Assembly (NCBI GenBank): GCA_001940895.1
Contig: MSGY01000006.1
Span: 131,179-194,512 of the forward strand
DNA length: 63,334 nucleotides
Source: Christensenellaceae bacterium Phil10
GTDB taxonomy: Bacteria > Bacillota > Clostridia > Christensenellales > CAG-917
Direction: 5' to 3'
Within the stretch, counting starts at the first letter, position 1; each line of letters opens with the position of its first letter. Both the position numbers and the translations under genes were made by a program. Of the stretch, positions 1 through 63,334 are shown one piece after another. The notes below the pieces were generated by a model, which ran no database searches, had not been told where the DNA came from, and saw only the letters and a program-made list of their open reading frames with translations.

Positions 1-336
1 TATAAACTGAAAAAACGCGCCTCGTTCAATTATATATACAGAAAGGGCGCCGTATTTTCAAACAAGGATTTCGTTTTGTATCTCGTAAAAACCAAAGGAA
101 CGCTTAAAATAGGGTTTTCCGTCTCCAAAAAGGTGGGCGGAAGCGTGCAGAGAAACAGAGTCAAAAGACAGATGCGGGAAAGCGTTCGTCTTATGATACC
201 CGAAATAGACGCGGGTTACAATTTGATATTCGTGGCGAGAAGCACGGTTTACGGCAAGAAAAGCAGCGAAATTGCCGATTCCATGAGGTCGCTCCTCAAA
301 AAGGCCGATATTCTGGGCCATTCCTTACAATCATGA
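1..336 (+). CDS. rnpA: Ribonuclease P protein component (5'-truncated by window edge)
   Basis: Frame open from base 1 (YKLKKRASFNYIYRKG...); RNR motif GFSVSKKVGGSVQRNRVKR; canonical position before yidD-yidC. Confidence 0.95.
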   Translation, partial: YKLKKRASFNYIYRKGAVFSNKDFVLYLVKTKGTLKIGFSVSKKVGGSVQRNRVKRQMRESVRLMIPEIDAGYNLIFVARSTVYGKKSSEIADSMRSLLKKADILGHSLQS

Positions 337-575
337 AAACGCTCGCCAATGTTTTAATCGGATTTTACAAACGGTTTATATCTATCAATCTGTCGCGGTC
401 CTGCATATATACCCCGACTTGTTCGATGTATACTCTGACCGCGATTCAGAAACACGGTTTTGTTAAAGGCGCGGTTATGGGCGCTTTAAGAATACTGAGG
501 TGCACGCCCTTTAACAAAGGCGGATACGACCCCGTATCGGAAAATTATAAAGGAAACGCAAAATGGCTAGTATAA
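333..575 (+). CDS. yidD: Membrane protein insertion efficiency factor
   Basis: CIYTPTCSMY...RILRCTPF...GGYDPV motifs; ATGA overlap with rnpA. Confidence 0.95.
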   Translation: MKTLANVLIGFYKRFISINLSRSCIYTPTCSMYTLTAIQKHGFVKGAVMGALRILRCTPFNKGGYDPVSENYKGNAKWLV

Positions 576-1693
576 TGGAAATGGGCCTTCTGGCAAACAA
601 ACTTGCCGAAGGCGTAATGTGGCTTATCGACGCGCTTAACAAAGGTATAGGAAACTACGGCGTGGCGGTAATATGCTTTACCCTTATTCTTAAAATTGCG
701 ATGTCGCCGTTCGACGTGTGGCAGAAGGTTGTAATGACCAAAAACAACCGCGCAATGGAAAGAATGAAACCGCAACTTGAAAAACTTCAGCAACAATACG
801 CCGGCAATAAGGAACTTTATTCGCAGAAGCAGATGGAGCTTTACCGCAAGGAAAAGTACAGCATGCTGGGAAGTTGTTTGCCGTCGATAATCTCGCTTGT
901 AATATTCTTTCTTATATTCGCGGGATTTAACGGAATGGTAAAACAGTACAATATCGATATGTACACCAATCTGTCGGATACTTACTATGCGGTTTACGAC
1001 GATACGAAGGCCGCCGAAGAAGCGAGACTCGAAACCGAGATTGCGGACGATAACGAAAGGAGTATCGTCGCTAAAAACGTCGCGACCGAAAAAGCGCAGG
1101 AAGCCGTGCTGAACGTATTCGACGAAAAATACAAAGGCGAAATCAAATTCCTTTGGATTAACAACGTTTTTATGCCCGACAGCTGGAAACAGCCCATCCC
1201 CGATTACGAAACCTTTATCGGCAACGGAATAGGTAAACTCGGAATAGACGGAGCGGTAATCAAGAACGGCGCGACGGGATACGACGAAGTTATGAGCCCC
1301 ATTATCGCAAAGTATAACGACGTAAAGCGCAACGGAAAGGAAGGCCGCAGATGGAACGGTTTCATGCTGCTTCCCATTATTACGGGTCTTATTACCTTTG
1401 CTTCGACGAAACTTATGAAACAGAATCAGCCTCCCGTTCCCGCTTCCGCAAACGGACAGAACGGACAGAACGGGCAGGACATGCAGGCGGCAATGCAGAC
1501 CAATATGAAAGTTATGCAATGGTTTATGCCCATTATGCTTTCGGTCTTCGCGCTGTTGTACAGCACGGCGTTTACCATATATATGGTAATCAGCAACATT
1601 TTCAGCACGGTTTTCCAGCTTATATACAACGCGTGCGTCAAGCATAACGACAAACGCCGCGAGGAAAAAAGGCTGGAAACAACGTTTAAATAA
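563..1693 (+). CDS. yidC: YidC/Oxa1 membrane protein insertase
   Basis: GNYGVAVICFTLILK, MKPQLEKLQQQY, GSCLP, FLWI motifs; synteny; long insert between TM2 and TM3. Confidence 0.92.
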   Translation: MASIMEMGLLANKLAEGVMWLIDALNKGIGNYGVAVICFTLILKIAMSPFDVWQKVVMTKNNRAMERMKPQLEKLQQQYAGNKELYSQKQMELYRKEKYSMLGSCLPSIISLVIFFLIFAGFNGMVKQYNIDMYTNLSDTYYAVYDDTKAAEEARLETEIADDNERSIVAKNVATEKAQEAVLNVFDEKYKGEIKFLWINNVFMPDSWKQPIPDYETFIGNGIGKLGIDGAVIKNGATGYDEVMSPIIAKYNDVKRNGKEGRRWNGFMLLPIITGLITFASTKLMKQNQPPVPASANGQNGQNGQDMQAAMQTNMKVMQWFMPIMLSVFALLYSTAFTIYMVISNIFSTVFQLIYNACVKHNDKRREEKRLETTFK

Positions 1694-1711
1694 TTAAAGG
1701 AGAATTTCCTT

Positions 1712-2515
1712 ATGGAAAAAATAGAGGTTAAAGCGTCGTCGGTCGAGAAGGCTATCGAGGAAGGCCTGAACGAACTCGGTATCGACAGAGAAGACGCCGA
1801 GATAGAAGTTATTCACGAGGGCGGACTGTTCAGCAAGGCGGTCGTAACGGTCGCCAGAAAAGAAGGCCCCGCCGACGTAGTGATTAACTTTCTCAACGGA
1901 CTTTTCGAAAGAATGAATTTAAGATGCTATGCCGATTGCACCGAAAGCGGAGAGGAACTTAACGTAAACATCTCGGGAAGCGACAGCGGCGTTATTATCG
2001 GTTATCGCGGCGAAGTTCTCGACGCGATTCAGTATCTTGCGCTCATTCTCGTAAATCAGAAAGGACACAATTTTATCCGCGTTACGATAAACGCCGAAAA
2101 TTACAGGGAAAAGAGAATCGAAACCCTTGAAGCCCTTGCGGGAAGACTTGCCTATAAGGCGTACAGAACGGGAAGGAAAATCGAACTCGAACCTATGAAC
2201 CCGTTCGAGCGCCGCATTATTCATACGGCTTTGCAGGACAGCAAGTTCGCAACGACCGAAAGCGAGGGCGAGGACAATAATCGTCACGTCGTAATTATCC
2301 CGAAAGAGGGCGGAGTCCGGGAAGGATACGACCGTCGGGACAGAAACAACGGAAGAAACGGAAGAAATTATAACGCATCGAGAGACAACCGGGACAGACG
2401 TGAAAGCGCGCCCGCGAAAAAGGAAGACAAACAGACGGAGGAAACGGAGTTCAATCTAAAAAAGAACGGTCCTCCGAAATTCAAATCTTTCGGTTATAAC
2501 AAAAAACATTTCTGA
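1712..2515 (+). CDS. jag: Jag/EloR/KhpB RNA-binding protein (Jag_N, KH, R3H)
   Basis: IIGYRGEVLDAIQYL (KH), PMNPFERRIIH (R3H); SD AAGGAG. Confidence 0.95.
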   Translation: MEKIEVKASSVEKAIEEGLNELGIDREDAEIEVIHEGGLFSKAVVTVARKEGPADVVINFLNGLFERMNLRCYADCTESGEELNVNISGSDSGVIIGYRGEVLDAIQYLALILVNQKGHNFIRVTINAENYREKRIETLEALAGRLAYKAYRTGRKIELEPMNPFERRIIHTALQDSKFATTESEGEDNNRHVVIIPKEGGVREGYDRRDRNNGRNGRNYNASRDNRDRRESAPAKKEDKQTEETEFNLKKNGPPKFKSFGYNKKHF

Positions 2516-2632
2516 TATCGAACGGCAGAATCCGAAAACGATTTTTCGGCCGTGAAAACCGCAATGCGATTGCGGATTTTCTCTTCCGAAAAAAAGAAAA
2601 GGTTACTGCCGTTTGCGTTTTGAAAGGAAAAA

Positions 2633-3952
2633 ATGGACACTATAGTTGCGTTGTCGACCCCGGCGGGACGGGGTGGAATATGTGTGGTGAGGCTCAGCGG
2701 AAAGCCGCTTGGCGTTGCCGAAAAGATTTTTCACTCTAAAGCGCTTGAAAACTCTTTCTTGCCCGCTCCGAACTATATGTATTTCGGCCGTATAAGCACG
2801 AGTGAATTTTCCGACCTCGGTTATATGGTATACTTTCGCGCGCCCAAAAGCTATACGGGCGAGGACGTTGTGGAGTTTCATCTGCACGGCGGCACGAGGA
2901 TTGCGGAAGGCGTCATAGGCGAATGCGTGCGCAACGGAGCGAGGCTGGCCGAACGAGGCGAATTTACGAGACGTGCGTTTTTAAACGGAAAAATGGAGTT
3001 GTCCGACGCAGAAGGCGTCATCGATATGATTAACGCCGACAGCGCCGGCGCGGTGCGTTCGGCATACAGGCTGATGACGGGCAAACTGAGTCTTGCCGTT
3101 CATGAGATTCAGAACAGACTTTCGGACGTACTTACGGGACTTTCGGCAGTGCTGGATTATCCGGAGGAACTTGAGGACGAAACCCTTCCCGAGGTTCACG
3201 CCGAACTTATCGCAATACGCGAGAAACTTAAAAAATTCGCGTCGAGCGGAACGTACGGAAAAATGATAAAAGAAGGTATGGACGTTGCGCTCGTCGGGGA
3301 TACGAACGTAGGCAAGTCCAGCCTTATGAACGCAATGCTGGGATACGACCGTGCGATAGTATCCGATATAAGAGGAACGACCCGCGATTTCGTAACCGAC
3401 AGTTTCGAGCTTAACGGTAAAAAGATAAATCTCGCGGATACGGCCGGAATAAGGCAAAGCGACGATGTGATAGAAAAAGAAGGCGTTAATCGCGCAATTT
3501 CGATAATTAAAGACGCTAAATTGATAATACGTGTATTCGACGCCACGGAAAAACCCGAAAAAAACGAAATGCTTGACGAAGCGCTTGCCGAAAAAAACGT
3601 TATTGAAATTTACAACAAATGCGACCTGAAAAAAGCGCCCGAAAACGCAATTGCCGTCAGCGCAAAGACGGGAGACGGAATGGACGTTCTGATGGAAAAA
3701 ATATCCGACTTTTTCGACAGAGATAAGACGGACGGCGAGGAAATTCTGACATCCGAAAGACAGTTGTCCGCCGTGCTTCGCGCAATCGAAAAAACAGACG
3801 AAGCCATATCTGCTCTCGAAGACGGTATCCCCGCGGATTGCGTTATATCGGTTCTGAACGAAGCGTGGTCGGCGCTCGGAGAAATCACGGGACAGACGGT
3901 AAGCGAAAAAATCATAGACGATATATTCGATAAATTTTGCGTCGGAAAATGA
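2633..3952 (+). CDS. mnmE: tRNA modification GTPase MnmE
   Basis: DTIVALSTP, SYTGEDVVEFHLHGG, GDTNVGKSS, DTAGIR, C-terminal FCVGK. Confidence 0.98.
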   Translation: MDTIVALSTPAGRGGICVVRLSGKPLGVAEKIFHSKALENSFLPAPNYMYFGRISTSEFSDLGYMVYFRAPKSYTGEDVVEFHLHGGTRIAEGVIGECVRNGARLAERGEFTRRAFLNGKMELSDAEGVIDMINADSAGAVRSAYRLMTGKLSLAVHEIQNRLSDVLTGLSAVLDYPEELEDETLPEVHAELIAIREKLKKFASSGTYGKMIKEGMDVALVGDTNVGKSSLMNAMLGYDRAIVSDIRGTTRDFVTDSFELNGKKINLADTAGIRQSDDVIEKEGVNRAISIIKDAKLIIRVFDATEKPEKNEMLDEALAEKNVIEIYNKCDLKKAPENAIAVSAKTGDGMDVLMEKISDFFDRDKTDGEEILTSERQLSAVLRAIEKTDEAISALEDGIPADCVISVLNEAWSALGEITGQTVSEKIIDDIFDKFCVGK

Positions 3953-5811
3953 AAAAATCATACGACATAATCGTAATAGGCGCGGGACACGCCGGAATCG
4001 AAGCGTCGCTCGCAGCGGCGAGAATGGGCAAAAACACCCTCCTGATAACTCTTGAAAAGGAGGGCGTTGCGCTTATGCCCTGCAATCCCGCGATAGGAGG
4101 CACGGCGAAAGGCCATCTCGTAAGAGAGGTTGACGCGCTGGGCGGGCAAATGGGAATTTCCGCCGACGACGCGCTTTTGCAGATAAAAATGCTGAACAGA
4201 GGAAAAGGCCCCGCCGTATTCAGCCTGCGCGGACAGGAAGATAAGGCCTTGTATCACGAGATTATGCTGGGCGTATTGGAAAATCAGGATAATCTTGAAG
4301 TCGTTTACGACGAGGTAACCGAAATAGCCGTGCGCGACGGCGAAGTTTACGGAATATCGGCGGCGGAAAGCGGATTTACGGAGGCAAAGGCCGTCGTTAT
4401 GGCAACGGGCGTTTATCTGAACGGAAAAATCATTGTGGGGGAGGAAAGCCGTGAAAGCGGACCGATAGGTTTCAGATGCGCAACGGGGCTTACGAGGAAT
4501 CTTCTGTCTCTCGGAATCGATATCCGACGCTTCAAAACGGGAACGCCCGCGCGAATTGCCCGCGACAGCATAGATTACGACAAAATGCAGTTGCAGGAAG
4601 GAGAGGACGACATAGGAAAGTTTTCGTTTATGCACGAAGGCAATCTGTACAATCAGCTTCCGTGCTGGCTTACTTATACAAACGAGCGCACGCACGAAGT
4701 GATAAGAAAAAATATAGGAAGAAGTCCTTTGTATAACGGAACGATAAAGGGCGTAGGGCCGAGATATTGTCCGTCAATCGAGGACAAGGTGATGAGATTT
4801 CCCGATAAAACGCGGCATCAGATATTCGTCGAACCCGAGGGCAGAGACAGCGACCTTATGTACATACAGGGAATGTCGTCAAGTCTTCCCAAGGACGTGC
4901 AGGAGGAAATGTATCACACTGTCGCGGGGCTTGAAAACGCACGCTTTATAAGGTATGCGTACGCGATAGAATACGATTGCATAAATCCGTTCGAACTGTC
5001 GTCGTCGCTTGCCGTGAAACGTGTGAAAGGTCTGTTTTCGGCAGGGCAGATTAACGGAAGCAGCGGCTATGAAGAAGCGGCGGCGCAGGGTTTGATTGCC
5101 GGAATAAACGCGGTAAAATACGTCGACGGCGAGCACCCGTTCGTTCTCAGCAGGGACGAGGCGTATATCGGGGTGCTTATCGACGACCTCGTTACGAAAG
5201 GCACGAACGAGCCGTACCGTATGATGACGGCGCGCGCCGAATATCGCTTGAGATTGAGACAGGACAACGCCGACCTGAGACTTACGGAAAAAGCATATAA
5301 CGCGGGACTTGCCACAAAAGAAAGATACGGACGCACGCTTAAAAGAAAGGCGGAAATAGACGAGATTATCGCCGCCGCCTCGAAAACGCGCGTCAGAAAA
5401 GAAAACGGCGGTATTTTCGGAAGATTCGAAGACGTGTACGTTGAAAAAACCATTTCGGTAAAAGAAGCGTTGAAACATCCGGGAATAACTTTCGAGGTGC
5501 TGAAAGAAGCGACCGACGCTTTCGACGGATATTCGCCGTCCGCTTTGTTTTCGGCCGAGGTTATGATAAAATACGAGGGTTATATCGAAAAAGAGGACGC
5601 CGCCATACGCGACGCCAAAAGGCTTGAAGAAAAAGTTCTTCCGGCCGATATCGACTATAACGAACTTACGGGGCTCAGACTGGAAGCAAGACAAAAACTG
5701 AGCGCAATCCGCCCCGCAACACTCGGACAGGCGTCCAGAATATCGGGCGTAAGTCCCGCCGACATAACGGTGCTTTTAATTTATCTGAAAACCGTAAAAC
5801 GAACAATTTGA
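3949..5811 (+). CDS. mnmG: tRNA uridine-5-carboxymethylaminomethyl enzyme MnmG (GidA)
   Basis: GAGHAGIEA, CNPAIGG, GPRYCPSIEDK, GYEEAAAQG; ATG at 3949 overlaps mnmE stop (ATGA). Confidence 0.98.
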   Translation: MKKSYDIIVIGAGHAGIEASLAAARMGKNTLLITLEKEGVALMPCNPAIGGTAKGHLVREVDALGGQMGISADDALLQIKMLNRGKGPAVFSLRGQEDKALYHEIMLGVLENQDNLEVVYDEVTEIAVRDGEVYGISAAESGFTEAKAVVMATGVYLNGKIIVGEESRESGPIGFRCATGLTRNLLSLGIDIRRFKTGTPARIARDSIDYDKMQLQEGEDDIGKFSFMHEGNLYNQLPCWLTYTNERTHEVIRKNIGRSPLYNGTIKGVGPRYCPSIEDKVMRFPDKTRHQIFVEPEGRDSDLMYIQGMSSSLPKDVQEEMYHTVAGLENARFIRYAYAIEYDCINPFELSSSLAVKRVKGLFSAGQINGSSGYEEAAAQGLIAGINAVKYVDGEHPFVLSRDEAYIGVLIDDLVTKGTNEPYRMMTARAEYRLRLRQDNADLRLTEKAYNAGLATKERYGRTLKRKAEIDEIIAAASKTRVRKENGGIFGRFEDVYVEKTISVKEALKHPGITFEVLKEATDAFDGYSPSALFSAEVMIKYEGYIEKEDAAIRDAKRLEEKVLPADIDYNELTGLRLEARQKLSAIRPATLGQASRISGVSPADITVLLIYLKTVKRTI

Positions 5812-5829
5812 ACCAAACGATAACAACGC

Positions 5830-5866
5830 AAAAAAAATCCCCGCAACTCTGCGGGGATTATTATTT
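5830..5866. terminator. Bidirectional intrinsic terminator between mnmG and the CvpA-family gene
   Basis: AATCCCCGCA-actc-TGCGGGGATT hairpin with A/T-rich flanks between convergent genes. Confidence 0.8.
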
Positions 5867-5872
5867 GTTCGT

Positions 5873-6613
5873 TCAGATTAAATTGAAGGGATTGTTTTCG
5901 TAAAACCATTTTGCGATATTGCCCGCGTTGATGTTATCGGTTACCGCAACGGCCGTATCGCCGAGTTTGGAAATTACGAACATCACGACGAAAATTATAA
6001 GCACGGTGATGGCCGTCGAGAAAATGAGACCGAAAACTCTGTCGACGGGATGCACGGGTTTTTGCTTTTCGGCAAGTCTTGAAAGAAGGGACGATAAAAC
6101 AGAAAACACGATTTCAAGAACGATGAGGCTTGCGATTGCGATAATGAAACCGGTGATGATTTCTACAATCAACGTGGCCGCAAAAGAGGAAAGAGCAACG
6201 CTGCCCGTAAGTTTTCCGCTGAACAACTTAACGCAAACGGTCTGAATGAAAGCGGCGATTTTTGCCTTCGAACTTCCTGCAAATATATCGGTTACTCCCG
6301 TCCAGTTGCCGCCCGTGAAGAGAAGAAGTTTATCTCCTTCGACTTTTGCGTTGCACGAACTTACCGAGAACTTGCTTTCGAAAAACGCGCAGATTTTATT
6401 GTTGAGTTCCGAAAAAGCGGGAATCGCCGCAAGTTTATCGGCAAGAAATATACCAAGACAAACCGACGCTATTAAGGCGATTATCGTACCGAGCGCGCCG
6501 TTAAGCATTTTTGCAAATCCCGAAAAGACGCCGGACAGAACTCCCAGAACGAGTATCACGAGCACAACGATATCCGAAACGTTTACGCCGGCCGCGCACA
6601 ATGCGTTTGACAT
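5873..6613 (-). CDS. CvpA-family membrane protein
   Basis: DIVVLVILVLGVLSGVFSGF N-terminus, VDRVFGLIF, WFYENNPF; SD GAGGA. Confidence 0.7.
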   Translation of the reverse strand: MSNALCAAGVNVSDIVVLVILVLGVLSGVFSGFAKMLNGALGTIIALIASVCLGIFLADKLAAIPAFSELNNKICAFFESKFSVSSCNAKVEGDKLLLFTGGNWTGVTDIFAGSSKAKIAAFIQTVCVKLFSGKLTGSVALSSFAATLIVEIITGFIIAIASLIVLEIVFSVLSSLLSRLAEKQKPVHPVDRVFGLIFSTAITVLIIFVVMFVISKLGDTAVAVTDNINAGNIAKWFYENNPFNLI

Positions 6614-6736
6614 TTTTGAAATCCTCTTAAAATATGGTTAGAAATATTATAGCATATTTAGCCGATAAATCAACACGATTTATAAAAAAAGATATAAATA
6701 TCCGAAAAATGGAGATAATCAACGGGTGGAGGTTTT

Positions 6737-7189
6737 ATGAAAAACGGAACGCCGGTCGTATTATGTATAGGAAGCGACAAAATCCCGGGAGACAGTATCG
6801 GCCCTACGGTGGGGGATATTCTGAAATGCAGATTGAACGCAAAATGCTTCGTTTACGGGTGCACCGGAAAATCCGTTAACGGAAAGAATCTCGATTCGTT
6901 CGTAAAAACGGTGAGACACGCCCATCCCGACAGCCCCATTATTGCAGTGGACGCCTGTCTGTCGAACGCGCACGAAAGCGGTCACGTCGAAATAACCGCC
7001 GCGGGAGTTAACCCGAAAAGAGCGCTTACGAAAAGAATAAATCCCGTCGGAGACGTGGGAATATTGGGAATTATAGACAGACCTTCGGACGACCCGTTGT
7101 CCACGTTAATGACCGTACCGTGGGATAACGTTGAAAAAATCAGCAATAAAATCGCGATTGTGATATACAAGACTCTTTTTTGCGATTAA
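6737..7189 (+). CDS. yyaC: Spore protease YyaC family (DUF1256)
   Basis: VLCIGSDKIPGDSIGP, IIAVDACL, PVGDVGI motifs; SD GGAGG. Confidence 0.85.
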   Translation: MKNGTPVVLCIGSDKIPGDSIGPTVGDILKCRLNAKCFVYGCTGKSVNGKNLDSFVKTVRHAHPDSPIIAVDACLSNAHESGHVEITAAGVNPKRALTKRINPVGDVGILGIIDRPSDDPLSTLMTVPWDNVEKISNKIAIVIYKTLFCD

Positions 7190-7220
7190 AAGTCAATCTT
7201 TCGGCCTAATCGTTTTTTAA

Positions 7221-7248
7221 TTGATTTTTAGGAAACTTATGTTATAAT
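7221..7248 (+). promoter_or_regulatory. Sigma-A promoter of ftsH
   Basis: TTGATT-N16-TATAAT with extended TG. Confidence 0.6.
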
Positions 7249-7316
7249 AGTACTAACTTCGTGATAAAGTAAATATACAACTATTACTTTATCGCGTAAG
7301 CGGAGGCTATTACACA

Positions 7317-9434
7317 GTGAAAAAAAGAACCAGGACATTTATTATACTTCTGATTGTCGTGCTTGCCGTGGTGCTTATAGCAACCCTTCTTTCCGACAAC
7401 GGCTCCAACGAAATCACTTATAGCGAACTTATCGAAAAAATAAACGCCGGAGAGGTTTCGGATATTCAGATAAGCGGCGACTATCTTGTGAAAATCAGAT
7501 TCAAAAACAGCGGTATAGCAGAAAAGTATTTTCCCAATAAATACGACGCGTTCTGTTATATTCCCGACAGAAACGCGCAGCAGATTTACGACGCCATAAG
7601 CAGTAACGAGGAATCTCCCGGCGGAATAGGCTGGACCGCGCCGCGTATTTCTTACGATAATCCCGCAAGGCGTTCGATGTTGTTCAGCCTTGCCTTGCCT
7701 TTCATTTCCATTTTGCTTCTCGGTATCGTGATGTATATCATATATCGTCAGTCCCAGGGGCAGAATCAGCAGGCGATGAATTTCGGCAAAACCAAAGCCC
7801 GCGTTACTCAGACCGTCAAGGTGCGTTTTTCGGACGTTGCGGGCGCCGAAGAGGAAAAAGAGGAATTACAGGAAATCGTGGAGTTTCTGAAAAACCCCAA
7901 AAAATTCCTCGATATAGGAGCGCGCATACCGAAGGGCGTTCTGCTCGTAGGTCCTCCGGGCACGGGCAAGACGTTGTTTGCAAAGGCCGTTGCCGGCGAA
8001 GCGAACGTGCCGTTTTTCAGTATCAGCGGCAGTGATTTCGTCGAAATGTTCGTAGGCGTAGGCGCGTCGCGCGTCAGGGACCTTTTCGACCAGGCGAAAC
8101 ACAACATGCCCTGCATCGTATTTATAGACGAAATCGACGCGGTAGGACGTCAGAGAGGCACGGGACTCGGCGGCGGACACGACGAAAGGGAACAGACTCT
8201 CAATCAGTTGCTCGTTCAGATGGACGGTTTTGAGAAAAACGACGGTATAATCGTAATGGCGGCCACCAACCGCGCCGATATTCTCGACCCCGCTCTTCTT
8301 CGTCCCGGTCGTTTCGACAGACAGATATACGTACAGGTACCCGACGTCCGCGGAAGAGAGGAGATTTTCAAGGTTCACGCCAGAAACAAACCCCTTGCGT
8401 CGGACGTTGACTTCAAGACTCTTGCAAGACTTACATCGGGCTTTACCGGCGCGGATATAGAAAATCTTCTTAACGAAGCGGCGATACTGACCGCGCGCGA
8501 CAACAGAAAAGTCATTACGATGGGAGATATCAACGAGGGTATCAATAAGGTTATCGCAGGTCCTCAGAAGAAGAGCCGTGTAGTCAGCGAAAGAGATAAA
8601 CGCATTACCGCGTATCACGAAAGCGGCCATGCGATAGTCGCAAAACTTCTTCCCAACTGCGACGAGGTAAACGAGGTTTCGATTATTCCTCGCGGAATGG
8701 CGGCCGGTTACACGATTACCCGCCCCGAAAACGACGATAACCACGTAACGCGCGGTAAACTTATGGACGAAATCGCGATGATGCTTGCCGGACGCGTTGC
8801 CGAGGAAATCGTAATAAAGGATATTACTACGGGCGCGAGCAACGATATTCAGCGCGCGAGTTCAATCGCAAGAAAAATGGTTACCGAATGGGGTATGAGT
8901 CCTCTCGGCACCATTTATCTCGGCAATCCCGAACACGAGGTGTTCCTGGGACGCGATTTCAATCAGCAGGGGATGTCGCCCGAAACGGCGGCAAAGGTGG
9001 ACGCCGAAATGAAGAGCATTCTTGACGAATGCTACGAAACGGCAAGAAAAATCATATCCGACCACCGCGAACTTCTCGACAATATGGTAAAAGTGCTGTT
9101 TGCGAAGGAAACCATTTTCCAGCACGAAGTGGATATGTTGCTCGAAGGGAAATCGCCCGAGGAAATAATCCGTCTCAGCAACGAGGAAGAAAAGAAAAAA
9201 TCCGCTTCGAAAGAAAGTGCCGGACCCGTTCCCGCGGCAACCGCAAAAGGCGACGCACAGGCCTCGATAGAGCAGATTAAAAACATTCACGAACAGCTGA
9301 AAGAGAAAATCGAACAAATCGAGAAAAAGACGCCGTCGGAAAACGCCGTCGATAAAAAAACCGACGCGTCCGCAGACGAGTCGCAGGAAAGCAAGGACGA
9401 AGCGCATTCCGCCGAAGACGACAAAAAAGAATAA
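7317..9434 (+). CDS. ftsH: ATP-dependent zinc metalloprotease FtsH
   Basis: Two TM segments, [28 protein letters not shown]; GTG start after GGAGG. Confidence 0.98.
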
Positions 9435-9447
9435 CTTAACGTTAACG

Positions 9448-9479
9448 AAAAATCCGCCCTTTTACGGGCGGATTTTTTT
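9448..9479. terminator. Bidirectional intrinsic terminator
   Basis: AAAAATCCGCCC-ttttac-GGGCGGATTTTT. Confidence 0.85.
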
Positions 9480-9495
9480 ATTGCTGTTTTACAGA

Positions 9496-10821
9496 TTATT
9501 TTTTGAACGGTTTTTCATATGCGGCCGACCAATCGTCAAATGCTTTTTCGTCGAACGTTTTCGGCATATTCGAGGCGACGCGGCACTCCTTTTTCATTTT
9601 CGCAAGAAGCCCGGCAAGTTGTAAAAGCAATGGCAGTTTCGCAAATCCCTTAACAGCGGCGACGGCCATTTCCGGTACGGACATTTCCACCATTCTTCCC
9701 GCGCTGGCGTCGATAAGAATTTTTTTCGAAACGACGCCCTTGTTCAAAAGAAAATCGACTTCCCCGTCCCTGCTGTTTAAAAGCCAGTTTTTCATCATAT
9801 CGACGGCGGCGTGTTTACCTCCCGTCTGCTTCATAAATTCAGCCTGATAACGGTAAAGATTTGCGATATCGAAGACGTCGCAGTCGCTGTCCGAAAGGGT
9901 ATCTGCAAGTATTTTCGCCGCCTTCATACCGCTTGCCATACCGCTGCCGAGCATAGGTATCGTCATACAGGCCGAGTCGCCTACGGCGGCGTACCCGTTT
10001 GCTACGAAGCGGGACAAGGGGCGTCTTACGGGGATTTGCAGAAGTTGTCCTCCTTTCATAAGCTCGCGTCCGACGATTGCGTTATCGCGACGGATATCGT
10101 CAAGAGCGTTTCCGTAAACGGCGTCGCTCATATTGCCTACGCGGCCTATAAGAACGTCCGCCTGTTTTTCGTCGTGCGAAAGAATACACCACGATATGCC
10201 CGCTTCGCCGAGGTGTTTGAGATAAGCCTTGTTCGTAAACTCGGGACGAGCCGTACCGTCGGGTCTGTCGAAAAAAGCGCGCCGCACGAAAAAAGTGTCG
10301 GAGGGGGCGACGTTTTTCTGAATTTTCATCGATTCGGGCAAAGACCGTCTTACCGCGGAATTTACACCGCCGCAGTCTGCCACCAGACCGGCGCTTACGA
10401 AATCTCCCGATTCGAGTTCTACTCCGATAATGCGGTTGTCCTTGGCAACCGCCCGTCTGACTTTCGTCGAATATCTGACGACAGCGCCGGCGTTTTCGGC
10501 AAGGGTCAGGAGCCAGTCGTTGAACGGGCGACGGTAAATCGACAAATCCAGTTTATCGGCGGGAATTTCGACGAATACGTTTTTTTCTTTTTTCGGAGCG
10601 ATAAAAGTCCAGCAGCGTTTTCTCGTATAAAGATTTTCGGGCGGAAACGGCAGCCCCGCGTCTTCAAACGCCGATTCTTCCATATCGTCGGTCCAGTCGT
10701 AGGAGACTTCGGATTTTTCTTTTGCTTCGTAAACGGTAACTTCAAACCCGCGTTTGCTCGCGAGATATGCGAAAGCGAGACCCGTCTGATTTGCTCCGAC
10801 AACAATAATTTTCTTACTCAT
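9496..10821 (-). CDS. FAD-dependent oxidoreductase, geranylgeranyl-reductase/FixC-like family
   Basis: N-terminal Rossmann-like IIVVGANQTG...VTVYE, ADCGG, VGDSACMTIPMLGSGM (GDAA..P..G.G motif). Confidence 0.75.
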   Translation of the reverse strand: MSKKIIVVGANQTGLAFAYLASKRGFEVTVYEAKEKSEVSYDWTDDMEESAFEDAGLPFPPENLYTRKRCWTFIAPKKEKNVFVEIPADKLDLSIYRRPFNDWLLTLAENAGAVVRYSTKVRRAVAKDNRIIGVELESGDFVSAGLVADCGGVNSAVRRSLPESMKIQKNVAPSDTFFVRRAFFDRPDGTARPEFTNKAYLKHLGEAGISWCILSHDEKQADVLIGRVGNMSDAVYGNALDDIRRDNAIVGRELMKGGQLLQIPVRRPLSRFVANGYAAVGDSACMTIPMLGSGMASGMKAAKILADTLSDSDCDVFDIANLYRYQAEFMKQTGGKHAAVDMMKNWLLNSRDGEVDFLLNKGVVSKKILIDASAGRMVEMSVPEMAVAAVKGFAKLPLLLQLAGLLAKMKKECRVASNMPKTFDEKAFDDWSAAYEKPFKK

Positions 10822-11008
10822 ATTATCTCCCTTTTTTTGTTTAAAAACAAAGTTTATCGTTTGTTTTTTATATATAAACTTGAATTATGTCACTTTATTG
10901 TATTTAGAATTTTTCTTCGTTTGCGTCCGTTATAACGATAAAGCCTTGTTCACCGGTATATCCGACAAAGCAAGGCTCGCAAAAATTTACGACTTACGGA
11001 ATCTTTAT

Positions 11009-11572
11009 TCAGTTGCTCATAACAACGGCAAGGAAGACGCATTTCGCGCCGCCCGTCGCAATCATTCCGTGGGGTTTGCCGCTGTCGTAATACAGACAGT
11101 CGCCCGCGTGCAGGATTTCGATATTGCCGTCGATATTGCATTTCAGGCTGCCTTCGAGAATAAAATCCATTTCCTGACCGTCGTGACTGCTCAGTTTTAT
11201 TTCGCGGTTCTGTTCCTCTTCGGAAAAAGGCGCGGTGACTACGAACGGCTCGGCAATTCTGTTTTTGATATACTGCGCGACGTGCAGATACTCGAAGCCT
11301 TCGCGGCGTTTCAGTTTCATACCGTGTCCCGCGCGGACGATGGAATAGGCGTTAAGATTGGGGGTTTTTCCGACGACGAGTTCGGTTATGTCGATATCGA
11401 GTCGCTTTGCGCAGTTATAGAGCAAAGTAAAGGTAAAATCGCGGTTACCCGCCTCGTAATCGAGATATTCGTCGACGCTTATTCCGGCGCAAGCCGCCAT
11501 TTCCGCGGGGGAAATATCTTCCATTTCGCGGATTCCTTTCAGTCTTTCGGCAATTTCTTGTATTTCAGTCAT
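11009..11572 (-). CDS. XRE-family HTH regulator with cupin domain
   Basis: IAERLKGIRE...YEAG HTH; HDGQEMDFILEG, YYDSGKPHGM cupin. Confidence 0.9.
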   Translation of the reverse strand: MTEIQEIAERLKGIREMEDISPAEMAACAGISVDEYLDYEAGNRDFTFTLLYNCAKRLDIDITELVVGKTPNLNAYSIVRAGHGMKLKRREGFEYLHVAQYIKNRIAEPFVVTAPFSEEEQNREIKLSSHDGQEMDFILEGSLKCNIDGNIEILHAGDCLYYDSGKPHGMIATGGAKCVFLAVVMSN

Positions 11573-11630
11573 ATTCGTACCTCTTTTCTATTGTAAGATA
11601 AAAGAGCGGTCCTGTCAAACGCTAAATGCG

Positions 11631-11813
11631 TCAGGTTGCGGTTGCGGAATTGCCGCAGCGCGAAAACAGACCGCCGCAACCGTTGTCGTCGCATACGAGT
11701 ACGGCAAGCGTTGTGGCAAGAAGAACGGCAAGTTCGGTGCCTTCTATTTCGCCGTCGCGTCCGAAAAGAAGCATAATAATGAAAATATATAAAAGCCAAC
11801 TGTCGTCAAACAT
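11631..11813 (-). CDS. Small hydrophobic protein (60 aa), possibly sporulation-associated
   Basis: SD GAGGTG 5 nt upstream; WLLYIFIIMLLF hydrophobic stretch, Cys/Gly-rich tail. Confidence 0.6.
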   Translation of the reverse strand: MFDDSWLLYIFIIMLLFGRDGEIEGTELAVLLATTLAVLVCDDNGCGGLFSRCGNSATAT

Positions 11814-11923
11814 AAATACACCTCGGCAAATCTCTTAAAAATACAATATGCGACAATAAAGAGCAAATTAACAAAAACGCTTATATTTTTTTTGAAGTAT
11901 AATGGGGACAAGGAAGGTGAAAG

Positions 11924-12256
11924 ATGCCGATTTTAGACGTGAAGACTCAGACCAAAGTCAAATACTACGTGCCGGGCAACGACGTGCTTACCGAATTGTC
12001 CGATTTGTTTTCCGTGCTGTCGGACAGCACGAGAATAAAGATTCTGTCCGCCGTGTGCATAAGCGAAATGTGCGTGTCGGACCTATCGGAAATCCTCGAC
12101 ATAAACCAGACCACCGTTTCGCATCAGCTGAAAATCCTGCGCTCGACGGGAATCGTTAACGCCAGAAGGGACGGCAAGACGATTTACTATTCTCTCGCCA
12201 ACCGGATTATACCCGAAATAATGCGATTCGGTACGCTTTATCTCGGATACTATTGA
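11924..12256 (+). CDS. ArsR/SmtB-family transcriptional regulator
   Basis: FSVLSDSTRIKIL, EMCVSDL, VSHQLKILR, RRDGKTIYYSL. Confidence 0.9.
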   Translation: MPILDVKTQTKVKYYVPGNDVLTELSDLFSVLSDSTRIKILSAVCISEMCVSDLSEILDINQTTVSHQLKILRSTGIVNARRDGKTIYYSLANRIIPEIMRFGTLYLGYY

Positions 12257-12297
12257 CGGGGCTTAAATACGCCCGAGGGCTTTTTTTTGCTTTTTTA

Positions 12298-12327
12298 TTG
12301 ACACGGCGCTTTTTTTTCGGTTATAAT
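12298..12327 (+). promoter_or_regulatory. Sigma-A promoter of hup
   Basis: TTGACA-N18-TATAAT. Confidence 0.75.
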
Positions 12328-12362
12328 CAACGTATGGCATATCGCCAATAACGGAGGATTAT

Positions 12363-12635
12363 ATGAATAAAAACGAATTTGTCGGCGCAGTCGCCGCGAA
12401 AGCAAACATCTCACAAGCCGCCGCTAAAGAAGCAATCGACGCAGTTCTTCAGGTAATTGCGGAAGCATTGAAAGACAACAACGATGTCGCACTCGTAGGT
12501 TTCGGTACGTTTAAGGCAAAAGAGAATGCCGCAAGAAAGGGCGTCAACCCCGCTACCGGCGCAGTCATCGATATCCCCGCCAAAAAGACCGTGGCGTTCA
12601 AGGCGGGCAAAACTCTTCTTGAAGAAATCAAATAA
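12363..12635 (+). CDS. hup: DNA-binding protein HU
   Basis: MNKNEF, LVGFGTF, ARKGVNPATG, IPAKKTVAFKAGK. Confidence 0.96.
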   Translation: MNKNEFVGAVAAKANISQAAAKEAIDAVLQVIAEALKDNNDVALVGFGTFKAKENAARKGVNPATGAVIDIPAKKTVAFKAGKTLLEEIK

Positions 12636-12649
12636 TCTTCAAAAACGGG

Positions 12650-12679
12650 ATACCACCGCGTTTGCGGTGGTATTTTTTT
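12650..12679 (+). terminator. Intrinsic terminator after hup
   Basis: ATACCACCGC-gttt-GCGGTGGTAT followed by T-tract. Confidence 0.85.
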
Positions 12680-12787
12680 GCTCTTTTTACATCGAAATTC
12701 CTGTCGAAACGATAAAATTTCCGAAAACTGTTGACGAAACGGGTCGGTTTTTATAAAATTAAGGAAAAAGATAAGGGAAGGAATATT

Positions 12788-14311
12788 TTGAAAAGGGCCG
12801 AAGGCGCGCGTTACGCCTTAATTTTGCTGGCGCTCGGCATTTTGCTTTTTGCCGCATGCGACAGAATTCAGAGCACAGAATTTTATACCGTAAGCGGATA
12901 CGTAGAAACGGACGCGGGATACGATGATATCTTGGTTTACGTCAACGACGTCGAAAGCGACTTTAAAATCGCCGCCGACGGTTCGTTTTCTTTCGGCAAT
13001 CTGAAACCGGGCGACGTCGTATCTTTCCGGCTGAAAGGATACGAATTCAATTCCTACACCGTTTACCGCTCGTCGGTCGACGGCGTTCAGATTTGCGGCA
13101 CGCGCAAAAAGATTTTTATAAATATCAGATACGACAAGGAAAAGGGCCGCGTTTCGGGCGGCGGACAATACGAATACGGAGACGAGGTCGTCCTGTCTTT
13201 TTATCCCGGGGAGGGTTGCGAATACAAAGGCCTGTACGAGGACGGCGTTCTCGTAAGCGACGGTGAAACGGAAGTATTCACGGCGGAATCTTCAAAAGAA
13301 TATACGGCGGAATTTGCGCCGAAAACGCACGAAGTGAGAATTGTCGACGGAAGATATCCTTTATCGGAGGGCGAAATCATAAAAGCGACGCACGGGGAAA
13401 GGATAAACCTCCGCGCGGACGACGACGAAAACTTCGTTTTTGCATACTGGAAAATCAACGGCGAAAAAACACCCGGAAACGATATCTGTTTTATCGTAAA
13501 CGACGACGCGGTTATCGAAAAAGTTTTTCTGAAAAGACTCGAAAAGCCGACGATAGTAAAATACGGAAACGAAATCCGCGTTTCTCTTCCCGAAGGAGCC
13601 GAAGAGTACGACGTCATTATAGACGGTAACGCCGGCGGTTTCTACTTGTGCGAAGAGGAAGGAGAGGTTTCGCTCGACCTTAAAAAATCGTCGGTAACCA
13701 GCGGAAGGCACGAAATAGCGGTTGTCGTAAGGGGGAAGGATTCGGGAGAAAACGTCGGAACGCTCGCGTTCGATTACGAAAGACCGCCCGACGCGCCTAA
13801 ACGCGCAGGTATGCTCGTAGGGGAAACCGAAATCTTTTTCGTTTTTTCCGCCGTGCCCGCCGCAAAATCTTACGACGTCGAAATCAACGGCGAAAGAAAA
13901 AGCCTCTCGGACTTCAAATACGTTGTGACGGCCGAAGAAATATCCGTTCGCGTGGATTGCGTTTTCGACTTGCCCGGCAACTATCGTTTCCGCGCGTTCG
14001 CCAAAGGAGACGGCACGGAGAGCGACCCGAGCGACGCGGCGTATTACGAATACTTCGGACAAATCGACGCCCCGGGGGTTAAAGCCGAGGGCTATACTCT
14101 GATTCTGACGCATCCCCTTGCCGACGCCCAATTACGCGTGGAGATTAACGGCGTTACGGTTTACGAAGGAAAGAGCGGAAGAGTCGACCTGAAAAAGTAT
14201 ATTACCGAAGAGGAGGCGGAAATCAGGGTTATCGCAAGCGCTGACGGCATGAAATCCGCACAAACGACGGTAAGAATAAAATTTACGGACAAAGGGGAAG
14301 AAAACCAATGA
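12788..14311 (+). CDS. Predicted lipoprotein with beta-rich (InlB-B-like/FN3-like) domains
   Basis: Probable TTG start at 12788; lipobox LFAAC; GRVSGGGQYEYGDEV, FVFAYWKING repeats; exact start uncertain. Confidence 0.7.
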   Translation: MKRAEGARYALILLALGILLFAACDRIQSTEFYTVSGYVETDAGYDDILVYVNDVESDFKIAADGSFSFGNLKPGDVVSFRLKGYEFNSYTVYRSSVDGVQICGTRKKIFINIRYDKEKGRVSGGGQYEYGDEVVLSFYPGEGCEYKGLYEDGVLVSDGETEVFTAESSKEYTAEFAPKTHEVRIVDGRYPLSEGEIIKATHGERINLRADDDENFVFAYWKINGEKTPGNDICFIVNDDAVIEKVFLKRLEKPTIVKYGNEIRVSLPEGAEEYDVIIDGNAGGFYLCEEEGEVSLDLKKSSVTSGRHEIAVVVRGKDSGENVGTLAFDYERPPDAPKRAGMLVGETEIFFVFSAVPAAKSYDVEINGERKSLSDFKYVVTAEEISVRVDCVFDLPGNYRFRAFAKGDGTESDPSDAAYYEYFGQIDAPGVKAEGYTLILTHPLADAQLRVEINGVTVYEGKSGRVDLKKYITEEEAEIRVIASADGMKSAQTTVRIKFTDKGEENQ

Positions 14312-16323
14312 AAAAGACAGCGATAATATTTCTGATTGCGGCAGCGGCCGTTTTCGCGTTAACGTGTTTTCCTTGCGAAGCGTCCTATGCGGCGGAAGGG
14401 AAAGTTTTGCCTCCCGAAAACGTTAGTCTGGTTTGCGACGGGACCGACTATTACGTTATCTGGGAAGCGGGATATAACGAGGGATTCGTCATAACGATAA
14501 ACGGCGCGAACGAAACACTTCCGAAAGACTGCGACAGATATCTTCTGCCTGACTGCGCCGCGGGAAAAACGTATGCGGTAAAAATTAAAACCGTTGCGCC
14601 CGACGGAAGGGAGGATTCGGATTTTTCCGAAGAAAAAATCTTTGTGATACCGCTTAAACTTTCGTCACCCGAAAACATTGCCGTATCCGACGAAAAGATT
14701 CTGACGTTCGACGCGGTAAACGGCGCGCTGTCGTACAAGGTAGTTATAAACGGGGTAAAGATTGCCGACGGAACAACGGAAACGAGTATCGACCTCGCTC
14801 CGTTCCTGAAAAGTTCGGGCGGATATCTTATAAAAGTTATGGCGCAAGGCGATAACGAACACGTTCTGGACGGTAAGTTTTCGTCGCTTTATTATGAAAA
14901 CGAACCCGAGCTGACTTCTCCCGCGAATTTGTCCGTATGCGAAATCGACGGCGAGGTAATCGTCAGTTGGGACAGCGTGCCCTATGCGACGGGTTATGAA
15001 ATAACCGTAAACGGAAATACGCAAAAAACCGAGCTTAATCAGGCAGATATTACAGATAAAGTGCTTGTTGCCGATGATTATAACATAAAAGTATGCGCGG
15101 TTTCGGACGCGGGATTTAAATCGTCGGGATATTCCGAAATCACTTATTCCAAAAGAGTCGAGCTGTCGGCGCCTCTTCTTCTGGCGTCGGAAACCGGAAA
15201 CAGAATTACGTGGGAAAAAGAAGAGGGCGCTTCCCTTTATGCGGTAACGCTCACGTTTATGGGTAAGATTATTGACGAGAGGGCGGAATACTCCGACACG
15301 TTTTACGACCTTACGGACGCGCTGACGGAAAACGGCGCGGGCGAATACGTACTGAGCGTGGCTGCGCTGTCCAACGGCAATTACGACTACTCGGACACGG
15401 CTTATTATACGCATAAAGAGTTTTGTAAACTCGCGGCGCCCGAAATTACTTTAAGCGGAACGACCGTAAGCTGGAACGCTGTGGAAAACGCGGCGGATTA
15501 TAAAATATGCGTTGACGGCAGGGTTGTCGAAAGCAATTTAGGCGCCACGTCTTTTGATTTTTCCGATTATATTGCGGAATCCAAAACATATCTTATTTCG
15601 GTATCCTGCAATGCAAACGGCTGGTATCTCGCGTCCGACGCGGCCGAAACCGAATACAAAAACACCGTTAAACTCGGAACGCCCGACCTGACGGCCGATA
15701 ACGCCGTCGTTTCGTGGACGGAAGTGCTCGGGGCGACTTCTTACGACGTAACGGTAGACGGGAAGTTTTACGTAAACACGGCGGAAACCTCTCTTAATCT
15801 CGGCGAAGCGCTGACAGGAGGAAAAGATTACGTTATCGGCGTGCGGGCGAAGGCCGACGGATACGAAACGGGCGATGAAAAAACTATCGTCGTGAGAATT
15901 GAAAACAACGCGGTCGATACGCTTAAGTATTCCACCGCCCTTCTGGGAAACGAGGATAAACATGCGGCTATAATATACGTCGACGGCGCAAAAACCGGTT
16001 ATAAATTCGACTCCGACGGATATCTCGTTCTTCCTTCGGACGTGAAAACGATTATTATTGTTTTGTCATCCGAATATATGGCGGAAAAAGTCGCAAACGC
16101 AAATGAAACGGGCGGCGTCGTGGAATTATACGCCGAGATAAATCTCGAAGAATCCACCTATAACGCAAACAGCGACAGTTTCGAACTGAAGCTGATACTC
16201 TGCGAATTCGTGTCGTGGGAAATCGTTGCCGACGACGGGGCGGACGAAGCGGATTTCATAACGGTTGACGGAATAAATTACTATTATCACAAAAAAACGG
16301 GAGGCTACATGCCTTTCTTATGA
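14308..16323 (+). CDS. Secreted protein with 5-6 fibronectin-III-like repeats
   Basis: Signal peptide; repeated L..P.(N)L/I....W..V..A..Y...(I/V)(N/D)G units; ATGA overlap with upstream gene. Confidence 0.75.
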   Translation: MKKTAIIFLIAAAAVFALTCFPCEASYAAEGKVLPPENVSLVCDGTDYYVIWEAGYNEGFVITINGANETLPKDCDRYLLPDCAAGKTYAVKIKTVAPDGREDSDFSEEKIFVIPLKLSSPENIAVSDEKILTFDAVNGALSYKVVINGVKIADGTTETSIDLAPFLKSSGGYLIKVMAQGDNEHVLDGKFSSLYYENEPELTSPANLSVCEIDGEVIVSWDSVPYATGYEITVNGNTQKTELNQADITDKVLVADDYNIKVCAVSDAGFKSSGYSEITYSKRVELSAPLLLASETGNRITWEKEEGASLYAVTLTFMGKIIDERAEYSDTFYDLTDALTENGAGEYVLSVAALSNGNYDYSDTAYYTHKEFCKLAAPEITLSGTTVSWNAVENAADYKICVDGRVVESNLGATSFDFSDYIAESKTYLISVSCNANGWYLASDAAETEYKNTVKLGTPDLTADNAVVSWTEVLGATSYDVTVDGKFYVNTAETSLNLGEALTGGKDYVIGVRAKADGYETGDEKTIVVRIENNAVDTLKYSTALLGNEDKHAAIIYVDGAKTGYKFDSDGYLVLPSDVKTIIIVLSSEYMAEKVANANETGGVVELYAEINLEESTYNANSDSFELKLILCEFVSWEIVADDGADEADFITVDGINYYYHKKTGGYMPFL

Positions 16324-16391
16324 AGAAAAGCATTGTATTTTGGCCGATATACTGATATAATTTATCATAAGCAAAAGGAAGAGGAGCAATT

Positions 16392-17237
16392 ATGAGCGTT
16401 GACAAATCGTTGAAAATACAGCTGACCGATTACGACGTAAAGGAAATCGCGCCGAAAATTTACAAAATTAACGAATACAATCTTTCGACGATGTTCGTAA
16501 TCGTAGGCAGCGAGCGCGCGCTGTGCATAGATTGCGGAACGGGCGTCGGGGACTATAAGGCGGTTATCGAAAAACTTACAGAAGGAAAGCCTTACGATAT
16601 GGTTTTATCGCACGGTCACGTCGATCACGCGGGCGGCCGCGAACAATTCGAAAGGATTTTCGTAGGAGAAAAGGATTTAAACATCGTAAAAGAAGCGACG
16701 CTTGCTTACCGCAGATTTTACATTCTCGTAATGCGTTATCTGATGTTTTTCAAGTGCATTAAATTCAAGGACGCGATTATGAAAAAAGTCGGGAAAGAAC
16801 CCGAGCTTATTCCCGTAAAAGAAGGTTTCGTATTCGATCTCGGCGACAGAAAAATCGAGGTATTCGAAAGTCCCGGACATACCGAAGGCTGTCTGTGCTT
16901 TTTGTCCCGAAGCGATAAAATAATGTTTTCGGGCGATACGTTCAACCCGCTCGAACTGATGTTCCTCGCCCACGCGACTTCCATAGAAGAATACCGCGAA
17001 ACTTTAAATAAGATACTTGCAATCGAAGGATACGACCTGTTGTGGCCGTCGCATCTTAAAGACCCGCTGACAAGGAAAGACGGCGAGGCGATAGCGGCTG
17101 CCGCAGACAAAATTCTTAAACAAAAACATAATTTCTTTTTGCCGTCGATATTCATAAAATCCAAAAACGGTTACAGCATAATATACCGTCCCGACCACGT
17201 TCGTCGCAAAAAGAAAGAACGCAAAAAACAACTTTAA
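16392..17237 (+). CDS. Metallo-beta-lactamase-fold hydrolase
   Basis: SHGHVDHAGG, PGHT, FSGDT, PSH motifs. Confidence 0.9.
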   Translation: MSVDKSLKIQLTDYDVKEIAPKIYKINEYNLSTMFVIVGSERALCIDCGTGVGDYKAVIEKLTEGKPYDMVLSHGHVDHAGGREQFERIFVGEKDLNIVKEATLAYRRFYILVMRYLMFFKCIKFKDAIMKKVGKEPELIPVKEGFVFDLGDRKIEVFESPGHTEGCLCFLSRSDKIMFSGDTFNPLELMFLAHATSIEEYRETLNKILAIEGYDLLWPSHLKDPLTRKDGEAIAAAADKILKQKHNFFLPSIFIKSKNGYSIIYRPDHVRRKKKERKKQL

Positions 17238-17303
17238 CTATTAAAAATATGCGGTAAACTGCGCAAAACGCGCAATTACCGCGTTTTATTTTAAGGAGGC
17301 AAT

Positions 17304-17825
17304 ATGATTATTTTCGCAAAATACGGAGAATACGACAGGCGCGAACTTATCGACGAATGTCTTACGAGATATCTCGAAACGCTGAAATTGACGAAACTCG
17401 AAGGCGAGGTAAAAGAAGAAAAACACCGCAACGAAAAACCCTATTTCAAGGATTATCCTTTCGTCAGGTTTTCGGTATCGCACAGCGGTTCGCTCGTTGT
17501 CGTTGCGATGGCGGAAACCGAGGTCGGAATAGACGTAGAGGAGATAAAAGAAAAGCCGTACGGCCGTATTGTCGAAAGAAACTTCACGGCGGGCGAGGCC
17601 GCGGAGGTTAAAGACCTTGAAAGTTTTCTGAAAGTGTGGACTAAAAAAGAGGCGTATCTGAAACTTACGGGAGACGGGTTGTCGGGACTTCGTTCGTCCG
17701 ACGTATCGAAACCTCTTTTTTACGATGGCAAGCCCGTCGAATCCACGACGCTTGCGATATTCGACGGATACGTCGGGACCGTCGTAGCGGAAAGCCAGCC
17801 GATAATTTTCGTTCAACTCGATTGA
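17304..17825 (+). CDS. 4'-phosphopantetheinyl transferase (Sfp-like)
   Basis: KPYF, FSVSHS, VGIDVE, WTKKEAYLKLTGDG. Confidence 0.92.
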   Translation: MIIFAKYGEYDRRELIDECLTRYLETLKLTKLEGEVKEEKHRNEKPYFKDYPFVRFSVSHSGSLVVVAMAETEVGIDVEEIKEKPYGRIVERNFTAGEAAEVKDLESFLKVWTKKEAYLKLTGDGLSGLRSSDVSKPLFYDGKPVESTTLAIFDGYVGTVVAESQPIIFVQLD

Positions 17826-17875
17826 CTATCGCCGAGCTTTAATGTAAAATGTAATAAACTCAAGGAGGACCGGCT

Positions 17876-18106
17876 ATGATATTCGAAAAATTGCAGGAAA
17901 TGCTCGTAAATCAACTTGGAATCGACAAGGATAAAGTAACGCCCGACGCCGATATCATAAAAGATATAGGGGCGGACAGTCTCGATATCGTGGAAATGCT
18001 TATGGACGTTGAAAACGAATGGGGAATAACCGTCGACGACGACGCGGTGAAAGACCTTCATACGATAGGCGACATTGTAAAGTATATCGAAAACAACAAG
18101 AAATAA
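17876..18106 (+). CDS. acpP: Acyl carrier protein
   Basis: GADSLDIVE Ppant site; own promoter TTGACT-N17-TAAAAT from 17822. Confidence 0.93.
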   Translation: MIFEKLQEMLVNQLGIDKDKVTPDADIIKDIGADSLDIVEMLMDVENEWGITVDDDAVKDLHTIGDIVKYIENNKK

Positions 18107-18248
18107 GAAAGGCGCAAATTACCTGAAAGGCGGGAAATATCCTGCCTTTTCTTTTGCATAAACCGTCTTTTCAACGAATGTTTCAAAATGAATTGCGGAC
18201 GGACGGCGCGTGTGGTATAATAACGGTATCTGAAAAATGGAGGATATT

Positions 18249-19517
18249 ATGACAGATTTTGATTTTAAAGCCGCATCCGAAAGTATGATGGACTTTATCA
18301 AAAAGGTGGAAACGGAGGTGGGACCGAGACTTCCCGGTTCCGAAGAGGAGCGCCGCGGCGCAGCGCTCATTAAGGAAGAATACGAGAAAAATATCGGAAT
18401 AAAACCGATATCCGAACCGTTCAAAGTAGCGCCCGAAAGCGGTATCGGCTCAATTCCTTATATCGGTATAGGCGGACTTATCGCGATGATACTCTTTTTG
18501 ATTTACCCGATAGCGGGCGCAATCGTGGCGGTGCTTTGTTTCGTTTATTTCGGCTTAATGGCAGGATTCTACACCCAGATTTTCGATTTTCTGTGGAAGA
18601 AAAAGGACACCGAAAATTTTTATACGGTACAGGAGCCTGCGTCGGGGAAAGTTGACTACACCATTGTGTTATCGGCGCACTACGACAGCAGCTGGAACTG
18701 GAATCTCGCAAAGAAAAATCCCAAGACGTTTATTCCCAAAATCGTTTACGGCGTAGTAGGTTTGCTGTCCGTGCTCGTTTTCGGTTTTGTGCTCGAGTTT
18801 GTAGACGGTATGGCGTTTGCGCAACCGTTGTGGAAAAACGCCGCGACAATCGCAAGCTGGCCGTGGTACGTATATCTTGCATACATATTGCCCATAGTAT
18901 GCATACCCGGTATTTATTTCGTTACGCAGTTCCTGTCGCACGACAAAACCATCGCTTCTCCCGGTTGTATGGATAACCTTACGGGAATAGGACTCAATCA
19001 GGAAATCGCAAAACACTTCAGCGCTCATCCCGAGGACCTTCCCGAAAACTGCCGTCTTATCTGTGCGGCAATGGCGTGCGAGGAGTCGGGTCTTCGCGGC
19101 TCGCGTGCGTTCGTAAAAAGACATAAGGACGACGGAATGCTTAAAAACTGCTATCAGATTAACGTCGACAGCATTTCCGACGAAGACTATTTCGAAGTTA
19201 TTCAGGGCGACGCCGTGCAGATGTGCAAATTCGACCAGGAACTCGGCGACATGCTTTACGACAGTCTGCGTGAACTCGGTCTCATCAAAAAGACCGGCCG
19301 CATATGGAACCCCGTAGGAGGATGCGACAGCACGCCGTTCTGCCGTGCGGGCGTAAAGACGATAACGTTTGCCGCGCAAAACCCCGTCGCAACCGACTAC
19401 TATCATACGAGCAACGACAAATCCGATCGCTTGAAGACAAGCGTTTTCGAGGGCGGAATTCAGGCGGTATATATGACAATCAAAAAAATCGGCGAAAAAG
19501 AAGCCTCGAAAAAATAA
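18249..19517 (+). CDS. Membrane-embedded M28-family Zn peptidase/amidase
   Basis: SAHYDS, PGCMDN, CEESG, NVDS, YYHT ligands all intact; several TM helices; ATG 18249 follows GGAGG. Confidence 0.8.
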   Translation: MTDFDFKAASESMMDFIKKVETEVGPRLPGSEEERRGAALIKEEYEKNIGIKPISEPFKVAPESGIGSIPYIGIGGLIAMILFLIYPIAGAIVAVLCFVYFGLMAGFYTQIFDFLWKKKDTENFYTVQEPASGKVDYTIVLSAHYDSSWNWNLAKKNPKTFIPKIVYGVVGLLSVLVFGFVLEFVDGMAFAQPLWKNAATIASWPWYVYLAYILPIVCIPGIYFVTQFLSHDKTIASPGCMDNLTGIGLNQEIAKHFSAHPEDLPENCRLICAAMACEESGLRGSRAFVKRHKDDGMLKNCYQINVDSISDEDYFEVIQGDAVQMCKFDQELGDMLYDSLRELGLIKKTGRIWNPVGGCDSTPFCRAGVKTITFAAQNPVATDYYHTSNDKSDRLKTSVFEGGIQAVYMTIKKIGEKEASKK

Positions 19518-19533
19518 TCGTTCCGTATTAACG

Positions 19534-19560
19534 GGCACGCACTCGCTGCGTGCCTTTTTT
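19534..19560 (+). terminator. Intrinsic terminator
   Basis: GGCACGCA-ctcgc-TGCGTGCC then T6. Confidence 0.75.
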
Positions 19561-19669
19561 ATGCCGTAAAATTTTGTCAAAAAAACAATTTGCTTGCAAA
19601 ACAGGCTGCGGTATAGTATTATAATGATGTTACAATAATCTAAATAAAGCTGTTTAATCCGGAGGAAAT

Positions 19670-21913
19670 ATGAAAGGCGGTTTTTTTGGTAGATTTCTTA
19701 CGTTCATACTCGGCCTTGTGGTAGGTATCGTACTGGTAGGCGGGACGCTTGCGGGCGTAGTATATTACGCTGTATCGGCGGTAACCGTAAACGACGTCGA
19801 AAAGTATGCCGATACCGAGTTTACTTTTATAGACAAAGACGCCGAGGTCCGCGATAAATCCATACTCGACATATTCGATATGGTAAAAGGCGGCGCCGTT
19901 AGCGATATGACGGTTGCGGACGCCAAAAGAATTTTCGGCATCGACGTCGTCGATATTCTCGAAAAGAGCATCGAAATTACCGTTGACGCAGAAAACCGCG
20001 AAAAACTCAACGCGCTGAAAGTCTTCGACATTTTCAAGGGAGACAATCTCAAGACAGTGTTCAACTGTCTTACGCTGGGCGACGTTCTCAAAAAGGCGGG
20101 AATAAATACTTCCGACGGCCTGGGAGCCACCCCTCTGTTGCAGGAGCAGATAGATAAACCCGTCATCGACGCGCTTAATACGGTGCTTAAAACCGTCGAC
20201 CTGAACGTGCTTACCATAGCCGAAATAGAGTACCTTCTCGGTGTGGAAGTCGGCGGCGAAGGCGTGCTTAACGCCATAGACGGATATAAAATCGGCGAAT
20301 TGAACGGGGCGATTAACAGCGTGCGGCTGGAGCAGGTGCTGCCCGATTTCGACAGGGATTTTTATATTAAAGTTTCCGAAACGAAATACAAGCGCGAAGA
20401 GAAAACCGCATTGACTTATAAATCGCTTATTGACGAAGGTTATTTCGTTGCCGCTTCCGACGGCGACGAAAAATATTCGCTTGACGAAAAGACGGGCGTA
20501 ATCGTAAAGGACGACAACGGAGAATACGCGGTAAATCCCTTAAAGGCATTGCCCGACTTCCGCGAAAGATACTCGAAGGAAGACGGCGTGTACGAAAGCG
20601 ACCGTAACGGCGCGTATTATATCGACGCCGCAGGTGTGTATTCTTCGGACCGTTGCGACGCCGACGGTACGAAAAACGTTTTCGGCGCGTATTATTATCC
20701 TTATTCGGAAAGCGTGGCCGGCACCTATTACAGACTTTACGCCGCGGTTAAAACCAAAAATTCCGACGACAAATACGACGTTTCGTTGCAGGACAGAAAA
20801 TTCGTATCCGAAAGCGAGGCGGGATATTTCGAGGATAGTTTCAAACGCTTCGCGCTTGTGGAAAACGGAGGCGTGCACGAACTTGTCGAGAACGCGACGG
20901 GCGATTATGCTCTCGTTCACGTCGGAAAATCCGAACCCGTGCTCAAGGCGCTTGCCGACGAAACGCTCGATACGCTGGACGGCGCAATCGGAGAGATGAG
21001 ACTCAACGAGGTTATTACCATTGCAGACGACAGTTCCGTAATATTAAAGAAACTTTCAAACGTAAAAATCAACGAATTGGCGGTGAGGGCGGAAAATATC
21101 GTTAAAGAAATAAAACTGAACGAGGTTATCGAAATCCGTACGAGAAACTTGCTTGTCGCGGCGTCGGACGGCGCATACGTCGCGCTGCCGGCCGGTAAAA
21201 CCTATTACGGAACTTACAACGTTGGTTATACGGAGAGCAATCCCGACGAAAATATTTATTTCATAAAATACAAGGCGGGCGCAACGGGGCAAAGATATAA
21301 TATATCCGTTAACGCAAGCGCGGGTTCCATTGCCGCTATGTCCGATATGACTATCGGCGAAATGGCCGACAATTCGCAGGAAGTAATGGAAAATACCGCT
21401 TTGCAGGACGTTATCGAAATAGACGGAGACGTTTACGTAAAGACGGCGGATACGGTGCTTGACCCGCTTAAAGAGTATTACTATTTCGACGAATCGTCGG
21501 GCATTTTCCTCGGATACGACGCAAGCCTCGGCGCGAAAGACGATTATTACGAAAAGATTTACGTCGGTTCGTCCAACGCCGTGTTAAAAAAACTCGCCAC
21601 CGCGACCGTAAGTCAGATAGCAAACGGCGAGACTATGAACAAAGCCGTTAACGACTGCAAACTGGGCGAGGTGACGAGCATCACCGACAATACAAGCCTT
21701 ATGTGGCAAATAAAAGATACGAAAGTATCGGAAATAGAAGATACGATAACGGACATAATTTCCGATGCTACCGTGCGTCAGATTAACGAATGGGGAAAAC
21801 TCGGACTTACCGAAGAACAACTCAATAAGACGGTAACCGGTACCTCGTTTACGGTTGGCGAAATGAAATTCAAAGACTTTATGACGATTGCGATAACTCT
21901 TGCAACGATTTAA
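19670..21913 (+). CDS. Large membrane-anchored repeat protein of unknown function
   Basis: N-terminal TM; repeated L..L....I.EL...I..(L/M).L.EVI units with Tyr-rich inserts; SD GGAGG. Confidence 0.8.
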   Translation: MKGGFFGRFLTFILGLVVGIVLVGGTLAGVVYYAVSAVTVNDVEKYADTEFTFIDKDAEVRDKSILDIFDMVKGGAVSDMTVADAKRIFGIDVVDILEKSIEITVDAENREKLNALKVFDIFKGDNLKTVFNCLTLGDVLKKAGINTSDGLGATPLLQEQIDKPVIDALNTVLKTVDLNVLTIAEIEYLLGVEVGGEGVLNAIDGYKIGELNGAINSVRLEQVLPDFDRDFYIKVSETKYKREEKTALTYKSLIDEGYFVAASDGDEKYSLDEKTGVIVKDDNGEYAVNPLKALPDFRERYSKEDGVYESDRNGAYYIDAAGVYSSDRCDADGTKNVFGAYYYPYSESVAGTYYRLYAAVKTKNSDDKYDVSLQDRKFVSESEAGYFEDSFKRFALVENGGVHELVENATGDYALVHVGKSEPVLKALADETLDTLDGAIGEMRLNEVITIADDSSVILKKLSNVKINELAVRAENIVKEIKLNEVIEIRTRNLLVAASDGAYVALPAGKTYYGTYNVGYTESNPDENIYFIKYKAGATGQRYNISVNASAGSIAAMSDMTIGEMADNSQEVMENTALQDVIEIDGDVYVKTADTVLDPLKEYYYFDESSGIFLGYDASLGAKDDYYEKIYVGSSNAVLKKLATATVSQIANGETMNKAVNDCKLGEVTSITDNTSLMWQIKDTKVSEIEDTITDIISDATVRQINEWGKLGLTEEQLNKTVTGTSFTVGEMKFKDFMTIAITLATI

Positions 21914-21923
21914 CGGAGGGGTT

Positions 21924-22517
21924 ATGTCGTATCACATCAGAAAATACGATAAAAAGGACAGGGAAAACGTCAGAAAAATTTGTCATCTCACGGCAACCGC
22001 CCCCGCATACGTCGATAATCCCGAGCTGGTTGCGACGATTTACGCCGACTATTACGTCGACTACGAACCCGACGGCGTTTTCGTCGTCGCGCGCGACGAG
22101 GACGACGAAGCGGTAGGTTATATTTTATCGAGCGTCGATTACAAAACCTTTTTAAAGACCTTTGATAAAAACATTATGCCGAAAGTCAGAAAGATGAGCA
22201 GATTGCAGGCGTTTACTCACTGGTTTTCGTTCCGACAGAGCCTTATGGACGCAAAAAAATACCCCGCCCATCTTCATATCGATATTCTGCCCGAGGCGCA
22301 GGGCAAGGGATACGGCACCGCGCTTATGGACGAACTTATGAAATATCTTAACGAAAAGGGCGTAAAAGGCGTGCATCTCGGCGTAGGCGGAGATAACGAG
22401 GGCGGGATTGCGTTTTATAAGAAATACGGTTTTAAAATGATACACGATTTCGGCAAAACGGGCAAGGTTTTCGCCATACGACCCTCGGACGCCGTAAAGG
22501 AAAGAAATCTCATCTGA
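21924..22517 (+). CDS. GNAT-family N-acetyltransferase
   Basis: YPAHLHIDILPEAQGKGYG, N...IAFYKKYGF; ATG after GGAGGG. Confidence 0.9.
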   Translation: MSYHIRKYDKKDRENVRKICHLTATAPAYVDNPELVATIYADYYVDYEPDGVFVVARDEDDEAVGYILSSVDYKTFLKTFDKNIMPKVRKMSRLQAFTHWFSFRQSLMDAKKYPAHLHIDILPEAQGKGYGTALMDELMKYLNEKGVKGVHLGVGGDNEGGIAFYKKYGFKMIHDFGKTGKVFAIRPSDAVKERNLI

Positions 22518-22533
22518 CGGAAAAAACATTTGC

Positions 22534-22562
22534 TTGACAATAAGCATAATTATAAATATAAT
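22534..22562 (+). promoter_or_regulatory. Sigma-A promoter of the T-box-cysE-cysS unit
   Basis: TTGACA-N17-TATAAT. Confidence 0.8.
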
Positions 22563-22571
22563 TATAAAAAA

Positions 22572-22780
22572 ATGCGATGAGAAACAAGAGTAACGCGCCG
22601 TTCTCCACAGAAAGACCGTCCCGGGCTGAAAGACAGTCGTGATAAACGCGTGAAAGTGCGGTTTCGAGCATTCGGGGAGGAAATGCCCCGACGCGTGACG
22701 CGGCGAACGCGACAATCCTTGTCAGAGGTGGAACAGCGGTAACAACCGTCCTTAAAGGAAACTTTGCGGGCGGTTTTTTA
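22572..22780 (+). ncRNA. Cysteine T-box riboswitch leader
   Basis: AGTA/GA elements, GGGCTGAAA apical motif, specifier TGC (22657-22659), T-box AGAGGTGGAACAGCGG (22724-22739), terminator ending in T-tract; precedes cysE-cysS. Confidence 0.88.
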
Positions 22781-22799
22781 TTTATCGACAAAAGGAAAT

Positions 22800-23504
22800 A
22801 TGAAAGGATATCTTAAAAGTTATATCGACGCGGCTATGGAAAACGACCCCGCCGCCACAAACAGATTTACCGTGATGTTTACTTATCCCGGCGTAAAGGC
22901 GCTTATGTGGCATCGCCCCGCGCATTGGCTTTACAATCATAAAATGCGTTTTCTGGCGCGGGTTATTTCGCAGAACGTGCGGTTCTGGACGGGTATCGAA
23001 ATTCATCCCGGCGCAAAAATAGGAAAGGGAGTGTTCATAGACCACGGCGCGGGAGTCGTAATAGGCGAGACGGCGGAAGTGGGAAACAACGTTACGCTTT
23101 ATCAGGGAGTAACCCTCGGCGGAACGGGAAAAGACACGGGGAAAAGACACCCGACGGTTGAGGACGACGTGGTTATTGCCGCGGGCGCAAAGGTGCTCGG
23201 CCCGTTTACCGTCGGAAAGGGCAGCAAAATCGGCGCGGGCAGCGTAGTGCTTAAACCCGTTCCCGAAAACTGCACTGTGGTAGGCGTTCCCGGGCGCATA
23301 GTAAAACAGGACGGAAAACGCGTTGACAGTCTTAACCTCGTAGAACTTCCCGACCCCGTTCTCGAGGAATTCAGAAGACTGAACGCGCGCATACATCAGC
23401 TTGAAATATTGTCGGGCGTAAATTGCGAGAGATACTCGATTGCGTCCGACGGAATAAACTCCGTTAACAAAAACGACGATTTAAAAGGAGAAAAGAATGG
23501 TTAA
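22800..23504 (+). CDS. cysE: Serine O-acetyltransferase
   Basis: DPAA, TGIEIHPGAKIG, FIDHGAG, GVTLGGTGK, RHPT. Confidence 0.97.
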   Translation: MKGYLKSYIDAAMENDPAATNRFTVMFTYPGVKALMWHRPAHWLYNHKMRFLARVISQNVRFWTGIEIHPGAKIGKGVFIDHGAGVVIGETAEVGNNVTLYQGVTLGGTGKDTGKRHPTVEDDVVIAAGAKVLGPFTVGKGSKIGAGSVVLKPVPENCTVVGVPGRIVKQDGKRVDSLNLVELPDPVLEEFRRLNARIHQLEILSGVNCERYSIASDGINSVNKNDDLKGEKNG

Positions 23505-24903
23505 AGTCTATAATACGTTGACAAGAAGAAAAGAAGAGCTCGTTCCCATCAACGGTAACAAAATAAATATGTATGCGTGCGGCATCACGGTTTCGGGCGA
23601 CGCCCATATCGGCCACGCATATCAGGCGCTGATATACGACGTTATCAGAAAGTATCTGAAAAAGAGGGGTTTCGACGTGACCTACGCCCGAAATTATACC
23701 GACGTCGACGACAAAATCATAGCAAAATCCAAAGAAACGGGCATACCTGCCGACGAGTATGCGAAAATGATGATAAAAAGAATCGACGACGATATGAGAA
23801 GATTCGACGTCGACGACCCCGATATTTGGCTTAAAGCTACCTGCAATATTCAGAATATCATCGATTTTATCAAAGGACTTGAAGAAAAAGGTTTCGCATA
23901 CGCCACTCCCGAGGGCGACGTATATTTTGCGGTCGAGAAATTTCCCGCGTACGGCGCGCTCAGTAACAGAAAAACCGAAGAAGCCTTTTCGGGCGTGCGA
24001 ATCGAAAACGAGGACAACAAGAAAAGCGCGCTCGATTTCGCGTTGTGGAAATCGGCAAAAGAGGGCGAAATTTCGTGGGACAGTCCGTGGGGCAAGGGAA
24101 GACCCGGCTGGCATATCGAATGTTCCGCCATGAACAGGGCGGCGTTCGGCGACCAGATTGATATTCACGGCGGCGGCCGCGACCTGATTTTCCCTCATCA
24201 CGAAAACGAAATCGCGCAGACCGAGGCGCTTACGGGCAAACGGTTCGTCAGATACTGGATTCATAACGGGCTTATCAAAGTCAACGGACAAAAAATGAGT
24301 AAGTCGCTGGGCAACAGCCTGCTTCTGTCCGACCTTCTCGATAAATATTCTCCCGAAACCGTAAAACTTGCGCTTTTACAGACCAATTACCGTCAGGATA
24401 TAAACGTAACCGACGAGCTTTTCCCGACGGCAGAAAGACATCTTGCGGAGTTTTACCGCGTGATTCTCGATGCCGATAAATCGGGTCTTACGAGCGAAGG
24501 AAAATCGCAGAATATAGACGACGACTTCGTTCGGTGTATGGACGACGATTTCAATACCGCGCTTGCGATAAGCAATCTTTTCGGATATTTCAAAACGATA
24601 AGAAAAAAAATCGCGGCGTCCGATTCGTCCGCAATCGCCGATTTAAACGCTATACGCGAAGATTACGGAATATTGGGTCTTTTCCGCAGCGACGCGGAAA
24701 CTTTCCTTAAAAAATACGACAAAGAAACAGCCGGGGATTTAATAGAAGTGCCCGAGGAAATTATCGCTCTCGCAAACAAACGCCGCGAAGCGAAACTTTC
24801 GAAAAATTACGCCCTTGCCGACGAAATAAGAAACGAAATATTAAAAAAGGGATTTACGGTCGTCGATACGAAAGAAGGATTTACGATAAAGAAAAACCAA
24901 TAA
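23497..24903 (+). CDS. cysS: Cysteine--tRNA ligase
   Basis: CGIT..HIGH, GRPGWHIECS, FPHHENE, KMSKS. Confidence 0.98.
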   Translation: MVKVYNTLTRRKEELVPINGNKINMYACGITVSGDAHIGHAYQALIYDVIRKYLKKRGFDVTYARNYTDVDDKIIAKSKETGIPADEYAKMMIKRIDDDMRRFDVDDPDIWLKATCNIQNIIDFIKGLEEKGFAYATPEGDVYFAVEKFPAYGALSNRKTEEAFSGVRIENEDNKKSALDFALWKSAKEGEISWDSPWGKGRPGWHIECSAMNRAAFGDQIDIHGGGRDLIFPHHENEIAQTEALTGKRFVRYWIHNGLIKVNGQKMSKSLGNSLLLSDLLDKYSPETVKLALLQTNYRQDINVTDELFPTAERHLAEFYRVILDADKSGLTSEGKSQNIDDDFVRCMDDDFNTALAISNLFGYFKTIRKKIAASDSSAIADLNAIREDYGILGLFRSDAETFLKKYDKETAGDLIEVPEEIIALANKRREAKLSKNYALADEIRNEILKKGFTVVDTKEGFTIKKNQ

Positions 24904-24908
24904 TAAAG

Positions 24909-24937
24909 GAGGTTGCGGAAAAGCAACCTCTTTTTTT
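24909..24937 (+). terminator. Intrinsic terminator after cysS
   Basis: GAGGTTGC-ggaaaa-GCAACCTC then T7. Confidence 0.85.
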
Positions 24938-25010
24938 AAAAAAGTTATTGACTGTAAATCGTATATGCTATTATAATGAATAATATTAAATTTTTACGAG
25001 GATACCTATT

Positions 25011-27137
25011 ATGGCCGATTACGAAAGAATGAGTATCAAAGACATCTTTGCCGAAGAAGTATTTACCGACGAAGTAATGCGAAGGTATATGTCCGAGGAC
25101 GCTTATCGCGCACTCAAAGACGTTATCGCCCGCGGGGACGAGCTTCCGAGAAGTATTGCCGACGAAGTCGCATCCGCAATGAAGACGTGGGCCGTAGAGA
25201 AAGGCGCCACGCACTATACCCACTGGTTCCAACCGCTGACCGAGTACACGGCCGAAAAACACGACAGTTTTATATCCGTCGACAAAGAAGGGAAGGTTAT
25301 CCTCGATTTTTCGGGAAAGAGCCTTTCAAAAGGCGAAGCGGACGCGTCGAGTTTTCCCTCGGGAGGAATCCGCGCAACGTTCGAAGCGAGAGGATATACC
25401 GTATGGGATTGCAGTTCGCCCGCATTCATAAAAAGGTCGAAAGGAGGCGCCGGAGTTCTTTGCATACCTACGGCGTTCTGCGCGTACACGGGCGAAGCGC
25501 TGGATAAAAAAACTCCGCTGTTGCGCAGTATGAACGTTCTTAACCGCGAAGTACTGCGACTTCTCAGGCTTCTCGGAGACAAGGATACGAAAAAAGTTAC
25601 CCCCGTCGTCGGAGGCGAGCAGGAATATTTTCTTATCGATAAAAATCACTATATGCAGCGCGAAGACCTGAAATATGCGGGACGCACTCTGTTCGGCGCT
25701 CCTCCCGCTAAGGGACAGGAAAAGTCCGACCAGTATTACGCAACGATACGGGACAGAGTCGCATATTTTATGGAGGACCTCAACAAGGAATTGTGGAAAC
25801 TGGGAATCACCGCAAAAACCGAACATAACGAAGTGGCTCCCGCGCAGCACGAGCTTGCGCCCATCTATTCGGGAGTAAATATAGCAACCGACCAGAATCA
25901 GCTGATAATGGAAACGATGAAAAAGGTTGCCGAAAAACACGACCTGGCTTGCTTATTGCACGAAAAACCGTTTAACGGCGTAAACGGAAGCGGTAAACAT
26001 AATAACTGGTCGATAATCTCCGATACCGGCGTAAATCTGCTCGAGCCAGGAAGCAATCCCGCAGAAAACAGAATTTTCCTTTTGATGATTCTTGCCGTTA
26101 TCGCGGGTGTAGACGAATACGCCGACCTTGTGAGAATGAGCGCGTCCAGCGCGGGCAACGACAATCGACTCGGCGGCAACGAAGCGCCTCCGTCGATAGT
26201 GTCGGTTTTCGTGGGAGACGACCTCGAAAGCGCTTTCGAAACCTTAAAAGAAGGACGGTCGGCCGTTACGAAAGTAAAGGAATATATTAAAATGGGACTT
26301 CCCGCTTTTCCCAAGCTGAAAAAGGACAACACCGACAGAAACCGCACGTCGCCTTTTGCGTTTACCGGAAACAAGTTCGAATTCCGTATGGTCGGCAGCA
26401 GCGCGTCGCTTGCCACGTCCAATATCGTGCTTAACACGATTACCGCCGAAACGGTAAGACGTATATCCGACGAAATCGAGGAAAAAATCAAAACGAACGA
26501 CCTTGACCACGTCGTATCCGAAATTATCGTCGACCTTATCAAAAAACACGACAGAGTCATATATAACGGCAATAACTACAGCAAGGAATGGATAGAGGAA
26601 GCGAAACGTCGCGGACTGCATATGACAAACAACAGTCTCGACGCGTATAAGTGTCTGCTTGACCCCGAAATCGTCGGATTGTACGAGCGCAACGGCATTC
26701 TTACCGAAAAGGAACTTGCAAGCCGCTATGAAATATTTGTCGACAACTATACGAAAACCATAAACATCGAAGCGCTTGCCATGAGAAACATAGCAAGAAA
26801 GCAGATTCTTCCCGCGGTTATGCGCTCGGAAGGAAAAATGGCGGCGTATCTTAAAGACCTGAGAAAAATCGACGCAAATCTCGGTAAAGCCGAGGAAAAG
26901 ATTATCAGAGAAACCGACTCGCTGATAGTGGAAACCGAAATCCGCACGACCGAACTCGAAAGAGCCATCGACAAAGCGAAGATTATCGGGGATACTGTCA
27001 AAAAGGCCGAATGTTATCGCGATTGCGTCCTGACGGCTATGAACAAACTTCGCGAGAGCGTCGACGCTCTCGAGCTGATTACCGAAAAGAAAGAGTGGCC
27101 GTTCCCGTCCTACGGCGATATGCTGTTCTACGAGTAA
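25011..27137 (+). CDS. glnA: Glutamine synthetase type III
   Basis: ATHYTHWFQPLT, AEKHDSF, EQEYFL, HNEVAPAQHE, DRNRTSPFAFTGNKFEFR. Confidence 0.96.
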   Translation: MADYERMSIKDIFAEEVFTDEVMRRYMSEDAYRALKDVIARGDELPRSIADEVASAMKTWAVEKGATHYTHWFQPLTEYTAEKHDSFISVDKEGKVILDFSGKSLSKGEADASSFPSGGIRATFEARGYTVWDCSSPAFIKRSKGGAGVLCIPTAFCAYTGEALDKKTPLLRSMNVLNREVLRLLRLLGDKDTKKVTPVVGGEQEYFLIDKNHYMQREDLKYAGRTLFGAPPAKGQEKSDQYYATIRDRVAYFMEDLNKELWKLGITAKTEHNEVAPAQHELAPIYSGVNIATDQNQLIMETMKKVAEKHDLACLLHEKPFNGVNGSGKHNNWSIISDTGVNLLEPGSNPAENRIFLLMILAVIAGVDEYADLVRMSASSAGNDNRLGGNEAPPSIVSVFVGDDLESAFETLKEGRSAVTKVKEYIKMGLPAFPKLKKDNTDRNRTSPFAFTGNKFEFRMVGSSASLATSNIVLNTITAETVRRISDEIEEKIKTNDLDHVVSEIIVDLIKKHDRVIYNGNNYSKEWIEEAKRRGLHMTNNSLDAYKCLLDPEIVGLYERNGILTEKELASRYEIFVDNYTKTINIEALAMRNIARKQILPAVMRSEGKMAAYLKDLRKIDANLGKAEEKIIRETDSLIVETEIRTTELERAIDKAKIIGDTVKKAECYRDCVLTAMNKLRESVDALELITEKKEWPFPSYGDMLFYE

Positions 27138-27142
27138 AAATA

Positions 27143-28462
27143 ATGACAGATAACGAAAAAAACATTTCAGATTGCGAAAATCGTTGCGTAAAGCCCTCGG
27201 AAGTCGATTTAAAGCGAGCGGGGATAATTACCGAAACCTTTGTGGAAAAGGTTGAAAACGCCGCTTCGGTGAGAATAGGCTCGAGTGCCGAGGAGAAAAA
27301 AAGCGCAGTTGTGATACGGGATTTTTACAATAAAATTCTCGGACTTCCCGCACGGCAGGAGCCTTTTACGGTGATGCCTCTCGCAGGGCGTTTCGGCGTG
27401 CCTATTTACGGCGTGATTTACGCCGTCGCGCTTGCGTTTTATATTATAGGGATTCTTGTCGACGAGAAAAACGTATCCTATGCGTTTCTTGCGCTTGCGC
27501 TTGTAGTCTCGGCGGCGGCCGCGGCGATGATAACCGTGCAGGTATTGCTTAACCGTAATACCTTCAACGCATTGTTCCCTAAGCGCACGTCCTACAACGT
27601 TTTATCTTCTATAGAGCCCAAGGGCAATCCCGAATGCACGCTGATAATAGGCGGACATTACGACAGCGATATGGACAGATCCGACCTGTTGACGTTTCTT
27701 AAGGACAAAAATCTTCCCTCGTGGTTGTCGGGACTTTTAAAGTCGTTGTCGCTTGCGAGTCTGCCCGTATTGTTCGTGCTTGCGATAGTTGCGATGTGTC
27801 TGCCCGGGCGGAATGCCGGCACAAAGGCCTTTCTGTTTCTGTTTCCGACAATATTCTGCGGACTTGCGATATTTTATCTGATAACCGCTTTCAGCTACAA
27901 GAAAAAGAAGAACGGAAGCGTGGGCAGAGAGGGGTTGCAGGCGGCGGGTATTACGCTTGCAGTTGCGGACTATCTGAGACTTCATCCCGACCTCGTGCCC
28001 GATAATTTCAGGATAGTGCTTGCGTGTTTCGGCGCAAAGGAATGCGGAGCGAAGGGAAGCGAGCAGCTGATACTGCAACATTACGGACGGGATTCCTTTT
28101 TAATCAACCCGGTGTTTGTTAATTTCGCGAAGTTGGGAGAAAACGGAAATACGGTGATACAGGGCGACAGAAAATATAAAAACATGTACGACCTGAAACT
28201 CAACAACGTTGCTTTCAACGCGTTAAAAGACGCCGGACTGGACCCTTCGTTTGCATACAGCAAGGACCTGTTTACCGACAGTACGCCTTTCGCAAAGCAT
28301 AAAATACCGACGGTGACGGTTGAGCTGAAAAAAGGCGATAACGAGTTTTCGGGCGTATATAACGAGGCGTTCGAGGGCGCGCTCAACGTTACGCTTAATA
28401 CCGTCGACTATATGAAAAAGCGGCAGGACCGCTATAAAGGTGCCGAAGAAGAAATAATGTAA
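27143..28462 (+). CDS. Membrane M28-fold protein with degenerate active site
   Basis: Same architecture as 18249-19517 (GGHYDS, TDSTPF) but lacks several Zn/catalytic residues; ATG 5 nt after glnA stop. Confidence 0.7.
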   Translation: MTDNEKNISDCENRCVKPSEVDLKRAGIITETFVEKVENAASVRIGSSAEEKKSAVVIRDFYNKILGLPARQEPFTVMPLAGRFGVPIYGVIYAVALAFYIIGILVDEKNVSYAFLALALVVSAAAAAMITVQVLLNRNTFNALFPKRTSYNVLSSIEPKGNPECTLIIGGHYDSDMDRSDLLTFLKDKNLPSWLSGLLKSLSLASLPVLFVLAIVAMCLPGRNAGTKAFLFLFPTIFCGLAIFYLITAFSYKKKKNGSVGREGLQAAGITLAVADYLRLHPDLVPDNFRIVLACFGAKECGAKGSEQLILQHYGRDSFLINPVFVNFAKLGENGNTVIQGDRKYKNMYDLKLNNVAFNALKDAGLDPSFAYSKDLFTDSTPFAKHKIPTVTVELKKGDNEFSGVYNEAFEGALNVTLNTVDYMKKRQDRYKGAEEEIM

Positions 28463-28475
28463 TATTAAAAGAAAT

Positions 28476-28504
28476 AAAAAAGCCGCGTTTCCGACGCGGC
28501 TTTT
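28476..28504. terminator. Bidirectional intrinsic terminator
   Basis: AAAAGCCGCGT-ttccg-ACGCGGCTTTT. Confidence 0.8.
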
Positions 28505-28521
28505 GATTTAATCGGATTTAA

Positions 28522-29727
28522 TCAGACGTCGAGTTTCAACCATTCGCCTTTCAGTTTTCCCGTTTTTTCAAGAATAACGCGAAGAGCAAGAGAAACCACG
28601 GCGGGAATAACGAACATCAGGAAGATTATCGCAAGGGCGATTTTCCATCCGGGAAGCACGCCTGCCGAGGCGTTTATTACGCCGAAAACGCCTACGAGAC
28701 CGCTCGTGCCCATACCGCCGCCGGAGGCGTCGCACATAAGACCGAAAGCGCACGTGGCGAGAGGACCGGTAATCGCCGACGCGATAACGGGCGGCAAAAA
28801 GATAATCGGGTGTTTCATGATATTCGGTATCTGCAACATGCTGGTGCCTATGCCTTGCGAGATAAGACCGCTTAATCCGTTTTCCTTGAAACTCATCACG
28901 GCAAAGCCTATCATCTGGGCCGCACAGCCCACAACCGCCGCTCCGCCCGCAAGCATCATTGCTTCCGACGTGGAACCCGAGGCGATGGCAAGCCATATCG
29001 CCGCGCTGGACGTAGGCATCGTCAGAAGGACGCCCATTACCACGGAAATCACGATTCCCATGACGAAAGGCTGCGCGGTAACGGAAATTTCGATAAATTT
29101 CTGAATGACTTTAATCAGCCAGATTGCGGGATATGCCACAAACATAGAGATAAAGCACGTAAACATAACCGTTAAAGGCACGATTAGAATATCCAGTTTT
29201 GTTTTTCCCTGAACGCGCAAAACCGTTTCGAGGGCAACCAGAGTGCCGACGTACGCTCCTATCGGGTTGCCGGGAAGGCCCAGTCTGACGGTAGTAAAGG
29301 CGGTAACGGTATTTAATAACGAAAACGAACCGGCGTGCGCCGATGAATAGACCGTATCGGGAAGAAACGCCCCTGCAAAACCCGCAACCGCACAGGCAAA
29401 AATAACGAGGTCGGGCGCCTTGAGTTTCTTCGCGATGCCCACGCCGATACCCGCGCCCATCAGAGTGCAGGCTATATTGCCGATAAGTATGAGGGCGGCA
29501 CCGAAACCGCTCGATTCGCCGAACCACTTGCCTATCTGTTTTAAAATCGTACCCGCGATAAGCGTAACGAACAGGCCCTGCGCCATACCTGAAAACGCGT
29601 CGATAAAATAACGCGTCGCAAGTTTTTTAAGGATGGTTTTCCATTTTTTTCCGTTGACGTCGCCTGCGGGGACGTACGGCGGATTTGTTTCGATATCGGG
29701 GATTACCGGCGGATTATTTTCGCTCAT
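28522..29727 (-). CDS. Stand-alone PTS EIIC-like (EIIC_2) membrane protein
   Basis: FSGMAQGLFVTLIAGTIL, KTKLDIL, PTSSAAI, GIGTSMLQIPNI, GGGMGTSGLVG. Confidence 0.85.
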   Translation of the reverse strand: MSENNPPVIPDIETNPPYVPAGDVNGKKWKTILKKLATRYFIDAFSGMAQGLFVTLIAGTILKQIGKWFGESSGFGAALILIGNIACTLMGAGIGVGIAKKLKAPDLVIFACAVAGFAGAFLPDTVYSSAHAGSFSLLNTVTAFTTVRLGLPGNPIGAYVGTLVALETVLRVQGKTKLDILIVPLTVMFTCFISMFVAYPAIWLIKVIQKFIEISVTAQPFVMGIVISVVMGVLLTMPTSSAAIWLAIASGSTSEAMMLAGGAAVVGCAAQMIGFAVMSFKENGLSGLISQGIGTSMLQIPNIMKHPIIFLPPVIASAITGPLATCAFGLMCDASGGGMGTSGLVGVFGVINASAGVLPGWKIALAIIFLMFVIPAVVSLALRVILEKTGKLKGEWLKLDV

Positions 29728-29851
29728 AGTTCACCTTTTCGATTGAGTTAGTAAAAGTTTATAGTTTTAATCGGGTATTGTCAACTTTTTACGCGCAATT
29801 ACCGCGTCATGGTAAAAAGAAAAGCGTCGGTTTTTGACCGACGCCGTAAAT

Positions 29852-30772
29852 TTATTTGTTTTCGTACACCCGCCAAAGAAAATCTTTTTCCTTTTTAAGC
29901 ACTATGCGCGCCGCGGGCATCCAGAGTTTCAGATTGTAGTCGTGGAAGGAGTTAAGCGGCTCGTAAGAGCAGAAGTATTCGTATTTCACGCCGTTTTCTT
30001 CAAGGGCTTTGCGAAGTTTTTTGCTGCCGCAGTTGGTAAATACGTCCTGAATGCCGTTGTTGAGGAAAAGGCGGGGGAAGTCGGGCGTAACGCCGTTAAA
30101 CACCTGCAACTGCTCGTAATAGGGATATTCCGATTTAAGTTTTTTGTAATTTTTGATACCCGTGCAGTGATACGTCATCGTGCGTATAATGGGAAGGTTG
30201 ATTATCTTCCCTTCGAAATCGATTGCGGGGCAGTTGAGAATAGCGCCTTTTATTTTTATTTCGGGCACGTCGGGAAGGCCGAGTTTCTCGCGGTATTCGG
30301 GACGAGCCTGACAGTTTATCGTCGCGACGGAAAGATGACCGCCCGCGCTGTCGCCGGAAATCACGAGATTATCGAGGTCGAGGCCGTATTTCACCGCGTT
30401 GTTCACAATCCACTGCAAGGCCTTATAAACCTGTTTCATATAATCGGGGAATTGATATTTCGGCCCGAGACAGTAGTTTATATTTATGGTAAACGCGCCC
30501 GTACGCGCCATATGCTGGCAATAGGACCTGCGCATTTTTTTATCGCCCGTAATCCAGCCGCCGCCGTGAATCATAAGAAAAACGGGAAATTTGCCCGGCG
30601 TGAGCTTTCCGCGCTGGTTTTCGTCGTAGATTATGTCGAGTTTACCCGTTTCGGGCATATCCTCGTCGTAAACTATATCTTTGATTTCGGTAAGTTCTTT
30701 ACAGGGAAAACGGTTGCAAAGAACGTATTTGATACAATCGTCGATATAAAAAACCGTGCTTAAAAGAGACAT
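29852..30772 (-). CDS. Alpha/beta hydrolase, hormone-sensitive lipase (HSL) family
   Basis: HGGGW oxyanion motif, GDSAGG nucleophile, QD and FHD triad candidates; ATG 30772 after GGAGG. Confidence 0.88.
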   Translation of the reverse strand: MSLLSTVFYIDDCIKYVLCNRFPCKELTEIKDIVYDEDMPETGKLDIIYDENQRGKLTPGKFPVFLMIHGGGWITGDKKMRRSYCQHMARTGAFTININYCLGPKYQFPDYMKQVYKALQWIVNNAVKYGLDLDNLVISGDSAGGHLSVATINCQARPEYREKLGLPDVPEIKIKGAILNCPAIDFEGKIINLPIIRTMTYHCTGIKNYKKLKSEYPYYEQLQVFNGVTPDFPRLFLNNGIQDVFTNCGSKKLRKALEENGVKYEYFCSYEPLNSFHDYNLKLWMPAARIVLKKEKDFLWRVYENK

Positions 30773-31044
30773 AATTATCCTCCGGAAATCTGTTATTATA
30801 AGTATAATAAAAATTTTCGGGATATGCAACAAAATTCGGATAATTGTCATAAGCCGCGAGAAACGGCATAAAATCGAGAGGGGATTGCCGCCCCGGGCCC
30901 CTGTTTTAAAGGAATAACCTCGGTAATTTCTTTACACAAAAAAGCAAGTGTATAATTTATTTTTTTTATGACGATTGCGTTTTGAAAAAAAGTGGCCGCT
31001 ATGGTAATATTAAATTAATAAATAAATTAAAAGGGGGTTTTCCC

Positions 31045-31833
31045 ATGGACAACATCACCAAGGCAAAAATCAATCTGTTTGCTGTTCTCAGGAACCTTGA
31101 AGATTTGTGCGAAATGGATTCCGTCTCGGCAGATATCGTCAAGGACACAAAAATCTCGGTTCAGTTCAACGTGCCCGACGTCGGCAGCGCCACGTTGGAT
31201 TTCGACCACGGCAAATGCAAATTCACCCGCGGCAAAAAACACGCGGCGTTGCAATTGTTCTTTACTTCGGCGGAGCATTTCAACAATTTAATCGACCCCC
31301 CGAAAGATAAAAACGGCAAACCGAAAACAGTCGTTCCCATTTTTTACAACGTTTTCAAAGTGGGATTTCTGCTTAATCAGTTCACGAAGCTTGCCGACCG
31401 TCTGAGTTATTATCTCCAGCCGGCGCCCGACAAGGCGGAGCAACTTCTTGCCGACCCCGAATACTTCCGTGTAAATACCGTTCTCACTTTATACACCGCA
31501 TTGTTTGCTCTTTGCGAAGTTGCCAACAGCGACAAAGTCGGCAAATTGTGCGCAAAGCGTATGTGCGACGGTAAAATTGCCGCGGGTATTCCCGGAGGAC
31601 CTCAGCTCAATATCGAGGTCAAAGACCACAAACTTTACGGCGCAAAAGGCGCAATCGACGACTGGTCGGCGCAGATGTACTTTGCGGACCTTCAGTTCGC
31701 TCACGACATTTTAAACGGAAACGCTTCGAGCTTCGGCGGAATGGGCAGCGGACAATTCCAGGTCAGAGGCCGTCTCGATATGCTTGAACAAATGGCAAAG
31801 ATGCTCAATATAGTCGGCGCATATCTCGCTTAA
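31045..31833 (+). CDS. Uncharacterised protein with probable tandem SCP2-like lipid-binding domains
   Basis: Two halves with the SCP2 pattern (VQFNV..ATLDF..GKC; LNIEVKD..G..MYF.D...IL.G....G.FQVRG); fold call by eye. Confidence 0.6.
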   Translation: MDNITKAKINLFAVLRNLEDLCEMDSVSADIVKDTKISVQFNVPDVGSATLDFDHGKCKFTRGKKHAALQLFFTSAEHFNNLIDPPKDKNGKPKTVVPIFYNVFKVGFLLNQFTKLADRLSYYLQPAPDKAEQLLADPEYFRVNTVLTLYTALFALCEVANSDKVGKLCAKRMCDGKIAAGIPGGPQLNIEVKDHKLYGAKGAIDDWSAQMYFADLQFAHDILNGNASSFGGMGSGQFQVRGRLDMLEQMAKMLNIVGAYLA

Positions 31834-31844
31834 GGAGGAATATT

Positions 31845-33134
31845 ATGAATCTCGTTTACGAACCCAAGAAAATCATTGACGTATCAAAAAGTCAGGCCAC
31901 TTTCAAAAGGGCTCTGAACTGCATTCCCGCAGGTATTTACGGACATCTCGGACCTTCCGAAGGATGTATGGTACCCGTTTCGTCCTATCCTCTTTATATG
32001 GATCACGCGCAAGGCGCGTATATCTGGGATATCGACGGCAACAGAATTATCGACTACATGTGCGGTTACGGCCCCAACTATCTCGGATATAACGACCCCG
32101 ACGTCGACGCGGCGGCGGCCGCCCAGAGAAAAAAGGGCGATTGCACGACGCTTATCAGCGATATTACCGTCGAGTTTGCGGAAGAAGTCTGCAGCACGAT
32201 AAACATGGCGGACTGGGCGTTCTTCGCCAAAAACGGCAACGACGTTACTCAGTTTGCGATGATGATTGCCCGCGCCTATACGGGCCGCAAAAAAATGGTG
32301 CTTACCAAAGGCTGGTATCACGGCGTATCTCCCTGGACGCAGAAACTCGGATATTCGGGCATAGTCGAAGAGGACGTATGCAATAACCTCTATATCGAAT
32401 GGAATCATCCCGAGCAGTTCGAAGCGCTGTGCAAACAGTACGACGGACAGATTGCGGGCTTTATTTCCCAGCCCTATCAGCACGGCAACTTCTGCGATAA
32501 CGAACTTCCCGCCCCCGGATACTGGCAGAAAATACGCGAAATCTGCGACAAATACGGCGTAGTTCTTATTATCGACGACGTGCGCGCGGGCTTCCGTATC
32601 GATATCAAAGGTTCCGATTACCATTACGGCATCAAATCCGACCTGTCTTGCTTCTGCAAGGCGATAGCAAACGGCTATAACGTATCCGTGCTTTGCGGCA
32701 ACAAGAAACTTCTCAACGCGACTTCCGACGTCGCTTATACGGGAAGTTACTGGCTGTCCGCCGTTCCTTTTGCGGCGGGTATCGCGACGCTTCGCAAGGC
32801 AAAAGCGTTAAACGCTACCGAAGAAAACGCCAAAAAGGGCAAAAAACTTACCGACGGCCTTAAAGAAATCGCAAAGGACAACGGATTCGATTTAAGAGTT
32901 ACCGGCGAGCCGGGCATGTTCTATCTGCGTCTTGCAAACGACCTGCCTTCGCGCGTAATCCATCAGGATTGGGTATGCGAATGCGTCAAACGCGGCGTAT
33001 TCTTCACGAGCCATCACAATCACTTCATAAACTATGCCCTCAGCGACGAGGACATTCAGTACACCTGGGAAGTTGCGGACGAGGCGTACAAAGTAGTACG
33101 CGAACGCTATCCTCAGGCGGAATTCATAAAATAA
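31845..33134 (+). CDS. Class III PLP aminotransferase, FumI (aminopentol aminotransferase)-like
   Basis: IPAGIYGH, IDYMCGYGPN, KNGNDVT, YHGVSPW, DDVRAGFR, catalytic K in FCKAIANGY, TGSYW. Confidence 0.85.
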   Translation: MNLVYEPKKIIDVSKSQATFKRALNCIPAGIYGHLGPSEGCMVPVSSYPLYMDHAQGAYIWDIDGNRIIDYMCGYGPNYLGYNDPDVDAAAAAQRKKGDCTTLISDITVEFAEEVCSTINMADWAFFAKNGNDVTQFAMMIARAYTGRKKMVLTKGWYHGVSPWTQKLGYSGIVEEDVCNNLYIEWNHPEQFEALCKQYDGQIAGFISQPYQHGNFCDNELPAPGYWQKIREICDKYGVVLIIDDVRAGFRIDIKGSDYHYGIKSDLSCFCKAIANGYNVSVLCGNKKLLNATSDVAYTGSYWLSAVPFAAGIATLRKAKALNATEENAKKGKKLTDGLKEIAKDNGFDLRVTGEPGMFYLRLANDLPSRVIHQDWVCECVKRGVFFTSHHNHFINYALSDEDIQYTWEVADEAYKVVRERYPQAEFIK

Positions 33135-33152
33135 TCTCAGGAGGAATCAATT

Positions 33153-34022
33153 ATGGCTTTAACTAAACAAGAGTGGATAAGGCTTGAAGAGAAAGCCGAC
33201 GAGTTGCGCAAACTCTGCGTTTACACCACGCATTGTTCGAGCGGACACATCGGCGGCAGTATGAGTGCGGCAGACGTTCTCACCGCGCTTTACTACAAGT
33301 ATATGAACTTCGACCCGAAGAATCCCGACGATCCCGACCGCGACAGATGCATCGTCTCGAAGGGACACATCGGCATTTTCCTGGCGGGTATGTTCGCCGA
33401 CCTCGGCCTTATCGACAAGGAAGAACTCAAGACGTTCAACCTTACCGGCAGCCGTCTCGGAATGCACCTCGACAGCAACAAGGTCAAAGGTCTCGACGCC
33501 TCGACCGGCTCTCTGGGACACGGACCCTCGCTTGCTCTCGGTATGGCTTATGCCGCACGTCTTAACAAACAAAACTACACGACTTACGTTATGACGGGCG
33601 ACGGCGAACTCGACGAAGGCTCCTGCTGGGAAGCGTTCATGGCGATTTCGCACTTCAAACTCACCAATCTCGTAACGATTATTGACCGCAACCATTTCAG
33701 TATCGACGGCAACACCGAAGACGTTATGGCGCTTGAACCTCTTGCGGACAAGATGACGGCGTTCGGCTTCGATACGAAAGTTATCAACGGCCATCGTTTC
33801 GACGAAATATGCGAGGCTCTCGAATACGCAAAGAAAGCCCCGAAGGGGAAACCCGTTTGCATTATTTCCGATTCCGTAAAGGGTGCGGGAATGAAACTCA
33901 CGGCAGGCAATTTCAAGTGGCACTACGGCGCCATCAACGACGAAATGTACGAAGTGTGTCTGAAAGACCTCGACGAATACAAGAAAGAGAGAATCGCGGT
34001 AGCGGAAAAGGAGGGTATATAA
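33153..34022 (+). CDS. Split transketolase-like enzyme, N-terminal (ThDP-binding) subunit
   Basis: SGHIGG, SKGH, STGSLGHG, GDGELDEG...IDRN. Confidence 0.92.
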   Translation: MALTKQEWIRLEEKADELRKLCVYTTHCSSGHIGGSMSAADVLTALYYKYMNFDPKNPDDPDRDRCIVSKGHIGIFLAGMFADLGLIDKEELKTFNLTGSRLGMHLDSNKVKGLDASTGSLGHGPSLALGMAYAARLNKQNYTTYVMTGDGELDEGSCWEAFMAISHFKLTNLVTIIDRNHFSIDGNTEDVMALEPLADKMTAFGFDTKVINGHRFDEICEALEYAKKAPKGKPVCIISDSVKGAGMKLTAGNFKWHYGAINDEMYEVCLKDLDEYKKERIAVAEKEGI

Positions 34023-34023
34023 T

Positions 34024-35109
34024 ATGGCTGGCGGATTAGTTTATACAGCGCTTGAAAGCACTTCAATGGCCACGGCGGAAATCTACGGCAAAACTCTCGT
34101 CAAACTGGGCGAGCAGAATCCCAAAATCGTAGCACTTACCGCAGACCTTAAAGGTTCAACCAAAATCGGCGACTTCGCGGCAAAATTCCCCGAAAGAACC
34201 ATCAACGTCGGTATTGCCGAACAGAATATGTACGGTATGGCGGCGGGTCTCGCGAAATGCGGATTCATTCCCTTCGCGTCCTCGTTCTCGGTATTTGCGT
34301 CTCTCCGTGCTCTCGACCAGATTCACACCGATATCTGCTATCAGAACGTCAACGTGAAAATAATCGGTACGCACGGCGGCACCTCGTTCGGACAGGCGGG
34401 TTCCACCCACCACGCAATCGAGGACTTTGCTGTTATCCGTTCGCTTGCGAATATGACTCTTATCTGCCCTGCAGACGGTATCGAAACGGGCAAAGCGGTC
34501 GAGGCGGCGGCAAACACCGAAGGCCCCTTCTATATCCGTATTAACCGCGGTTTCGACCAGACTGTTTACGCAGACGACAAATACGATTTCGAAGTAGGCA
34601 AAGCCGTTCTTCTTAACGAAGGCAACGATATCACGATTATCGCATGCGGTTCCTGCGTATATCAGGCTGTTCAGGCGGCGAAGATTCTTAAGTACGACCA
34701 CGATATCAACGCTCGCGTCCTCAATATGCACACCATTAAACCTATCGACAGAGAAGCTATTTTGTCGGCGGTAAACGATACGAGACGCATTATCACCGCT
34801 GAAGACCATTCGGTTATCGGCGGTCTCGGCAGCGCCGTTGCGGAAGTCGTCATCGAAGCGGGCAAAGCGTGCGCGTTCAGAAAACTCGGCATTCAGGACC
34901 AGTTCAGTAAAATCGGTCTGCACGAGGATCTTATGGCTATGCACGAAATCGACGCCGAAGGCATCGTGAAAAACGCTCTCGAAGTTATCAATCAGGACTT
35001 CGAAAAAGAGGGCGTTCACGGTTCGGCCGTCAAAGCGGAAGGCGCCGGAAAAGCGGCTTCCGCCGTTAAACTTGCTCCTCAGGGCGCAAACTGGGTTGAC
35101 GAGGTATAA
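34024..35109 (+). CDS. Split transketolase-like enzyme, C-terminal subunit
   Basis: ADL, GIAEQN, TH..ED, IKPID, AEDH..IGGLG. Confidence 0.92.
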   Translation: MAGGLVYTALESTSMATAEIYGKTLVKLGEQNPKIVALTADLKGSTKIGDFAAKFPERTINVGIAEQNMYGMAAGLAKCGFIPFASSFSVFASLRALDQIHTDICYQNVNVKIIGTHGGTSFGQAGSTHHAIEDFAVIRSLANMTLICPADGIETGKAVEAAANTEGPFYIRINRGFDQTVYADDKYDFEVGKAVLLNEGNDITIIACGSCVYQAVQAAKILKYDHDINARVLNMHTIKPIDREAILSAVNDTRRIITAEDHSVIGGLGSAVAEVVIEAGKACAFRKLGIQDQFSKIGLHEDLMAMHEIDAEGIVKNALEVINQDFEKEGVHGSAVKAEGAGKAASAVKLAPQGANWVDEV

Positions 35110-35112
35110 ATT

Positions 35113-35949
35113 ATGGCAATGACTGCAGGCGATAAATACGCGCTGAGACTTTTCTTCTTCGCGGCTATTCCCCTGGCAAAAACCGTTGCCGAAAACGACC
35201 CGAAATTCGTAAAGAAATTCAAGGGTAAAAATTTCGTTTTCCAAATCAGCGTTTTGTCTCCGGAATTCAAGAAGACGGGAAAACTTTCGACGCATTTCGT
35301 CGTCAAAGACGGCAAGTGGGAAACTCACACCGGCGAGACTCATCCCCGTCCCGACGTCGAACTGGAATTTTCAAATCCCGATAAGTTCATTCTTTTCTTC
35401 ACGGGCAAGGGTATGCCTCTTCCCAAAATCAAAGGAGCGCTTGCGCATCTTCCCACGTTCGTCAACATTCTGATGACGCTTCTGAGAATGGCGGGTCTCC
35501 TTCAGGCGACGGACGTCCCCGCAAAACCCGAAGACCAGGAACTTCTCGTGCTTTTGTATATCAATCTTCTGACAGTGGGCGTAAGCCAGCTCAACAGGGT
35601 GGAACATCCGGGAGTAAAGGCTTTCACCACGGGAAGTCCCGACCGCGTATATGCTTTTGCGGTAACGGGATATGAGAAACTTCAGGGATGGCTCCGCGTG
35701 AAAGACGGACAGACCGTTTCCGGCAGAGGAGAGTGCAAGCGTTGCAAACCTTTCGTATGTATGCGTTTCGACTCACCTAAGCACGCGCTCGAAATCCTTA
35801 TGAGTAAAGCCGAAATGATACCCTATATGCAAAACGGATATCTTACCATCGAAGGCGCGCCCGAATTCGGCAACGAGCTTTCGATACAGTTGTTCACCGT
35901 TGCGTACTACGCGCAGGGAACTTATCTCGACGATCAGAAAAAACAATAA
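35113..35949 (+). CDS. Second tandem SCP2-like protein (paralogue of 31045-31833)
   Basis: FVFQISV..HFVVKDG..PDVELEF; WLRVKDG..G..MRFDS...IL.......NGYLTIEG. Confidence 0.6.
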   Translation: MAMTAGDKYALRLFFFAAIPLAKTVAENDPKFVKKFKGKNFVFQISVLSPEFKKTGKLSTHFVVKDGKWETHTGETHPRPDVELEFSNPDKFILFFTGKGMPLPKIKGALAHLPTFVNILMTLLRMAGLLQATDVPAKPEDQELLVLLYINLLTVGVSQLNRVEHPGVKAFTTGSPDRVYAFAVTGYEKLQGWLRVKDGQTVSGRGECKRCKPFVCMRFDSPKHALEILMSKAEMIPYMQNGYLTIEGAPEFGNELSIQLFTVAYYAQGTYLDDQKKQ

Positions 35950-35961
35950 AACGTCGTATAC

Positions 35962-35998
35962 TATAAAAACCCTCCCGGATTTCGGGAGGGTTTTTATA
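35962..35998. terminator. Bidirectional terminator ending the aminotransferase-transketolase operon
   Basis: TATAAAAACCCTCCCG-gattt-CGGGAGGGTTTTTATA. Confidence 0.88.
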
Positions 35999-36028
35999 TA
36001 TTAAATCTTAAGAGGTTGTGTGCAAAAA

Positions 36029-37192
36029 TCAGATGCTGTAATTTTCCGAAGACATACGTTCTTCGTGCTCGGCGTCGATGAGCTTCAGCGTAGCGTTTAG
36101 TTTCTTATTGCACGCTACGTACAGAGTATATGCCGCAAGTCCGACTATCTTTACCGAGGAATGAAAAATATTCGAAGCGTTTATCGCCTGTATTTCGTTG
36201 TCGGGATACAGGAGACTGCCGAACGGAATGAAGTCCATTATGCCGTAAACTACGGCAAACAGTATGCTTGCAAGACCCATTCTGAGATAAACCTCGCCGT
36301 ATTTCGCGCTCTTTTTCTTTCCTGCGGCAATTATTATTCCGAGTATCAGTAAAGCGGCGACCGTAATCCCGTCAACCGTTTCGTATGCAATGAAAACCGA
36401 ATGCTGTTTTTCGGGATAGAGCGAGCCGAACGCCTCGATAAAGGGAAGGACGACGAGATGTATTAACATAAACGTCACTGCGATTATCGCGGGTTTTACG
36501 ATGCCGGGTTTGAATTCCGTCTCTTCGCCGGCAGGAAGAAGGTTTTTCTTTTTTTCGTGACGGGAGTGTGCGAGGAAAATGCCGTATTCGATTACGACTC
36601 GCAAAGCGAGAATAGTCATACCGATGTCTTCGATAAACGGGGTTTTTATGCCGATGAGTCTAAGAGGAGCCCAGAATAACGTTACTTTGGTATCGTAATT
36701 GAATGCGGTAAGGAATATACAAGCCGCTATCGACGATACGGCGGACGTGTAAAAATATCTGACGTGTCTCGTGTGGCTGTGAAAATTGAGGAAAGTGAGC
36801 AAAAGACAGGTGAACGCGTTTGCAAGATAAAGAGCCGCTATTGCCGATACCCACGGTATATACGTGCTGACCGTGGTATAGTCGGATAAAAACGTGTAAT
36901 TCTGTACGTTGAAATGCACGAGAGTAATCCAGAAAGCGACGATTTCGGTGGCTACGTAAAGGATTTCTTTTTTGTTTGAAAGAGGAGAAAAGTTTCTGAA
37001 ATCTATGTAGCCGAGCACGAAAACGACGGGAATGACAATCATCAATACGAGATTAACGATTGCGGCCGCTTTTACGCTGTCTTTTGAAATAGCAAAAAGG
37101 TTAACCGCGCTCAGAACGGCAAACACGGCAAGCAGAAACCAATATATGTTAAGCAGCGCTTTTCTTTTTTCGTCAGAAGTTCCTTTTTCCAT
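36029..37192 (-). CDS. Polytopic membrane protein of unknown function
   Basis: About 10-11 hydrophobic segments; start uncertain (ATG 37192 chosen). Confidence 0.65.
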   Translation of the reverse strand: MEKGTSDEKRKALLNIYWFLLAVFAVLSAVNLFAISKDSVKAAAIVNLVLMIVIPVVFVLGYIDFRNFSPLSNKKEILYVATEIVAFWITLVHFNVQNYTFLSDYTTVSTYIPWVSAIAALYLANAFTCLLLTFLNFHSHTRHVRYFYTSAVSSIAACIFLTAFNYDTKVTLFWAPLRLIGIKTPFIEDIGMTILALRVVIEYGIFLAHSRHEKKKNLLPAGEETEFKPGIVKPAIIAVTFMLIHLVVLPFIEAFGSLYPEKQHSVFIAYETVDGITVAALLILGIIIAAGKKKSAKYGEVYLRMGLASILFAVVYGIMDFIPFGSLLYPDNEIQAINASNIFHSSVKIVGLAAYTLYVACNKKLNATLKLIDAEHEERMSSENYSI

Positions 37193-37300
37193 ATAACAAT
37201 TAAATGCTATCATAATTCGACAAAAAATCAAAACGATTTAATTAAGACGAATTGTAAATAATGTATAAATTTTTGACATTAATATACAATAATCAATATT

Positions 37301-37723
37301 ATGAAAAAAATTACTGTTGCATTAATTACGTTTATGACGGTGTGCTTCGCGTGCGGTTTTTATTCTGACGAACGGCAGTCGGCCCGGGCATACGATATTT
37401 ACTCTCTTTTTAAGGACGGCCATCTTCGCTTTTACGAAAACGAGCTGGCAAAAGAAAAGGTGTACAGTCAATATAGCGACAGCGAACTTTCCGAAACGGC
37501 ACATAAACATAATATTTCGGTCGATAAACTAAAGAAAATAATGGTTTTTCAGCATATGATGCATACGGTCGGCAAAGAATATTCGGTTGAAGACGTTCTG
37601 AAAGCAAGCAACAGACAAATTGTCGGCGATTTGAAATCATACGTCGAATTTCTGAAAAAAACGAAAAGCGAAGAAGAACTTAAAGAACTGGAAATCAAGT
37701 TTAAAGAAGCGGGAAGAGAATAA
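37301..37723 (+). CDS. Hypothetical secreted protein
   Basis: Signal-peptide-like N-terminus MKKITVALITFMTVCFACG; followed by terminator. Confidence 0.65.
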   Translation: MKKITVALITFMTVCFACGFYSDERQSARAYDIYSLFKDGHLRFYENELAKEKVYSQYSDSELSETAHKHNISVDKLKKIMVFQHMMHTVGKEYSVEDVLKASNRQIVGDLKSYVEFLKKTKSEEELKELEIKFKEAGRE

Positions 37724-37755
37724 AAAAGGTTAAGGCGCGTGCCTTAACCTTTTTA
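37722..37755. terminator. Bidirectional terminator ending the aldolase operon
   Basis: AAAAAGGTTAAGGC-gcgt-GCCTTAACCTTTTT. Confidence 0.88.
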
Positions 37756-37767
37756 TAATCCGTAATT

Positions 37768-38412
37768 TTATTTTTTGTATGTTTTGTTAAAGTATTCGAC
37801 GGATAAATCCACGGAATATTCGTCGGCGCCCGTTTTCTTGACGGTTTCGCGCTCGATATATTCGCGGCATCCGTTTTCAAGCGCGCGGCACGCTTCGAAA
37901 GCGTCTTCCATCGTTTTGCCGCAGACGAAGACGCCGTGGTTTGCAAGAAAACACGCGTTGCGTCCTTCAATTGCGGCAAGGGCGTTTTTCGTGAGTTTAC
38001 CGGTGCCGGCAAGACCGTATTTCGCGCATTTTACGTCGCCGCCGAGATATTTTTTCATGTTATCGTTCATAGCGGGCAACGAGAGATGAGTGCTTGCAAA
38101 CGTCGCGCCCCACGTGGGATGACTGTGAAGAACGACGTTTATTTCGGGTCTTGCGCGAAGAATCGCCGCGTGAATTTTTCTTTCGCTGGTCGGTTTTCTC
38201 GGACCCGTCCATTCGAGGGTTTCGATATCGACGACGGGAAGGTCGTCGGGCGTCATTACGACGTAGTCGAGTCCCGAAGGGGTTACGAGGGCGTGTTTAT
38301 CGTCTATGCGCACCGAAATATTGCCCCACGTGCCTTGCACGAGGTTTTCTTCAAGCATACGGATGCCCGCGTCTTTTACCATTTGTCTCAATTCCTGTTC
38401 GGTATAAGCCAT
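37768..38412 (-). CDS. Class II aldolase, L-fuculose-1-phosphate aldolase-like
   Basis: GTWGNIS, TPSG, PTSE..IH, LHSHP, LANHG: catalytic Glu and three Zn His present. Confidence 0.88.
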   Translation of the reverse strand: MAYTEQELRQMVKDAGIRMLEENLVQGTWGNISVRIDDKHALVTPSGLDYVVMTPDDLPVVDIETLEWTGPRKPTSERKIHAAILRARPEINVVLHSHPTWGATFASTHLSLPAMNDNMKKYLGGDVKCAKYGLAGTGKLTKNALAAIEGRNACFLANHGVFVCGKTMEDAFEACRALENGCREYIERETVKKTGADEYSVDLSVEYFNKTYKK

Positions 38413-38421
38413 AAAAACCTC

Positions 38422-39075
38422 CTATTCGCGCTCGGCTTTGAGCAATTCTTCCTGGTTGGTCTTGCTGTATTTTTTCATATAGACGACGTGTTCGAGCAGG
38501 GCGCCGATTTTTCCCACGGGTTTGCAACCGCCGACGGCTTGCGACATAATAAGAGTATGCGCGGCCTTGTCGATGACGAGGCAGGAAGTAAAAGCCTCGT
38601 TCAGCGTTTTGCCGGTTGACAGAATTCCTATGTCCGAAAGCAGGCACGCCGTACGGCCTTTAAGCGCTTTTCTGATGCCCGAAATATCGTTGGTTTTTGC
38701 CGTTCTTGCGGTGGGACCGACTATCTGCGCCATATCGTCGAGAACGGGCGGTATGGAAACTTTTTTGTTGGCGACGGCAAGCGCGAAAACGGGAGATGTA
38801 ACCATGACCGCGCCCGTAAGAGGATTTTCTCTGTAAAGCTTAACGTGCATGAGAGCCTCTTTCAGAGTATCCGAAGGACAACGGTCGGTTTTATCGAAAA
38901 ATACCTCAATCACGTCTTCAGCGTTCAAATCTTTAAAATTAACGCCCGATTTCGTAATATACATACTGTTTTCGGTCGCGCGTACGCTGATGTTGTTGAC
39001 GTTGCTTCCGAAAAGATTTTCGTCAAAAACCTTATGCGCGTATTCCACGACGGTGTTTTGAAGTTTTGCGTTCAT
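38422..39075 (-). CDS. Class II aldolase/adducin-fold protein lacking the Zn ligands
   Basis: NNISVR, ITKSG, E...H retained, but HxH replaced by VTS and NHG by DIG. Confidence 0.75.
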   Translation of the reverse strand: MNAKLQNTVVEYAHKVFDENLFGSNVNNISVRATENSMYITKSGVNFKDLNAEDVIEVFFDKTDRCPSDTLKEALMHVKLYRENPLTGAVMVTSPVFALAVANKKVSIPPVLDDMAQIVGPTARTAKTNDISGIRKALKGRTACLLSDIGILSTGKTLNEAFTSCLVIDKAAHTLIMSQAVGGCKPVGKIGALLEHVVYMKKYSKTNQEELLKAERE

Positions 39076-39086
39076 ATCTTCACCTT

Positions 39087-39118
39087 AAAAAGAGCGGGCG
39101 GAAGGTTATTCCGCCCGC
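39087..39118 (-). terminator. Intra-operonic hairpin (weak terminator or mRNA stabiliser)
   Basis: GCGGGCGGAA-N5-TTCCGCCCGC followed on the minus strand by TCTTTT, directly before the aldolase SD. Confidence 0.55.
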
Positions 39119-39127
39119 GCAACGGTT

Positions 39128-40657
39128 TTATTTCTTTTTGTCGAAACTGCGTTGAAGTTCGGGCGAGCCCTGCGCTTTGACAAGCGAGAAAACTTTATCG
39201 AAGCGTTCGAGAGCGGCGTCGATAACTTCGTCGGTATCGGCCATAGAAGTGTAAAGGCGGCTTCCCGCAAGGGTTACTATTCCGTTTGCCATATACGCGG
39301 CGCCCATGTCTTTCATCGCTTCTGCGCGCGCTTCCATTTCGGCTTTGTTTTTAAGAAGTCCGACAGCCGATTTGAGGAAACTGAAACTGCTGTAATCGAA
39401 ACTCATTGCGCCCGTGCATTCGAGGTGAACGATACTGCCCTGATTGTAAACGACGTAGGGCAGATTGTGTTTTTTGACGAGTTCTTTAAGACCGGCGGCA
39501 AGCCTGTCTCCGGCAATACCCGCTTTTTCGCAGGCGTTGTATTTTTCGATTGCTTTGATGCAGCAGTATCCCGCGTAAGCAGACAAGGGGTTTGCCGCCA
39601 GAGTTCCGCCGACGTATGCTTTCTTGCCGAGACCCGCAACGCCCGCGGCCATAAGGGAAATATATTCGCGTTTGCCGCCGACGCCGCCCGCAGCGGGATA
39701 TCCGCCGGCGATGATTTTACCGAAAATGGTAAGGTCGGGTTTGACGTTGAAGAAGCCCTGAGCGCCGCCGAGACCCATACGGAAGCCGGTAACGACTTCG
39801 TCGAAGATGAACAGAGCGCCGTATTTGTGAGCAAGTTCGAGGGCTTGTTTATTGTAATCGAAATCGATGGGACGGGTGCCGCTTTCGGGGCCGACAGGCT
39901 CCACGATTACGCAGGCCGTGCCTCCGCGGAGTTTATTGCGGCGAAGCATGCCTTCGAGCATTTTGAGGTCGTTGGGGCGAACTTCGTCGGTCGTGCCGAA
40001 ACATCCTTTGGGAATGCCGTGGCTTTCAAGGAGATTGCGGCTGCCGGGAATTTTAAGGCCGTACACCATCTGGTCGGACCAGCCGTGATATGCGCCGCCT
40101 ACTTTGATGACGCGTTTATTTTTGGTTGCGCAACGGGATACGCGGATAGCCGCCATAACCGATTCGGTACCCGAGCCGAGCATACGGAACATTTCGCACG
40201 CGGGCATGTGTTTATTGATTTCTTTGGCAAGAAGAAGTTCGGCCTCGTGGAAAAGTCCTGTTACCGGACCGCAGGATTTTATAAGTTCGATAGCCTGTTC
40301 CTGAACCTCGGGGAAGTTGCTTCCGAGGATGGTGGGGCCGCCCGCTTGCAGGAAGTCGAAATATTTATTTCCGTCCGCGTCGTAGAGATAGGCGCCTTCG
40401 GCCTTTACCATACACATGGGGAAGGGCTTATTGAAGGCAAGATTGTGCTGGACGCCGCCGGGAATAAAATTTTTGGCTTCGGCGGTTATCGCTTTGGATT
40501 TGGCGCATTTTTTATCGAAATAATTTTCGACGATATCTTTATACGCTTCGTCCGAAACGCAATAAATGGGTTTACTGGTGAGTTCGTGCAATTCGTTGTA
40601 AATATCCTGCGCCTTGGGCCATTTGCCCGGATCGCAAGCATAGCCGTTTCTGCTCAT
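39128..40657 (-). CDS. Class III PLP aminotransferase (GSA-aminomutase-like, N-terminally extended)
   Basis: IPGGVQHN, SGTE, AYHG, DEVVTGFR, PDLTIFGKIIAGG, GGTLAANP. Confidence 0.88.
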   Translation of the reverse strand: MSRNGYACDPGKWPKAQDIYNELHELTSKPIYCVSDEAYKDIVENYFDKKCAKSKAITAEAKNFIPGGVQHNLAFNKPFPMCMVKAEGAYLYDADGNKYFDFLQAGGPTILGSNFPEVQEQAIELIKSCGPVTGLFHEAELLLAKEINKHMPACEMFRMLGSGTESVMAAIRVSRCATKNKRVIKVGGAYHGWSDQMVYGLKIPGSRNLLESHGIPKGCFGTTDEVRPNDLKMLEGMLRRNKLRGGTACVIVEPVGPESGTRPIDFDYNKQALELAHKYGALFIFDEVVTGFRMGLGGAQGFFNVKPDLTIFGKIIAGGYPAAGGVGGKREYISLMAAGVAGLGKKAYVGGTLAANPLSAYAGYCCIKAIEKYNACEKAGIAGDRLAAGLKELVKKHNLPYVVYNQGSIVHLECTGAMSFDYSSFSFLKSAVGLLKNKAEMEARAEAMKDMGAAYMANGIVTLAGSRLYTSMADTDEVIDAALERFDKVFSLVKAQGSPELQRSFDKKK

Positions 40658-40669
40658 GAGTTTGTCCTC

Positions 40670-41242
40670 CTAACTTTTGATATAATTGATGAATTTGTCT
40701 ATCGATTCTTTTATTTCCGCCTCTTCGAAAGGGCGGTCTTTAATAAAGCGTTGGAAAATTATTCCGAAGTACGCGCCGAGAACGTAAGCCGACAAATCCT
40801 CGGCCGTAAACGTTTCAAGCGCCTTTTTATAACTCGGGTGAGTTTTTATGCGTTCCTCGGCAAGGTTATAAATTCTGACGAAAGAGCTTTCGCCCTTGCA
40901 GAGGATACCTCTCATAAGAAGATTGCCCGTAAGATAAGGGTAGGGGATGGTATCGTCCACGAGCTTATTGATAAGAGCGGTAATCGAAAATCCGCTGTCC
41001 GCGTCGTCCCATACCGCAACGAGGTCGTTGATTTCTTCGGCGGCGATTTGCTCGATAAGGTCGTCGAGAGAAGAAAAATGAGTGAAAAAAGTGCTGCGCG
41101 ACACGTCGGCGCTTTCCGAAATTTCGTCGATGGTAACGTTTCCGAGACCTTTTTCCTCGAAAAGTTTTTTAGCTGCGTGCAACAACGCTTTGTGCGTGTT
41201 GTTTTTTTTGCGAAGCCTGCGGGAACCTTCAATATCGGCCAT
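40670..41242 (-). CDS. TetR/AcrR-family regulator
   Basis: AAKKLFEEKG..NVTIDEISESADVSRSTFFTHF. Confidence 0.93.
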   Translation of the reverse strand: MADIEGSRRLRKKNNTHKALLHAAKKLFEEKGLGNVTIDEISESADVSRSTFFTHFSSLDDLIEQIAAEEINDLVAVWDDADSGFSITALINKLVDDTIPYPYLTGNLLMRGILCKGESSFVRIYNLAEERIKTHPSYKKALETFTAEDLSAYVLGAYFGIIFQRFIKDRPFEEAEIKESIDKFINYIKS

Positions 41243-41369
41243 AAACTACCTCGTAAAAGTTATTATATCGATTATAACACGCGACAGAACAAAAAGTAAA
41301 GGATTTTTTGTATTAAAGTACAATTTTGTACTGTCCGGCGCGTTTCGGGAAAATATAAGGTTTTTTCGT

Positions 41370-41398
41370 TTGACAAACGGGCACCGGCAATCTATAAT
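41370..41398 (+). promoter_or_regulatory. Sigma-A promoter of greA-lysS
   Basis: TTGACA-N17-TATAAT. Confidence 0.85.
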
Positions 41399-41453
41399 AG
41401 GCAAATAGATATTGGCATATTATATATATGCCTGATTTTTTTGGAGAAGGAAA

Positions 41454-41927
41454 ATGGAAAAAGAAGTTTTTTTAACTCAGGAAGGTTATGACAAATTAAA
41501 ACGCGAGTATGACGAACTCAGTTCAAACGGCCGCAAAGAAATGGCCGAGAAAATCAAAATCGCCCGCGAATTCGGCGACCTCAGCGAAAACGCAGAGTAC
41601 GACGCCGCAAAAGAGGAACAAGGCTTTCTTGAAAAACGCATACGCGAAATCAACGAGATGCTCAGCAATTGCACCATTATCGATTCGAGCAATATCGACA
41701 CCAAAACGGTAAGCGTAGGTTGCGTCGTAAAACTTCTCGATATGGATTTCGACGAAAAACTCGAATATAAAATCGTCGGCGTATCCGAGGCGAAAATCGA
41801 GGACAATCTCATCAGTAACGAATCTCCTCTCGGTAGCGCCCTTCTCGGAAAGAAAAAGGGAGCGGTCGTTACCGTAAAAACGCCCGGCGGCGAGGCAAAC
41901 TTTAAAATTTTAAGCATTAACGCATAA
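41454..41927 (+). CDS. greA: Transcription elongation factor GreA
   Basis: [25 protein letters not shown]. Confidence 0.98.
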
Positions 41928-41937
41928 GAGGTCGATA

Positions 41938-43440
41938 ATGGAAGAAAACAGGATACCGAATACCGAAAGACCCGAGGAGGACATCGGCGAACTTATTAAA
42001 GTGCGCCGCGAAAAACTGCGCGAGTTGCAGGAAGCGGGCAAGGACCCGTTCAGGGAGGTCCGTTTCGAAAAGACGGCGATGAGCAGGGCTATCCGCGAAA
42101 ATTATCCTTCCTACGACGGTAAAACGGTAAGTCTTGCGGGACGTCTCGTCAGCAAGAGAGTTATGGGAAAGGCCAGTTTCGCGCATCTTCTAGACGGCGA
42201 AGGGCAGATACAGCTTTACTTTAAACGCGACGTTCTGGGCGACGAGGCTTATGCGGATTTCAAAAAATACGATATCGGCGATATAATCGGCGTTACGGGC
42301 GACGTTTTTACCACGCATATGGGCGAAATCACCGTAAACGTTTCGTCGGTAAAACTGTTGTCCAAGTCCCTGCTGCCCCTTCCCGAAAAATTTCACGGAC
42401 TTACTAACACGGATTTGCGTTACCGCCAGCGTTACGTCGACCTTATCGTCAATCCCGACGTGAAATCCACTTTCGTGAAACGCTCGCAGGTGCTTAAAGA
42501 AATCAGAAACTATCTTGACGAAAAGGGATATCTCGAGGTGGAAACGCCCGTGCTTCACAATATTGCGGGAGGCGCGGCGGCAAGACCCTTCGTGACGCAC
42601 CACAACACCCTCGATATCGATATGTATCTGAGGATAGCGCTCGAACTTTATCTTAAACGCCTTATCGTCGGCGGATTCGAAAAGGTTTACGAAATCGGCC
42701 GTGTTTTCAGAAACGAGGGCATGGACCAGCGTCATAATCCCGAGTTCACTCTTTTGGAGCTTTACGAGGCCTACACCGATATTCACGGAATGATGGACCT
42801 TGCCGAAGGTCTTTTCAGACACGTCGCAAACAAAATCTGCGGTACGGGCAAAATTACCTTCGACGGCGTGGAACTCGACCTCGACAAACCCTTCGAAAGA
42901 ATTTCCATGGTCGAGGCGGTCAGAAAATACGCCGGCGTCGATTTCGATAAAATCGAAACCGTCGAAGATGCGAGAAAAATCGCAAAAGAGCATCATATCG
43001 AATTCGAGGAACGCCATAAAAAGGGCGACATTCTGAATTTGTTTTTCGAAACCTATTGCGAGGACAAACTCGTTCAGCCCACTTTCCTTACGGGACATCC
43101 CGTCGAAATCAGCCCTCTTGCCAAAAAGGACCCCGACCATCCCGGATATACCCAACGCTTCGAATTGTTTATTTTAGGTCGCGAATATGCAAACGCGTTT
43201 TCCGAACTTAACGACCCCATCGACCAGCGCAGCCGTTTCGAAGCGCAGATGGAGCTTAAAAAACAGGGCGACGAGGAAGCGAACGATATCGACGAGGACT
43301 ATATCACCGCAATGGAATACGGTATGCCTCCGACGGGCGGAATAGGAATAGGAATAGACAGGCTCGTGATGCTTGTAACGGGCGAAACCACTATCAGAGA
43401 CGTCCTTCTTTTCCCGACGATGAAACCTATAAAGAAGTAA
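41938..43440 (+). CDS. lysS: Lysine--tRNA ligase (class II)
   Basis: [42 protein letters not shown]. Confidence 0.98.
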
Positions 43441-43461
43441 TATATCGCATTAATAAAAACC

Positions 43462-43489
43462 AAACCCCGCAAACGCGGGGTTTTTATTT
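43462..43489 (+). terminator. Intrinsic terminator after lysS
   Basis: AAACCCCGC-aaac-GCGGGGTTT plus T-tract. Confidence 0.85.
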
Positions 43490-43595
43490 GTGAGGAGAAG
43501 GGTCGTTCGAGTTGTTTACAATATAATCTACGGAAGTCAAGCAACGAAATATATCGAAAGCGCACCGGTTGTCCGGTGCGCATTTTTTTAATTTG

Positions 43596-44567
43596 TCAGT
43601 TTCCGCTTCTGAAGCCCGAGCCGTTTACCTCTTTTGCCTTATTGATATACATAAACGCGTCGGGGTCGACGTCGCGGATAATCTGTTTCAAAAGGGCGGA
43701 TTGTCTTTTTTTGACGACGCAGATAAGCATTTTTCTTTCGGCATTGGTATAAACGCCTTCGCCTCTGACTATCGTTGCGCCGCGGTGCAGAATCTGAACG
43801 ATGGCGTCGCCGAGTTCCTCCGCTTTGTCGGAAATCACGTTAAACACCACGCTTGACTGCATACCGGTTGTAATAACGTCGGCGACTTCGCTTGTGATAA
43901 ACAGCGTTATAAACGAATAGAACACGGGGGACGCGACTTTTACGAATGTTTCGTCGGGACCGAGACCTTTCGACGTGATAAGGCCCACGACGCCCGAAAA
44001 CAAAACAACGATACTGTCGAAAGCAAAGATAAGCCAACTTGTGTTGAAGTCGGGTTTTTTCTTGTTGGTGATTTTTCCGAGGATATCCGTGCCGCCCGAA
44101 CTGCTGTTAGTGAGAAGCGACCCGCCGAGAGCCACGCCCGAAATAACGCCGCCCGCAATCGCCGAAAGGATTGTAAGACTGCTTTCCATATCGTTGCCCT
44201 TGAAAACGGGAAATTTAACGGCCGAAAACAGCGCCATAAATCCCGAATAGCCCAGAACTATTATGGTAGTATTGAGGGCGAATCGTTTGTTAAGCGTAAA
44301 AAACGCGGCGATTACCAAAGGTAGATTAAGGACGAATATGGTAACGGCAGGATTGAATACGCTTTCGGCAAGATGATGATTATAGATATCCACGACGTTA
44401 TAGACGATACTTGCGATACCTCCTATTCCGCCGGGAGCAAAAGCGTTCGGTACGATAAACACGTACGACGCAATGGCGCGCAGAAGCGCGAACAGAAGCA
44501 GAAGGGAATAAAATCCCGTTCCTTTTAAAACTTTTTTAGCCGTCGACTGATTATCCGGAGTATTCAT
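43596..44567 (-). CDS. YitT-family membrane protein
   Basis: APGGIGGIA, LNLPL, SSGGTD, RGATIVRGEGVYT, DPDAF, EVNGSGF. Confidence 0.9.
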   Translation of the reverse strand: MNTPDNQSTAKKVLKGTGFYSLLLLFALLRAIASYVFIVPNAFAPGGIGGIASIVYNVVDIYNHHLAESVFNPAVTIFVLNLPLVIAAFFTLNKRFALNTTIIVLGYSGFMALFSAVKFPVFKGNDMESSLTILSAIAGGVISGVALGGSLLTNSSSGGTDILGKITNKKKPDFNTSWLIFAFDSIVVLFSGVVGLITSKGLGPDETFVKVASPVFYSFITLFITSEVADVITTGMQSSVVFNVISDKAEELGDAIVQILHRGATIVRGEGVYTNAERKMLICVVKKRQSALLKQIIRDVDPDAFMYINKAKEVNGSGFRSGN

Positions 44568-44673
44568 AGAGCGTAATATAATCTTTCAAATTATTTTTGT
44601 CAACAAAAAAACCGACGAAAACCGCAAAATCGTCAAAAAAATGCGCGCGCGGGTTAAGCGCGCGCGGAAAAGG

Positions 44674-45549
44674 TCAGTCCTCGAGTTTTTTCAGTTCTGC
44701 ATCCTCGGTGGAATCGTCGGGTTCGACCGATTGATGCACGCGCGCTGATACCTCGCTTAAGTCGTAAGTTTTAATTTCGAAACTGCCGTCTTTGTCCATT
44801 ATTTTCACTTTTACCTGTTGTTTTAAGATGTCGTTGCTTTCTACTACGCCTTCGCCGTCGGGCGTCTTTGCGCGACTGCCTACTTTCGGCATTTTTTTAT
44901 ACATTTCGCTGTAATAGTCGTTTTCGAATTTAAGACAGCACATAAGCCTTCCGCAAACGCCGCTTATTTTGGTGGGGTTAAGCGAAAGACCTTGTAGTTT
45001 TGCCATTTTAATTGAAACCTTCGCAAAATCGGGAAGGCAGGTGTTGCAGCAGCACGGACGACCGCAGGGTGCGAGGGCACCTCTCATTTTGGCGTCGTCG
45101 CGTTCGTAAATCTGTCTTAATTCGATGCGGTTTCTGAAAACGCCCGCAAGGTCTTTGACGAGTTCGCGGAAGTCAACGCGTCCCGCCGCCGTGAAATAGA
45201 AAATGATTTTCTGACGGTCGAAAGTGTATTCGACGTCGACAAGTTTCATATTGAGATTGTGCTTTGCGATTTTTTCGTTTGCAATCCGCATTGCCTCGGG
45301 GCGCATGGCAAGATTCTTTTCAAGCTGTTTTTTGTCCGCCTCGGTGGCTTTACGAAGGACGGGTTTAAGAGGTTGCACGACTTCCTTGTCGTCGACTTCG
45401 CGGTTTGACAGCACCACTTCGCCGTATTCCGTTCCGCGAGCGGTCTCGACTATGGCTGCGTCTCCTTCGTTGAATTGTATATTCTCGGGGCTGAAATAAT
45501 AAACCTTGCACGAGTTTTTGAATTTAATGCCTACTATTGTTACCGACAT
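44674..45549 (-). CDS. yaaT: PSP1-domain protein YaaT/RicT
   Basis: RVDFRELVKDL, CGRPCCC, LNPTKISGVCGRLMCCLKFE. Confidence 0.95.
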   Translation of the reverse strand: MSVTIVGIKFKNSCKVYYFSPENIQFNEGDAAIVETARGTEYGEVVLSNREVDDKEVVQPLKPVLRKATEADKKQLEKNLAMRPEAMRIANEKIAKHNLNMKLVDVEYTFDRQKIIFYFTAAGRVDFRELVKDLAGVFRNRIELRQIYERDDAKMRGALAPCGRPCCCNTCLPDFAKVSIKMAKLQGLSLNPTKISGVCGRLMCCLKFENDYYSEMYKKMPKVGSRAKTPDGEGVVESNDILKQQVKVKIMDKDGSFEIKTYDLSEVSARVHQSVEPDDSTEDAELKKLED

Positions 45550-46514
45550 TTATATTTTACCTCCAGAATTCCTAAAAGCAGATTTTCGGCAACGCCGACG
45601 CTGCTTACGTAGACGTTTAGTTTTTTTCTTTCTTCGTTAATAAGATACAGTATATTTGACAGAGCGAGCAGCGAGTATTCCCGCGACATTTCTTTTACTT
45701 CTTCCGCGGTGCGCCTGTTCGTGATAAGACGTTCGTCGGTTTTCGCCGCCATCATGTCGCGCACGATAAGCGACGCGATATCCAGAAAAACGGGCAATCT
45801 CTCTTTATCGAGGACTTTTTCGTTCAAAAACGACGCGACGTCGCCGCTTTTTTTCAGATTTTTGAATACGTTCACGGTTTGCGCGTAGTTTTCGGCAAAC
45901 GACTTGTCCTCCGCGATTTCTTTTGCGCGGCCCAGCATACCGTCGGCGCAGGCCGCCGCCGTTTCCGCGCTATCGGATGGAAATCCTTCCTCTTTTAATG
46001 CGGACGAAATATCCTCCTGCGAAAATCTGTCCAGCGTTATCTTTTTGGTGCGGGACTTTACGGTGTCGAGCATCGCGCTTTCGCGGGATACTCCTAAAAA
46101 TATAGTAACCGTTTTCTGCGGTTCTTCGAGGGTTTTCAGCAGTTTGTTCTGCGCCGCCGCGTTCATTTTATCGGCCGAAAAAACGAAATAAAGCTTATGG
46201 TCGCTTTCAAACGGACGGGTTCCGGTATCGTCGATGAGACTTTCAACGTCCTCGACCTTAAGGTTTTTATTGTCCGAATTTATAAATTTCACGTCGGCGT
46301 GGTTGCCGTGCAGTATTCTGTGACAGGTAGTGCAGGCAAGACAGGCGTCGTCTTTGCAGTAAACGGCGCAAGCGACGATTTCGAACAGATTATTCAACGC
46401 GAGCGTATCGGGGGAAATCACCATATAAGCGTGCGACAGATTGCCCGTGTCGATATCGTGTTTTATGAGGTTGTAAGCGCGGCTCGATTTGAGCGCGTCG
46501 GCAAACTCAATCAT
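45540..46514 (-). CDS. holB: DNA polymerase III delta' subunit
   Basis: SHAY, C..C..C Zn module, NHAD, AQNKLLKTLEEP, TVKSR; tmk-holB-yaaT synteny. Confidence 0.9.
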   Translation of the reverse strand: MIEFADALKSSRAYNLIKHDIDTGNLSHAYMVISPDTLALNNLFEIVACAVYCKDDACLACTTCHRILHGNHADVKFINSDNKNLKVEDVESLIDDTGTRPFESDHKLYFVFSADKMNAAAQNKLLKTLEEPQKTVTIFLGVSRESAMLDTVKSRTKKITLDRFSQEDISSALKEEGFPSDSAETAAACADGMLGRAKEIAEDKSFAENYAQTVNVFKNLKKSGDVASFLNEKVLDKERLPVFLDIASLIVRDMMAAKTDERLITNRRTAEEVKEMSREYSLLALSNILYLINEERKKLNVYVSSVGVAENLLLGILEVKYKCR

Positions 46515-47140
46515 TTTATAAGCCCTCTGTCTCTTAATGCTCCGATGATTTTTTCAGACGTATCGGATTTGCTTTCGCACGGCACGATTCTGATAATGCG
46601 GTCGGGATATTTTTTTGCGATTTCCGAAAAACCTTCGTAAACCCGTTTATGAAAATCGTCGGTTTCCACCTCGAAACGGTCGCCCATTTCGGCCGCTTTT
46701 TTGAGGCTTCGGAACATTTTGTCGTGAGGAAGGTCGATAAATATCGTTGCGTCGACGGGGCAGTCTTTTACCGCCGTCTCGTTCAGCTTTTCTACCTCGT
46801 CGATTCCGAGACCTCGTCCCGCCCCCTGATATGCGAGCGAACTGTCGAGATGTCGGTCGCAGATTACGATTTTTCCTTCCGACAGGGCGGGAATAACCGC
46901 CTGTTTCAGAAGTTGGGCGCGGGCGGCCGCATAAAGATACGCCTCGCATTCGGGCGTCATATCGACGCTTTCGGGCGAAAGCAGTATGTCTCTGATTTTT
47001 TCGGCGACGGGGGTGCCGCCGGGTTGTCTGACGAGAACGGCGGGCTGAGCGGTCTTTTCGAGATATTCCATTAAAAGCCGCACCTGAGTGGATTTGCCTA
47101 CGCCTTCTCCGCCTTCGAACGTGATGAATTTTCCTTTCAT
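46511..47140 (-). CDS. tmk: Thymidylate kinase
   Basis: FITFEGGEGVGKSTQ, PGGT, CDR..DSSLAYQG. Confidence 0.96.
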   Translation of the reverse strand: MKGKFITFEGGEGVGKSTQVRLLMEYLEKTAQPAVLVRQPGGTPVAEKIRDILLSPESVDMTPECEAYLYAAARAQLLKQAVIPALSEGKIVICDRHLDSSLAYQGAGRGLGIDEVEKLNETAVKDCPVDATIFIDLPHDKMFRSLKKAAEMGDRFEVETDDFHKRVYEGFSEIAKKYPDRIIRIVPCESKSDTSEKIIGALRDRGLIK

Positions 47141-48441
47141 ATAACCTCTGTCGTTTTATCTATTGTAACATATATTCTGTCGTTTACAAAACCGAAAACG
47201 TCCGACTTTTGCAAAACGTCTGCTATTTCCCGCGTTATTGTCTCGCCGTAAGCGACCACGGGTATTCCCGGAGGATACGCGCCGACTTCGCGAAGGGCGG
47301 TATGTCCAACGGCATCGTTCGGAGTAAGCCAGGTTCCTTCTCCGCACGCCTTTCCCGACACGGGCGTCGGATACGGCAAGACCTTCGCTTTTCCCCGAAC
47401 GGCGACGCCGCTGAGGGCCGCGCGGATTTCTTCCGTGCGCGAGGCGTTTACGGGCGACAGAATAAACACGGCAAGGTCGTTGAATCTCATTTCCGGAACG
47501 ACCCCGTTTCTGCTTAATGCCGAAAATCCCTCGTCTCCGATACGACATACGAGACGCGTATAATCGTTGTTTCCGATAAACTCTGCGCCGAGCGAGTTTT
47601 TCAGGCTCGTCACCTTTTCGTAAAGAGCGTCGTATTTTTTTCCGTTGTCGGCGCGGAATTCGTCAAGAGCGTAGTCCATACTTGCCAAAGTAAGATAACA
47701 AGGGCTTGTGGTATGCAAATCTGCGCGTAAAGCCGCTATTTCGTCAAATAAGCATTCGTTATTGCAGTTTATCACCGCTCCGCCCGAATATACGGGAAGC
47801 GTTTTATGCAGGCTCGTAACGCTTACGTCGGCAGTTTTCGCAAAGGAATATCCGGACAAACCCGCAAACGGGAAGTGCGCGCCGTGCGCCTCGTCGACAA
47901 CCAATAGTCTGTCGTATGCCGAGGTAATTCCGTATATCGCCCGAGGGTCCGACGCCATACCGAAATAGTTGGGCGAGGTAATTATAACGGCTCCCGCCGA
48001 GGGATATTTTTCAATCGCGTTTTTCACGTCTTCCGGCGTTACGGGCAAAGGTATTCCGTTTTCGTCGAACGACGCGGGGATATACCTCGGGGTAAGGCCC
48101 AGCAGCCGGACGGCGGCGTAAACCGATTTATGCGAAGCGCGCGCAACGATTACCTCGCCCGTAAATTTTTTAATTGCGGAAAGGGCGACGAAAATCCCCG
48201 TCGTGCTTCCTGAAGTGAGGTAAAAACTGCGTTTCGCGCCGTAAATTTCCGCGCATTGTTTTTCGCTTTCGGCGATAATGCCCGACGGATTTTGCAGATT
48301 ATCGGAAAAGCAGAGTTCGGTAACGTCGAAAGGGGCCGAAGCGTAAAGCCCTTCGTCGCGTACGCCGAAATGCGCCGGCATATGAAATCTTGCGGGTTTT
48401 TCACGCGAGTATCGGACGATAGCGTCGTATATCGGTTTCAT
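47137..48441 (-). CDS. Orn/Lys/Arg decarboxylase family (YaaO-like)
   Basis: FHMPAH, DVTE, SHKS, TSPNYFG, DEAHGAH, SLHKT, YPPGIP. Confidence 0.9.
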   Translation of the reverse strand: MKPIYDAIVRYSREKPARFHMPAHFGVRDEGLYASAPFDVTELCFSDNLQNPSGIIAESEKQCAEIYGAKRSFYLTSGSTTGIFVALSAIKKFTGEVIVARASHKSVYAAVRLLGLTPRYIPASFDENGIPLPVTPEDVKNAIEKYPSAGAVIITSPNYFGMASDPRAIYGITSAYDRLLVVDEAHGAHFPFAGLSGYSFAKTADVSVTSLHKTLPVYSGGAVINCNNECLFDEIAALRADLHTTSPCYLTLASMDYALDEFRADNGKKYDALYEKVTSLKNSLGAEFIGNNDYTRLVCRIGDEGFSALSRNGVVPEMRFNDLAVFILSPVNASRTEEIRAALSGVAVRGKAKVLPYPTPVSGKACGEGTWLTPNDAVGHTALREVGAYPPGIPVVAYGETITREIADVLQKSDVFGFVNDRIYVTIDKTTEVI

Positions 48442-48577
48442 AATTTTATTATATATTGTTTTTACCGTTTTGTCTAAATAAAATAATCAAGTAAAAAAGA
48501 AAACCCTTGCAAATTTAATCGTCGTGTGATAATATAATAAAAAAGGGAAAACCCAAATAATATCAAGGAGAGAGACT

Positions 48578-48745
48578 ATGGCACACAAAATCAATGACGA
48601 GTGCATCGCATGCGGTTCCTGCGCAGATACCTGCCCCGTAGGTGCAATTTCCGAAAACGGCGGTAAATACGAAATCAACCCCGACGAATGCATCGACTGC
48701 GGAGCATGCGCTGAAGGCTGCCCTGTCGGAGCAATACAAGGTTAA
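48578..48745 (+). CDS. Clostridial 2[4Fe-4S] ferredoxin (55 aa, absent from the ORF track)
   Basis: MAHKINDECIACGSCADTCPVGAI...ECIDCGACAEGCPVGAIQG: two CxxCxxCxxxCP motifs; SD AAGGAG; followed by terminator. Confidence 0.97.
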   Translation: MAHKINDECIACGSCADTCPVGAISENGGKYEINPDECIDCGACAEGCPVGAIQG

Positions 48746-48760
48746 TTTAAAAAATCAAAG

Positions 48761-48790
48761 ATAAGTCCCCGTAAGGGGATTTATTTTTTT
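48761..48790 (+). terminator. Intrinsic terminator after ferredoxin
   Basis: ATAAGTCCCC-gtaa-GGGGATTTAT plus T-tract. Confidence 0.8.
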
Positions 48791-48856
48791 GCTTTTTTAA
48801 CGGAAAACGGACGATTTTAAAAATTTTTTTACAATTTTCGCATATCCGGGAAAAAA

Positions 48857-48888
48857 CTCAAATAAAACGGCCGGCGGAGTTGTTTACT
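48857..48888 (+). promoter_or_regulatory. Candidate ECF sigma promoter, copy 1 (autoregulatory)
   Basis: CTCAAATAAAA-N11-GTTGTTTACT; same motif and spacing at 50585-50616. Confidence 0.65.
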
Positions 48889-48962
48889 TTACGTACCGAA
48901 ATAAATGTTGCAAAAACAGTGCCGGATGTTATAATAGTGCTATTGAATTCAAGAGGTTTAAG

Positions 48963-49508
48963 GTGGAAAACAAGCATCTCGACAATTTGATAGGACGTAT
49001 GCAACGGTACGGTGACGAGGAGGCGTTTGCCGAGTTTTATAAACTTACGGCAAAGGGGTTATACTCGTATCTGATGTCGGTTGTCGGAAAGAAAGAGAAC
49101 GCGGAGGACCTTATGCAGGACGCTTATATAAGGTTCAGGCAAAACGTTCAGAGTTACGTCCGCGGTACAAACCCCACGGCATATCTTATACAAATCGGCA
49201 AAAACCTCGCTTTGAATTTTCTGAAGCGCTCGGGATACGAAAGACAGACGGATTTTTCCGAATGGGAGCCGTCGGACGACGGCGAAAGCGTCGAAAAACA
49301 AGCCGATACCACCGTAACCGACGCTATTGCGAAAGTTCTTAACGGGGACGAAGCGCAGATAGTGAAGTTGCACGTCGTTGCGGGACTTAAACACCGCGAA
49401 ATCGCCGAAATTACGGGAAAACCGCTCGGCACGGTACTATGGACTTATAACAACAGCCTTAACAAACTCAGAAAATACTTAAAGGAGGACGAAAATGCGA
49501 ATCGGTGA
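48963..49508 (+). CDS. ECF RNA polymerase sigma factor
   Basis: GDEEAFAEFY, AEDLMQD, KHREIAEITGKPLGTV; regions 2 and 4 only; GTG start. Confidence 0.92.
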   Translation: MENKHLDNLIGRMQRYGDEEAFAEFYKLTAKGLYSYLMSVVGKKENAEDLMQDAYIRFRQNVQSYVRGTNPTAYLIQIGKNLALNFLKRSGYERQTDFSEWEPSDDGESVEKQADTTVTDAIAKVLNGDEAQIVKLHVVAGLKHREIAEITGKPLGTVLWTYNNSLNKLRKYLKEDENANR

Positions 49509-50544
49509 AATCAAAAAAAGAATGTGCGAAGAAGCCGAAGCGGCGACGCCCGACGTCTCGGAACGCGTCGTAAAGTCTTCCTATATAGAAAAGCCCTCGA
49601 AAAAAACCGACGGCGTTTCGAAAAAACGCAATATGAAAATAGCGTTTTCGTCCGTTGCGGCGGTTCTTGTTCTTGCGATTGCGGTAACGACGGGCGTTTA
49701 TCTCGGACGACCGAAGGCGACGGGACCCGTTTCCGGTTATTATTACGCCAACTTTGTGCTGGAAAAAGGCGCCGCTGCGGCGGCCGAAGACGACGGCACG
49801 GCGACGGTTTCCTTTACTTTCGACAGCGCGGGTAATCTCGAATCCGCGCGCGGCGACGATAAATACGGAGATATGGTGCTTCGCGTTGCGGGAGACCTTT
49901 CGGGAAATTACAGTGAAATTACCGAAAAAATTCTCGACGCGGGACGCAGACTCGGATACGTCGGGGGAAATGCCGGTATTATAGTTACCGCCGCCGGAGA
50001 AAAAGCGGGTAAACTTCTTGACGGAATCAAGGCGGAAGTCGAGGTTTTTGCAGGAAAATGCAATATAGACGTCAGTGTGTCGGGAATGGAATTAAGCAAA
50101 AACGAACTTTATAATAAAGCGGCGGAATTCAGCAAAAACGTTACTTCTTCGATGTCTTTTGAGGAATTAAACACCGCTTTTGCAAGCAGAAAGTCGTTTA
50201 TAGAGGAATCGTGGGAGCGCGGCGACGACATAATCTCGGATATTTATTACGACTATATTGTAACCGTATTAAACGAAACCGACCCCGAAATAATTAAATA
50301 TTTCGAAACGTTTAAAAACGAAAGTTTCAAAGATATGAAAGATACTTTAAGCGGTATAAGCGATAATTTGCAGACGGTCGGAAAATTGTTGCCCGACGAA
50401 CTCAGGACGGAAATCGAATCCGTAGTGGAGACCATAGATATGATTATCGCCGATACCGTGGATACCGTAAAGAAAATATATAATAACTATATCGTAAAAC
50501 AAATCGATATTATTCAAACGGCGTTAAAAGGCGATATTTCGTAA
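49495..50544 (+). CDS. Probable membrane-anchored anti-sigma factor (RsgI-like extracellular domain)
   Basis: Overlaps the sigma gene; short cytoplasmic N-terminus, one TM, extracellular V.FTFD..G....A.G....G..VL...I...G...GY pattern. Confidence 0.65.
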   Translation: MRIGEIKKRMCEEAEAATPDVSERVVKSSYIEKPSKKTDGVSKKRNMKIAFSSVAAVLVLAIAVTTGVYLGRPKATGPVSGYYYANFVLEKGAAAAAEDDGTATVSFTFDSAGNLESARGDDKYGDMVLRVAGDLSGNYSEITEKILDAGRRLGYVGGNAGIIVTAAGEKAGKLLDGIKAEVEVFAGKCNIDVSVSGMELSKNELYNKAAEFSKNVTSSMSFEELNTAFASRKSFIEESWERGDDIISDIYYDYIVTVLNETDPEIIKYFETFKNESFKDMKDTLSGISDNLQTVGKLLPDELRTEIESVVETIDMIIADTVDTVKKIYNNYIVKQIDIIQTALKGDIS

Positions 50545-50584
50545 TCACGATAATTACTTAAAATTTTAAAAAATTTTTTAAAAT

Positions 50585-50616
50585 CTCCAATAAAATTTAT
50601 CCTCCGGTTGTTTACT
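50585..50616 (+). promoter_or_regulatory. Candidate ECF sigma promoter, copy 2
   Basis: CTCCAATAAAA-N11-GTTGTTTACT upstream of the lipoprotein gene. Confidence 0.65.
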
Positions 50617-50661
50617 ATGTGTTCAGAAACGAACGATATTGAATCGGAGGATTTGTTTTAT

Positions 50662-51693
50662 ATGAAAAAGAAAATTTTTGCAATTCTTCTCGTCGTTGCA
50701 TTGGTAGCGTCTCTTGCCGTGGGATTTACCGCGTGCAACCGCGACGATAACAAAGTCGAAAAACCTTCTAACGCCGAAACGCTCGGCACCGCCATCGCGG
50801 TAGCGTCTGGTATCAACGGCGGCGCGGCAAGCGCGGCCGGCGAAGTTGAAGCAAACGCGGGTCTCGAGCTTTCTTTCGGTACGGGTCTCATCGATAAAGC
50901 GGCGTCCGCGGCGTATTCCATCGTAAAACCCGCCGTCGACGAATTTATGGCAAACACTATCGACAGCATTTCCTGCTACGTAAACGAAAGCGGCTTTAAA
51001 GTAGAAAAGGGCGAATGCGATAAAGAAGAGTTCAACGAAATGTACGTTCTCACCGTTTCCTACACCGACGAAAACGGCGAAGCGGCCGAAACCGTTTACA
51101 GAATGTATATATCCGCGAAGGACAAAGACGGCAACTTCGTCGATATGAACACCGCAACCGAATATACCTTCACCGCGGCCCTTTACGTAAAAGACGGAGA
51201 TGAATTCGTAAAAGTCACTTCTTTCAGCGGCAATGCCAAATTCGACGCCACGGTCAATGCAACCAAATTCGGAGTGTACGTAGGCGTTGACGGAACGGGA
51301 GTCGGAGTCGAAGCGTACGCAACCGAAACGGGCAGCATCGTTATCGCCGTCGACGTGGACGTAAACAATATATTCAGCGGCACGACCGTCGACGTAAAAG
51401 TCGAACTCGGCAAACTTGCCGACAACAGATACGGCGCGAAAGTCAACGTGGACGTCGTTACCAACTCCTGCACGGTCAACGTTGAAGCCAACGTAATCGC
51501 AAGCGGCGCCGAAGAGGCAAACGAGTTTGCGGTGAACGGCAGCGTTAAAGTCAACGTGGTAAATACCTGTACCGTCGAGGCTCAGATCAGCGGCACGGCG
51601 AAATACGTAAAAGCCACCGAGGACGCGGAATCCGAACTTGTGTTATCTCTTCAAGGCAACGCAACGGTATCCGCAACCGAGAACAACGAATAA
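50662..51693 (+). CDS. Lipoprotein with beta-strand-rich C-terminal half
   Basis: Lipobox FTAC; alternating V-x-V-x strands; SD GGAGG. Confidence 0.8.
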   Translation: MKKKIFAILLVVALVASLAVGFTACNRDDNKVEKPSNAETLGTAIAVASGINGGAASAAGEVEANAGLELSFGTGLIDKAASAAYSIVKPAVDEFMANTIDSISCYVNESGFKVEKGECDKEEFNEMYVLTVSYTDENGEAAETVYRMYISAKDKDGNFVDMNTATEYTFTAALYVKDGDEFVKVTSFSGNAKFDATVNATKFGVYVGVDGTGVGVEAYATETGSIVIAVDVDVNNIFSGTTVDVKVELGKLADNRYGAKVNVDVVTNSCTVNVEANVIASGAEEANEFAVNGSVKVNVVNTCTVEAQISGTAKYVKATEDAESELVLSLQGNATVSATENNE

Positions 51694-51735
51694 GATTAAC
51701 AACGATTACATCCGTAATCTTTCCACCTAAATCCA

Positions 51736-51769
51736 GAAACCGCCCGGGATAGCCCGGGCGGTTTCGTTT
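51736..51769 (+). terminator. Intrinsic terminator
   Basis: GAAACCGCCCGGG-atag-CCCGGGCGGTTTC. Confidence 0.8.
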
Positions 51770-51879
51770 GTAATTTTTTTCGCATCTTCACATAAAATTT
51801 ACCGTAAAGCAAAATTTTTATTTTTGTTGAAAGACATTGTCATATATTATGTGAAATAATTGCATTGTGAGGTGAAGAT

Positions 51880-52119
51880 ATGAAAAAAATAGTAATGGTT
51901 CAATTGTTGAAAGGCACGAAAGAAAAAATCGTTCGCCCCGAAAAAAAAGAGGTTAAACCTCTTGAAATTTATTACATAGGCGAAAATCGTTCGGAATTGT
52001 TATACGACGCGCGCGAAAAAGTCGTTTCGCGCACGACGGGTCTTTTCGGCAATACCGAAGTTACCGAGATAACCAACGCGTACGGCGTAAAATTCAGAAG
52101 GTACAAAAAAGTATTCTGA
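51880..52119 (+). CDS. Small hypothetical protein (79 aa)
   Basis: SD GAGGTG; plausible composition; no family recognised. Confidence 0.6.
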   Translation: MKKIVMVQLLKGTKEKIVRPEKKEVKPLEIYYIGENRSELLYDAREKVVSRTTGLFGNTEVTEITNAYGVKFRRYKKVF

Positions 52120-52152
52120 TAACGACGGCAAAATACCGCACGGTAAACGTTA

Positions 52153-52980
52153 TTAAAATTTCACGAGTTCGGGTTTGCGGTTATAATATCTCGTAAAGCC
52201 TTTAAAACCGATATCTTTCATTGCTTTTGCGACGGCGTCGTAATTATAACAAAGATTGTCCGCGCGGTGCGCGTCGCTGCCGAAGGATATTTTGTTTCCG
52301 CCGAGTTCTCTGTAGCGTCGAAGAACGTCGACGTCGGGGACGGAGAGATGACGCCTTGCGAAATCGGAACTTTTCTGAGCTCCGCGATACGTTTTGCTGT
52401 TAACTTCCAGGCATTTGTCTTTTTTGACGATTGTTCTTAGAATATCGTCGAAAATTTCGGCAAATTCATCGTAATACATGTCGGGTTCCTTATAAGGGGC
52501 GTTTCTCTGTATATAGCCGATATGGCCGACGATATCGTAATCGTACGGGGCGTCCAGACTTTCCCGTACGGCCTTTAAGTATTCGAGATATGCAAAGTGC
52601 TTGTAAGGACACTTATTGAAATATTCGGCAAAATACACTTCGCTGCCCAGTACGCAGTGAACGCTGTTGATGATTACGTCGAAATTTTTGCCGCGCAAAT
52701 CTTTCATATAGAGTGAATTCGCGCTTTTCATATAGCCCAGCTCTATACCCGTCGCAAGGCGTATTTTGTCTGCGTAACGCGATTTGAAGCGTTGCATTTC
52801 GCCAAGATAGGCCGAAAGATTGAGTTCGGGATTATCGTATCCTAAAATTTTATAATCGCGGTTTAAGTGGTCGGTAATTGCGACGTAGTCGCAACCGAGC
52901 GCAACCGCTTTACCCGCAACGTCTTCGACGGCTTCCATTCCGTCGTCCGAAAAAATGCTGTGAACGTGGCTGTCGTGCAT
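52153..52980 (-). CDS. PHP-family histidinol-phosphatase (HisJ-like)
   Basis: DSHVHS..SDD, ITDH, GIELG, INSVH, GHIGY, LEVNS, GSDAH. Confidence 0.88.
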   Translation of the reverse strand: MHDSHVHSIFSDDGMEAVEDVAGKAVALGCDYVAITDHLNRDYKILGYDNPELNLSAYLGEMQRFKSRYADKIRLATGIELGYMKSANSLYMKDLRGKNFDVIINSVHCVLGSEVYFAEYFNKCPYKHFAYLEYLKAVRESLDAPYDYDIVGHIGYIQRNAPYKEPDMYYDEFAEIFDDILRTIVKKDKCLEVNSKTYRGAQKSSDFARRHLSVPDVDVLRRYRELGGNKISFGSDAHRADNLCYNYDAVAKAMKDIGFKGFTRYYNRKPELVKF

Positions 52981-53147
52981 AAAACTGCTCCTTGTGCTTA
53001 TTATACAAACGTAAGGCCGATATGTAAAGGATATACGGAAATTTTTACACCGAAGCCTGCTTGTCGGGTTTAAATTAAAAAAAACCTAAAAAACCTTACG
53101 CGCGTCACGGGATATCCGGGCGTTTTCTCCGTACGAGGGGACTATTA

Positions 53148-53176
53148 TTGACAAAACGGAACAGATATATTAAAAT
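53148..53176 (+). promoter_or_regulatory. Sigma-A promoter of the large lipoprotein gene
   Basis: TTGACA-N17-TAAAAT. Confidence 0.75.
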
Positions 53177-53231
53177 ATAATAAGTATTGATTATTCTTAA
53201 TCGATACAAATCCCTTTTAACGGAGGACTGT

Positions 53232-56200
53232 ATGAAACAAAAAAAATACGTAAGGATTCTTGCGCTGGTGCTTGTGCTCGTAATGTGCATAGGTATATTT
53301 ACGGCATGCAAGAAAAATCCGGACGATACCCCCGGCGGAAACGATAAACCCGGCGGAGATACCCCCGGCGGAGGTACCGTCGTTACCGACGATTCCATGA
53401 CGAGTTTCGTCAAAACGATGTTCAGAAGCGCCAACGAAATCGGCGCAGGCACCACGGTAAATCTCGAAAAAGGAAACGACATATCCTTTAATATCGGGTT
53501 TACGGTAAAAGTAATAAAAGATACCGAGACCCTTCCCGTCGAAGTTTACGTAAAAGGTTTTCTTGACAGAACCAACGTAGAAGAAACGTATGGCGAAAAC
53601 GCAAACGGCGCCTATACGAAAGTCGGAGAGAACTACGTTCTTTACGACCCCGCCGTGCACGTCGATACGGAGGAACAGACGTTCGTCAGATATTCGCATT
53701 ACTACAAACTCAAAGACAACAACGATACGAGAATAGATATCGCCGTCCGCGCGCAGAACGTCGATTCGTTAAGACTCTACTACACGAAAGGTAAAGTATA
53801 CGCAACGATTGCCGGAAACAACCTGTTAATCGACCTCGGCCAGTTTGCGGATTTCAAGGACGGACAGAGTCTTGAAGATTTCGTTTATAACAAAATCGAA
53901 TGGCTTCTCGAACAGGATATCGTAAAAAGCATTGCGGGCGCATTCGACGGAAAAGACTTTGACCTGAACAAAGTCGTTTCGGGCTTTATCAATCAGATTC
54001 TCGGTAAAACCGTCGAATATATTCCCGTCGCCGACGCGAAATACACCGCGGGCCGTCAGAAGTATTCCCTTCAGGGCGGAACGTACGTTAAAGACGATAA
54101 CGGCACGTATTTCGTCAAAACGCTTGCCGACGACGTAATGGGTATGGCGCCTATTTCTATTGCCGGTATGATTAACCTTGACGGCAAAATGATAGCCGAA
54201 ACGATTTTCGGTTCGGTCGATACGATGTATAAGTGCCTCGGCGAAACCATCAACCTCGAAGAAATTCTCAAAGCGATAGGTCCCAAGCTTTTCGACGCTC
54301 CCAACTGGGAAAAGAAAGTAGCAAACGGCTGGAAATCGGTCGATTTCGACAAAACCGGCGATAAGGCGGCCCTGATGCAGGGCGAATGCCGCGCGACGAT
54401 TACTCTCGGCGGCGGACTCAAAGACCTTCTTGCAAGTTTTGCTCCGTCACTCAACGGCGCGATTCAGCTGGGATTCGAAAAGAAAGCCGGCTCGGGCGAT
54501 AACGCGGGCAGAATGGACGCTTTCTTTGCAAGACTTAACTTCAACAACGTCGAGGAAGCGGGCGGAAAACTGGGCGTCGAGTTCAGAATTACCGATCTCG
54601 GTCTCGGCAACGCAAAAGACGATTTCGCAACTACAATCGATACCGATAATTACGGCGCGTTCAATTTCGACGCGGGTATGGACCTCGATATCAGCAAGAA
54701 TCTGATGGAACTGCTTTTCAGAAACGCTTCTTCCGCGGATAATCAGATTGCGGTAAAATTCGGCGGCGACGACTTCTCGTTCGACGCGGCGACGAACACC
54801 TTTACCCTTCCCGAAAAATTAAGCCTTAATATAAAAGGCACGCTCGACCTCGAAAACTTCCTCAACACCAAAGCGTTGGCAACGCTCAAAGCGGGCGACA
54901 ACACTATCGCCACGTTGCAGCTTTATGCGGCGGGAGACGACCTTGTCGCCGACGTCAAAGTGGACGACGCGTATAAAGGACTTATCGAAAATATTCTCGA
55001 CGTTTGCGCCGCTATCGGAAACGGTACTATCGGCTTCAACGGATTCAGAAAGAACGGCGAAGGTAACTGGGGCTTCTATAACGACGACGGCACCGTGCGT
55101 ACTCATAATCTCACAAACGGTGTTTACAGTTACGAAAGCATTAACAACGTACTTGACAATTTCGTAAAGACGGGCGAAATGAGAGTTGAAGGACTTAACG
55201 TCATAAATCTTATCAACGCGCTTATCTCGGGCGATAAGAAAATTTACGTCAACTTCAACAAGGCTCCTGCCGCCGCCGAAATTGAAAACGGCAGGTATTC
55301 GGCGGATTTCCTTCTTACCACAATTATGGGCGACGGAACGCACGGTCTTCTTGCCGCTCTTCACAAGATAGTGTCTTTCGGCGAGGATTACGTTGCGATA
55401 TCGGGCGTAAACGCGCTTTCTTCGATAATGACCACCATATTCGAATATAAGGCTGCCGACGACGTCGTGCTTTCGCCTTCCGTAATAATCGGTTCTCTTA
55501 TGCATATGGCCGCAGACGGATTCCAGTTTATGGGATATAATAATTACAACGCGGCCGAAGATTATATGCGCTTCGAGGAGCAGGCCGTCATTCTTATGAG
55601 CCGCGGTATCGTGCTTAACGATAAGACGGGCAACAGACTTCTTCCCGATACCGAAATAACCGCAGTCCGCGGACAGGACAGACTTTCTCCCGCACAGGAA
55701 AAATTCCAGGCATATATCAATGCCGGAGACGACGTTACCCGCGCGAAACTCGAGGCCGAACTCAAAGAATACGGCTATGCGGTAGTAACCTGCACCGACG
55801 GCACGAAAGCGATGTATCCTTACGTTTTGTGGAATAAATTCAGTTCCGACGAGACCGCCGCGCTTGCAAACGGATTCGTCAAAGACGGAAACGAGCTGAA
55901 AGCCAAAACCGTCGATACGCTTAAAGCCGAACTGATTGCAAAACTCAACGGCGAAGGCGCGAACAAAGATAACTTCGTAAGCGTCGGAAAGGCCGAACTC
56001 ACGCAGTTGTTGCGCCTCGGTAAAGCGATTATGCCCGTAGTCGACGCGGAAGGCGTGTGGACGATAGCGTACGAATACGACCCATTGTTCGACGAGTCGT
56101 ATCTTAAAGAACTCGGCGCTAAAGTCGGCGTTTATACCGAAAAAGACGGCGGACGTATCACCCGCGGAAGCGTAAAACTTGAAACGTGGCTTATCGGCGG

Positions 56201-56333
56201 CGAAAGCGTACTCGAATGCTATATGAACTTCCTTACTTCGGCACCTGAAATTAACATAAACGATAATCTCGTGTCCGAGGCAACGAAAGCCAACGCTTTG
56301 AAGATTTCCGCAGTGGACGTTTCGGAGCTGTAA
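53232..56333 (+). CDS. Very large lipoprotein (~1030 aa) of unknown function
   Basis: Lipobox FTAC, PGG linker repeats, monocistronic with strong promoter, SD and terminator. Confidence 0.85.
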   Translation: MKQKKYVRILALVLVLVMCIGIFTACKKNPDDTPGGNDKPGGDTPGGGTVVTDDSMTSFVKTMFRSANEIGAGTTVNLEKGNDISFNIGFTVKVIKDTETLPVEVYVKGFLDRTNVEETYGENANGAYTKVGENYVLYDPAVHVDTEEQTFVRYSHYYKLKDNNDTRIDIAVRAQNVDSLRLYYTKGKVYATIAGNNLLIDLGQFADFKDGQSLEDFVYNKIEWLLEQDIVKSIAGAFDGKDFDLNKVVSGFINQILGKTVEYIPVADAKYTAGRQKYSLQGGTYVKDDNGTYFVKTLADDVMGMAPISIAGMINLDGKMIAETIFGSVDTMYKCLGETINLEEILKAIGPKLFDAPNWEKKVANGWKSVDFDKTGDKAALMQGECRATITLGGGLKDLLASFAPSLNGAIQLGFEKKAGSGDNAGRMDAFFARLNFNNVEEAGGKLGVEFRITDLGLGNAKDDFATTIDTDNYGAFNFDAGMDLDISKNLMELLFRNASSADNQIAVKFGGDDFSFDAATNTFTLPEKLSLNIKGTLDLENFLNTKALATLKAGDNTIATLQLYAAGDDLVADVKVDDAYKGLIENILDVCAAIGNGTIGFNGFRKNGEGNWGFYNDDGTVRTHNLTNGVYSYESINNVLDNFVKTGEMRVEGLNVINLINALISGDKKIYVNFNKAPAAAEIENGRYSADFLLTTIMGDGTHGLLAALHKIVSFGEDYVAISGVNALSSIMTTIFEYKAADDVVLSPSVIIGSLMHMAADGFQFMGYNNYNAAEDYMRFEEQAVILMSRGIVLNDKTGNRLLPDTEITAVRGQDRLSPAQEKFQAYINAGDDVTRAKLEAELKEYGYAVVTCTDGTKAMYPYVLWNKFSSDETAALANGFVKDGNELKAKTVDTLKAELIAKLNGEGANKDNFVSVGKAELTQLLRLGKAIMPVVDAEGVWTIAYEYDPLFDESYLKELGAKVGVYTEKDGGRITRGSVKLETWLIGGESVLECYMNFLTSAPEININDNLVSEATKANALKISAVDVSEL

Positions 56334-56348
56334 AAGCATTTTAAAATT

Positions 56349-56383
56349 AAAAGAGCCGCGTACAGCGGCTCTTTTCTTTTTTT
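56349..56383 (+). terminator. Intrinsic terminator
   Basis: AAAAGAGCCGC-gtaca-GCGGCTCTTTT. Confidence 0.85.
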
Positions 56384-56458
56384 AAGAATAATTCTTTACT
56401 TATCTTTATCCGTGTGATAATATCATAAGTATAAAAATAAGTTTCAAGAGGTGGGGAA

Positions 56459-57247
56459 ATGCTGCTTAACCGATTGCTTATAAAAGCCGTCGCGCCGACG
56501 CCTAAAATCGAAAAATACAAAAGATATTTGTTTATCGCCCCTCATCCCGACGATATAGAAATCGCCGTCGGAGGCACCGTGGCAAGGCTTGCGAGAGAGG
56601 GCAGGGAAGTTTATTTTCTCGTCTGTACGGACGGTCGTTTCGGCACCGAGGACGAAAACGTCAGCCCCGAAAGTCTTGTCGCCGCGAGAAGGGAAGAACA
56701 ACTTGCAAGCGCGCGTATTCTCGGCGTAAAAGACGTCGTATTTCTGAATTACGAGGACGGCGGAATGTATGACGAACTCGAACTCAGAAAGGATATTGCG
56801 CGGACGATAGCGCGTATCAAGCCCGAGGTTGTCGTATGTCCCGACCATAAACTCTATTCGGAATGCCACCCCGACCACCTTGCCGTGGGCGAAAACGCGT
56901 CGAAAGCGTACTTTATGTGCAGCAATGTTAATATGATGAAAAGTATAGGTTCGGATGAAATAGCAAAACCCGACGTTCTGGCGTTCTATTTTACCGGTAA
57001 ACCTAATCGTTATGTAAAAATAACAAAAAAAGATTTCGAAAAAAACAAACGGGCGTACGCATGCTTCGTTTCGCAATGTCCGCCTCCCGACAACGGCAAA
57101 AGTCTGATGTTGTATATGCGACTTAAAATCCGCCTTAACGGAATGCGCAGCGGACATATCCGCGCCGACGCTTTCCGCACGATGCACAACATGCATATCC
57201 ATTGTTGCGCCGAGGCTGAGGACACTGCCGCAAAACGCCCGCTGTAA
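56459..57247 (+). CDS. PIG-L/LmbE-family deacetylase
   Basis: APHPDDIEIAVGGT, TDGRFG, RREE, HPDH. Confidence 0.9.
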   Translation: MLLNRLLIKAVAPTPKIEKYKRYLFIAPHPDDIEIAVGGTVARLAREGREVYFLVCTDGRFGTEDENVSPESLVAARREEQLASARILGVKDVVFLNYEDGGMYDELELRKDIARTIARIKPEVVVCPDHKLYSECHPDHLAVGENASKAYFMCSNVNMMKSIGSDEIAKPDVLAFYFTGKPNRYVKITKKDFEKNKRAYACFVSQCPPPDNGKSLMLYMRLKIRLNGMRSGHIRADAFRTMHNMHIHCCAEAEDTAAKRPL

Positions 57248-57261
57248 TACGGAGAAAAACG

Positions 57262-57969
57262 ATGACAAAACAAAAACTCACTGCTGAAGAAAAAGCCGCA
57301 AAAAAAGCGGCGCGAAAAGAGAAGTTTAGAGCAATGAACGAAAAGAACGGCACCAGATGGCAGGCGTTCAAATACCTGCTGTGCACGGCAAGCGCGGGAA
57401 TTATTCAATTCGTTTCCTTTACCATAATGACTTATGCGTTTGCAAAGCTCGACTGGGGAACGATTAATTTCATTACGCCTATGCCGAAAACGACGTTCGT
57501 CGCAACGACGGTCGCGCTTTGCCTGTCCGTATTGTGGAATTTTACGCTCAACAGAAAATTCACTTTCAAGTCGGCGAAAAACGTGCCCGTAGCGATGGCG
57601 CTCGCATTTTTATTTTACGTTCCGTTTTATCCCTTCCAGACCTGGTACGTTCACGTAGTATCCGAGGCAATCGGCGGGCAGGAATGGGCAAAACTAATTG
57701 CCGAGGCAACGGTTATGCTTATTAACGGCGTGCTTGAATTCTGCTGGCAGAAATTCGTTATTTATCGTAAATCGGCAAACACCGCGCCGCAGAAAAACAA
57801 AAATCCCGAAGCAGCAACGGCGGAGGGAAGCGCGGATGACGACGGAGAAGAAAAAATCGTAAAAGAAGGTTTCGTCGACGCGGCGCTCGAAATAGGCCAT
57901 ATCAAAGACGAAGGCATCGATATTTCCGCCGTCGAAGTCGGCGAAGAGGAAGAGATTAAAAAAGGTTAA
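57262..57969 (+). CDS. GtrA-family membrane protein with acidic tail
   Basis: QAFKYL, SVLWNFTLNRKFTFKS, QKFVIY. Confidence 0.8.
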   Translation: MTKQKLTAEEKAAKKAARKEKFRAMNEKNGTRWQAFKYLLCTASAGIIQFVSFTIMTYAFAKLDWGTINFITPMPKTTFVATTVALCLSVLWNFTLNRKFTFKSAKNVPVAMALAFLFYVPFYPFQTWYVHVVSEAIGGQEWAKLIAEATVMLINGVLEFCWQKFVIYRKSANTAPQKNKNPEAATAEGSADDDGEEKIVKEGFVDAALEIGHIKDEGIDISAVEVGEEEEIKKG

Positions 57970-58070
57970 TGCCCGAACTCTTTAAAAGCACGCCGGACGC
58001 GTGCTTTTTCGTTGTTTAAAAATTGCGGATAAAATCGTTCGGACGGCGCATACTTTAACGGGAGGCTGTT

Positions 58071-58226
58071 ATGAAAAAGAAAGCGAACAATAACGCGCCG
58101 GATTTATCGGCGTTTGCGCCTAATCCGTTCGACCCTCTGGGAATGTACGGTTGTTATCCCGCCATAATCAATTTCGGCGAAACCGAAGAACTCGAAACGC
58201 CTACGCAGGACGCCGACGACCTGTAA
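58071..58226 (+). CDS. Small protein (51 aa) ending in QDADDL, absent from the ORF track
   Basis: SD GGAGG; MKKKANNNAPDLSAFAPNPFDPLGMYGCYPAIINFGETEELETPTQDADDL. Confidence 0.7.
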   Translation: MKKKANNNAPDLSAFAPNPFDPLGMYGCYPAIINFGETEELETPTQDADDL

Positions 58227-58294
58227 CCGCGCCGATATTCAGATTCGTAAGATGGAAAACGTAACAACGAAAAGAGCGTACGGCTAAAAAGCGC

Positions 58295-58326
58295 AAAAAA
58301 AATCACCGACGAATCGGTGATTTTTT
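58295..58326. terminator. Bidirectional intrinsic terminator
   Basis: AAAAAATCACCGA-cgaa-TCGGTGATTTTTT. Confidence 0.85.
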
Positions 58327-58343
58327 AACTATTTAATTAATTG

Positions 58344-58832
58344 TCAGTTGCAAGCTTTGACGGCTTCTTTCGTGCCGAAATAGAAGGCTTTACCGGATAC
58401 GCCGAATTTGATGTTTTTCATATCTTCAAGCGATTCCTTATATTCTTCTTCGGTTATATTGCCGTTATCTTTTGCTTTCTTGAGTTCTTCCTTAGCGGCC
58501 TTCGTTTTTTCTTTGTAAACTTTGTTGAACGCTTTTGCGTCTGTAGTATTGTCAAAGTAATAGATGGTTACGCCGTTGTCACCGTTTGTGCCGGTAACCA
58601 CTGCGTCGCATTTGCCGGTAAGAGTAACGCCGAATGCGGTAGCGGCAAGCACGGCTGCTGCGTTTGCGGCGTTAGCAATACTTCCGTTTTCGACTACTGT
58701 GGCAACGTATCCGTTTTTCTCGAGATTTTCTTTGGCTTTCGAGAAGTCGGACGGTACGCACGCGGCAAGCACGGTTGTGAGAAGAGCAACTACAAGAATT
58801 ACGGCAATAATTTTGCCAACGTTCTTTTTCAT
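58344..58832 (-). CDS. Small lipoprotein
   Basis: Lipobox LAAC; ATG 58832 after GGAGG. Confidence 0.8.
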   Translation of the reverse strand: MKKNVGKIIAVILVVALLTTVLAACVPSDFSKAKENLEKNGYVATVVENGSIANAANAAAVLAATAFGVTLTGKCDAVVTGTNGDNGVTIYYFDNTTDAKAFNKVYKEKTKAAKEELKKAKDNGNITEEEYKESLEDMKNIKFGVSGKAFYFGTKEAVKACN

Positions 58833-58995
58833 AACAAATAATCCTCCATAATTTTCAGATACAGACATTATATTACGGATATTTACAACTGTCAACAAAA
58901 ATTGTCTTTCGGATAAGAATAGTTTTTTGCCGAATTTTCTTTATTTAGCAACGGAAAGTGATATAATATCTTACGGTAAACGGAAGGAGAATGAT

Positions 58996-59691
58996 ATGAT
59001 TATTCACGGATTGAACAAACTGACGCTGCTGGATTTCCCGGGACTTACCGCATGCACCGTATTTACGGGGGGATGTAACTTCAGATGCCCCTTCTGTCAT
59101 AACGGGAGCCTCGTGCTCGCGCCCGACGGACAACCTGTTATTCCCGAAGAGGAAGTATTCGGTTATCTTGAAAAAAGAAAGGGAATTCTGGAAGGCGTTT
59201 GCGTAACGGGCGGAGAACCCACGCTTAATGCGGACCTTATCGATTTTCTGAAAAAGGTCAAAGCGATGGGTTATAAGACGAAACTCGATACAAACGGCAC
59301 CAATCCCGATATGCTTATCCGCGCGGTGGAGGAAAAAGCCGTCGATTACGTCGCCATGGACATTAAAAACAGCCGCGAAAAATACGGATTATCCGTCGGA
59401 ATTAAAAACTACGACACCTCTAAAATCGAAAAGAGCGTAAGTTTTTTGCTTGAAGACCGCGTCGATTACGAATTCCGCACCACGGTCGTGAAAGAATTTA
59501 ACGACGAGGAATCTTTCAAAGGCATAGCGGAGTGGATAAAAGGCGCGAAAAAATATTTTTTGCAGGCGTTTAAAGACAGCGGCGACCTGATAGACGAATC
59601 CGTACACGGGCTTTCACGCGACGAAATGCTTGCTTTATTGCCCGTTTTCGATAAAAAAGTAGGAAAAGTCGAAATCAGGGGAATGGACTGA
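58996..59691 (+). CDS. nrdG: Anaerobic ribonucleotide reductase activase (radical SAM)
   Basis: LLDFPG, GCNFRCPFCHN, VTGGEPT, KLDTNG, YEFRTT. Confidence 0.95.
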   Translation: MIIHGLNKLTLLDFPGLTACTVFTGGCNFRCPFCHNGSLVLAPDGQPVIPEEEVFGYLEKRKGILEGVCVTGGEPTLNADLIDFLKKVKAMGYKTKLDTNGTNPDMLIRAVEEKAVDYVAMDIKNSREKYGLSVGIKNYDTSKIEKSVSFLLEDRVDYEFRTTVVKEFNDEESFKGIAEWIKGAKKYFLQAFKDSGDLIDESVHGLSRDEMLALLPVFDKKVGKVEIRGMD

Positions 59692-59693
59692 TA

Positions 59694-59741
59694 CCACAAT
59701 ATCTTGTGGTCTGTTTTGAATTTTTTATCAATATATTGTAA
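59694..59741. promoter_or_regulatory. Tandem NrdR boxes
   Basis: CCACAATATCTTGTGG (59694-59709) and TATCAATATATTGTAA (59726-59741), 32 bp apart, immediately upstream of the nrdD promoter. Confidence 0.85.
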
Positions 59742-59747
59742 AATCGA

Positions 59748-59777
59748 TTGACAGCCTCAATATGCGCGTGATATACT
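59748..59777 (+). promoter_or_regulatory. Sigma-A promoter of nrdD-trxB
   Basis: TTGACA-N18-TATACT with extended TG. Confidence 0.75.
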
Positions 59778-59889
59778 GCATTATGCTGTGAAAATTCGGC
59801 TGTTCACGGAAAACAAAACGGAAAATGCCCTGCCCGAACGGGGCGATTTTATTGCAAAAAACAAAAGAATATATAAGGAAACGAGGAAA

Positions 59890-62277
59890 ATGTATCAGGT
59901 AATTAAAAGAGACGGCGCCATTGCCGATTTTGATTTGAAAAAAGTGTCGGTTGCCATTACGAAGGCTTTCGACGCCACTAACAAACAATACGTTCCCGCA
60001 ATCATCGAACTGTTGTCGCTTCGCGTAACGGCGGACTTCGAGGATAAAATCGAAAACAATCTCGTCCACGTCGAAGATATTCAGGACAGCGTCGAGCACG
60101 TCCTCGAGCAATCGGGCTACACCGACGTTGCGAAAGCCTACATTCTTTACAGAAAGCAGCGCGAAAAGATGCGCAACATGAAGTCGACGATTCTCGATTA
60201 TAAAGAGGTCGTAAACAATTACGTAAAACTTGAAGACTGGCGCGTTAAAGAAAATTCGACGGTTACTTATTCGGTGGGCGGACTTATTTTAAGCAACAGC
60301 GGCGCAATTACCGCAAACTACTGGCTGTCGGAAATATACGACGAGGAAATCGCACGCGCACACAAAAACGCCGATATTCACATTCACGATTTGTCGATGC
60401 TTACGGGCTACTGCGCAGGCTGGTCTCTGAAACAGCTCATTCAGGAAGGTCTTGGCGGAATACGCGGAAAAATCACCTCAAGTCCCGCGTCGCACCTTTC
60501 CACTCTTTGCAATCAGATGGTCAACTTCCTCGGAATTATGCAAAACGAATGGGCGGGCGCGCAGGCCTTCTCGTCTTTCGATACCTATCTCGCTCCTTTT
60601 GTCAAAATAGATAATCTTTCATATAAGGAAGTAAAACAGTGCATACAGTCGTTCATTTACGGCGTAAATACCCCGAGCCGCTGGGGCACTCAGGCGCCGT
60701 TTACGAACATAACGCTCGACTGGACCGTTCCCAACGACCTTGCCGAACTCAACGCAATCGTAGGCGGCAAGGAATGCGACTTTAAATATAAGGATTGCAA
60801 AAAGGAAATGGATATGGTCAATAAGGCCTTTATCGAGATTATGATAGAGGGCGACGCAAACGGCCGCGGATTCCAGTATCCCATTCCCACGTATTCCATC
60901 ACCCGCGATTTCGACTGGTCGGAAACCGAAAACAACAAACTTCTTTTCGAAATGACCGCAAAGTACGGCACCCCGTATTTTTCGAACTATATCAACAGCG
61001 ATATGGAACCCAGCGACGTCCGCAGTATGTGCTGCCGTCTGCGTCTCGACCTGCGCGAACTCCGCAAAAAATCGGGCGGCTTCTTCGGAAGCGGCGAAAG
61101 CACGGGCTCTATCGGCGTAGTTACCGTAAACCTTCCCCGAATAGCCTATCTTGCGACGGACAAAGAGGACTTCTACCGTCGTCTCGACAAGATTATGGAT
61201 ATCTCGGCGCGCAGTCTTAAAGTAAAACGCGACGTTATTACGAAACTTCTCGACGAGGGACTGTATCCTTATACGAAACGTTACCTCGGTACGTTCAACA
61301 ACCACTTCTCGACAATAGGACTCGTGGGAATGAACGAGGCCGGCCTCAACGCAAAATGGTTGAAAAAAGACCTGACTAACGTCGAAACGCAGGAATTCGC
61401 AAAAGAAGTTCTCAATCATATGAGAGAAAGACTTTCCGATTATCAGGAAAAATACGGCGACCTGTATAACCTCGAAGCGACCCCTGCCGAATCTACTTCT
61501 TACCGCCTTGCAAAACACGATAAGGAGCAGTTCCCCGATATCATAACGGCGTCCGAAAACGACAATATTCCGTATTACACCAACAGCTCGCATCTCCCTG
61601 TCGGATATACGGCGGATATTTTCTCGGCGCTCGACGTTCAGGACGAATTGCAGACCCTTTATACTTCGGGTACGGTATTCCACGCCTTCCTCGGCGAAAA
61701 ACTGCCCGACTGGAAATCCACCGCAAAACTCGTGCGTACAATAGCCGAGAATTATAAACTGCCTTATTACACCATCTCGCCTACCTACAGCATCTGCAAG
61801 GAGCACGGCTATATCACGGGCGAACACTTCAAATGTCCTAAATGCGGCCAGCCCGCCGAGGTTTACAGCCGTATCACCGGATATTACCGCCCCGTTCAGA
61901 ACTGGAACGACGGTAAATTGCAGGAATTCTCGCAAAGGAAAACCTACGATATCGCAAACTCCGTCTACCACGGACAAAATCAGAACATTGTGGCGGCAGA
62001 GGCCTGCCCGTGCGACAAGGAAGAAGCTCCGAAGGCGCAGAATAACGGCGAAATATTGCTCTTTACCACCAAAACCTGCCCCAACTGCAAAATGGCAAAA
62101 ATGATGCTTGATAAGGCCGGTATTAAATATACCGTCATCGACGCCGAGGACCAGAAGGACCTGACTATGAAATACGGCGTCAAAAAAGCCCCCACTATGC
62201 TCGTTGATAACGGACAGGGTTACGACCGCTACGAAAACGCGAGTTTCATCAAGAAATTCGTCGAAAACGCAAAATAA
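59890..62277 (+). CDS. nrdD: Class III ribonucleoside-triphosphate reductase with ATP cone and fused C-terminal glutaredoxin-like domain
   Basis: VIKRDG ATP cone, GYCAG, SMCCRL, LEATPAE, C..H..C..C Zn site, SRITGYY glycyl motif, TCPNC redoxin domain. Confidence 0.96.
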   Translation: MYQVIKRDGAIADFDLKKVSVAITKAFDATNKQYVPAIIELLSLRVTADFEDKIENNLVHVEDIQDSVEHVLEQSGYTDVAKAYILYRKQREKMRNMKSTILDYKEVVNNYVKLEDWRVKENSTVTYSVGGLILSNSGAITANYWLSEIYDEEIARAHKNADIHIHDLSMLTGYCAGWSLKQLIQEGLGGIRGKITSSPASHLSTLCNQMVNFLGIMQNEWAGAQAFSSFDTYLAPFVKIDNLSYKEVKQCIQSFIYGVNTPSRWGTQAPFTNITLDWTVPNDLAELNAIVGGKECDFKYKDCKKEMDMVNKAFIEIMIEGDANGRGFQYPIPTYSITRDFDWSETENNKLLFEMTAKYGTPYFSNYINSDMEPSDVRSMCCRLRLDLRELRKKSGGFFGSGESTGSIGVVTVNLPRIAYLATDKEDFYRRLDKIMDISARSLKVKRDVITKLLDEGLYPYTKRYLGTFNNHFSTIGLVGMNEAGLNAKWLKKDLTNVETQEFAKEVLNHMRERLSDYQEKYGDLYNLEATPAESTSYRLAKHDKEQFPDIITASENDNIPYYTNSSHLPVGYTADIFSALDVQDELQTLYTSGTVFHAFLGEKLPDWKSTAKLVRTIAENYKLPYYTISPTYSICKEHGYITGEHFKCPKCGQPAEVYSRITGYYRPVQNWNDGKLQEFSQRKTYDIANSVYHGQNQNIVAAEACPCDKEEAPKAQNNGEILLFTTKTCPNCKMAKMMLDKAGIKYTVIDAEDQKDLTMKYGVKKAPTMLVDNGQGYDRYENASFIKKFVENAK

Positions 62278-62278
62278 T

Positions 62279-63187
62279 ATGATTTACGATATGATTGTTA
62301 TCGGCGCGGGGACGGCAGGAATGACTGCCGCCCTCAACGCTTTAAGAAACGGCAAAACGGTTCTCGTGCTCGAAAAGGAAACCGTCGGAGGACAAATTTC
62401 TTTTTCGCCGCGCGTTGAAAACTTCCCCACGATTATGGCTATATCGGGCGCAGAACTTTCGGACAGACTTTTCGAACAGATTATGAGTCACGGCGCCGAT
62501 TTCGAACTTGAAAAGGTTACCGGCGTCGAAAAAAACGGCGACATATTTACCGTTACCACCGAATACGGCGCTCACGAGGGCAGAACGGTGATTATCGCAA
62601 CGGGCGCAAGCCCCAGAAGAATAGGAGTCGAGGGCGAGAACGAACTCGTCGGACACGGCGTTTCCTATTGCGCGCTGTGCGACGGCGCCTTTTATAAGGA
62701 CGAAGAAGTCGCGTTGATAGGCGACGCTAACACCGCGCTTCAGTATGCGTTGTTCCTTACGGGATATTGCAAAAAAGTGCACGTCTGTACGCTGTTCGAC
62801 AGGTTCTTCGCCGATAAAGCGCACGTCGATAATCTTATGACGAAAGACAACGTCGCGGTTTATCACAATCTTTCGCTCCGGGAGTTTTTAAGCGAGAACG
62901 GCGAACTTACCGGGCTTGTCTTTGAAAATACGACGGATAAATCCGAATTCCGGCTTCCCGTAAAGGCGGTGTTCATTGCGATAGGGCAGGTGCCCGATAA
63001 CAAGGCGTTTGCAAATCTGTGCGATATCGATAAAAACGGCTACGTTATCGCCGGAGACGACGGAAAAACCCGCACGGACGGTCTGTTCGTTGCGGGGGAT
63101 TGCAGGACGAAATCCGTGCGGCAACTCGCAACCGCGGCGGCGGACGGCGCAATCGCCGCAACCAACGCTTCGCTTTACCTTAAATGA
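62279..63187 (+). CDS. trxB: Thioredoxin reductase-like flavoprotein
   Basis: GAGTAG, GGQI, ATGA, VSYCALCDG, FVAGD, RQLATA; NADPH motifs atypical. Confidence 0.85.
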   Translation: MIYDMIVIGAGTAGMTAALNALRNGKTVLVLEKETVGGQISFSPRVENFPTIMAISGAELSDRLFEQIMSHGADFELEKVTGVEKNGDIFTVTTEYGAHEGRTVIIATGASPRRIGVEGENELVGHGVSYCALCDGAFYKDEEVALIGDANTALQYALFLTGYCKKVHVCTLFDRFFADKAHVDNLMTKDNVAVYHNLSLREFLSENGELTGLVFENTTDKSEFRLPVKAVFIAIGQVPDNKAFANLCDIDKNGYVIAGDDGKTRTDGLFVAGDCRTKSVRQLATAAADGAIAATNASLYLK

Positions 63188-63231
63188 AATATGCCGCGCG
63201 ACAGGATTATCCTGCTTGCGCGGCTTTTCTC

Positions 63232-63260
63232 TTGACAAACGCCCGACAAAAGGCTAAAAT
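63232..63260 (+). promoter_or_regulatory. Sigma-A promoter of the tRNA gene
   Basis: TTGACA-N17-TAAAAT. Confidence 0.75.
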
Positions 63261-63285
63261 TTTTTCAGTATAAAAGATTAAAAGC

Positions 63286-63334
63286 GCTTCCTTAGTTAAA
63301 TGGATATAATAAGCCCCTCCTAAGGAGTAAGTCT
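63286..63334 (+). tRNA. tRNA-Arg(CCT), 3' part beyond the window
   Basis: GCTTCCT-TA-GTTAAATGGATATAAT D-arm with A20, anticodon loop CT-CCT-AA. Confidence 0.8.

Follow-up and report, generated by a model that had tools for sequence, protein, structure and literature searches.

Two gene sets face each other within the window, by which we mean the whole 63,334-nucleotide stretch of the genome of the uncultured gut bacterium Christensenellaceae bacterium Phil10 that was analysed: module A, five genes on the forward strand (31045-35949), and module B on the reverse strand (37768-41242). ORF calls together with Pfam and NCBIfam searches confirmed every gene that the original prediction had named for the two operons, as well as the HSL-type hydrolase divergent from module A, each in its expected place. 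The operons had also been described as convergent; both are present, but they do not abut, being separated by a 400-aa polytopic membrane protein (36029-37231, reverse strand) and a 140-aa lipoprotein-like ORF with a hydrophobic N-terminus followed by a Cys (37301-37723, forward strand). The membrane protein had no match in Pfam or NCBIfam, and among the 46 loci holding an ortholog of the module A aminotransferase, which formed our comparison set, and related module B loci it is kept beside module B only in L004, L009/L157 and L030. The lipoprotein-like ORF had no Pfam match, and its ORF cluster (c8) is found in 10 of the 46 loci, adjoining a transketolase gene in several of the maps.

Module A consists of U283, a tandem SCP2-like protein (31045-31833); AT-A, a class III aminotransferase (31845-33134; Aminotran_3, E 5.2e-40); the N-terminal, ThDP-binding subunit of a split transketolase (TK-N, 33153-34022; Transketolase_N, E 2e-39); its C-terminal subunit with a non-canonical active site (TK-C, 34024-35109; Transket_pyr and Transketolase_C); and U278, a second tandem SCP2-like protein of 278 aa (35113-35949). 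The U283 ORF was mechanically called at 30982-31833, giving 283 aa, but the start is most likely the ATG at 31045, since orthologs begin there, which would give 262 aa. Divergent from module A lies the HSL-family alpha/beta hydrolase, an esterase (29852-30850, reverse strand; Abhydrolase_3, E 1.1e-24), which scores far below the cut-off of the LipP1 HSL model (82 against 350 bits). It is followed on its own strand by an EIIC-like membrane transporter (28522-29727; PTS_EIIC_2, PF13303, E 1.3e-69). It is a candidate importer linked to module A: in 12 of the 46 loci a homolog is encoded no more than 10 kb from the AT-A ortholog, and in L147 the homolog immediately precedes the SCP2-like gene.

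Module B is headed by a TetR-family regulator (40670-41242; TetR_N, E 2.3e-13), followed by the class III aminotransferase AT-B (39128-40657; Aminotran_3, E 8.1e-49) and two class II aldolase paralogs, ALD1 (38422-39075; Aldolase_II, E 2.7e-26) and ALD2 (37768-38412; Aldolase_II, E 2.1e-48). Between AT-B and ALD1 there is a strong GC-rich hairpin with a T-run (39094-39118, reverse strand; 10 pairs, 8 of them G-C, and a loop of 5), a putative terminator or attenuator.

The SCP2 likeness proposed for the two ORFs flanking the module A enzymes holds at the family level. The U283 of the window had no Pfam match of its own, while 21 of 25 aligned members of its family match SCP2 (PF02036) at E<=0.1; the same is true of 6 of 18 members of the U278 family, and U278 itself scores 22.5 bits, 1.2 bits above the cut-off of 21.3. 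These matches fall on both the N and the C halves of the proteins, ESM Atlas neighbours likewise carry SCP2, and the two proteins are distantly paralogous over their whole length (hhalign 99.4%, E 4.6e-21); profile searches of the PDB with them returned no match. Each protein also appears to have its own enzyme. A U283 match covering at least half the length shares the locus with the AT-A ortholog in 42 of the 46 loci, U283 stands directly upstream of AT-A in every locus map read, and it lies beside AT-A in all 6 matches of a phylum-wide sample. U278 remains adjacent to the transketolase where transketolase and AT-A are apart: it is encoded elsewhere in all 9 tested Clostridia genomes that have none near AT-A, and a transketolase adjoins this distant copy in all 4 of those that were checked. 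U283 and U278 may serve as lipid carriers for AT-A and the transketolase, respectively.

AT-A aligns over nearly its full length (residues 20-420 matched to 11-405, PLP lysine included) to FumI, the aminotransferase of aminopentol, or hydrolysed fumonisin (PDB 6hbs; E 1.1e-89, 304.7 bits). This bit score is about twice that of any other solved enzyme, the next best being glutamate-1-semialdehyde aminomutases (GSAMs; E 7.4e-44 or weaker), and it bears out the predicted FumI-type identity. FumI turns HFB1, a long-chain 2-amino-3-ol, into its 2-ketone; the Km is 1.1 uM, and the acceptor it prefers is pyruvate (PMC3136697). The same identity did not hold for AT-B, which is HemL-like: its best PDB match is the GSAM 4e77 (E 4.1e-60), FumI is absent among its PDB matches at 1e-20, and it scores below the cut-offs of both GSA-aminomutase models (283.8 and 267.2 bits against 398 and 527).

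The transketolase retains its catalytic core. TK-N aligns with the split transketolase 6yak (E 5.5e-61), including the GDG...N motif and His residues, and the enzyme keeps the ThDP motif, the Glu of GIAEQNM and the His residues, which in transketolases bind the C1 hydroxyl. Alignment of TK-C with 6yaj and human transketolase showed R318 replaced by Ala and E423-D424 by Gln-Ala, with S345, H416 and R474 kept; three of the four phosphate-binding residues are thus present. In the human enzyme R318 and D424 bind sugar-phosphate substrates, the Asp binding the C4 hydroxyl of ketose donors, and we take D424 to be the equivalent of D469 in E. coli. This Asp is absent from all 36 TK-C subunits in the loci (0/36). 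Asp469 of the E. coli enzyme is described as a hotspot position that bears on stereoselectivity as well as on substrate specificity; among split transketolases, a natural one with Leu in its place converted pentanal best (PMC13663882). Because sphinganine has no C4 hydroxyl, the missing Asp would fit a sphinganine-derived ketone, in keeping with the cleavage that had been predicted. The loss is not unique to the cassette, since the other transketolase type in carrier genomes has Asn at this position, and the transketolases linked to U278-like genes in L014 and L015 retain the Arg corresponding to human R318. Stereochemistry presents a problem for the sphinganine reading: canonical transketolases use 3S ketols, and by our reasoning natural D-erythro sphinganine would yield the opposite, 3R ketol.

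In module B, ALD2 matches L-fuculose-phosphate aldolase models best in NCBIfam, all below cut-off, and has the His of the HSH and NHG motifs and a Glu, the full catalytic set. ALD1 had been called a pseudo-aldolase, and its translation indeed has none of the three metal-binding His (VTSP and SDIG, as against HSHP and ANHG in ALD2); in most other genomes it is fused to an ALD2-like domain. Elsewhere module B comprises TetR (adjoining AT-B in L115-L119, L148, L149 and L157), AT-B, an FGGY kinase, the fused di-aldolase and sometimes an MFS transporter. The kinase is part of the module in 10 of 16 loci and is xylulokinase-like (285-303 bits, cut-off 380); the Phil10 ortholog, 58-67% identical, lies outside the window (G000:C6:38445-40025). 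FucA substrates have the 3R,4R configuration, which by our reasoning is also that of 2-keto-phytosphingosine. Module B may be linked to lipids.

The order SCP2-like, aminotransferase, TK-N, TK-C, SCP2-like recurs in 15 of the 46 loci, from Clostridia, a Treponema and other Spirochaetes, and the arrangement of module A therefore exceeds chance. The original prediction would have been refuted, among other ways, by a failure of the two operons to co-occur, but they do so strongly across genomes: an AT-B ortholog (E<=1e-100) was found in 38 of the 46 AT-A genomes, compared with 6 of 400 sampled phylum genomes that served as background. In that sample 3 genomes have both, among 6 with U283 and 6 with AT-B (hypergeometric 3.7e-5, a value that ignores kinship). 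AT-B was not detected in the other 8 AT-A genomes, and module B occurs without module A in 3 sampled phylum genomes. Of the accompanying genes that had been expected, the kinase was found in module B and an aldehyde dehydrogenase beside either module, but ceramidase in only some carriers. The aldehyde dehydrogenases are class-3-like. The one next to module A in L037-L039 is closest to MdlD (435 bits, cut-off 550), and the one next to module B in L118 is 47% identical to it. Neutral ceramidase is encoded by all 4 spirochaete carriers tested and is absent from the 5 Clostridia (G401, G356, G404, G437 and G436) and the one Treponema (G438) tested. All carriers are uncultured MAGs.

Taken together, we infer with a probability of roughly 40% that the two modules have been selected together as branches of a single oxygen-independent system that degrades or detoxifies sphingoid-type amino alcohols. 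Its substrates would be long-chain 2-amino-1,3-diols, that is, sphingoid bases of host, dietary or Bacteroidota origin and analogues such as hydrolysed fumonisins. In branch A, U283 would take the lipid amine and hand it to AT-A, which would pass the amino group at C2 on to a 2-oxo acid; U278 would then offer the resulting 1,3-dihydroxy-2-ketone to the split transketolase, which would cleave C2-C3, passing the glycolaldehyde unit held on ThDP to an aldose acceptor and releasing a fatty aldehyde. In branch B, AT-B may act on an amino alcohol that is 4-hydroxylated (phytosphingosine-type) or differs in some other way, the FGGY kinase would phosphorylate C1 of the ketol so formed, and the ALD2/ALD1 pair would cut C3-C4 to give DHAP and an aldehyde. 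The class-3-like aldehyde dehydrogenases of other genomes may act on the aldehyde as a final step, and the TetR repressors may be lipid sensors. The sugar-like look of the accessory genes of module B, the HemL-like AT-B, the phosphate-binding residues that the transketolase retains and the stereochemistry of its expected substrate count against this reading.

A somewhat unlikely alternative keeps the chemistry and changes the substrate. A hydrophilic 2-amino-polyol or amino alcohol (serinol-type compounds, 2-amino-2-deoxy-alditols, iminosugar precursors) would be transaminated to a ketose. In A the transketolase would then cleave this ketose, whereas in B it would be phosphorylated before the aldolase cuts it; the SCP2-like proteins would have a structural or regulatory part as subunits and would not carry lipids. 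Xylulokinase-like FGGY kinases, the MFS or Bmp-type ABC transporters of module B loci and EIIC-like permeases such as that near module A in the 12 loci usually go with hydrophilic substrates. The retained S345, H416 and R474 point the same way, as do the D-2-hydroxyacid dehydrogenase and HAD phosphatase genes that adjoin module A in some loci. However, the closest characterised relative of AT-A, by a factor of about two in bits, acts on a lipid; two dedicated tandem SCP2-like proteins are kept with the enzymes across phyla; the transketolase has lost the Asp for a hydroxyl that polyols would have; and the aldehyde dehydrogenase found with the modules most resembles enzymes that act on hydrophobic aldehydes.

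The pathway might also run towards synthesis, which we consider distinctly improbable. The transketolase would extend a fatty aldehyde by a C2 ketol unit, taken from a ketose or hydroxypyruvate, and AT-A would aminate the product to a sphingoid-type 2-amino-1,3-diol without serine palmitoyltransferase. In principle either reaction can run backwards, the fatty aldehyde could be bound by the SCP2 proteins, and a D-2-hydroxyacid dehydrogenase of the glycerate/hydroxypyruvate type, encoded after U278 in five loci (L009, L010, L030, L032 and L049), could supply hydroxypyruvate; the Asp replacement suits non-hydroxylated aliphatic aldehyde acceptors (PMC13663882). Against this, the co-selected module B has a kinase and no phosphatase in 10 of 16 loci, a catabolic order of steps that argues for breakdown rather than synthesis. 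Catabolic gene sets typically have TetR regulators and aldehyde dehydrogenases, the neighbourhoods read hold no N-acyltransferase or other lipid-assembly gene, and FumI is catabolic (PMC3136697).

It is very unlikely that the range of natural substrates is narrower, made up of feed mycotoxins that resemble sphinganine and further 1-deoxy or threo amino-polyol lipids (fumonisins, AAL toxins), with the esterase of the window acting as FumD and the transketolase cutting the 2-keto product. The FumI likeness of AT-A would suit such a role, as would the esterase next to module A in the window, L004 and L005; according to their record titles, many of the carriers were sampled from animal guts, those of chickens and ruminants among them, and the 3S centre of HFB1 would, we reason, suit canonical transketolase stereochemistry; the available parts of the FumI literature yielded no description of the fate of 2-keto-HFB1. 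But the esterase adjoins module A only in the window and its closest relatives L004 and L005 (2 of 46 loci) and is HSL-type, whereas FumD is a type B carboxylesterase; the transketolase retains the His for a C1 hydroxyl that 1-deoxy substrates lack; and among the carriers are also human gut MAGs and a Treponema from the mouth of a dolphin.

That there is no joint pathway, the transketolase being a housekeeping pentose-phosphate enzyme that by historical accident lies beside aminotransferases of unrelated amino-group metabolism, is disfavoured and extremely unlikely. In its favour, the complete relatives that were searched encode just two Transket_pyr genes apiece, one of which might thus serve central metabolism, and outside the window the two modules are neighbours in no more than the closest relatives, L004, L009 and L030; but the gene order of module A is conserved across two phyla, the parts co-occur per genome even when unlinked, and canonical substrate-binding residues of the transketolase are missing.

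We found no published description of the two-module system in the literature. If breakdown of sphingoid-type amino alcohols is indeed its function, these gene sets represent an apparently undescribed route of deamination and chain cleavage for sphingolipid-type long-chain amino alcohols. Engineered transketolase/transaminase cascades exist in biocatalysis, and their natural counterpart would be the biosynthetic direction considered above. The closest characterised relative of AT-A, FumI, acts on a C20 amino-polyol lipid and has a catabolic role.

The window belongs to a 1.0-Mb metagenome-assembled genome (MAG), 55% complete; its nearest named relatives, uncultured Clostridia of the gut, have genomes of about 1.5 Mb. 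The original prediction had proposed that sphingoid bases are broken down here by transamination followed by C-C cleavage, and all the genes that it named were present in the ORF listing and in the Pfam and NCBIfam scans. Module A, on the forward strand, consists of U283 (a 283-aa ORF whose true start, judged from ortholog starts, is the ATG at 31045), the class III aminotransferase AT-A (31845-33134, by Pfam/NCBIfam), the N and C subunits of a split transketolase (TK-N, 33153-34022; TK-C, 34024-35109) and U278 (a 278-aa ORF, 35113-35949). Module B, on the reverse strand, comprises a TetR gene (40670-41242), AT-B (39128-40657), which is another class III aminotransferase, and two aldolase genes: ALD1 (38422-39075), a paralog of the class II type, and the FucA-like ALD2 (37768-38412). 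Both operons stood as proposed, and what had been overlooked lies between them: a 400-aa membrane protein, for which no family was found in Pfam and NCBIfam, and a small lipoprotein-like ORF of 140 aa (37301-37723), for which none was found in Pfam. The latter belongs to an ORF cluster (c8) that recurs in 10 of 46 loci carrying an AT-A ortholog and adjoins a transketolase gene in several locus maps. A strong GC-rich hairpin of 10 bp with a T-run (39094-39118, reverse strand) separates AT-B from ALD1 in what is otherwise one apparent operon, and might act as an attenuator or as a terminator within it. Throughout the region, real genes are overlain by long antisense ORFs (34156-35343 and 39152-41299, for example), which disturbed greedy ORF maps; counts were therefore taken from tblastn and blastp searches with the window proteins.

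The 46 loci come from a scan with one genome per species, in which AT-A orthologs were 50-97% identical, identity then dropping to about 30%. By tblastn with the window proteins, U283 was matched over at least half of its length in 42 loci, the transketolase was found in 31 and U278 in 21. U283 immediately precedes AT-A in all the locus maps read, and among the four loci without a U283 match three are cut at that point and one is a Dorea MAG. The complete order U283/AT-A/TK-N/TK-C/U278 occurs in 15 of the 46 loci, including MAGs labelled Ruminococcus, Clostridium, Mageeibacillus and Anaerovoracaceae, a dolphin oral Treponema and four other Spirochaetes. When the halves separate, U283 keeps with AT-A and the U278-like gene keeps with the transketolase: U278 is found elsewhere in the genome in all nine Clostridia genomes tested among those that lack it near AT-A, and a transketolase adjoins the distant U278 in all four of these that were checked.

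Judged from its sequence, AT-A (PF00202, E = 5.2e-40) is a FumI-like class III aminotransferase. Its best solved relative is PDB 6hbs, 'aminopentol aminotransferase' (FumI), aligned over residues 20-420 (E = 1.1e-89, 304.7 bits), followed by GSA aminomutases at 7.4e-44 or weaker, the best of them at 153.6 bits. The PLP lysine of AT-A (CKAIANGY) aligns with that of 6hbs, and K272 is invariant in 24 orthologs. Identity to FumI is only about 40-45%, estimated by eye, and the best NCBIfam scores, 230 bits for GntE and 216 bits for a HemL subfamily, are both below cut-off in a collection that has no FumI model. AT-B differs from AT-A: it is HemL-like, with 4e77 as its best solved match (E = 4.1e-60), and FumI was absent from its matches at 1e-20.

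The C and N subunits of the window transketolase match the split enzyme 6yaj/6yak of Carboxydothermus hydrogenoformans at E = 1.7e-83 and 5.5e-61, respectively. Its GDGELDEG...N, SGH, KGH, MH and WH motifs align with 6yak and human transketolase, and the Glu of GIAEQNM is kept, as it is in all cassette transketolases bar conservative changes; we take these motifs to serve ThDP/Mg binding, cofactor activation (the Glu) and catalysis (the His). In human numbering, counted along the 4kxu alignment, S345, H416 and R474 are retained, while R318, the sugar-phosphate-binding Arg, has become Ala and E423-D424 has become Gln-Ala. The Asp is absent from all 36 transketolase C subunits of the 46 loci, being Ala or Gly in 25 cassette-type (type 1/2) enzymes and Asn in 11 of a third type, and the Arg is absent from 23 of the 25 type 1/2 enzymes (kept in loci L014 and L015). 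Only two Transket_pyr genes occur in each complete relative searched, and neither encodes the canonical Asp. In transketolases this residue, which we take to be D469 of the E. coli enzyme, binds the C2-OH of the acceptor, equivalent to the C4-OH of the donor; a sphinganine-derived ketone carries no C4-OH. In the accessible parts of two reports, Asp469 of E. coli transketolase is a well-established hotspot for specificity and stereoselectivity (PMC13663882), D469T belongs to variants accepting aromatic aldehydes (PMC10787763), and substitutions at this position extend its range to aldehydes that are non-hydroxylated or aromatic (PMC10787763, PMC13663882). A natural split transketolase with Leu at this position gave the top pentanal conversion among the split enzymes tested there (PMC13663882). 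In the third split type, which is 40-44% identical, THxG is replaced by SDPG and GEDG by AEANGG; this type lies upstream of U283 in L016, L017, L022, L026, L028 and L041, immediately before U283/AT-A in the Limadaptatus-like clade, and occurs also in L020, L024 and L033-L035.

Plain BLASTP found no relationship between U283 and U278 (E = 3.3), and profile comparison joined them over their full length with 99.4% probability (E = 4.6e-21); the two are predicted to be tandem SCP2-like paralogs. The SCP2 profile PF02036 was matched at E<=0.1 by 21 of 25 members of the U283 family (best 1.4e-07) and by 6 of 18 members of the U278 family (best 8.7e-06), in the N half of some members, the C half of others and in two stretches each in two members. 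The predicted SCP2 likeness is probable at the level of the families and for both halves; of the window proteins, U278 is marginal (22.5 bits, cut-off 21.3) and U283 itself gave no match. Neighbours of these proteins in the ESM Atlas carry SCP2 too, a look-up there found no structural model of either protein, and PDB profile searches with the two families returned no match for one (A2) and three, all at E>1, for the other (A1). The family is a small one: a profile search of 5.8 billion proteins gathered 168 clusters, and the source names shown among the best 120 of these all read 'hypothetical protein'.

In module B, ALD2 carries PTSE, HSHP and ANHG, which we take to be the three Zn-binding His and the catalytic Glu of the FucA class II aldolase site, and scores below the FucA equivalog cut-offs (132.3 bits against 264 for NF005302; 88.2 against 400 for TIGR01086). 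ALD1 has PSD, VTSP and SDIG and none of the three His, and its earlier label of pseudo-aldolase is therefore correct. AT-B has about 50 additional residues at its N-terminus. A true HemL was considered for AT-B and rejected, as it scores 283.8 bits against 398 (NF000818) and 267.2 against 527.3 (TIGR00713) and its context holds aldolase and kinase genes, not haem genes. AT-B orthologs, 56-79% identical, were found in 6 of 400 sampled genomes of the phylum, each time followed by a di-aldolase (6/6). Among the 16 module B loci read, namely these six and ten from cassette genomes, all have the aldolase genes (fused in 13, separate in L148, L149 and L157) and ten have an adjoining FGGY kinase, with TetR and MFS genes at several. 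The kinases are xylulokinase-like but below cut-off. An ortholog with 58-67% identity to the kinases in module B of L115-L119 exists in the window's own genome; it lies about 92 kb before the window (contig 6, 36425-40038, kinase 38445-40025; L158:6425-10038), where another TetR gene and one for a radical SAM protein adjoin it.

The most far-reaching reading, with a probability of roughly one in three, is that host-associated anaerobes (small-genome gut Clostridia and Spirochaetes) destroy sphingoid bases independently of O2 and of S1P lyase, through an SCP2/FumI-like/transketolase route and a parallel branch for 4-hydroxy bases. The simplest scheme to account for all the observations is that of the original prediction, in which an amino alcohol would be transaminated to a ketol, which would either be cut at C2-C3 by the transketolase or be phosphorylated and then cut at C3-C4 by the aldolase. 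In the far-reaching reading, dedicated tandem-SCP2 chaperones would hand the lipid to the FumI-like transaminase and then to a transketolase working on the lipid ketol, and this step would yield a fatty aldehyde and feed a C2 unit into sugar-phosphate metabolism. The transaminase/kinase/aldolase branch would convert 4-hydroxy bases to DHAP and an aldehyde. By our own stereochemical reasoning, 2-keto-phytosphingosine would be 3R,4R, and FucA substrates have the 3R,4R configuration. The same reasoning makes the ketone of D-erythro-sphinganine 3R, against 3S in canonical transketolase donors, a mismatch that would call either for a changed stereospecificity of the mutated site or for an epimerase, and for the latter a VOC protein is a candidate.

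A long-chain substrate is suggested by the likeness to FumI, the two dedicated SCP2-like proteins, the loss of the Asp and the kind of aldehyde dehydrogenase, and we tentatively favour a sphingoid-type lipid, at somewhat less than even odds. The predicted scheme as a whole has gained support from the FumI-like AT-A, the kinase and the aldehyde dehydrogenases; the stereochemistry of the sphinganine ketone and the sugar-like kinase and transporters count against it. The latter, together with the retained phosphate-binding residues and the marginal SCP2 scores of the window proteins, speak against a lipid in general. A small amino-polyol in its place is unlikely in our judgement, in view of the long-chain features, but is the most serious of the rival explanations.

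As to the direction of the pathway, several genes follow U278 in individual loci: a D-2-hydroxyacid dehydrogenase (L009, L010, L030, L032, L049), a VOC/glyoxalase protein (L037, L044-L047), TetR with an aldehyde dehydrogenase (L037-L039) and a HAD hydrolase (L033-L035). This aldehyde dehydrogenase is closest to the benzaldehyde dehydrogenase MdlD (435 bits, cut-off 550), and another in module B of L118 is 47% identical to it. Breakdown is the direction suggested by the kinase, the TetR regulators and the aldehyde dehydrogenases; biosynthesis, to which the same transaminase and transketolase classes could be put, is accordingly improbable. Of the neighbours that the original prediction had expected, a kinase and an aldehyde dehydrogenase occur beside the modules in other genomes, and a ceramidase is not a general one. 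Neutral ceramidase (PF04734, about 330 bits) is encoded by two genes in each of G441-G444, the spirochaete genomes that hold L044-L047 and both modules, and was not found in the five Clostridia and one Treponema tested. It was rejected as a general companion because, among the carriers tested, spirochaetes alone have it, and because 29 of 201 Spirochaetota in a sample exceed the cut-off anyway.

Two further sets of neighbours were observed. Directly after module B in Spirochaetes (L148:6200-8302, reverse strand, and L149) lies a FadH-like FMN/FAD reductase of 700 aa (Oxidored_FMN + Pyr_redox_2), which resembles 2,4-dienoyl-CoA/enoate reductase and could reduce a 2-enal of the kind that sphingosine should yield. 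In the window, an HSL-type esterase (29852-30850) diverges from module A and is followed by an EIIC-like permease (PF13303, 28522-29727), which forms a pair with an M28-like protein (Pfam E = 9.8e-06, weak; no NCBIfam match), together spanning 27011-29727. With its mechanical start, the M28-like ORF (27011-28462) overlaps a type III glutamine synthetase ORF (25011-27137) by 127 bases, so that its true start is probably later. An EIIC homolog adjoins U283/AT-A in 12 of the 46 loci (L006-L008, L011, L013, L020, L027, L030, L034, L035, L043, L048), usually on the same strand and inverted in the window. The pair may serve the system as importer, or as N-deacylase and importer together.

FumI itself acts on a mycotoxin derivative. 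It turns the C20 2-amino-3-ol hydrolysed fumonisin B1 into the 2-ketone, with a Km of 1.1 uM and pyruvate as the preferred acceptor, and comes from Sphingopyxis sp. MTA144, an aerobic alphaproteobacterium in which it is clustered with carboxylesterase and tricarballylate genes, according to the accessible part of the report (PMC3136697; cluster GenBank FJ426269, cited in PMC2933618). A version of the pathway specific to mycotoxins, which would draw on the likeness of AT-A to this enzyme, we rate a shade below biosynthesis.

The two modules were predicted to co-occur, and they do: AT-B orthologs at E<=1e-100 are present in 38 of the 46 AT-A genomes, the four Spirochaetes included, against 6 of 400 in the phylum sample. 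AT-B was not found in eight AT-A genomes, and B occurs without A in three sampled genomes. Within the phylum sample, U283 was found in six genomes, of which three, from three different families, are also among the six with AT-B (hypergeometric probability 3.7e-5, uncorrected for kinship). Physical adjacency of A and B is confined to the nearest relatives (L004, L009, L030), and that they share no joint pathway is, given this co-occurrence, the least credible reading.

Sphingoid bases are signalling lipids and mucosal antimicrobials, supplied by gut Bacteroidota, the diet and the host; to our knowledge, their destruction by bacteria, and by anaerobes especially, is largely uncharted. If the sphingoid-base model is correct, module A would hold the first lipid-cleaving transketolase and, with B, form the first defined bacterial pathway of sphingoid-base catabolism. 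Lipid ketols would join the substrates of transketolase, the missing steps after FumI-type deamination would be defined, and a function would be found for about 170 'hypothetical' tandem-SCP2 protein clusters. The genes would also serve as markers for sphingolipid, possibly fumonisin, turnover in gut metagenomes. Even with a small amino-polyol as the substrate, the conserved association of aminotransferase and transketolase (or kinase/aldolase) would be an undescribed catabolic scheme.

The literature searched yielded no account of an aminotransferase/transketolase/SCP2 cassette or of transaminase-based sphingoid-base catabolism in bacteria, and the sole bacterial sphingoid-base system met there was sphBCD of Pseudomonas aeruginosa. 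As described in the accessible part of that report, sphBCD consists of a periplasmic FMN oxidase, a cytochrome c and a PLP aldolase, depends on respiration, and removes sphingosine, sphinganine and phytosphingosine, protecting against their toxicity; its product is still unidentified (PMC11398299). This aerobic, periplasmic system has no component in common with modules A and B. FumI is like AT-A in its class III fold, near full-length alignment and PLP Lys in register, but the accessible parts of the FumI literature name neither an SCP2 partner nor a transketolase, both of which neighbour AT-A, and describe no fate of the ketone. A literature search on the remaining genes of the fum cluster led only to the FumI report.

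The enzyme families are themselves known; what is new is their combination, the SCP2-like partners and the proposed cleavage of a lipid ketol. The cassette transketolase shares the ThDP motif, Glu and His with split and canonical transketolases, and its two subunits with the former. It differs from them in having Ala for R318 and D424, and in that its gene always adjoins a tandem SCP2-like gene and usually that of a FumI-like aminotransferase. Module B, in other genomes, follows the logic of FucK/FucA in L-fucose/L-rhamnose breakdown, in which a ketose is phosphorylated to ketose-1-phosphate and cleaved to DHAP and an aldehyde. Here an aminotransferase, in place of an isomerase, is proposed to supply the ketose, the aldolase has a His-less paralog as separate partner or fused to it, and all family scores are below equivalog cut-offs. 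Engineered transketolase/transaminase cascades for chiral 2-amino-1,3-diols use the same two enzyme classes and functional groups as module A. Those cascades are laboratory constructs that run in the synthetic direction from hydroxypyruvate, whereas module A is a natural pair, accompanied by SCP2-like partners and probably working towards cleavage.

Follow-up and report, generated by a model that had tools for sequence, protein, structure and literature searches.

A split transketolase with altered pocket residues, encoded with a FumI-like aminotransferase and two SCP2-fold proteins in gut Clostridia: a possible lipid-cleaving module

The window that we analyzed (63,334 nucleotides of contig MSGY01000006.1 from Christensenellaceae bacterium Phil10) contains a five-gene operon, scpA-AT-TKN-TKC-scpB, in which the genes are separated by gaps of 1–18 bases. 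The sequence-only reading that this work followed up had placed one transketolase across positions 33153–35109; however, the single-frame translation of this interval terminates at the TAA at 34020–34022, and the interval contains two open reading frames, TKN and TKC, that are separated by one base. The features of the locus are as follows.

28522..29727, minus strand: EIIC-like membrane protein, divergent from the operon (Pfam PTS_EIIC_2, 1.3e-69)
30982..31010, plus strand: promoter-like site TTGAAA-17-TAATAT with TG, immediately 5' of scpA (consensus match only)
31045..31833, plus strand: scpA, 262-aa SCP2-fold protein
31845..33134, plus strand: AT, class-III PLP aminotransferase, FumI-like
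33153..34022, plus strand: TKN, 289 aa, the N-terminal half of the split transketolase, which binds the ThDP diphosphate
33438..33440, plus strand: TKN Asn96, aligned with E. coli R91, which forms a salt bridge with D469
34024..35109, plus strand: TKC, 361 aa, pyrimidine-binding and C-terminal domain subunit of the split transketolase
34075..34077, plus strand: TKC Ala18, aligned with E. coli R358, which binds phosphate
34393..34398, plus strand: TKC Gln124-Ala125, aligned with E. coli E468-D469
35089..35106, plus strand: C-terminal tail of TKC, NWVDEV, preceded by a linker of variable length
35113..35949, plus strand: scpB, 278-aa protein with two SCP2-like halves

The mechanical open reading frame of scpA begins at the TTG at 30982; its homologues begin at the ATG at 31045, and their alignment (n = 17) opens with MDN(V/I)TKAK. 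The region contains 10 promoter-like sites compared with 7.0 ± 2.4 in shuffles, so the site in front of scpA is weak; the scan of the region for promoters and terminators gave counts no higher than in shuffles.

On its domain content, the interval 33153–35109 encodes a split, two-gene, ThDP-dependent enzyme of the transketolase family. The three Pfam domains all exceed their cut-offs and are distributed over the two adjoining genes: TKN matches Transketolase_N (2e-39, 136 bits) and TKC matches both Transket_pyr (1e-39, 136 bits) and Transketolase_C (1e-27, 96 bits). With NCBIfam NF004559, a full-length model of which each gene is a half, TKN scores 250 bits and TKC 282 bits (cut-off 488). The best relatives in the PDB are 6yaj for TKC (1.7e-83) and 6yak for TKN (5.5e-61). 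A DXS-type identity does not fit: TKN scores 48 bits with DXP_synthase_N compared with 136 bits with Transketolase_N, and it retains His at the position of transketolase H100, where DXS enzymes are reported to have Phe or Tyr (PMC13663882); the retained His points to a donor of the CH2OH-CO type.

We mapped the active-site residues by sequence alignments of TKN and TKC with E. coli TktA. The sequence-only reading had called attention to two motifs, GQAGSTHH and ATA, and both are present as it described: GQAGSTHH is residues 123–130 of TKC, with the GCG codon of Ala125 at 34396–34398, and ATA is residues 16–18, with Ala18 at 34075–34077. In the alignment to TktA, which it had suggested as a check, Ala125 lies under D469 and Ala18 lies under R358, and the Asp and Arg are not displaced elsewhere. 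The changed positions are R358 (Ala18), E468 (Gln124), D469 (Ala125), and Q474 (His130) in TKC and R91 (Asn96) in TKN. The retained residues are G154-D155-G156...N185, E160, H26, H66, H100, and H261 in TKN and D381, S385 (S45), E411 (E66), F434/F437, H461 (H117), H473 (H129), and R520 (R175) in TKC. The columns for the cofactor-activating Glu (E411), the GDG...N ThDP/metal motif, and all five donor-site histidines (H26, H66, H100, H261, and H473) are invariant, in agreement with the earlier statement that the ThDP-binding and catalytic His/Glu residues are intact.

The roles that it had given for D469 and R358 are also confirmed in print (PMC11387542, PMC5073344). R358, S385, H461, and R520 are described as the ligands of the substrate phosphate in transketolase (PMC11387542); D469 is reported to form hydrogen bonds to the sugar hydroxyls, to select between stereoisomers, and to be essential for efficient catalysis with sugars (PMC11387542). 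In the E. coli enzyme, D469 forms a salt bridge with R91, and a lineage of D469 variants is shifted towards non-polar aliphatic aldehydes (PMC5073344). Thus, the Asp that reads the sugar hydroxyls is replaced by Ala125, its salt-bridge partner is also changed, and three of the four phosphate ligands are retained, R358 being lost. The suggestion that the pocket is suited to non-phosphorylated aldehydes could hold only in part: R358 is lost, but none of the 25 clade sequences compared departs from S45, H117, and R175 of TKC. Because three of the four ligands are kept, the pocket is not simply ‘de-phosphorylated’, and of the two substrates in the ping-pong reaction no more than one could be ‘non-phosphorylated’.

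The closest structural relative, the split transketolase of Carboxydothermus hydrogenoformans (6yaj/6yak; PMC7661550), shares the two-gene α2β2 architecture and the set of cofactor and histidine residues; however, it reads IATRE, GEDGASHQ, and FRK where TKC and TKN read MATAE, GQAGSTHH, and FNL, its published description is of an enzyme without substitutions at R358, S385, D469, and R520, and its aligned chain lacks the W-x-DEV tail of TKC. The positions altered here are also those altered in the engineered D469/R358/R520 variants of TktA that accept non-phosphorylated aliphatic and aromatic aldehydes (PMC5073344, PMC7661550); unlike those, the changes here are natural, fixed in the clade, and accompanied by the loss of R91, and S385 and R520 are unaltered.

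Among 120 homologues with at least 63% identity, none has Asp where TktA has D469; 112 have Ala there and 8 have Gly. Where TktA has R358, the search pattern read 115 of them, all with Ala, Ser, or Thr and none with Arg, and left 5 unread. Asn at the R91 position (read as ‘TFN’) is found in 27 clade loci (L001–L004 and L006–L028; unread in L005 and L029). In the wider family, represented by 146 members of 50%-identity clusters with motifs read from a MAFFT alignment, position 18 is Arg in 115, and position 125 is Asp in 78, Leu in 19, Ala in 13, and Gly in 11. Asp is, then, missing from the D469 position in 68 of these 146 representatives, and because this loss is frequent among split transketolases it is undiagnostic alone. 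As judged from these alignments, it is the pair of changes at R358 and D469 that marks this clade, in which the substitutions are fixed, beyond chance.

The genes that flank the transketolase supply independent support for a lipid or sphingoid substrate. AT (Pfam Aminotran_3, 5e-40; below all NCBIfam cut-offs) is a class-III enzyme that, in a comparison of PDB chains, is nearer to FumI than to other class-III enzymes: its top chain is 6hbs, annotated ‘Aminopentol aminotransferase’ (FumI; E 1.1e-89, 304.7 bits), and its PLP lysine, in DLSCFCK, aligns with the lysine in DLSCWGK of FumI. Some homologues of AT carry the name glutamate-1-semialdehyde aminomutase (others are unnamed); we reject this name because the FumI score is twice that of the best such aminomutase in the PDB (153.6 bits). 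FumI, from the fumonisin catabolic cluster of Sphingopyxis, uses pyruvate to deaminate the 2-amino-3-ol end of hydrolysed fumonisin B1, a long-chain amino alcohol resembling sphinganine that thereby loses its amino group at C2 (PMC3136697). It differs from the present system in its host, an aerobic proteobacterium, and in its substrate, a 1-deoxy base; the available part of the FumI report (PMC3136697) gives nothing on the fate of 2-keto-HFB1 and describes no transketolase for the cluster.

The fold assignments of scpA and scpB rest largely on structural models. scpA has no Pfam or NCBIfam match; its AlphaFold model (pLDDT 90.4) is matched by Foldseek to SCP2, UbiJ-SCP2, and alkylsulfatase C-terminal domains in the PDB with E values of 5e-5 to 1e-3 and TM scores of 0.55–0.65, normalised to the single-domain SCP2 targets. 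scpB matches Pfam SCP2 (E 1.5e-4, 22.5 bits compared with a cut-off of 21.3, no single stretch passing alone); in its model (pLDDT 93.2), residues 143–266 superpose on human SCP-2L with Z 12.8 and an rmsd of 2.5 Å over 113 of 116 residues, and the N-terminal half (residues 6–162) matches TT1886 with Z 8.9 (both by VIA-align). In the ESM Atlas, both proteins fall only among clusters of ‘hypothetical proteins’, and BLASTP found no significant similarity between the two (best E 3.3), that is, their resemblance lies in fold only. By their models, scpA and scpB have the SCP2 fold and are candidate lipid carriers; the fold alone is insufficient to prove lipid binding. In ubiquinone synthesis, the SCP2-domain proteins UbiJ and UbiT accompany soluble enzymes that act on a lipid head group. 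UbiJ-SCP2 is among the fold matches of scpA and scpB, with no detected sequence kinship; unlike UbiJ/UbiT, the module here has two SCP2 proteins, each with two SCP2-like halves.

The five genes travel together. The order scpA-AT-TKN-TKC-scpB is found in 21 of 29 loci (TKC identity at least 64%; uncultured Clostridia/Christensenellales), and in 3 further loci the module is interrupted by contig ends; in one genome (G004) it is divided, with an scpA-like gene and AT apart from TKN-TKC-scpB. L026 and L027 have extra genes between AT and TKN, and these, like the neighbors in L059 and L060, are uninformative on function. The TKC tail, with the pattern [DEN]W-x-D-[ED]-[VI], is present in 25 clade loci, with W357 and D359 invariant in the 25 sequences, and is absent in L023, L029, and L030–L036; it is restricted to loci with scpB. 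The two tail-less clade loci, L023 and L029, have no scpB within the fetched flank, and their genomes have no close match to the FumI-like AT: G006 has only a class-III match of 30% identity, and G007 has no match at E ≤ 1e-20. In a sister clade (L059, L060), Ala at D469, the W-acidic tail, and an scpB-like gene downstream are again found together; L060 still has Arg at the R358 position, so the change at R358 is inessential to the module. L025 has a longer operon, in which overlapping genes lead on to a TetR regulator and then to a class-3 aldehyde dehydrogenase, the PDB matches of which include fatty aldehyde dehydrogenase 4qgk (1.9e-113); this is the only locus with that gene, and G001, a relative with a complete 1.5-Mb genome, has only weak Aldedh matches.

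A predicted complex of TKC residues 190–361 with scpB gave an ipSAE of 0.47 compared with 0.01 for the best control, a result graded as weak support; at least 88% of contacts are shared between runs, and the pLDDT of the partners is at least 89. For calibration, 116 of 157 solved complexes and 2 of 215 mismatches attained the mark used; of these, 18 solved complexes and both mismatches reached it at an ipSAE of 0.60 or under.

The module is an accessory trait: of 401 genomes sampled from the phylum, just 5 contained scpB. It occurs in gut metagenomes, those of pig included, and in RNA libraries. In four metatranscriptome/RNA runs from three studies, contigs span the operon, joining AT to TKN and running through TKN-TKC-scpB; this coverage establishes presence and is no proof of transcription. 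In these runs, positions 26202–28004, 5' of the operon, have no contig in any of the four, and positions 25000–28605 have none in X15, X16, and X18; such gaps carry no weight as evidence for operon-specific expression. Ketoacyl synthase (PF00109) was found in none of three relatives' genomes, one of them a 1.5-Mb chromosome, compared with 14 of 14 known control genomes; thus, the carriers seem unable to make fatty acids.

Taken from the sequences, these observations suggest that TKN/TKC supplies the C–C bond step of the five-gene module and has a lipid substrate, instead of working between two sugar phosphates. The reading that we prefer, a serious possibility that falls somewhat short of probable, is a catabolic or salvage route from a long-chain 2-amino-1,3-diol through a ketodiol to a fatty aldehyde and a C2 unit that is passed to a sugar phosphate. 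scpA would hold the 2-amino-1,3-diol, a sphingoid base or close analogue that could originate from feed, the host, or sphingolipid-making neighbors; AT would convert this to a 1,3-dihydroxy-2-ketone by moving the amino group at C2 onto a keto acid. The transketolase, with its donor-site histidines and cofactor residues intact, would cleave the C2–C3 bond, the changes of D469 to Ala, R91 to Asn, and R358 to Ala presumably making room for the alkyl chain. The fatty aldehyde would be released, probably to scpB, which may dock on the acidic W-x-DEV tail of TKC; the ThDP-borne C2 unit would be transferred to an aldose phosphate bound through S385, H461, and R520, the ligands still in place. In sum, the base would be detoxified, and its nitrogen, C2 unit, and acyl chain would be recovered by bacteria that seemingly lack fatty-acid synthesis.

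Several points weaken this cleavage reading. As the sequence-only reading had cautioned, and as our CIP reasoning agrees, natural D-erythro-sphinganine (2S,3R) would give a 3R keto form, whereas transketolases use and make 3S compounds; this caveat is sharpened by the canonical (S)-selectivity reported for ten wild-type split transketolases (PMC13663882; its conclusions say ‘almost all’). In addition, the substrate of FumI is a 1-deoxy base, which a transketolase-type donor site with H100 would not favor, and the EIIC-like protein adjoining the operon belongs to a sugar-type transporter family. The earlier idea of a lipid or sphingoid substrate is strengthened by the FumI-like AT, the two SCP2-fold proteins, and the class-3 aldehyde dehydrogenase in one relative's operon.

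Direction is the basis of the main rival to cleavage, the reverse, biosynthetic operation of the module, which we consider unlikely: a C2 ketol, donated by a ketose phosphate or hydroxypyruvate, would be joined to a fatty aldehyde and AT would aminate C2, giving a 2-amino-1,3-diol without serine palmitoyltransferase. The transketolase and aminotransferase reactions are both reversible, the canonical enzyme would yield the 3S ketodiol so that no stereochemical reversal is required, and the same pocket logic applies, D469 variants being described as preferring aliphatic acceptors (PMC5073344). There are precedents for the pairing. In synthesis, chiral amino alcohols are made by an established transketolase-transaminase cascade (PMC5813273), with the difference that here the two enzymes are co-encoded with lipid-carrier-like proteins; AniP/AniQ of anisomycin synthesis are a natural, biosynthetic pair of a transketolase-family enzyme and an aminotransferase, with Trp at the D469 position of AniP and with phosphate ligands lost, although AniP is described as a full-length enzyme of actinomycetes that lacks the histidine-rich motif and uses aromatic keto acids (PMC11387542). 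Phytosphingosine production has also been reported for a Clostridia species, the account naming no genes (PMC11914097). However, in or beside the cassette we find no gene for a ceramide synthase, acyltransferase, or head group and no carboxylate or acyl-CoA reductase to supply the fatty aldehyde, and the carriers, as sampled in three relatives' genomes, lack ketoacyl synthase; the nearest characterised aminotransferase, FumI, is catabolic, the additional genes in L025 (an NAD(P)-type class-3 aldehyde dehydrogenase and TetR) are typical of catabolic or detoxifying operons, and there is no Flavonifractor record among the 36 loci, a scan that covers close relatives only.

A non-lipid substrate, that is, a small amino-polyol or amino-deoxy-ketose imported by the EIIC-like permease, with the SCP2-fold proteins as scaffolds or regulators, seems to us improbable. 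The EIIC-like gene, the product of which may be an importer by association only, lies beside the module here and in five other loci (homologues in L001, L011, L020, L021, and L059), S385, H461, and R520 are kept, and SCP2-like folds also serve as structural domains (e.g., in Eis acetyltransferases). Nevertheless, two SCP2-fold genes, each with two halves, are conserved in the operon, the TKC tail co-occurs with scpB, the enzyme of known structure nearest to AT has a C20 lipid-like amine as its substrate, a polar ligand is taken away by each of the changes at D469, R91, and R358, and L025 encodes a class-3 aldehyde dehydrogenase.

We regard as very improbable a DesAB-like enzyme, in which a split transketolase would cut the ketol side chain of a steroid (17-hydroxy-20-keto-21-ol) and the SCP2 proteins would hold the steroid. 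DesA and DesB of Clostridium scindens are encoded by adjoining genes for N- and C-terminal transketolase parts that form steroid-17,20-desmolase (PMC12876203, PMC3735941), like TKN/TKC a split enzyme from gut Clostridia; its point of attack is the ketol of a lipophilic molecule (PMC12876203). DesAB is the sole known transketolase with a lipophilic substrate, both flanking proteins here have the SCP2 fold, and the carriers inhabit animal guts. Compared by its description, however, the DesAB operon contains hydroxysteroid dehydrogenase genes and a transporter and no aminotransferase or SCP2 genes (PMC12876203); neither a hydroxysteroid dehydrogenase (desC/desE) nor a desD-type transporter is found in the cassette or the window, the conserved FumI-like aminotransferase would have no role in desmolase chemistry, and the desmolase product is a 17-ketone, with no aldehyde. 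An ordinary pentose-phosphate transketolase with tolerated drift and unrelated operon neighbors, for which one may cite the intact catalytic residues and three phosphate ligands, the frequency of Asp loss among split transketolases, and the fact that G001 has just two transketolase-type genes with a Pyr domain, the other also non-canonical (Asn at D469, Asp at H461), is equally hard to sustain against the fixation of the substitutions across the clade, the requirement for D469 in efficient sugar catalysis (PMC11387542), the order that AT and the two SCP2 genes keep in 21 of 29 loci and their accompanying the enzyme into the sister clade, and the accessory distribution of scpB.

Free sphingoid bases are otherwise known to be removed by sphingosine kinase and S1P lyase, that is, by phosphorylation followed by a PLP lyase that yields a fatty aldehyde. 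In Pseudomonas aeruginosa, sphBCD provides a route with a periplasmic oxidase and cytochrome c, the sphBC product still being described as unknown (PMC11398299). The cleavage route proposed here shares with both the substrate class and the end, a non-toxic product; unlike it, neither uses ThDP chemistry or SCP2 proteins. We found no description of the cassette, or of a transketolase in sphingoid metabolism, in the literature searched, which lay mostly outside subscription journals.

Joining these elements, we offer as a speculative proposal, one more likely wrong than right as a whole, that gut Clostridia incapable of making fatty acids possess a phosphorylation-independent pathway for free sphingoid bases that combines a FumI-like transaminase, a lipid-adapted split transketolase, and SCP2 chaperones, one of them tail-docked; the C2–C3 cut would yield a fatty aldehyde and a C2 unit destined for sugar-phosphate metabolism, and the reverse reactions would permit synthesis without serine palmitoyltransferase.

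Sphingoid bases and sphinganine-like mycotoxin backbones occur in the animal gut, and the presence of the module in pig and other gut metagenomes makes it relevant to that ecology. How bacteria dispose of or acquire free sphingoid bases is poorly known, and the five-gene module is a directly testable chemical hypothesis. If it is true, sphingolipid metabolism would gain its first transketolase in TKN/TKC, and the module would be a natural counterpart of the laboratory transketolase-transaminase cascade; the range of transketolases, with DesAB as the only known lipophilic case, would be widened. The enzyme would also be a natural biocatalyst in which changes of the D469/R358 type are already present and that comes with its own partner transaminase. 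If the lipid hypothesis is wrong, the clade still stands as a subfamily of split transketolases that is well defined and abundant but uncharacterised.

The sequence-only reading had treated window positions 33153–35109 as a single transketolase gene; the frame-1 translation of this interval is interrupted by a TAA codon at 34020–34022, and the interval comprises two adjacent ORFs with a 1-base gap, that is, a split type missing from that reading. The closest solved structures come from the split transketolase of Carboxydothermus hydrogenoformans, one chain for each ORF: 6yak for the N-terminal subunit (TKN; 5.5e-61) and 6yaj for the pyrimidine-plus-C-terminal subunit (TKC; 1.7e-83); together, the two ORFs and these matches identify the predicted enzyme as a split transketolase. 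TKN and TKC belong to a module of five genes on the same strand, with gaps of 1–18 bases and with GGAGG sites upstream of AT and TKN:

31045–31833, + strand, scpA, module gene (predicted SCP2-type fold)
31845–33134, + strand, AT, module gene (aminotransferase)
33153–34022, + strand, TKN, 289 aa; Pfam Transketolase_N, 2e-39
34024–35109, + strand, TKC, 361 aa; Pfam Transket_pyr, 1e-39, and Transketolase_C, 1e-27
35113–35949, + strand, scpB, module gene (predicted SCP2-type fold)
TKC residues 16–18, + strand, the motif ATA
TKC residues 123–130, + strand, the motif GQAGSTHH (Ala125 is GCG at 34396–34398)

For residue mapping, we retrieved E. coli tktA and aligned it directly with TKN and TKC. The two altered motifs lie where the sequence-only reading had placed them, and Ala18 and Ala125 of TKC fall under R358 and D469 of E. 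coli TktA, respectively; E468 and Q474 are also changed (to Gln124 and His130 of TKC), as is R91 (to Asn96 of TKN). The ThDP and catalytic residues are intact, as that reading had held: TKN retains G154-D155-G156...N185, E160, H26, H66, H100, and H261, and TKC retains D381, F434, F437, S385 (S45), E411 (E66), H461 (H117), H473 (H129), and R520 (R175). In the E. coli enzyme D469 is salt-bridged to R91 (PMC5073344); both partners of this pair are absent here. Phosphate is bound by R358, S385, H461, and R520, and the sugar hydroxyls are hydrogen-bonded by H26, H100, H261, D469, and H473, with D469 being the stereoisomer selector and a major engineering site (PMC11387542; PMC7661550); these published roles agree with those that had been assigned to D469 and R358. 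The proposal that the pocket is suited to non-phosphorylated aldehydes stands only in part: R358 is lost, but S385, H461, and R520, that is, three of the four phosphate ligands, are retained.

The changes are shared by the close relatives of TKC. Of 120 homologues with at least 63% identity, 112 have Ala at the D469 position, 8 have Gly, and none has Asp; at the R358 position, readable by pattern in 115 of the 120, the residue is Ala, Ser, or Thr and never Arg. In 25 clade sequences S45, E66, H117, Q124, H129, H130, and R175 of TKC are invariant. A wider set, 146 representatives of the 50%-identity clusters nearest TKC, has Arg at position 18 in 115, and position 125 is Asp in 78, Leu in 19, Ala in 13, and Gly in 11. 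From these counts, the paired R358 and D469 changes define the clade, but the Asp is variable in split transketolases overall; a split transketolase of the D469L type has already been reported from nature (PMC13663882). The sole other transketolase-type pair in one relative's genome (G001; locus L044, C1:315456–318941) is TKN2 (1998–2816, − strand) and TKC2 (1057–1998, − strand), which adjoins a GalE-like epimerase gene; it is also non-canonical: D469 is replaced by Asn, H461 by Asp, and S385 by Cys, whereas the Arg of R358 and of R520 is retained.

Because the donor-site histidines are retained, including H100 (Phe/Tyr in DXS; PMC13663882), the sequence argues for a donor of the CH2OH-CO-CHOH type; the lost D469, R91, and R358 are polar ligands that would face the substrate beyond C3. 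Likewise, the retained and invariant S385/H461/R520 triad argues that the second substrate in the ping-pong cycle would still be a sugar phosphate.

One genome per species was scanned, giving 36 loci; the 29 of these with a TKC identity of at least 64% all belong to records of uncultured Clostridia, Christensenellales, and the like, with animal guts, digesters, and one termite as sources. The five genes occur in the same order in 21 of the 29 (two carry a 3-kb insert), three loci are truncated at contig ends, three have only TKN-TKC-scpB, and two (L023 and L029) have only TKN-TKC. Two of the three loci with TKN-TKC-scpB have an AT (59% identity) elsewhere in the genome, in one case preceded by an scpA-like gene. 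The genomes of L023 and L029 yielded no close AT match (G006 has a 30%-identical class-III protein, 7.5e-27; G007 has none at E ≤ 1e-20). In L026 (4357–7084) and a similar stretch of L027, five genes lie between AT and TKN, four small ones without a Pfam family and one for a trypsin-like peptidase. A sister clade with 49–57% TKC identity is represented by L059, from the window's own family, and L060; it has the motif GAAGSTHH or GTAGTTHH, a W-acidic tail, and a distant scpB-like gene downstream. L059 additionally has AT (75% identity), scpA (63%), and an EIIC-like gene, and in L060 the residue at the R358 position is still Arg. Across the phylum, 5 of 401 sampled genomes yielded a member of the scpB family. 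Among the matches listed, the stretch that carries the module occurs in at least 20 runs (11 studies), predominantly metagenomes of the pig gut or other guts; four RNA libraries (three studies) have contigs that cover the operon, bridging AT-TKN and TKN-TKC-scpB, although such contigs are no proof of transcription.

Family searches gave almost no matches for ScpA and ScpB, and no sequence similarity was detectable between them. Their folds are predicted with high confidence (pLDDT 90 and 93, respectively), and the structure matches of both are solely SCP2-type (SCP2, MFE-2 SCP-2L, UbiJ-SCP2, and the alkylsulfatase C-terminal domain). In the predicted model, ScpB residues 143–266 match human SCP-2L with Z 12.8 and an rmsd of 2.5 Å over 113/116 residues; the resemblance of the N-terminal half to SCP2 is weaker (Z 8.9). 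At its C-terminus TKC carries a conserved [DEN]W-x-D-[ED]-[VI] tail behind a variable-length linker. Twenty-five loci have the tail, with an adjacent scpB in all 24 that could be assessed, and it is absent wherever scpB is missing, as in L023 and L029, which have neither the tail nor an scpB in the fetched flank; because the loci are related to one another, their co-occurrence pattern is no statistical test. Prediction of a complex between TKC 190–361 and ScpB gave an ipSAE of 0.47 (best control, 0.01), with contact agreement of at least 88% between runs and partner pLDDT of at least 89. This was graded as weak support: among solved complexes the mark used is reached by 116 of 157, among mismatches by 2 of 215, and scores of 0.60 or below account for 18 of the 157 and both mismatches. 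In L006, the 98%-identical chromosome, the TKC frame diverges near the C-terminus (8001–8942; a 314-aa ORF with an unrelated end and no W-x-DEV tail), probably because of an indel introduced into this MAG by sequencing or assembly.

AT is a class-III aminotransferase that falls under every NCBIfam cut-off. Its best solved match by far is 6hbs, ‘Aminopentol aminotransferase’ (FumI; E 1.1e-89, 304.7 bits), with which its PLP lysine aligns; the highest-scoring glutamate-1-semialdehyde aminomutase reaches 153.6 bits. FumI uses pyruvate as the acceptor for the amino group at C2 of hydrolysed fumonisin B1, a C20 amino-polyol resembling sphinganine (PMC3136697). In a related locus, L025, the operon is longer, its further, overlapping genes encoding a TetR regulator and an aldehyde dehydrogenase of class 3 that matches 6k0z (3e-131), ALDH3A1, and the fatty aldehyde dehydrogenase 4qgk (1.9e-113). 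A search for PF00109 ketoacyl synthase had no match in three relatives' genomes (G001, G002, and G003, via L006, L025, and L011), one of them a 1.5-Mb chromosome with 98% TKC identity, and matched in 14 of 14 control genomes; these small-genome Clostridia appear to be without type II fatty acid synthesis.

Other genes in the window were also noted. A 400-aa multi-pass membrane protein without a Pfam or NCBIfam family is encoded directly downstream of the operon (36029–37231, − strand), with homologues (31–61% identity) near the module in L001, L002, and L006. A second small operon (37768–41242, − strand), covered by RNA-library contigs, encodes a TetR regulator (40670–41242), a 509-aa class-III aminotransferase nearest the glutamate-1-semialdehyde aminomutases (39128–40657; PDB 4e77, 4e-60), and two class-II aldolase/adducin-family proteins (38422–39075 and 37768–38412), the latter resembling FucA/ribulose-1-P aldolase at scores below cut-offs; L002, L006, and L011 also have a homologue of the 509-aa aminotransferase within 8 kb of the module. 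A hormone-sensitive-lipase-family esterase (Abhydrolase_3; 29852–30850, − strand) lies between an EIIC-like gene and the operon, a position kept only in L006. The geranylgeranyl-reductase-family flavoprotein at 9496–10821 (− strand), whose best NCBIfam match, archaeal-type digeranylgeranylglycerophospholipid reductase, is far under the cut-off (163 vs 580 bits), is predicted to be a lipid enzyme unusual in a Clostridia genome.

What follows goes further than the residue mapping, the folds, and the gene order, and is inferred. In the simplest scheme, AT would convert a long-chain 2-amino-1,3-diol to the 1,3-dihydroxy-2-ketone; the split transketolase would then cleave this ketodiol, releasing a fatty aldehyde and passing the C2 unit to an aldose phosphate. 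We propose this scheme tentatively, on the basis of the lost and retained pocket residues together with the FumI-like transaminase, the two lipid-carrier-fold proteins, the occasional fatty-aldehyde-type dehydrogenase, and hosts apparently without fatty acid synthesis.

Stereochemistry bears on the direction. By our own reasoning the C3 priorities in both sphinganine and its 2-keto form are OH > C2 > C4 > H, so (2S,3R)-sphinganine yields a 3R ketodiol, whereas transketolase donors and products are 3S; the sequence-only reading had raised the same caveat. Canonical (S)-selectivity is reported to be retained by ten wild-type split transketolases, although the conclusions of that study say ‘almost all’ (PMC13663882). 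The mismatch favors one of the following: the base is threo (3S), the selectivity is altered, or the enzyme works in the synthetic direction. The amino end of fumonisin is probably 2S,3S, and fumonisin is a 1-deoxy base. The synthetic direction, that is, sphingoid base synthesis independent of SPT by the reverse chemistry, is the foremost rival to amino-diol cleavage, but we consider it unlikely. A non-lipid amino-polyol as the substrate is less probable still. Cleavage of a steroid side chain, as by the steroid-17,20-desmolase DesAB, itself a split transketolase, and a housekeeping transketolase role both seem very improbable.

Our literature search, incomplete in its coverage, found no description of the five-gene module and no transketolase placed in sphingoid metabolism. 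Split transketolases are known already, and the natural variant seen here is new; if confirmed, the pathway would also be new.
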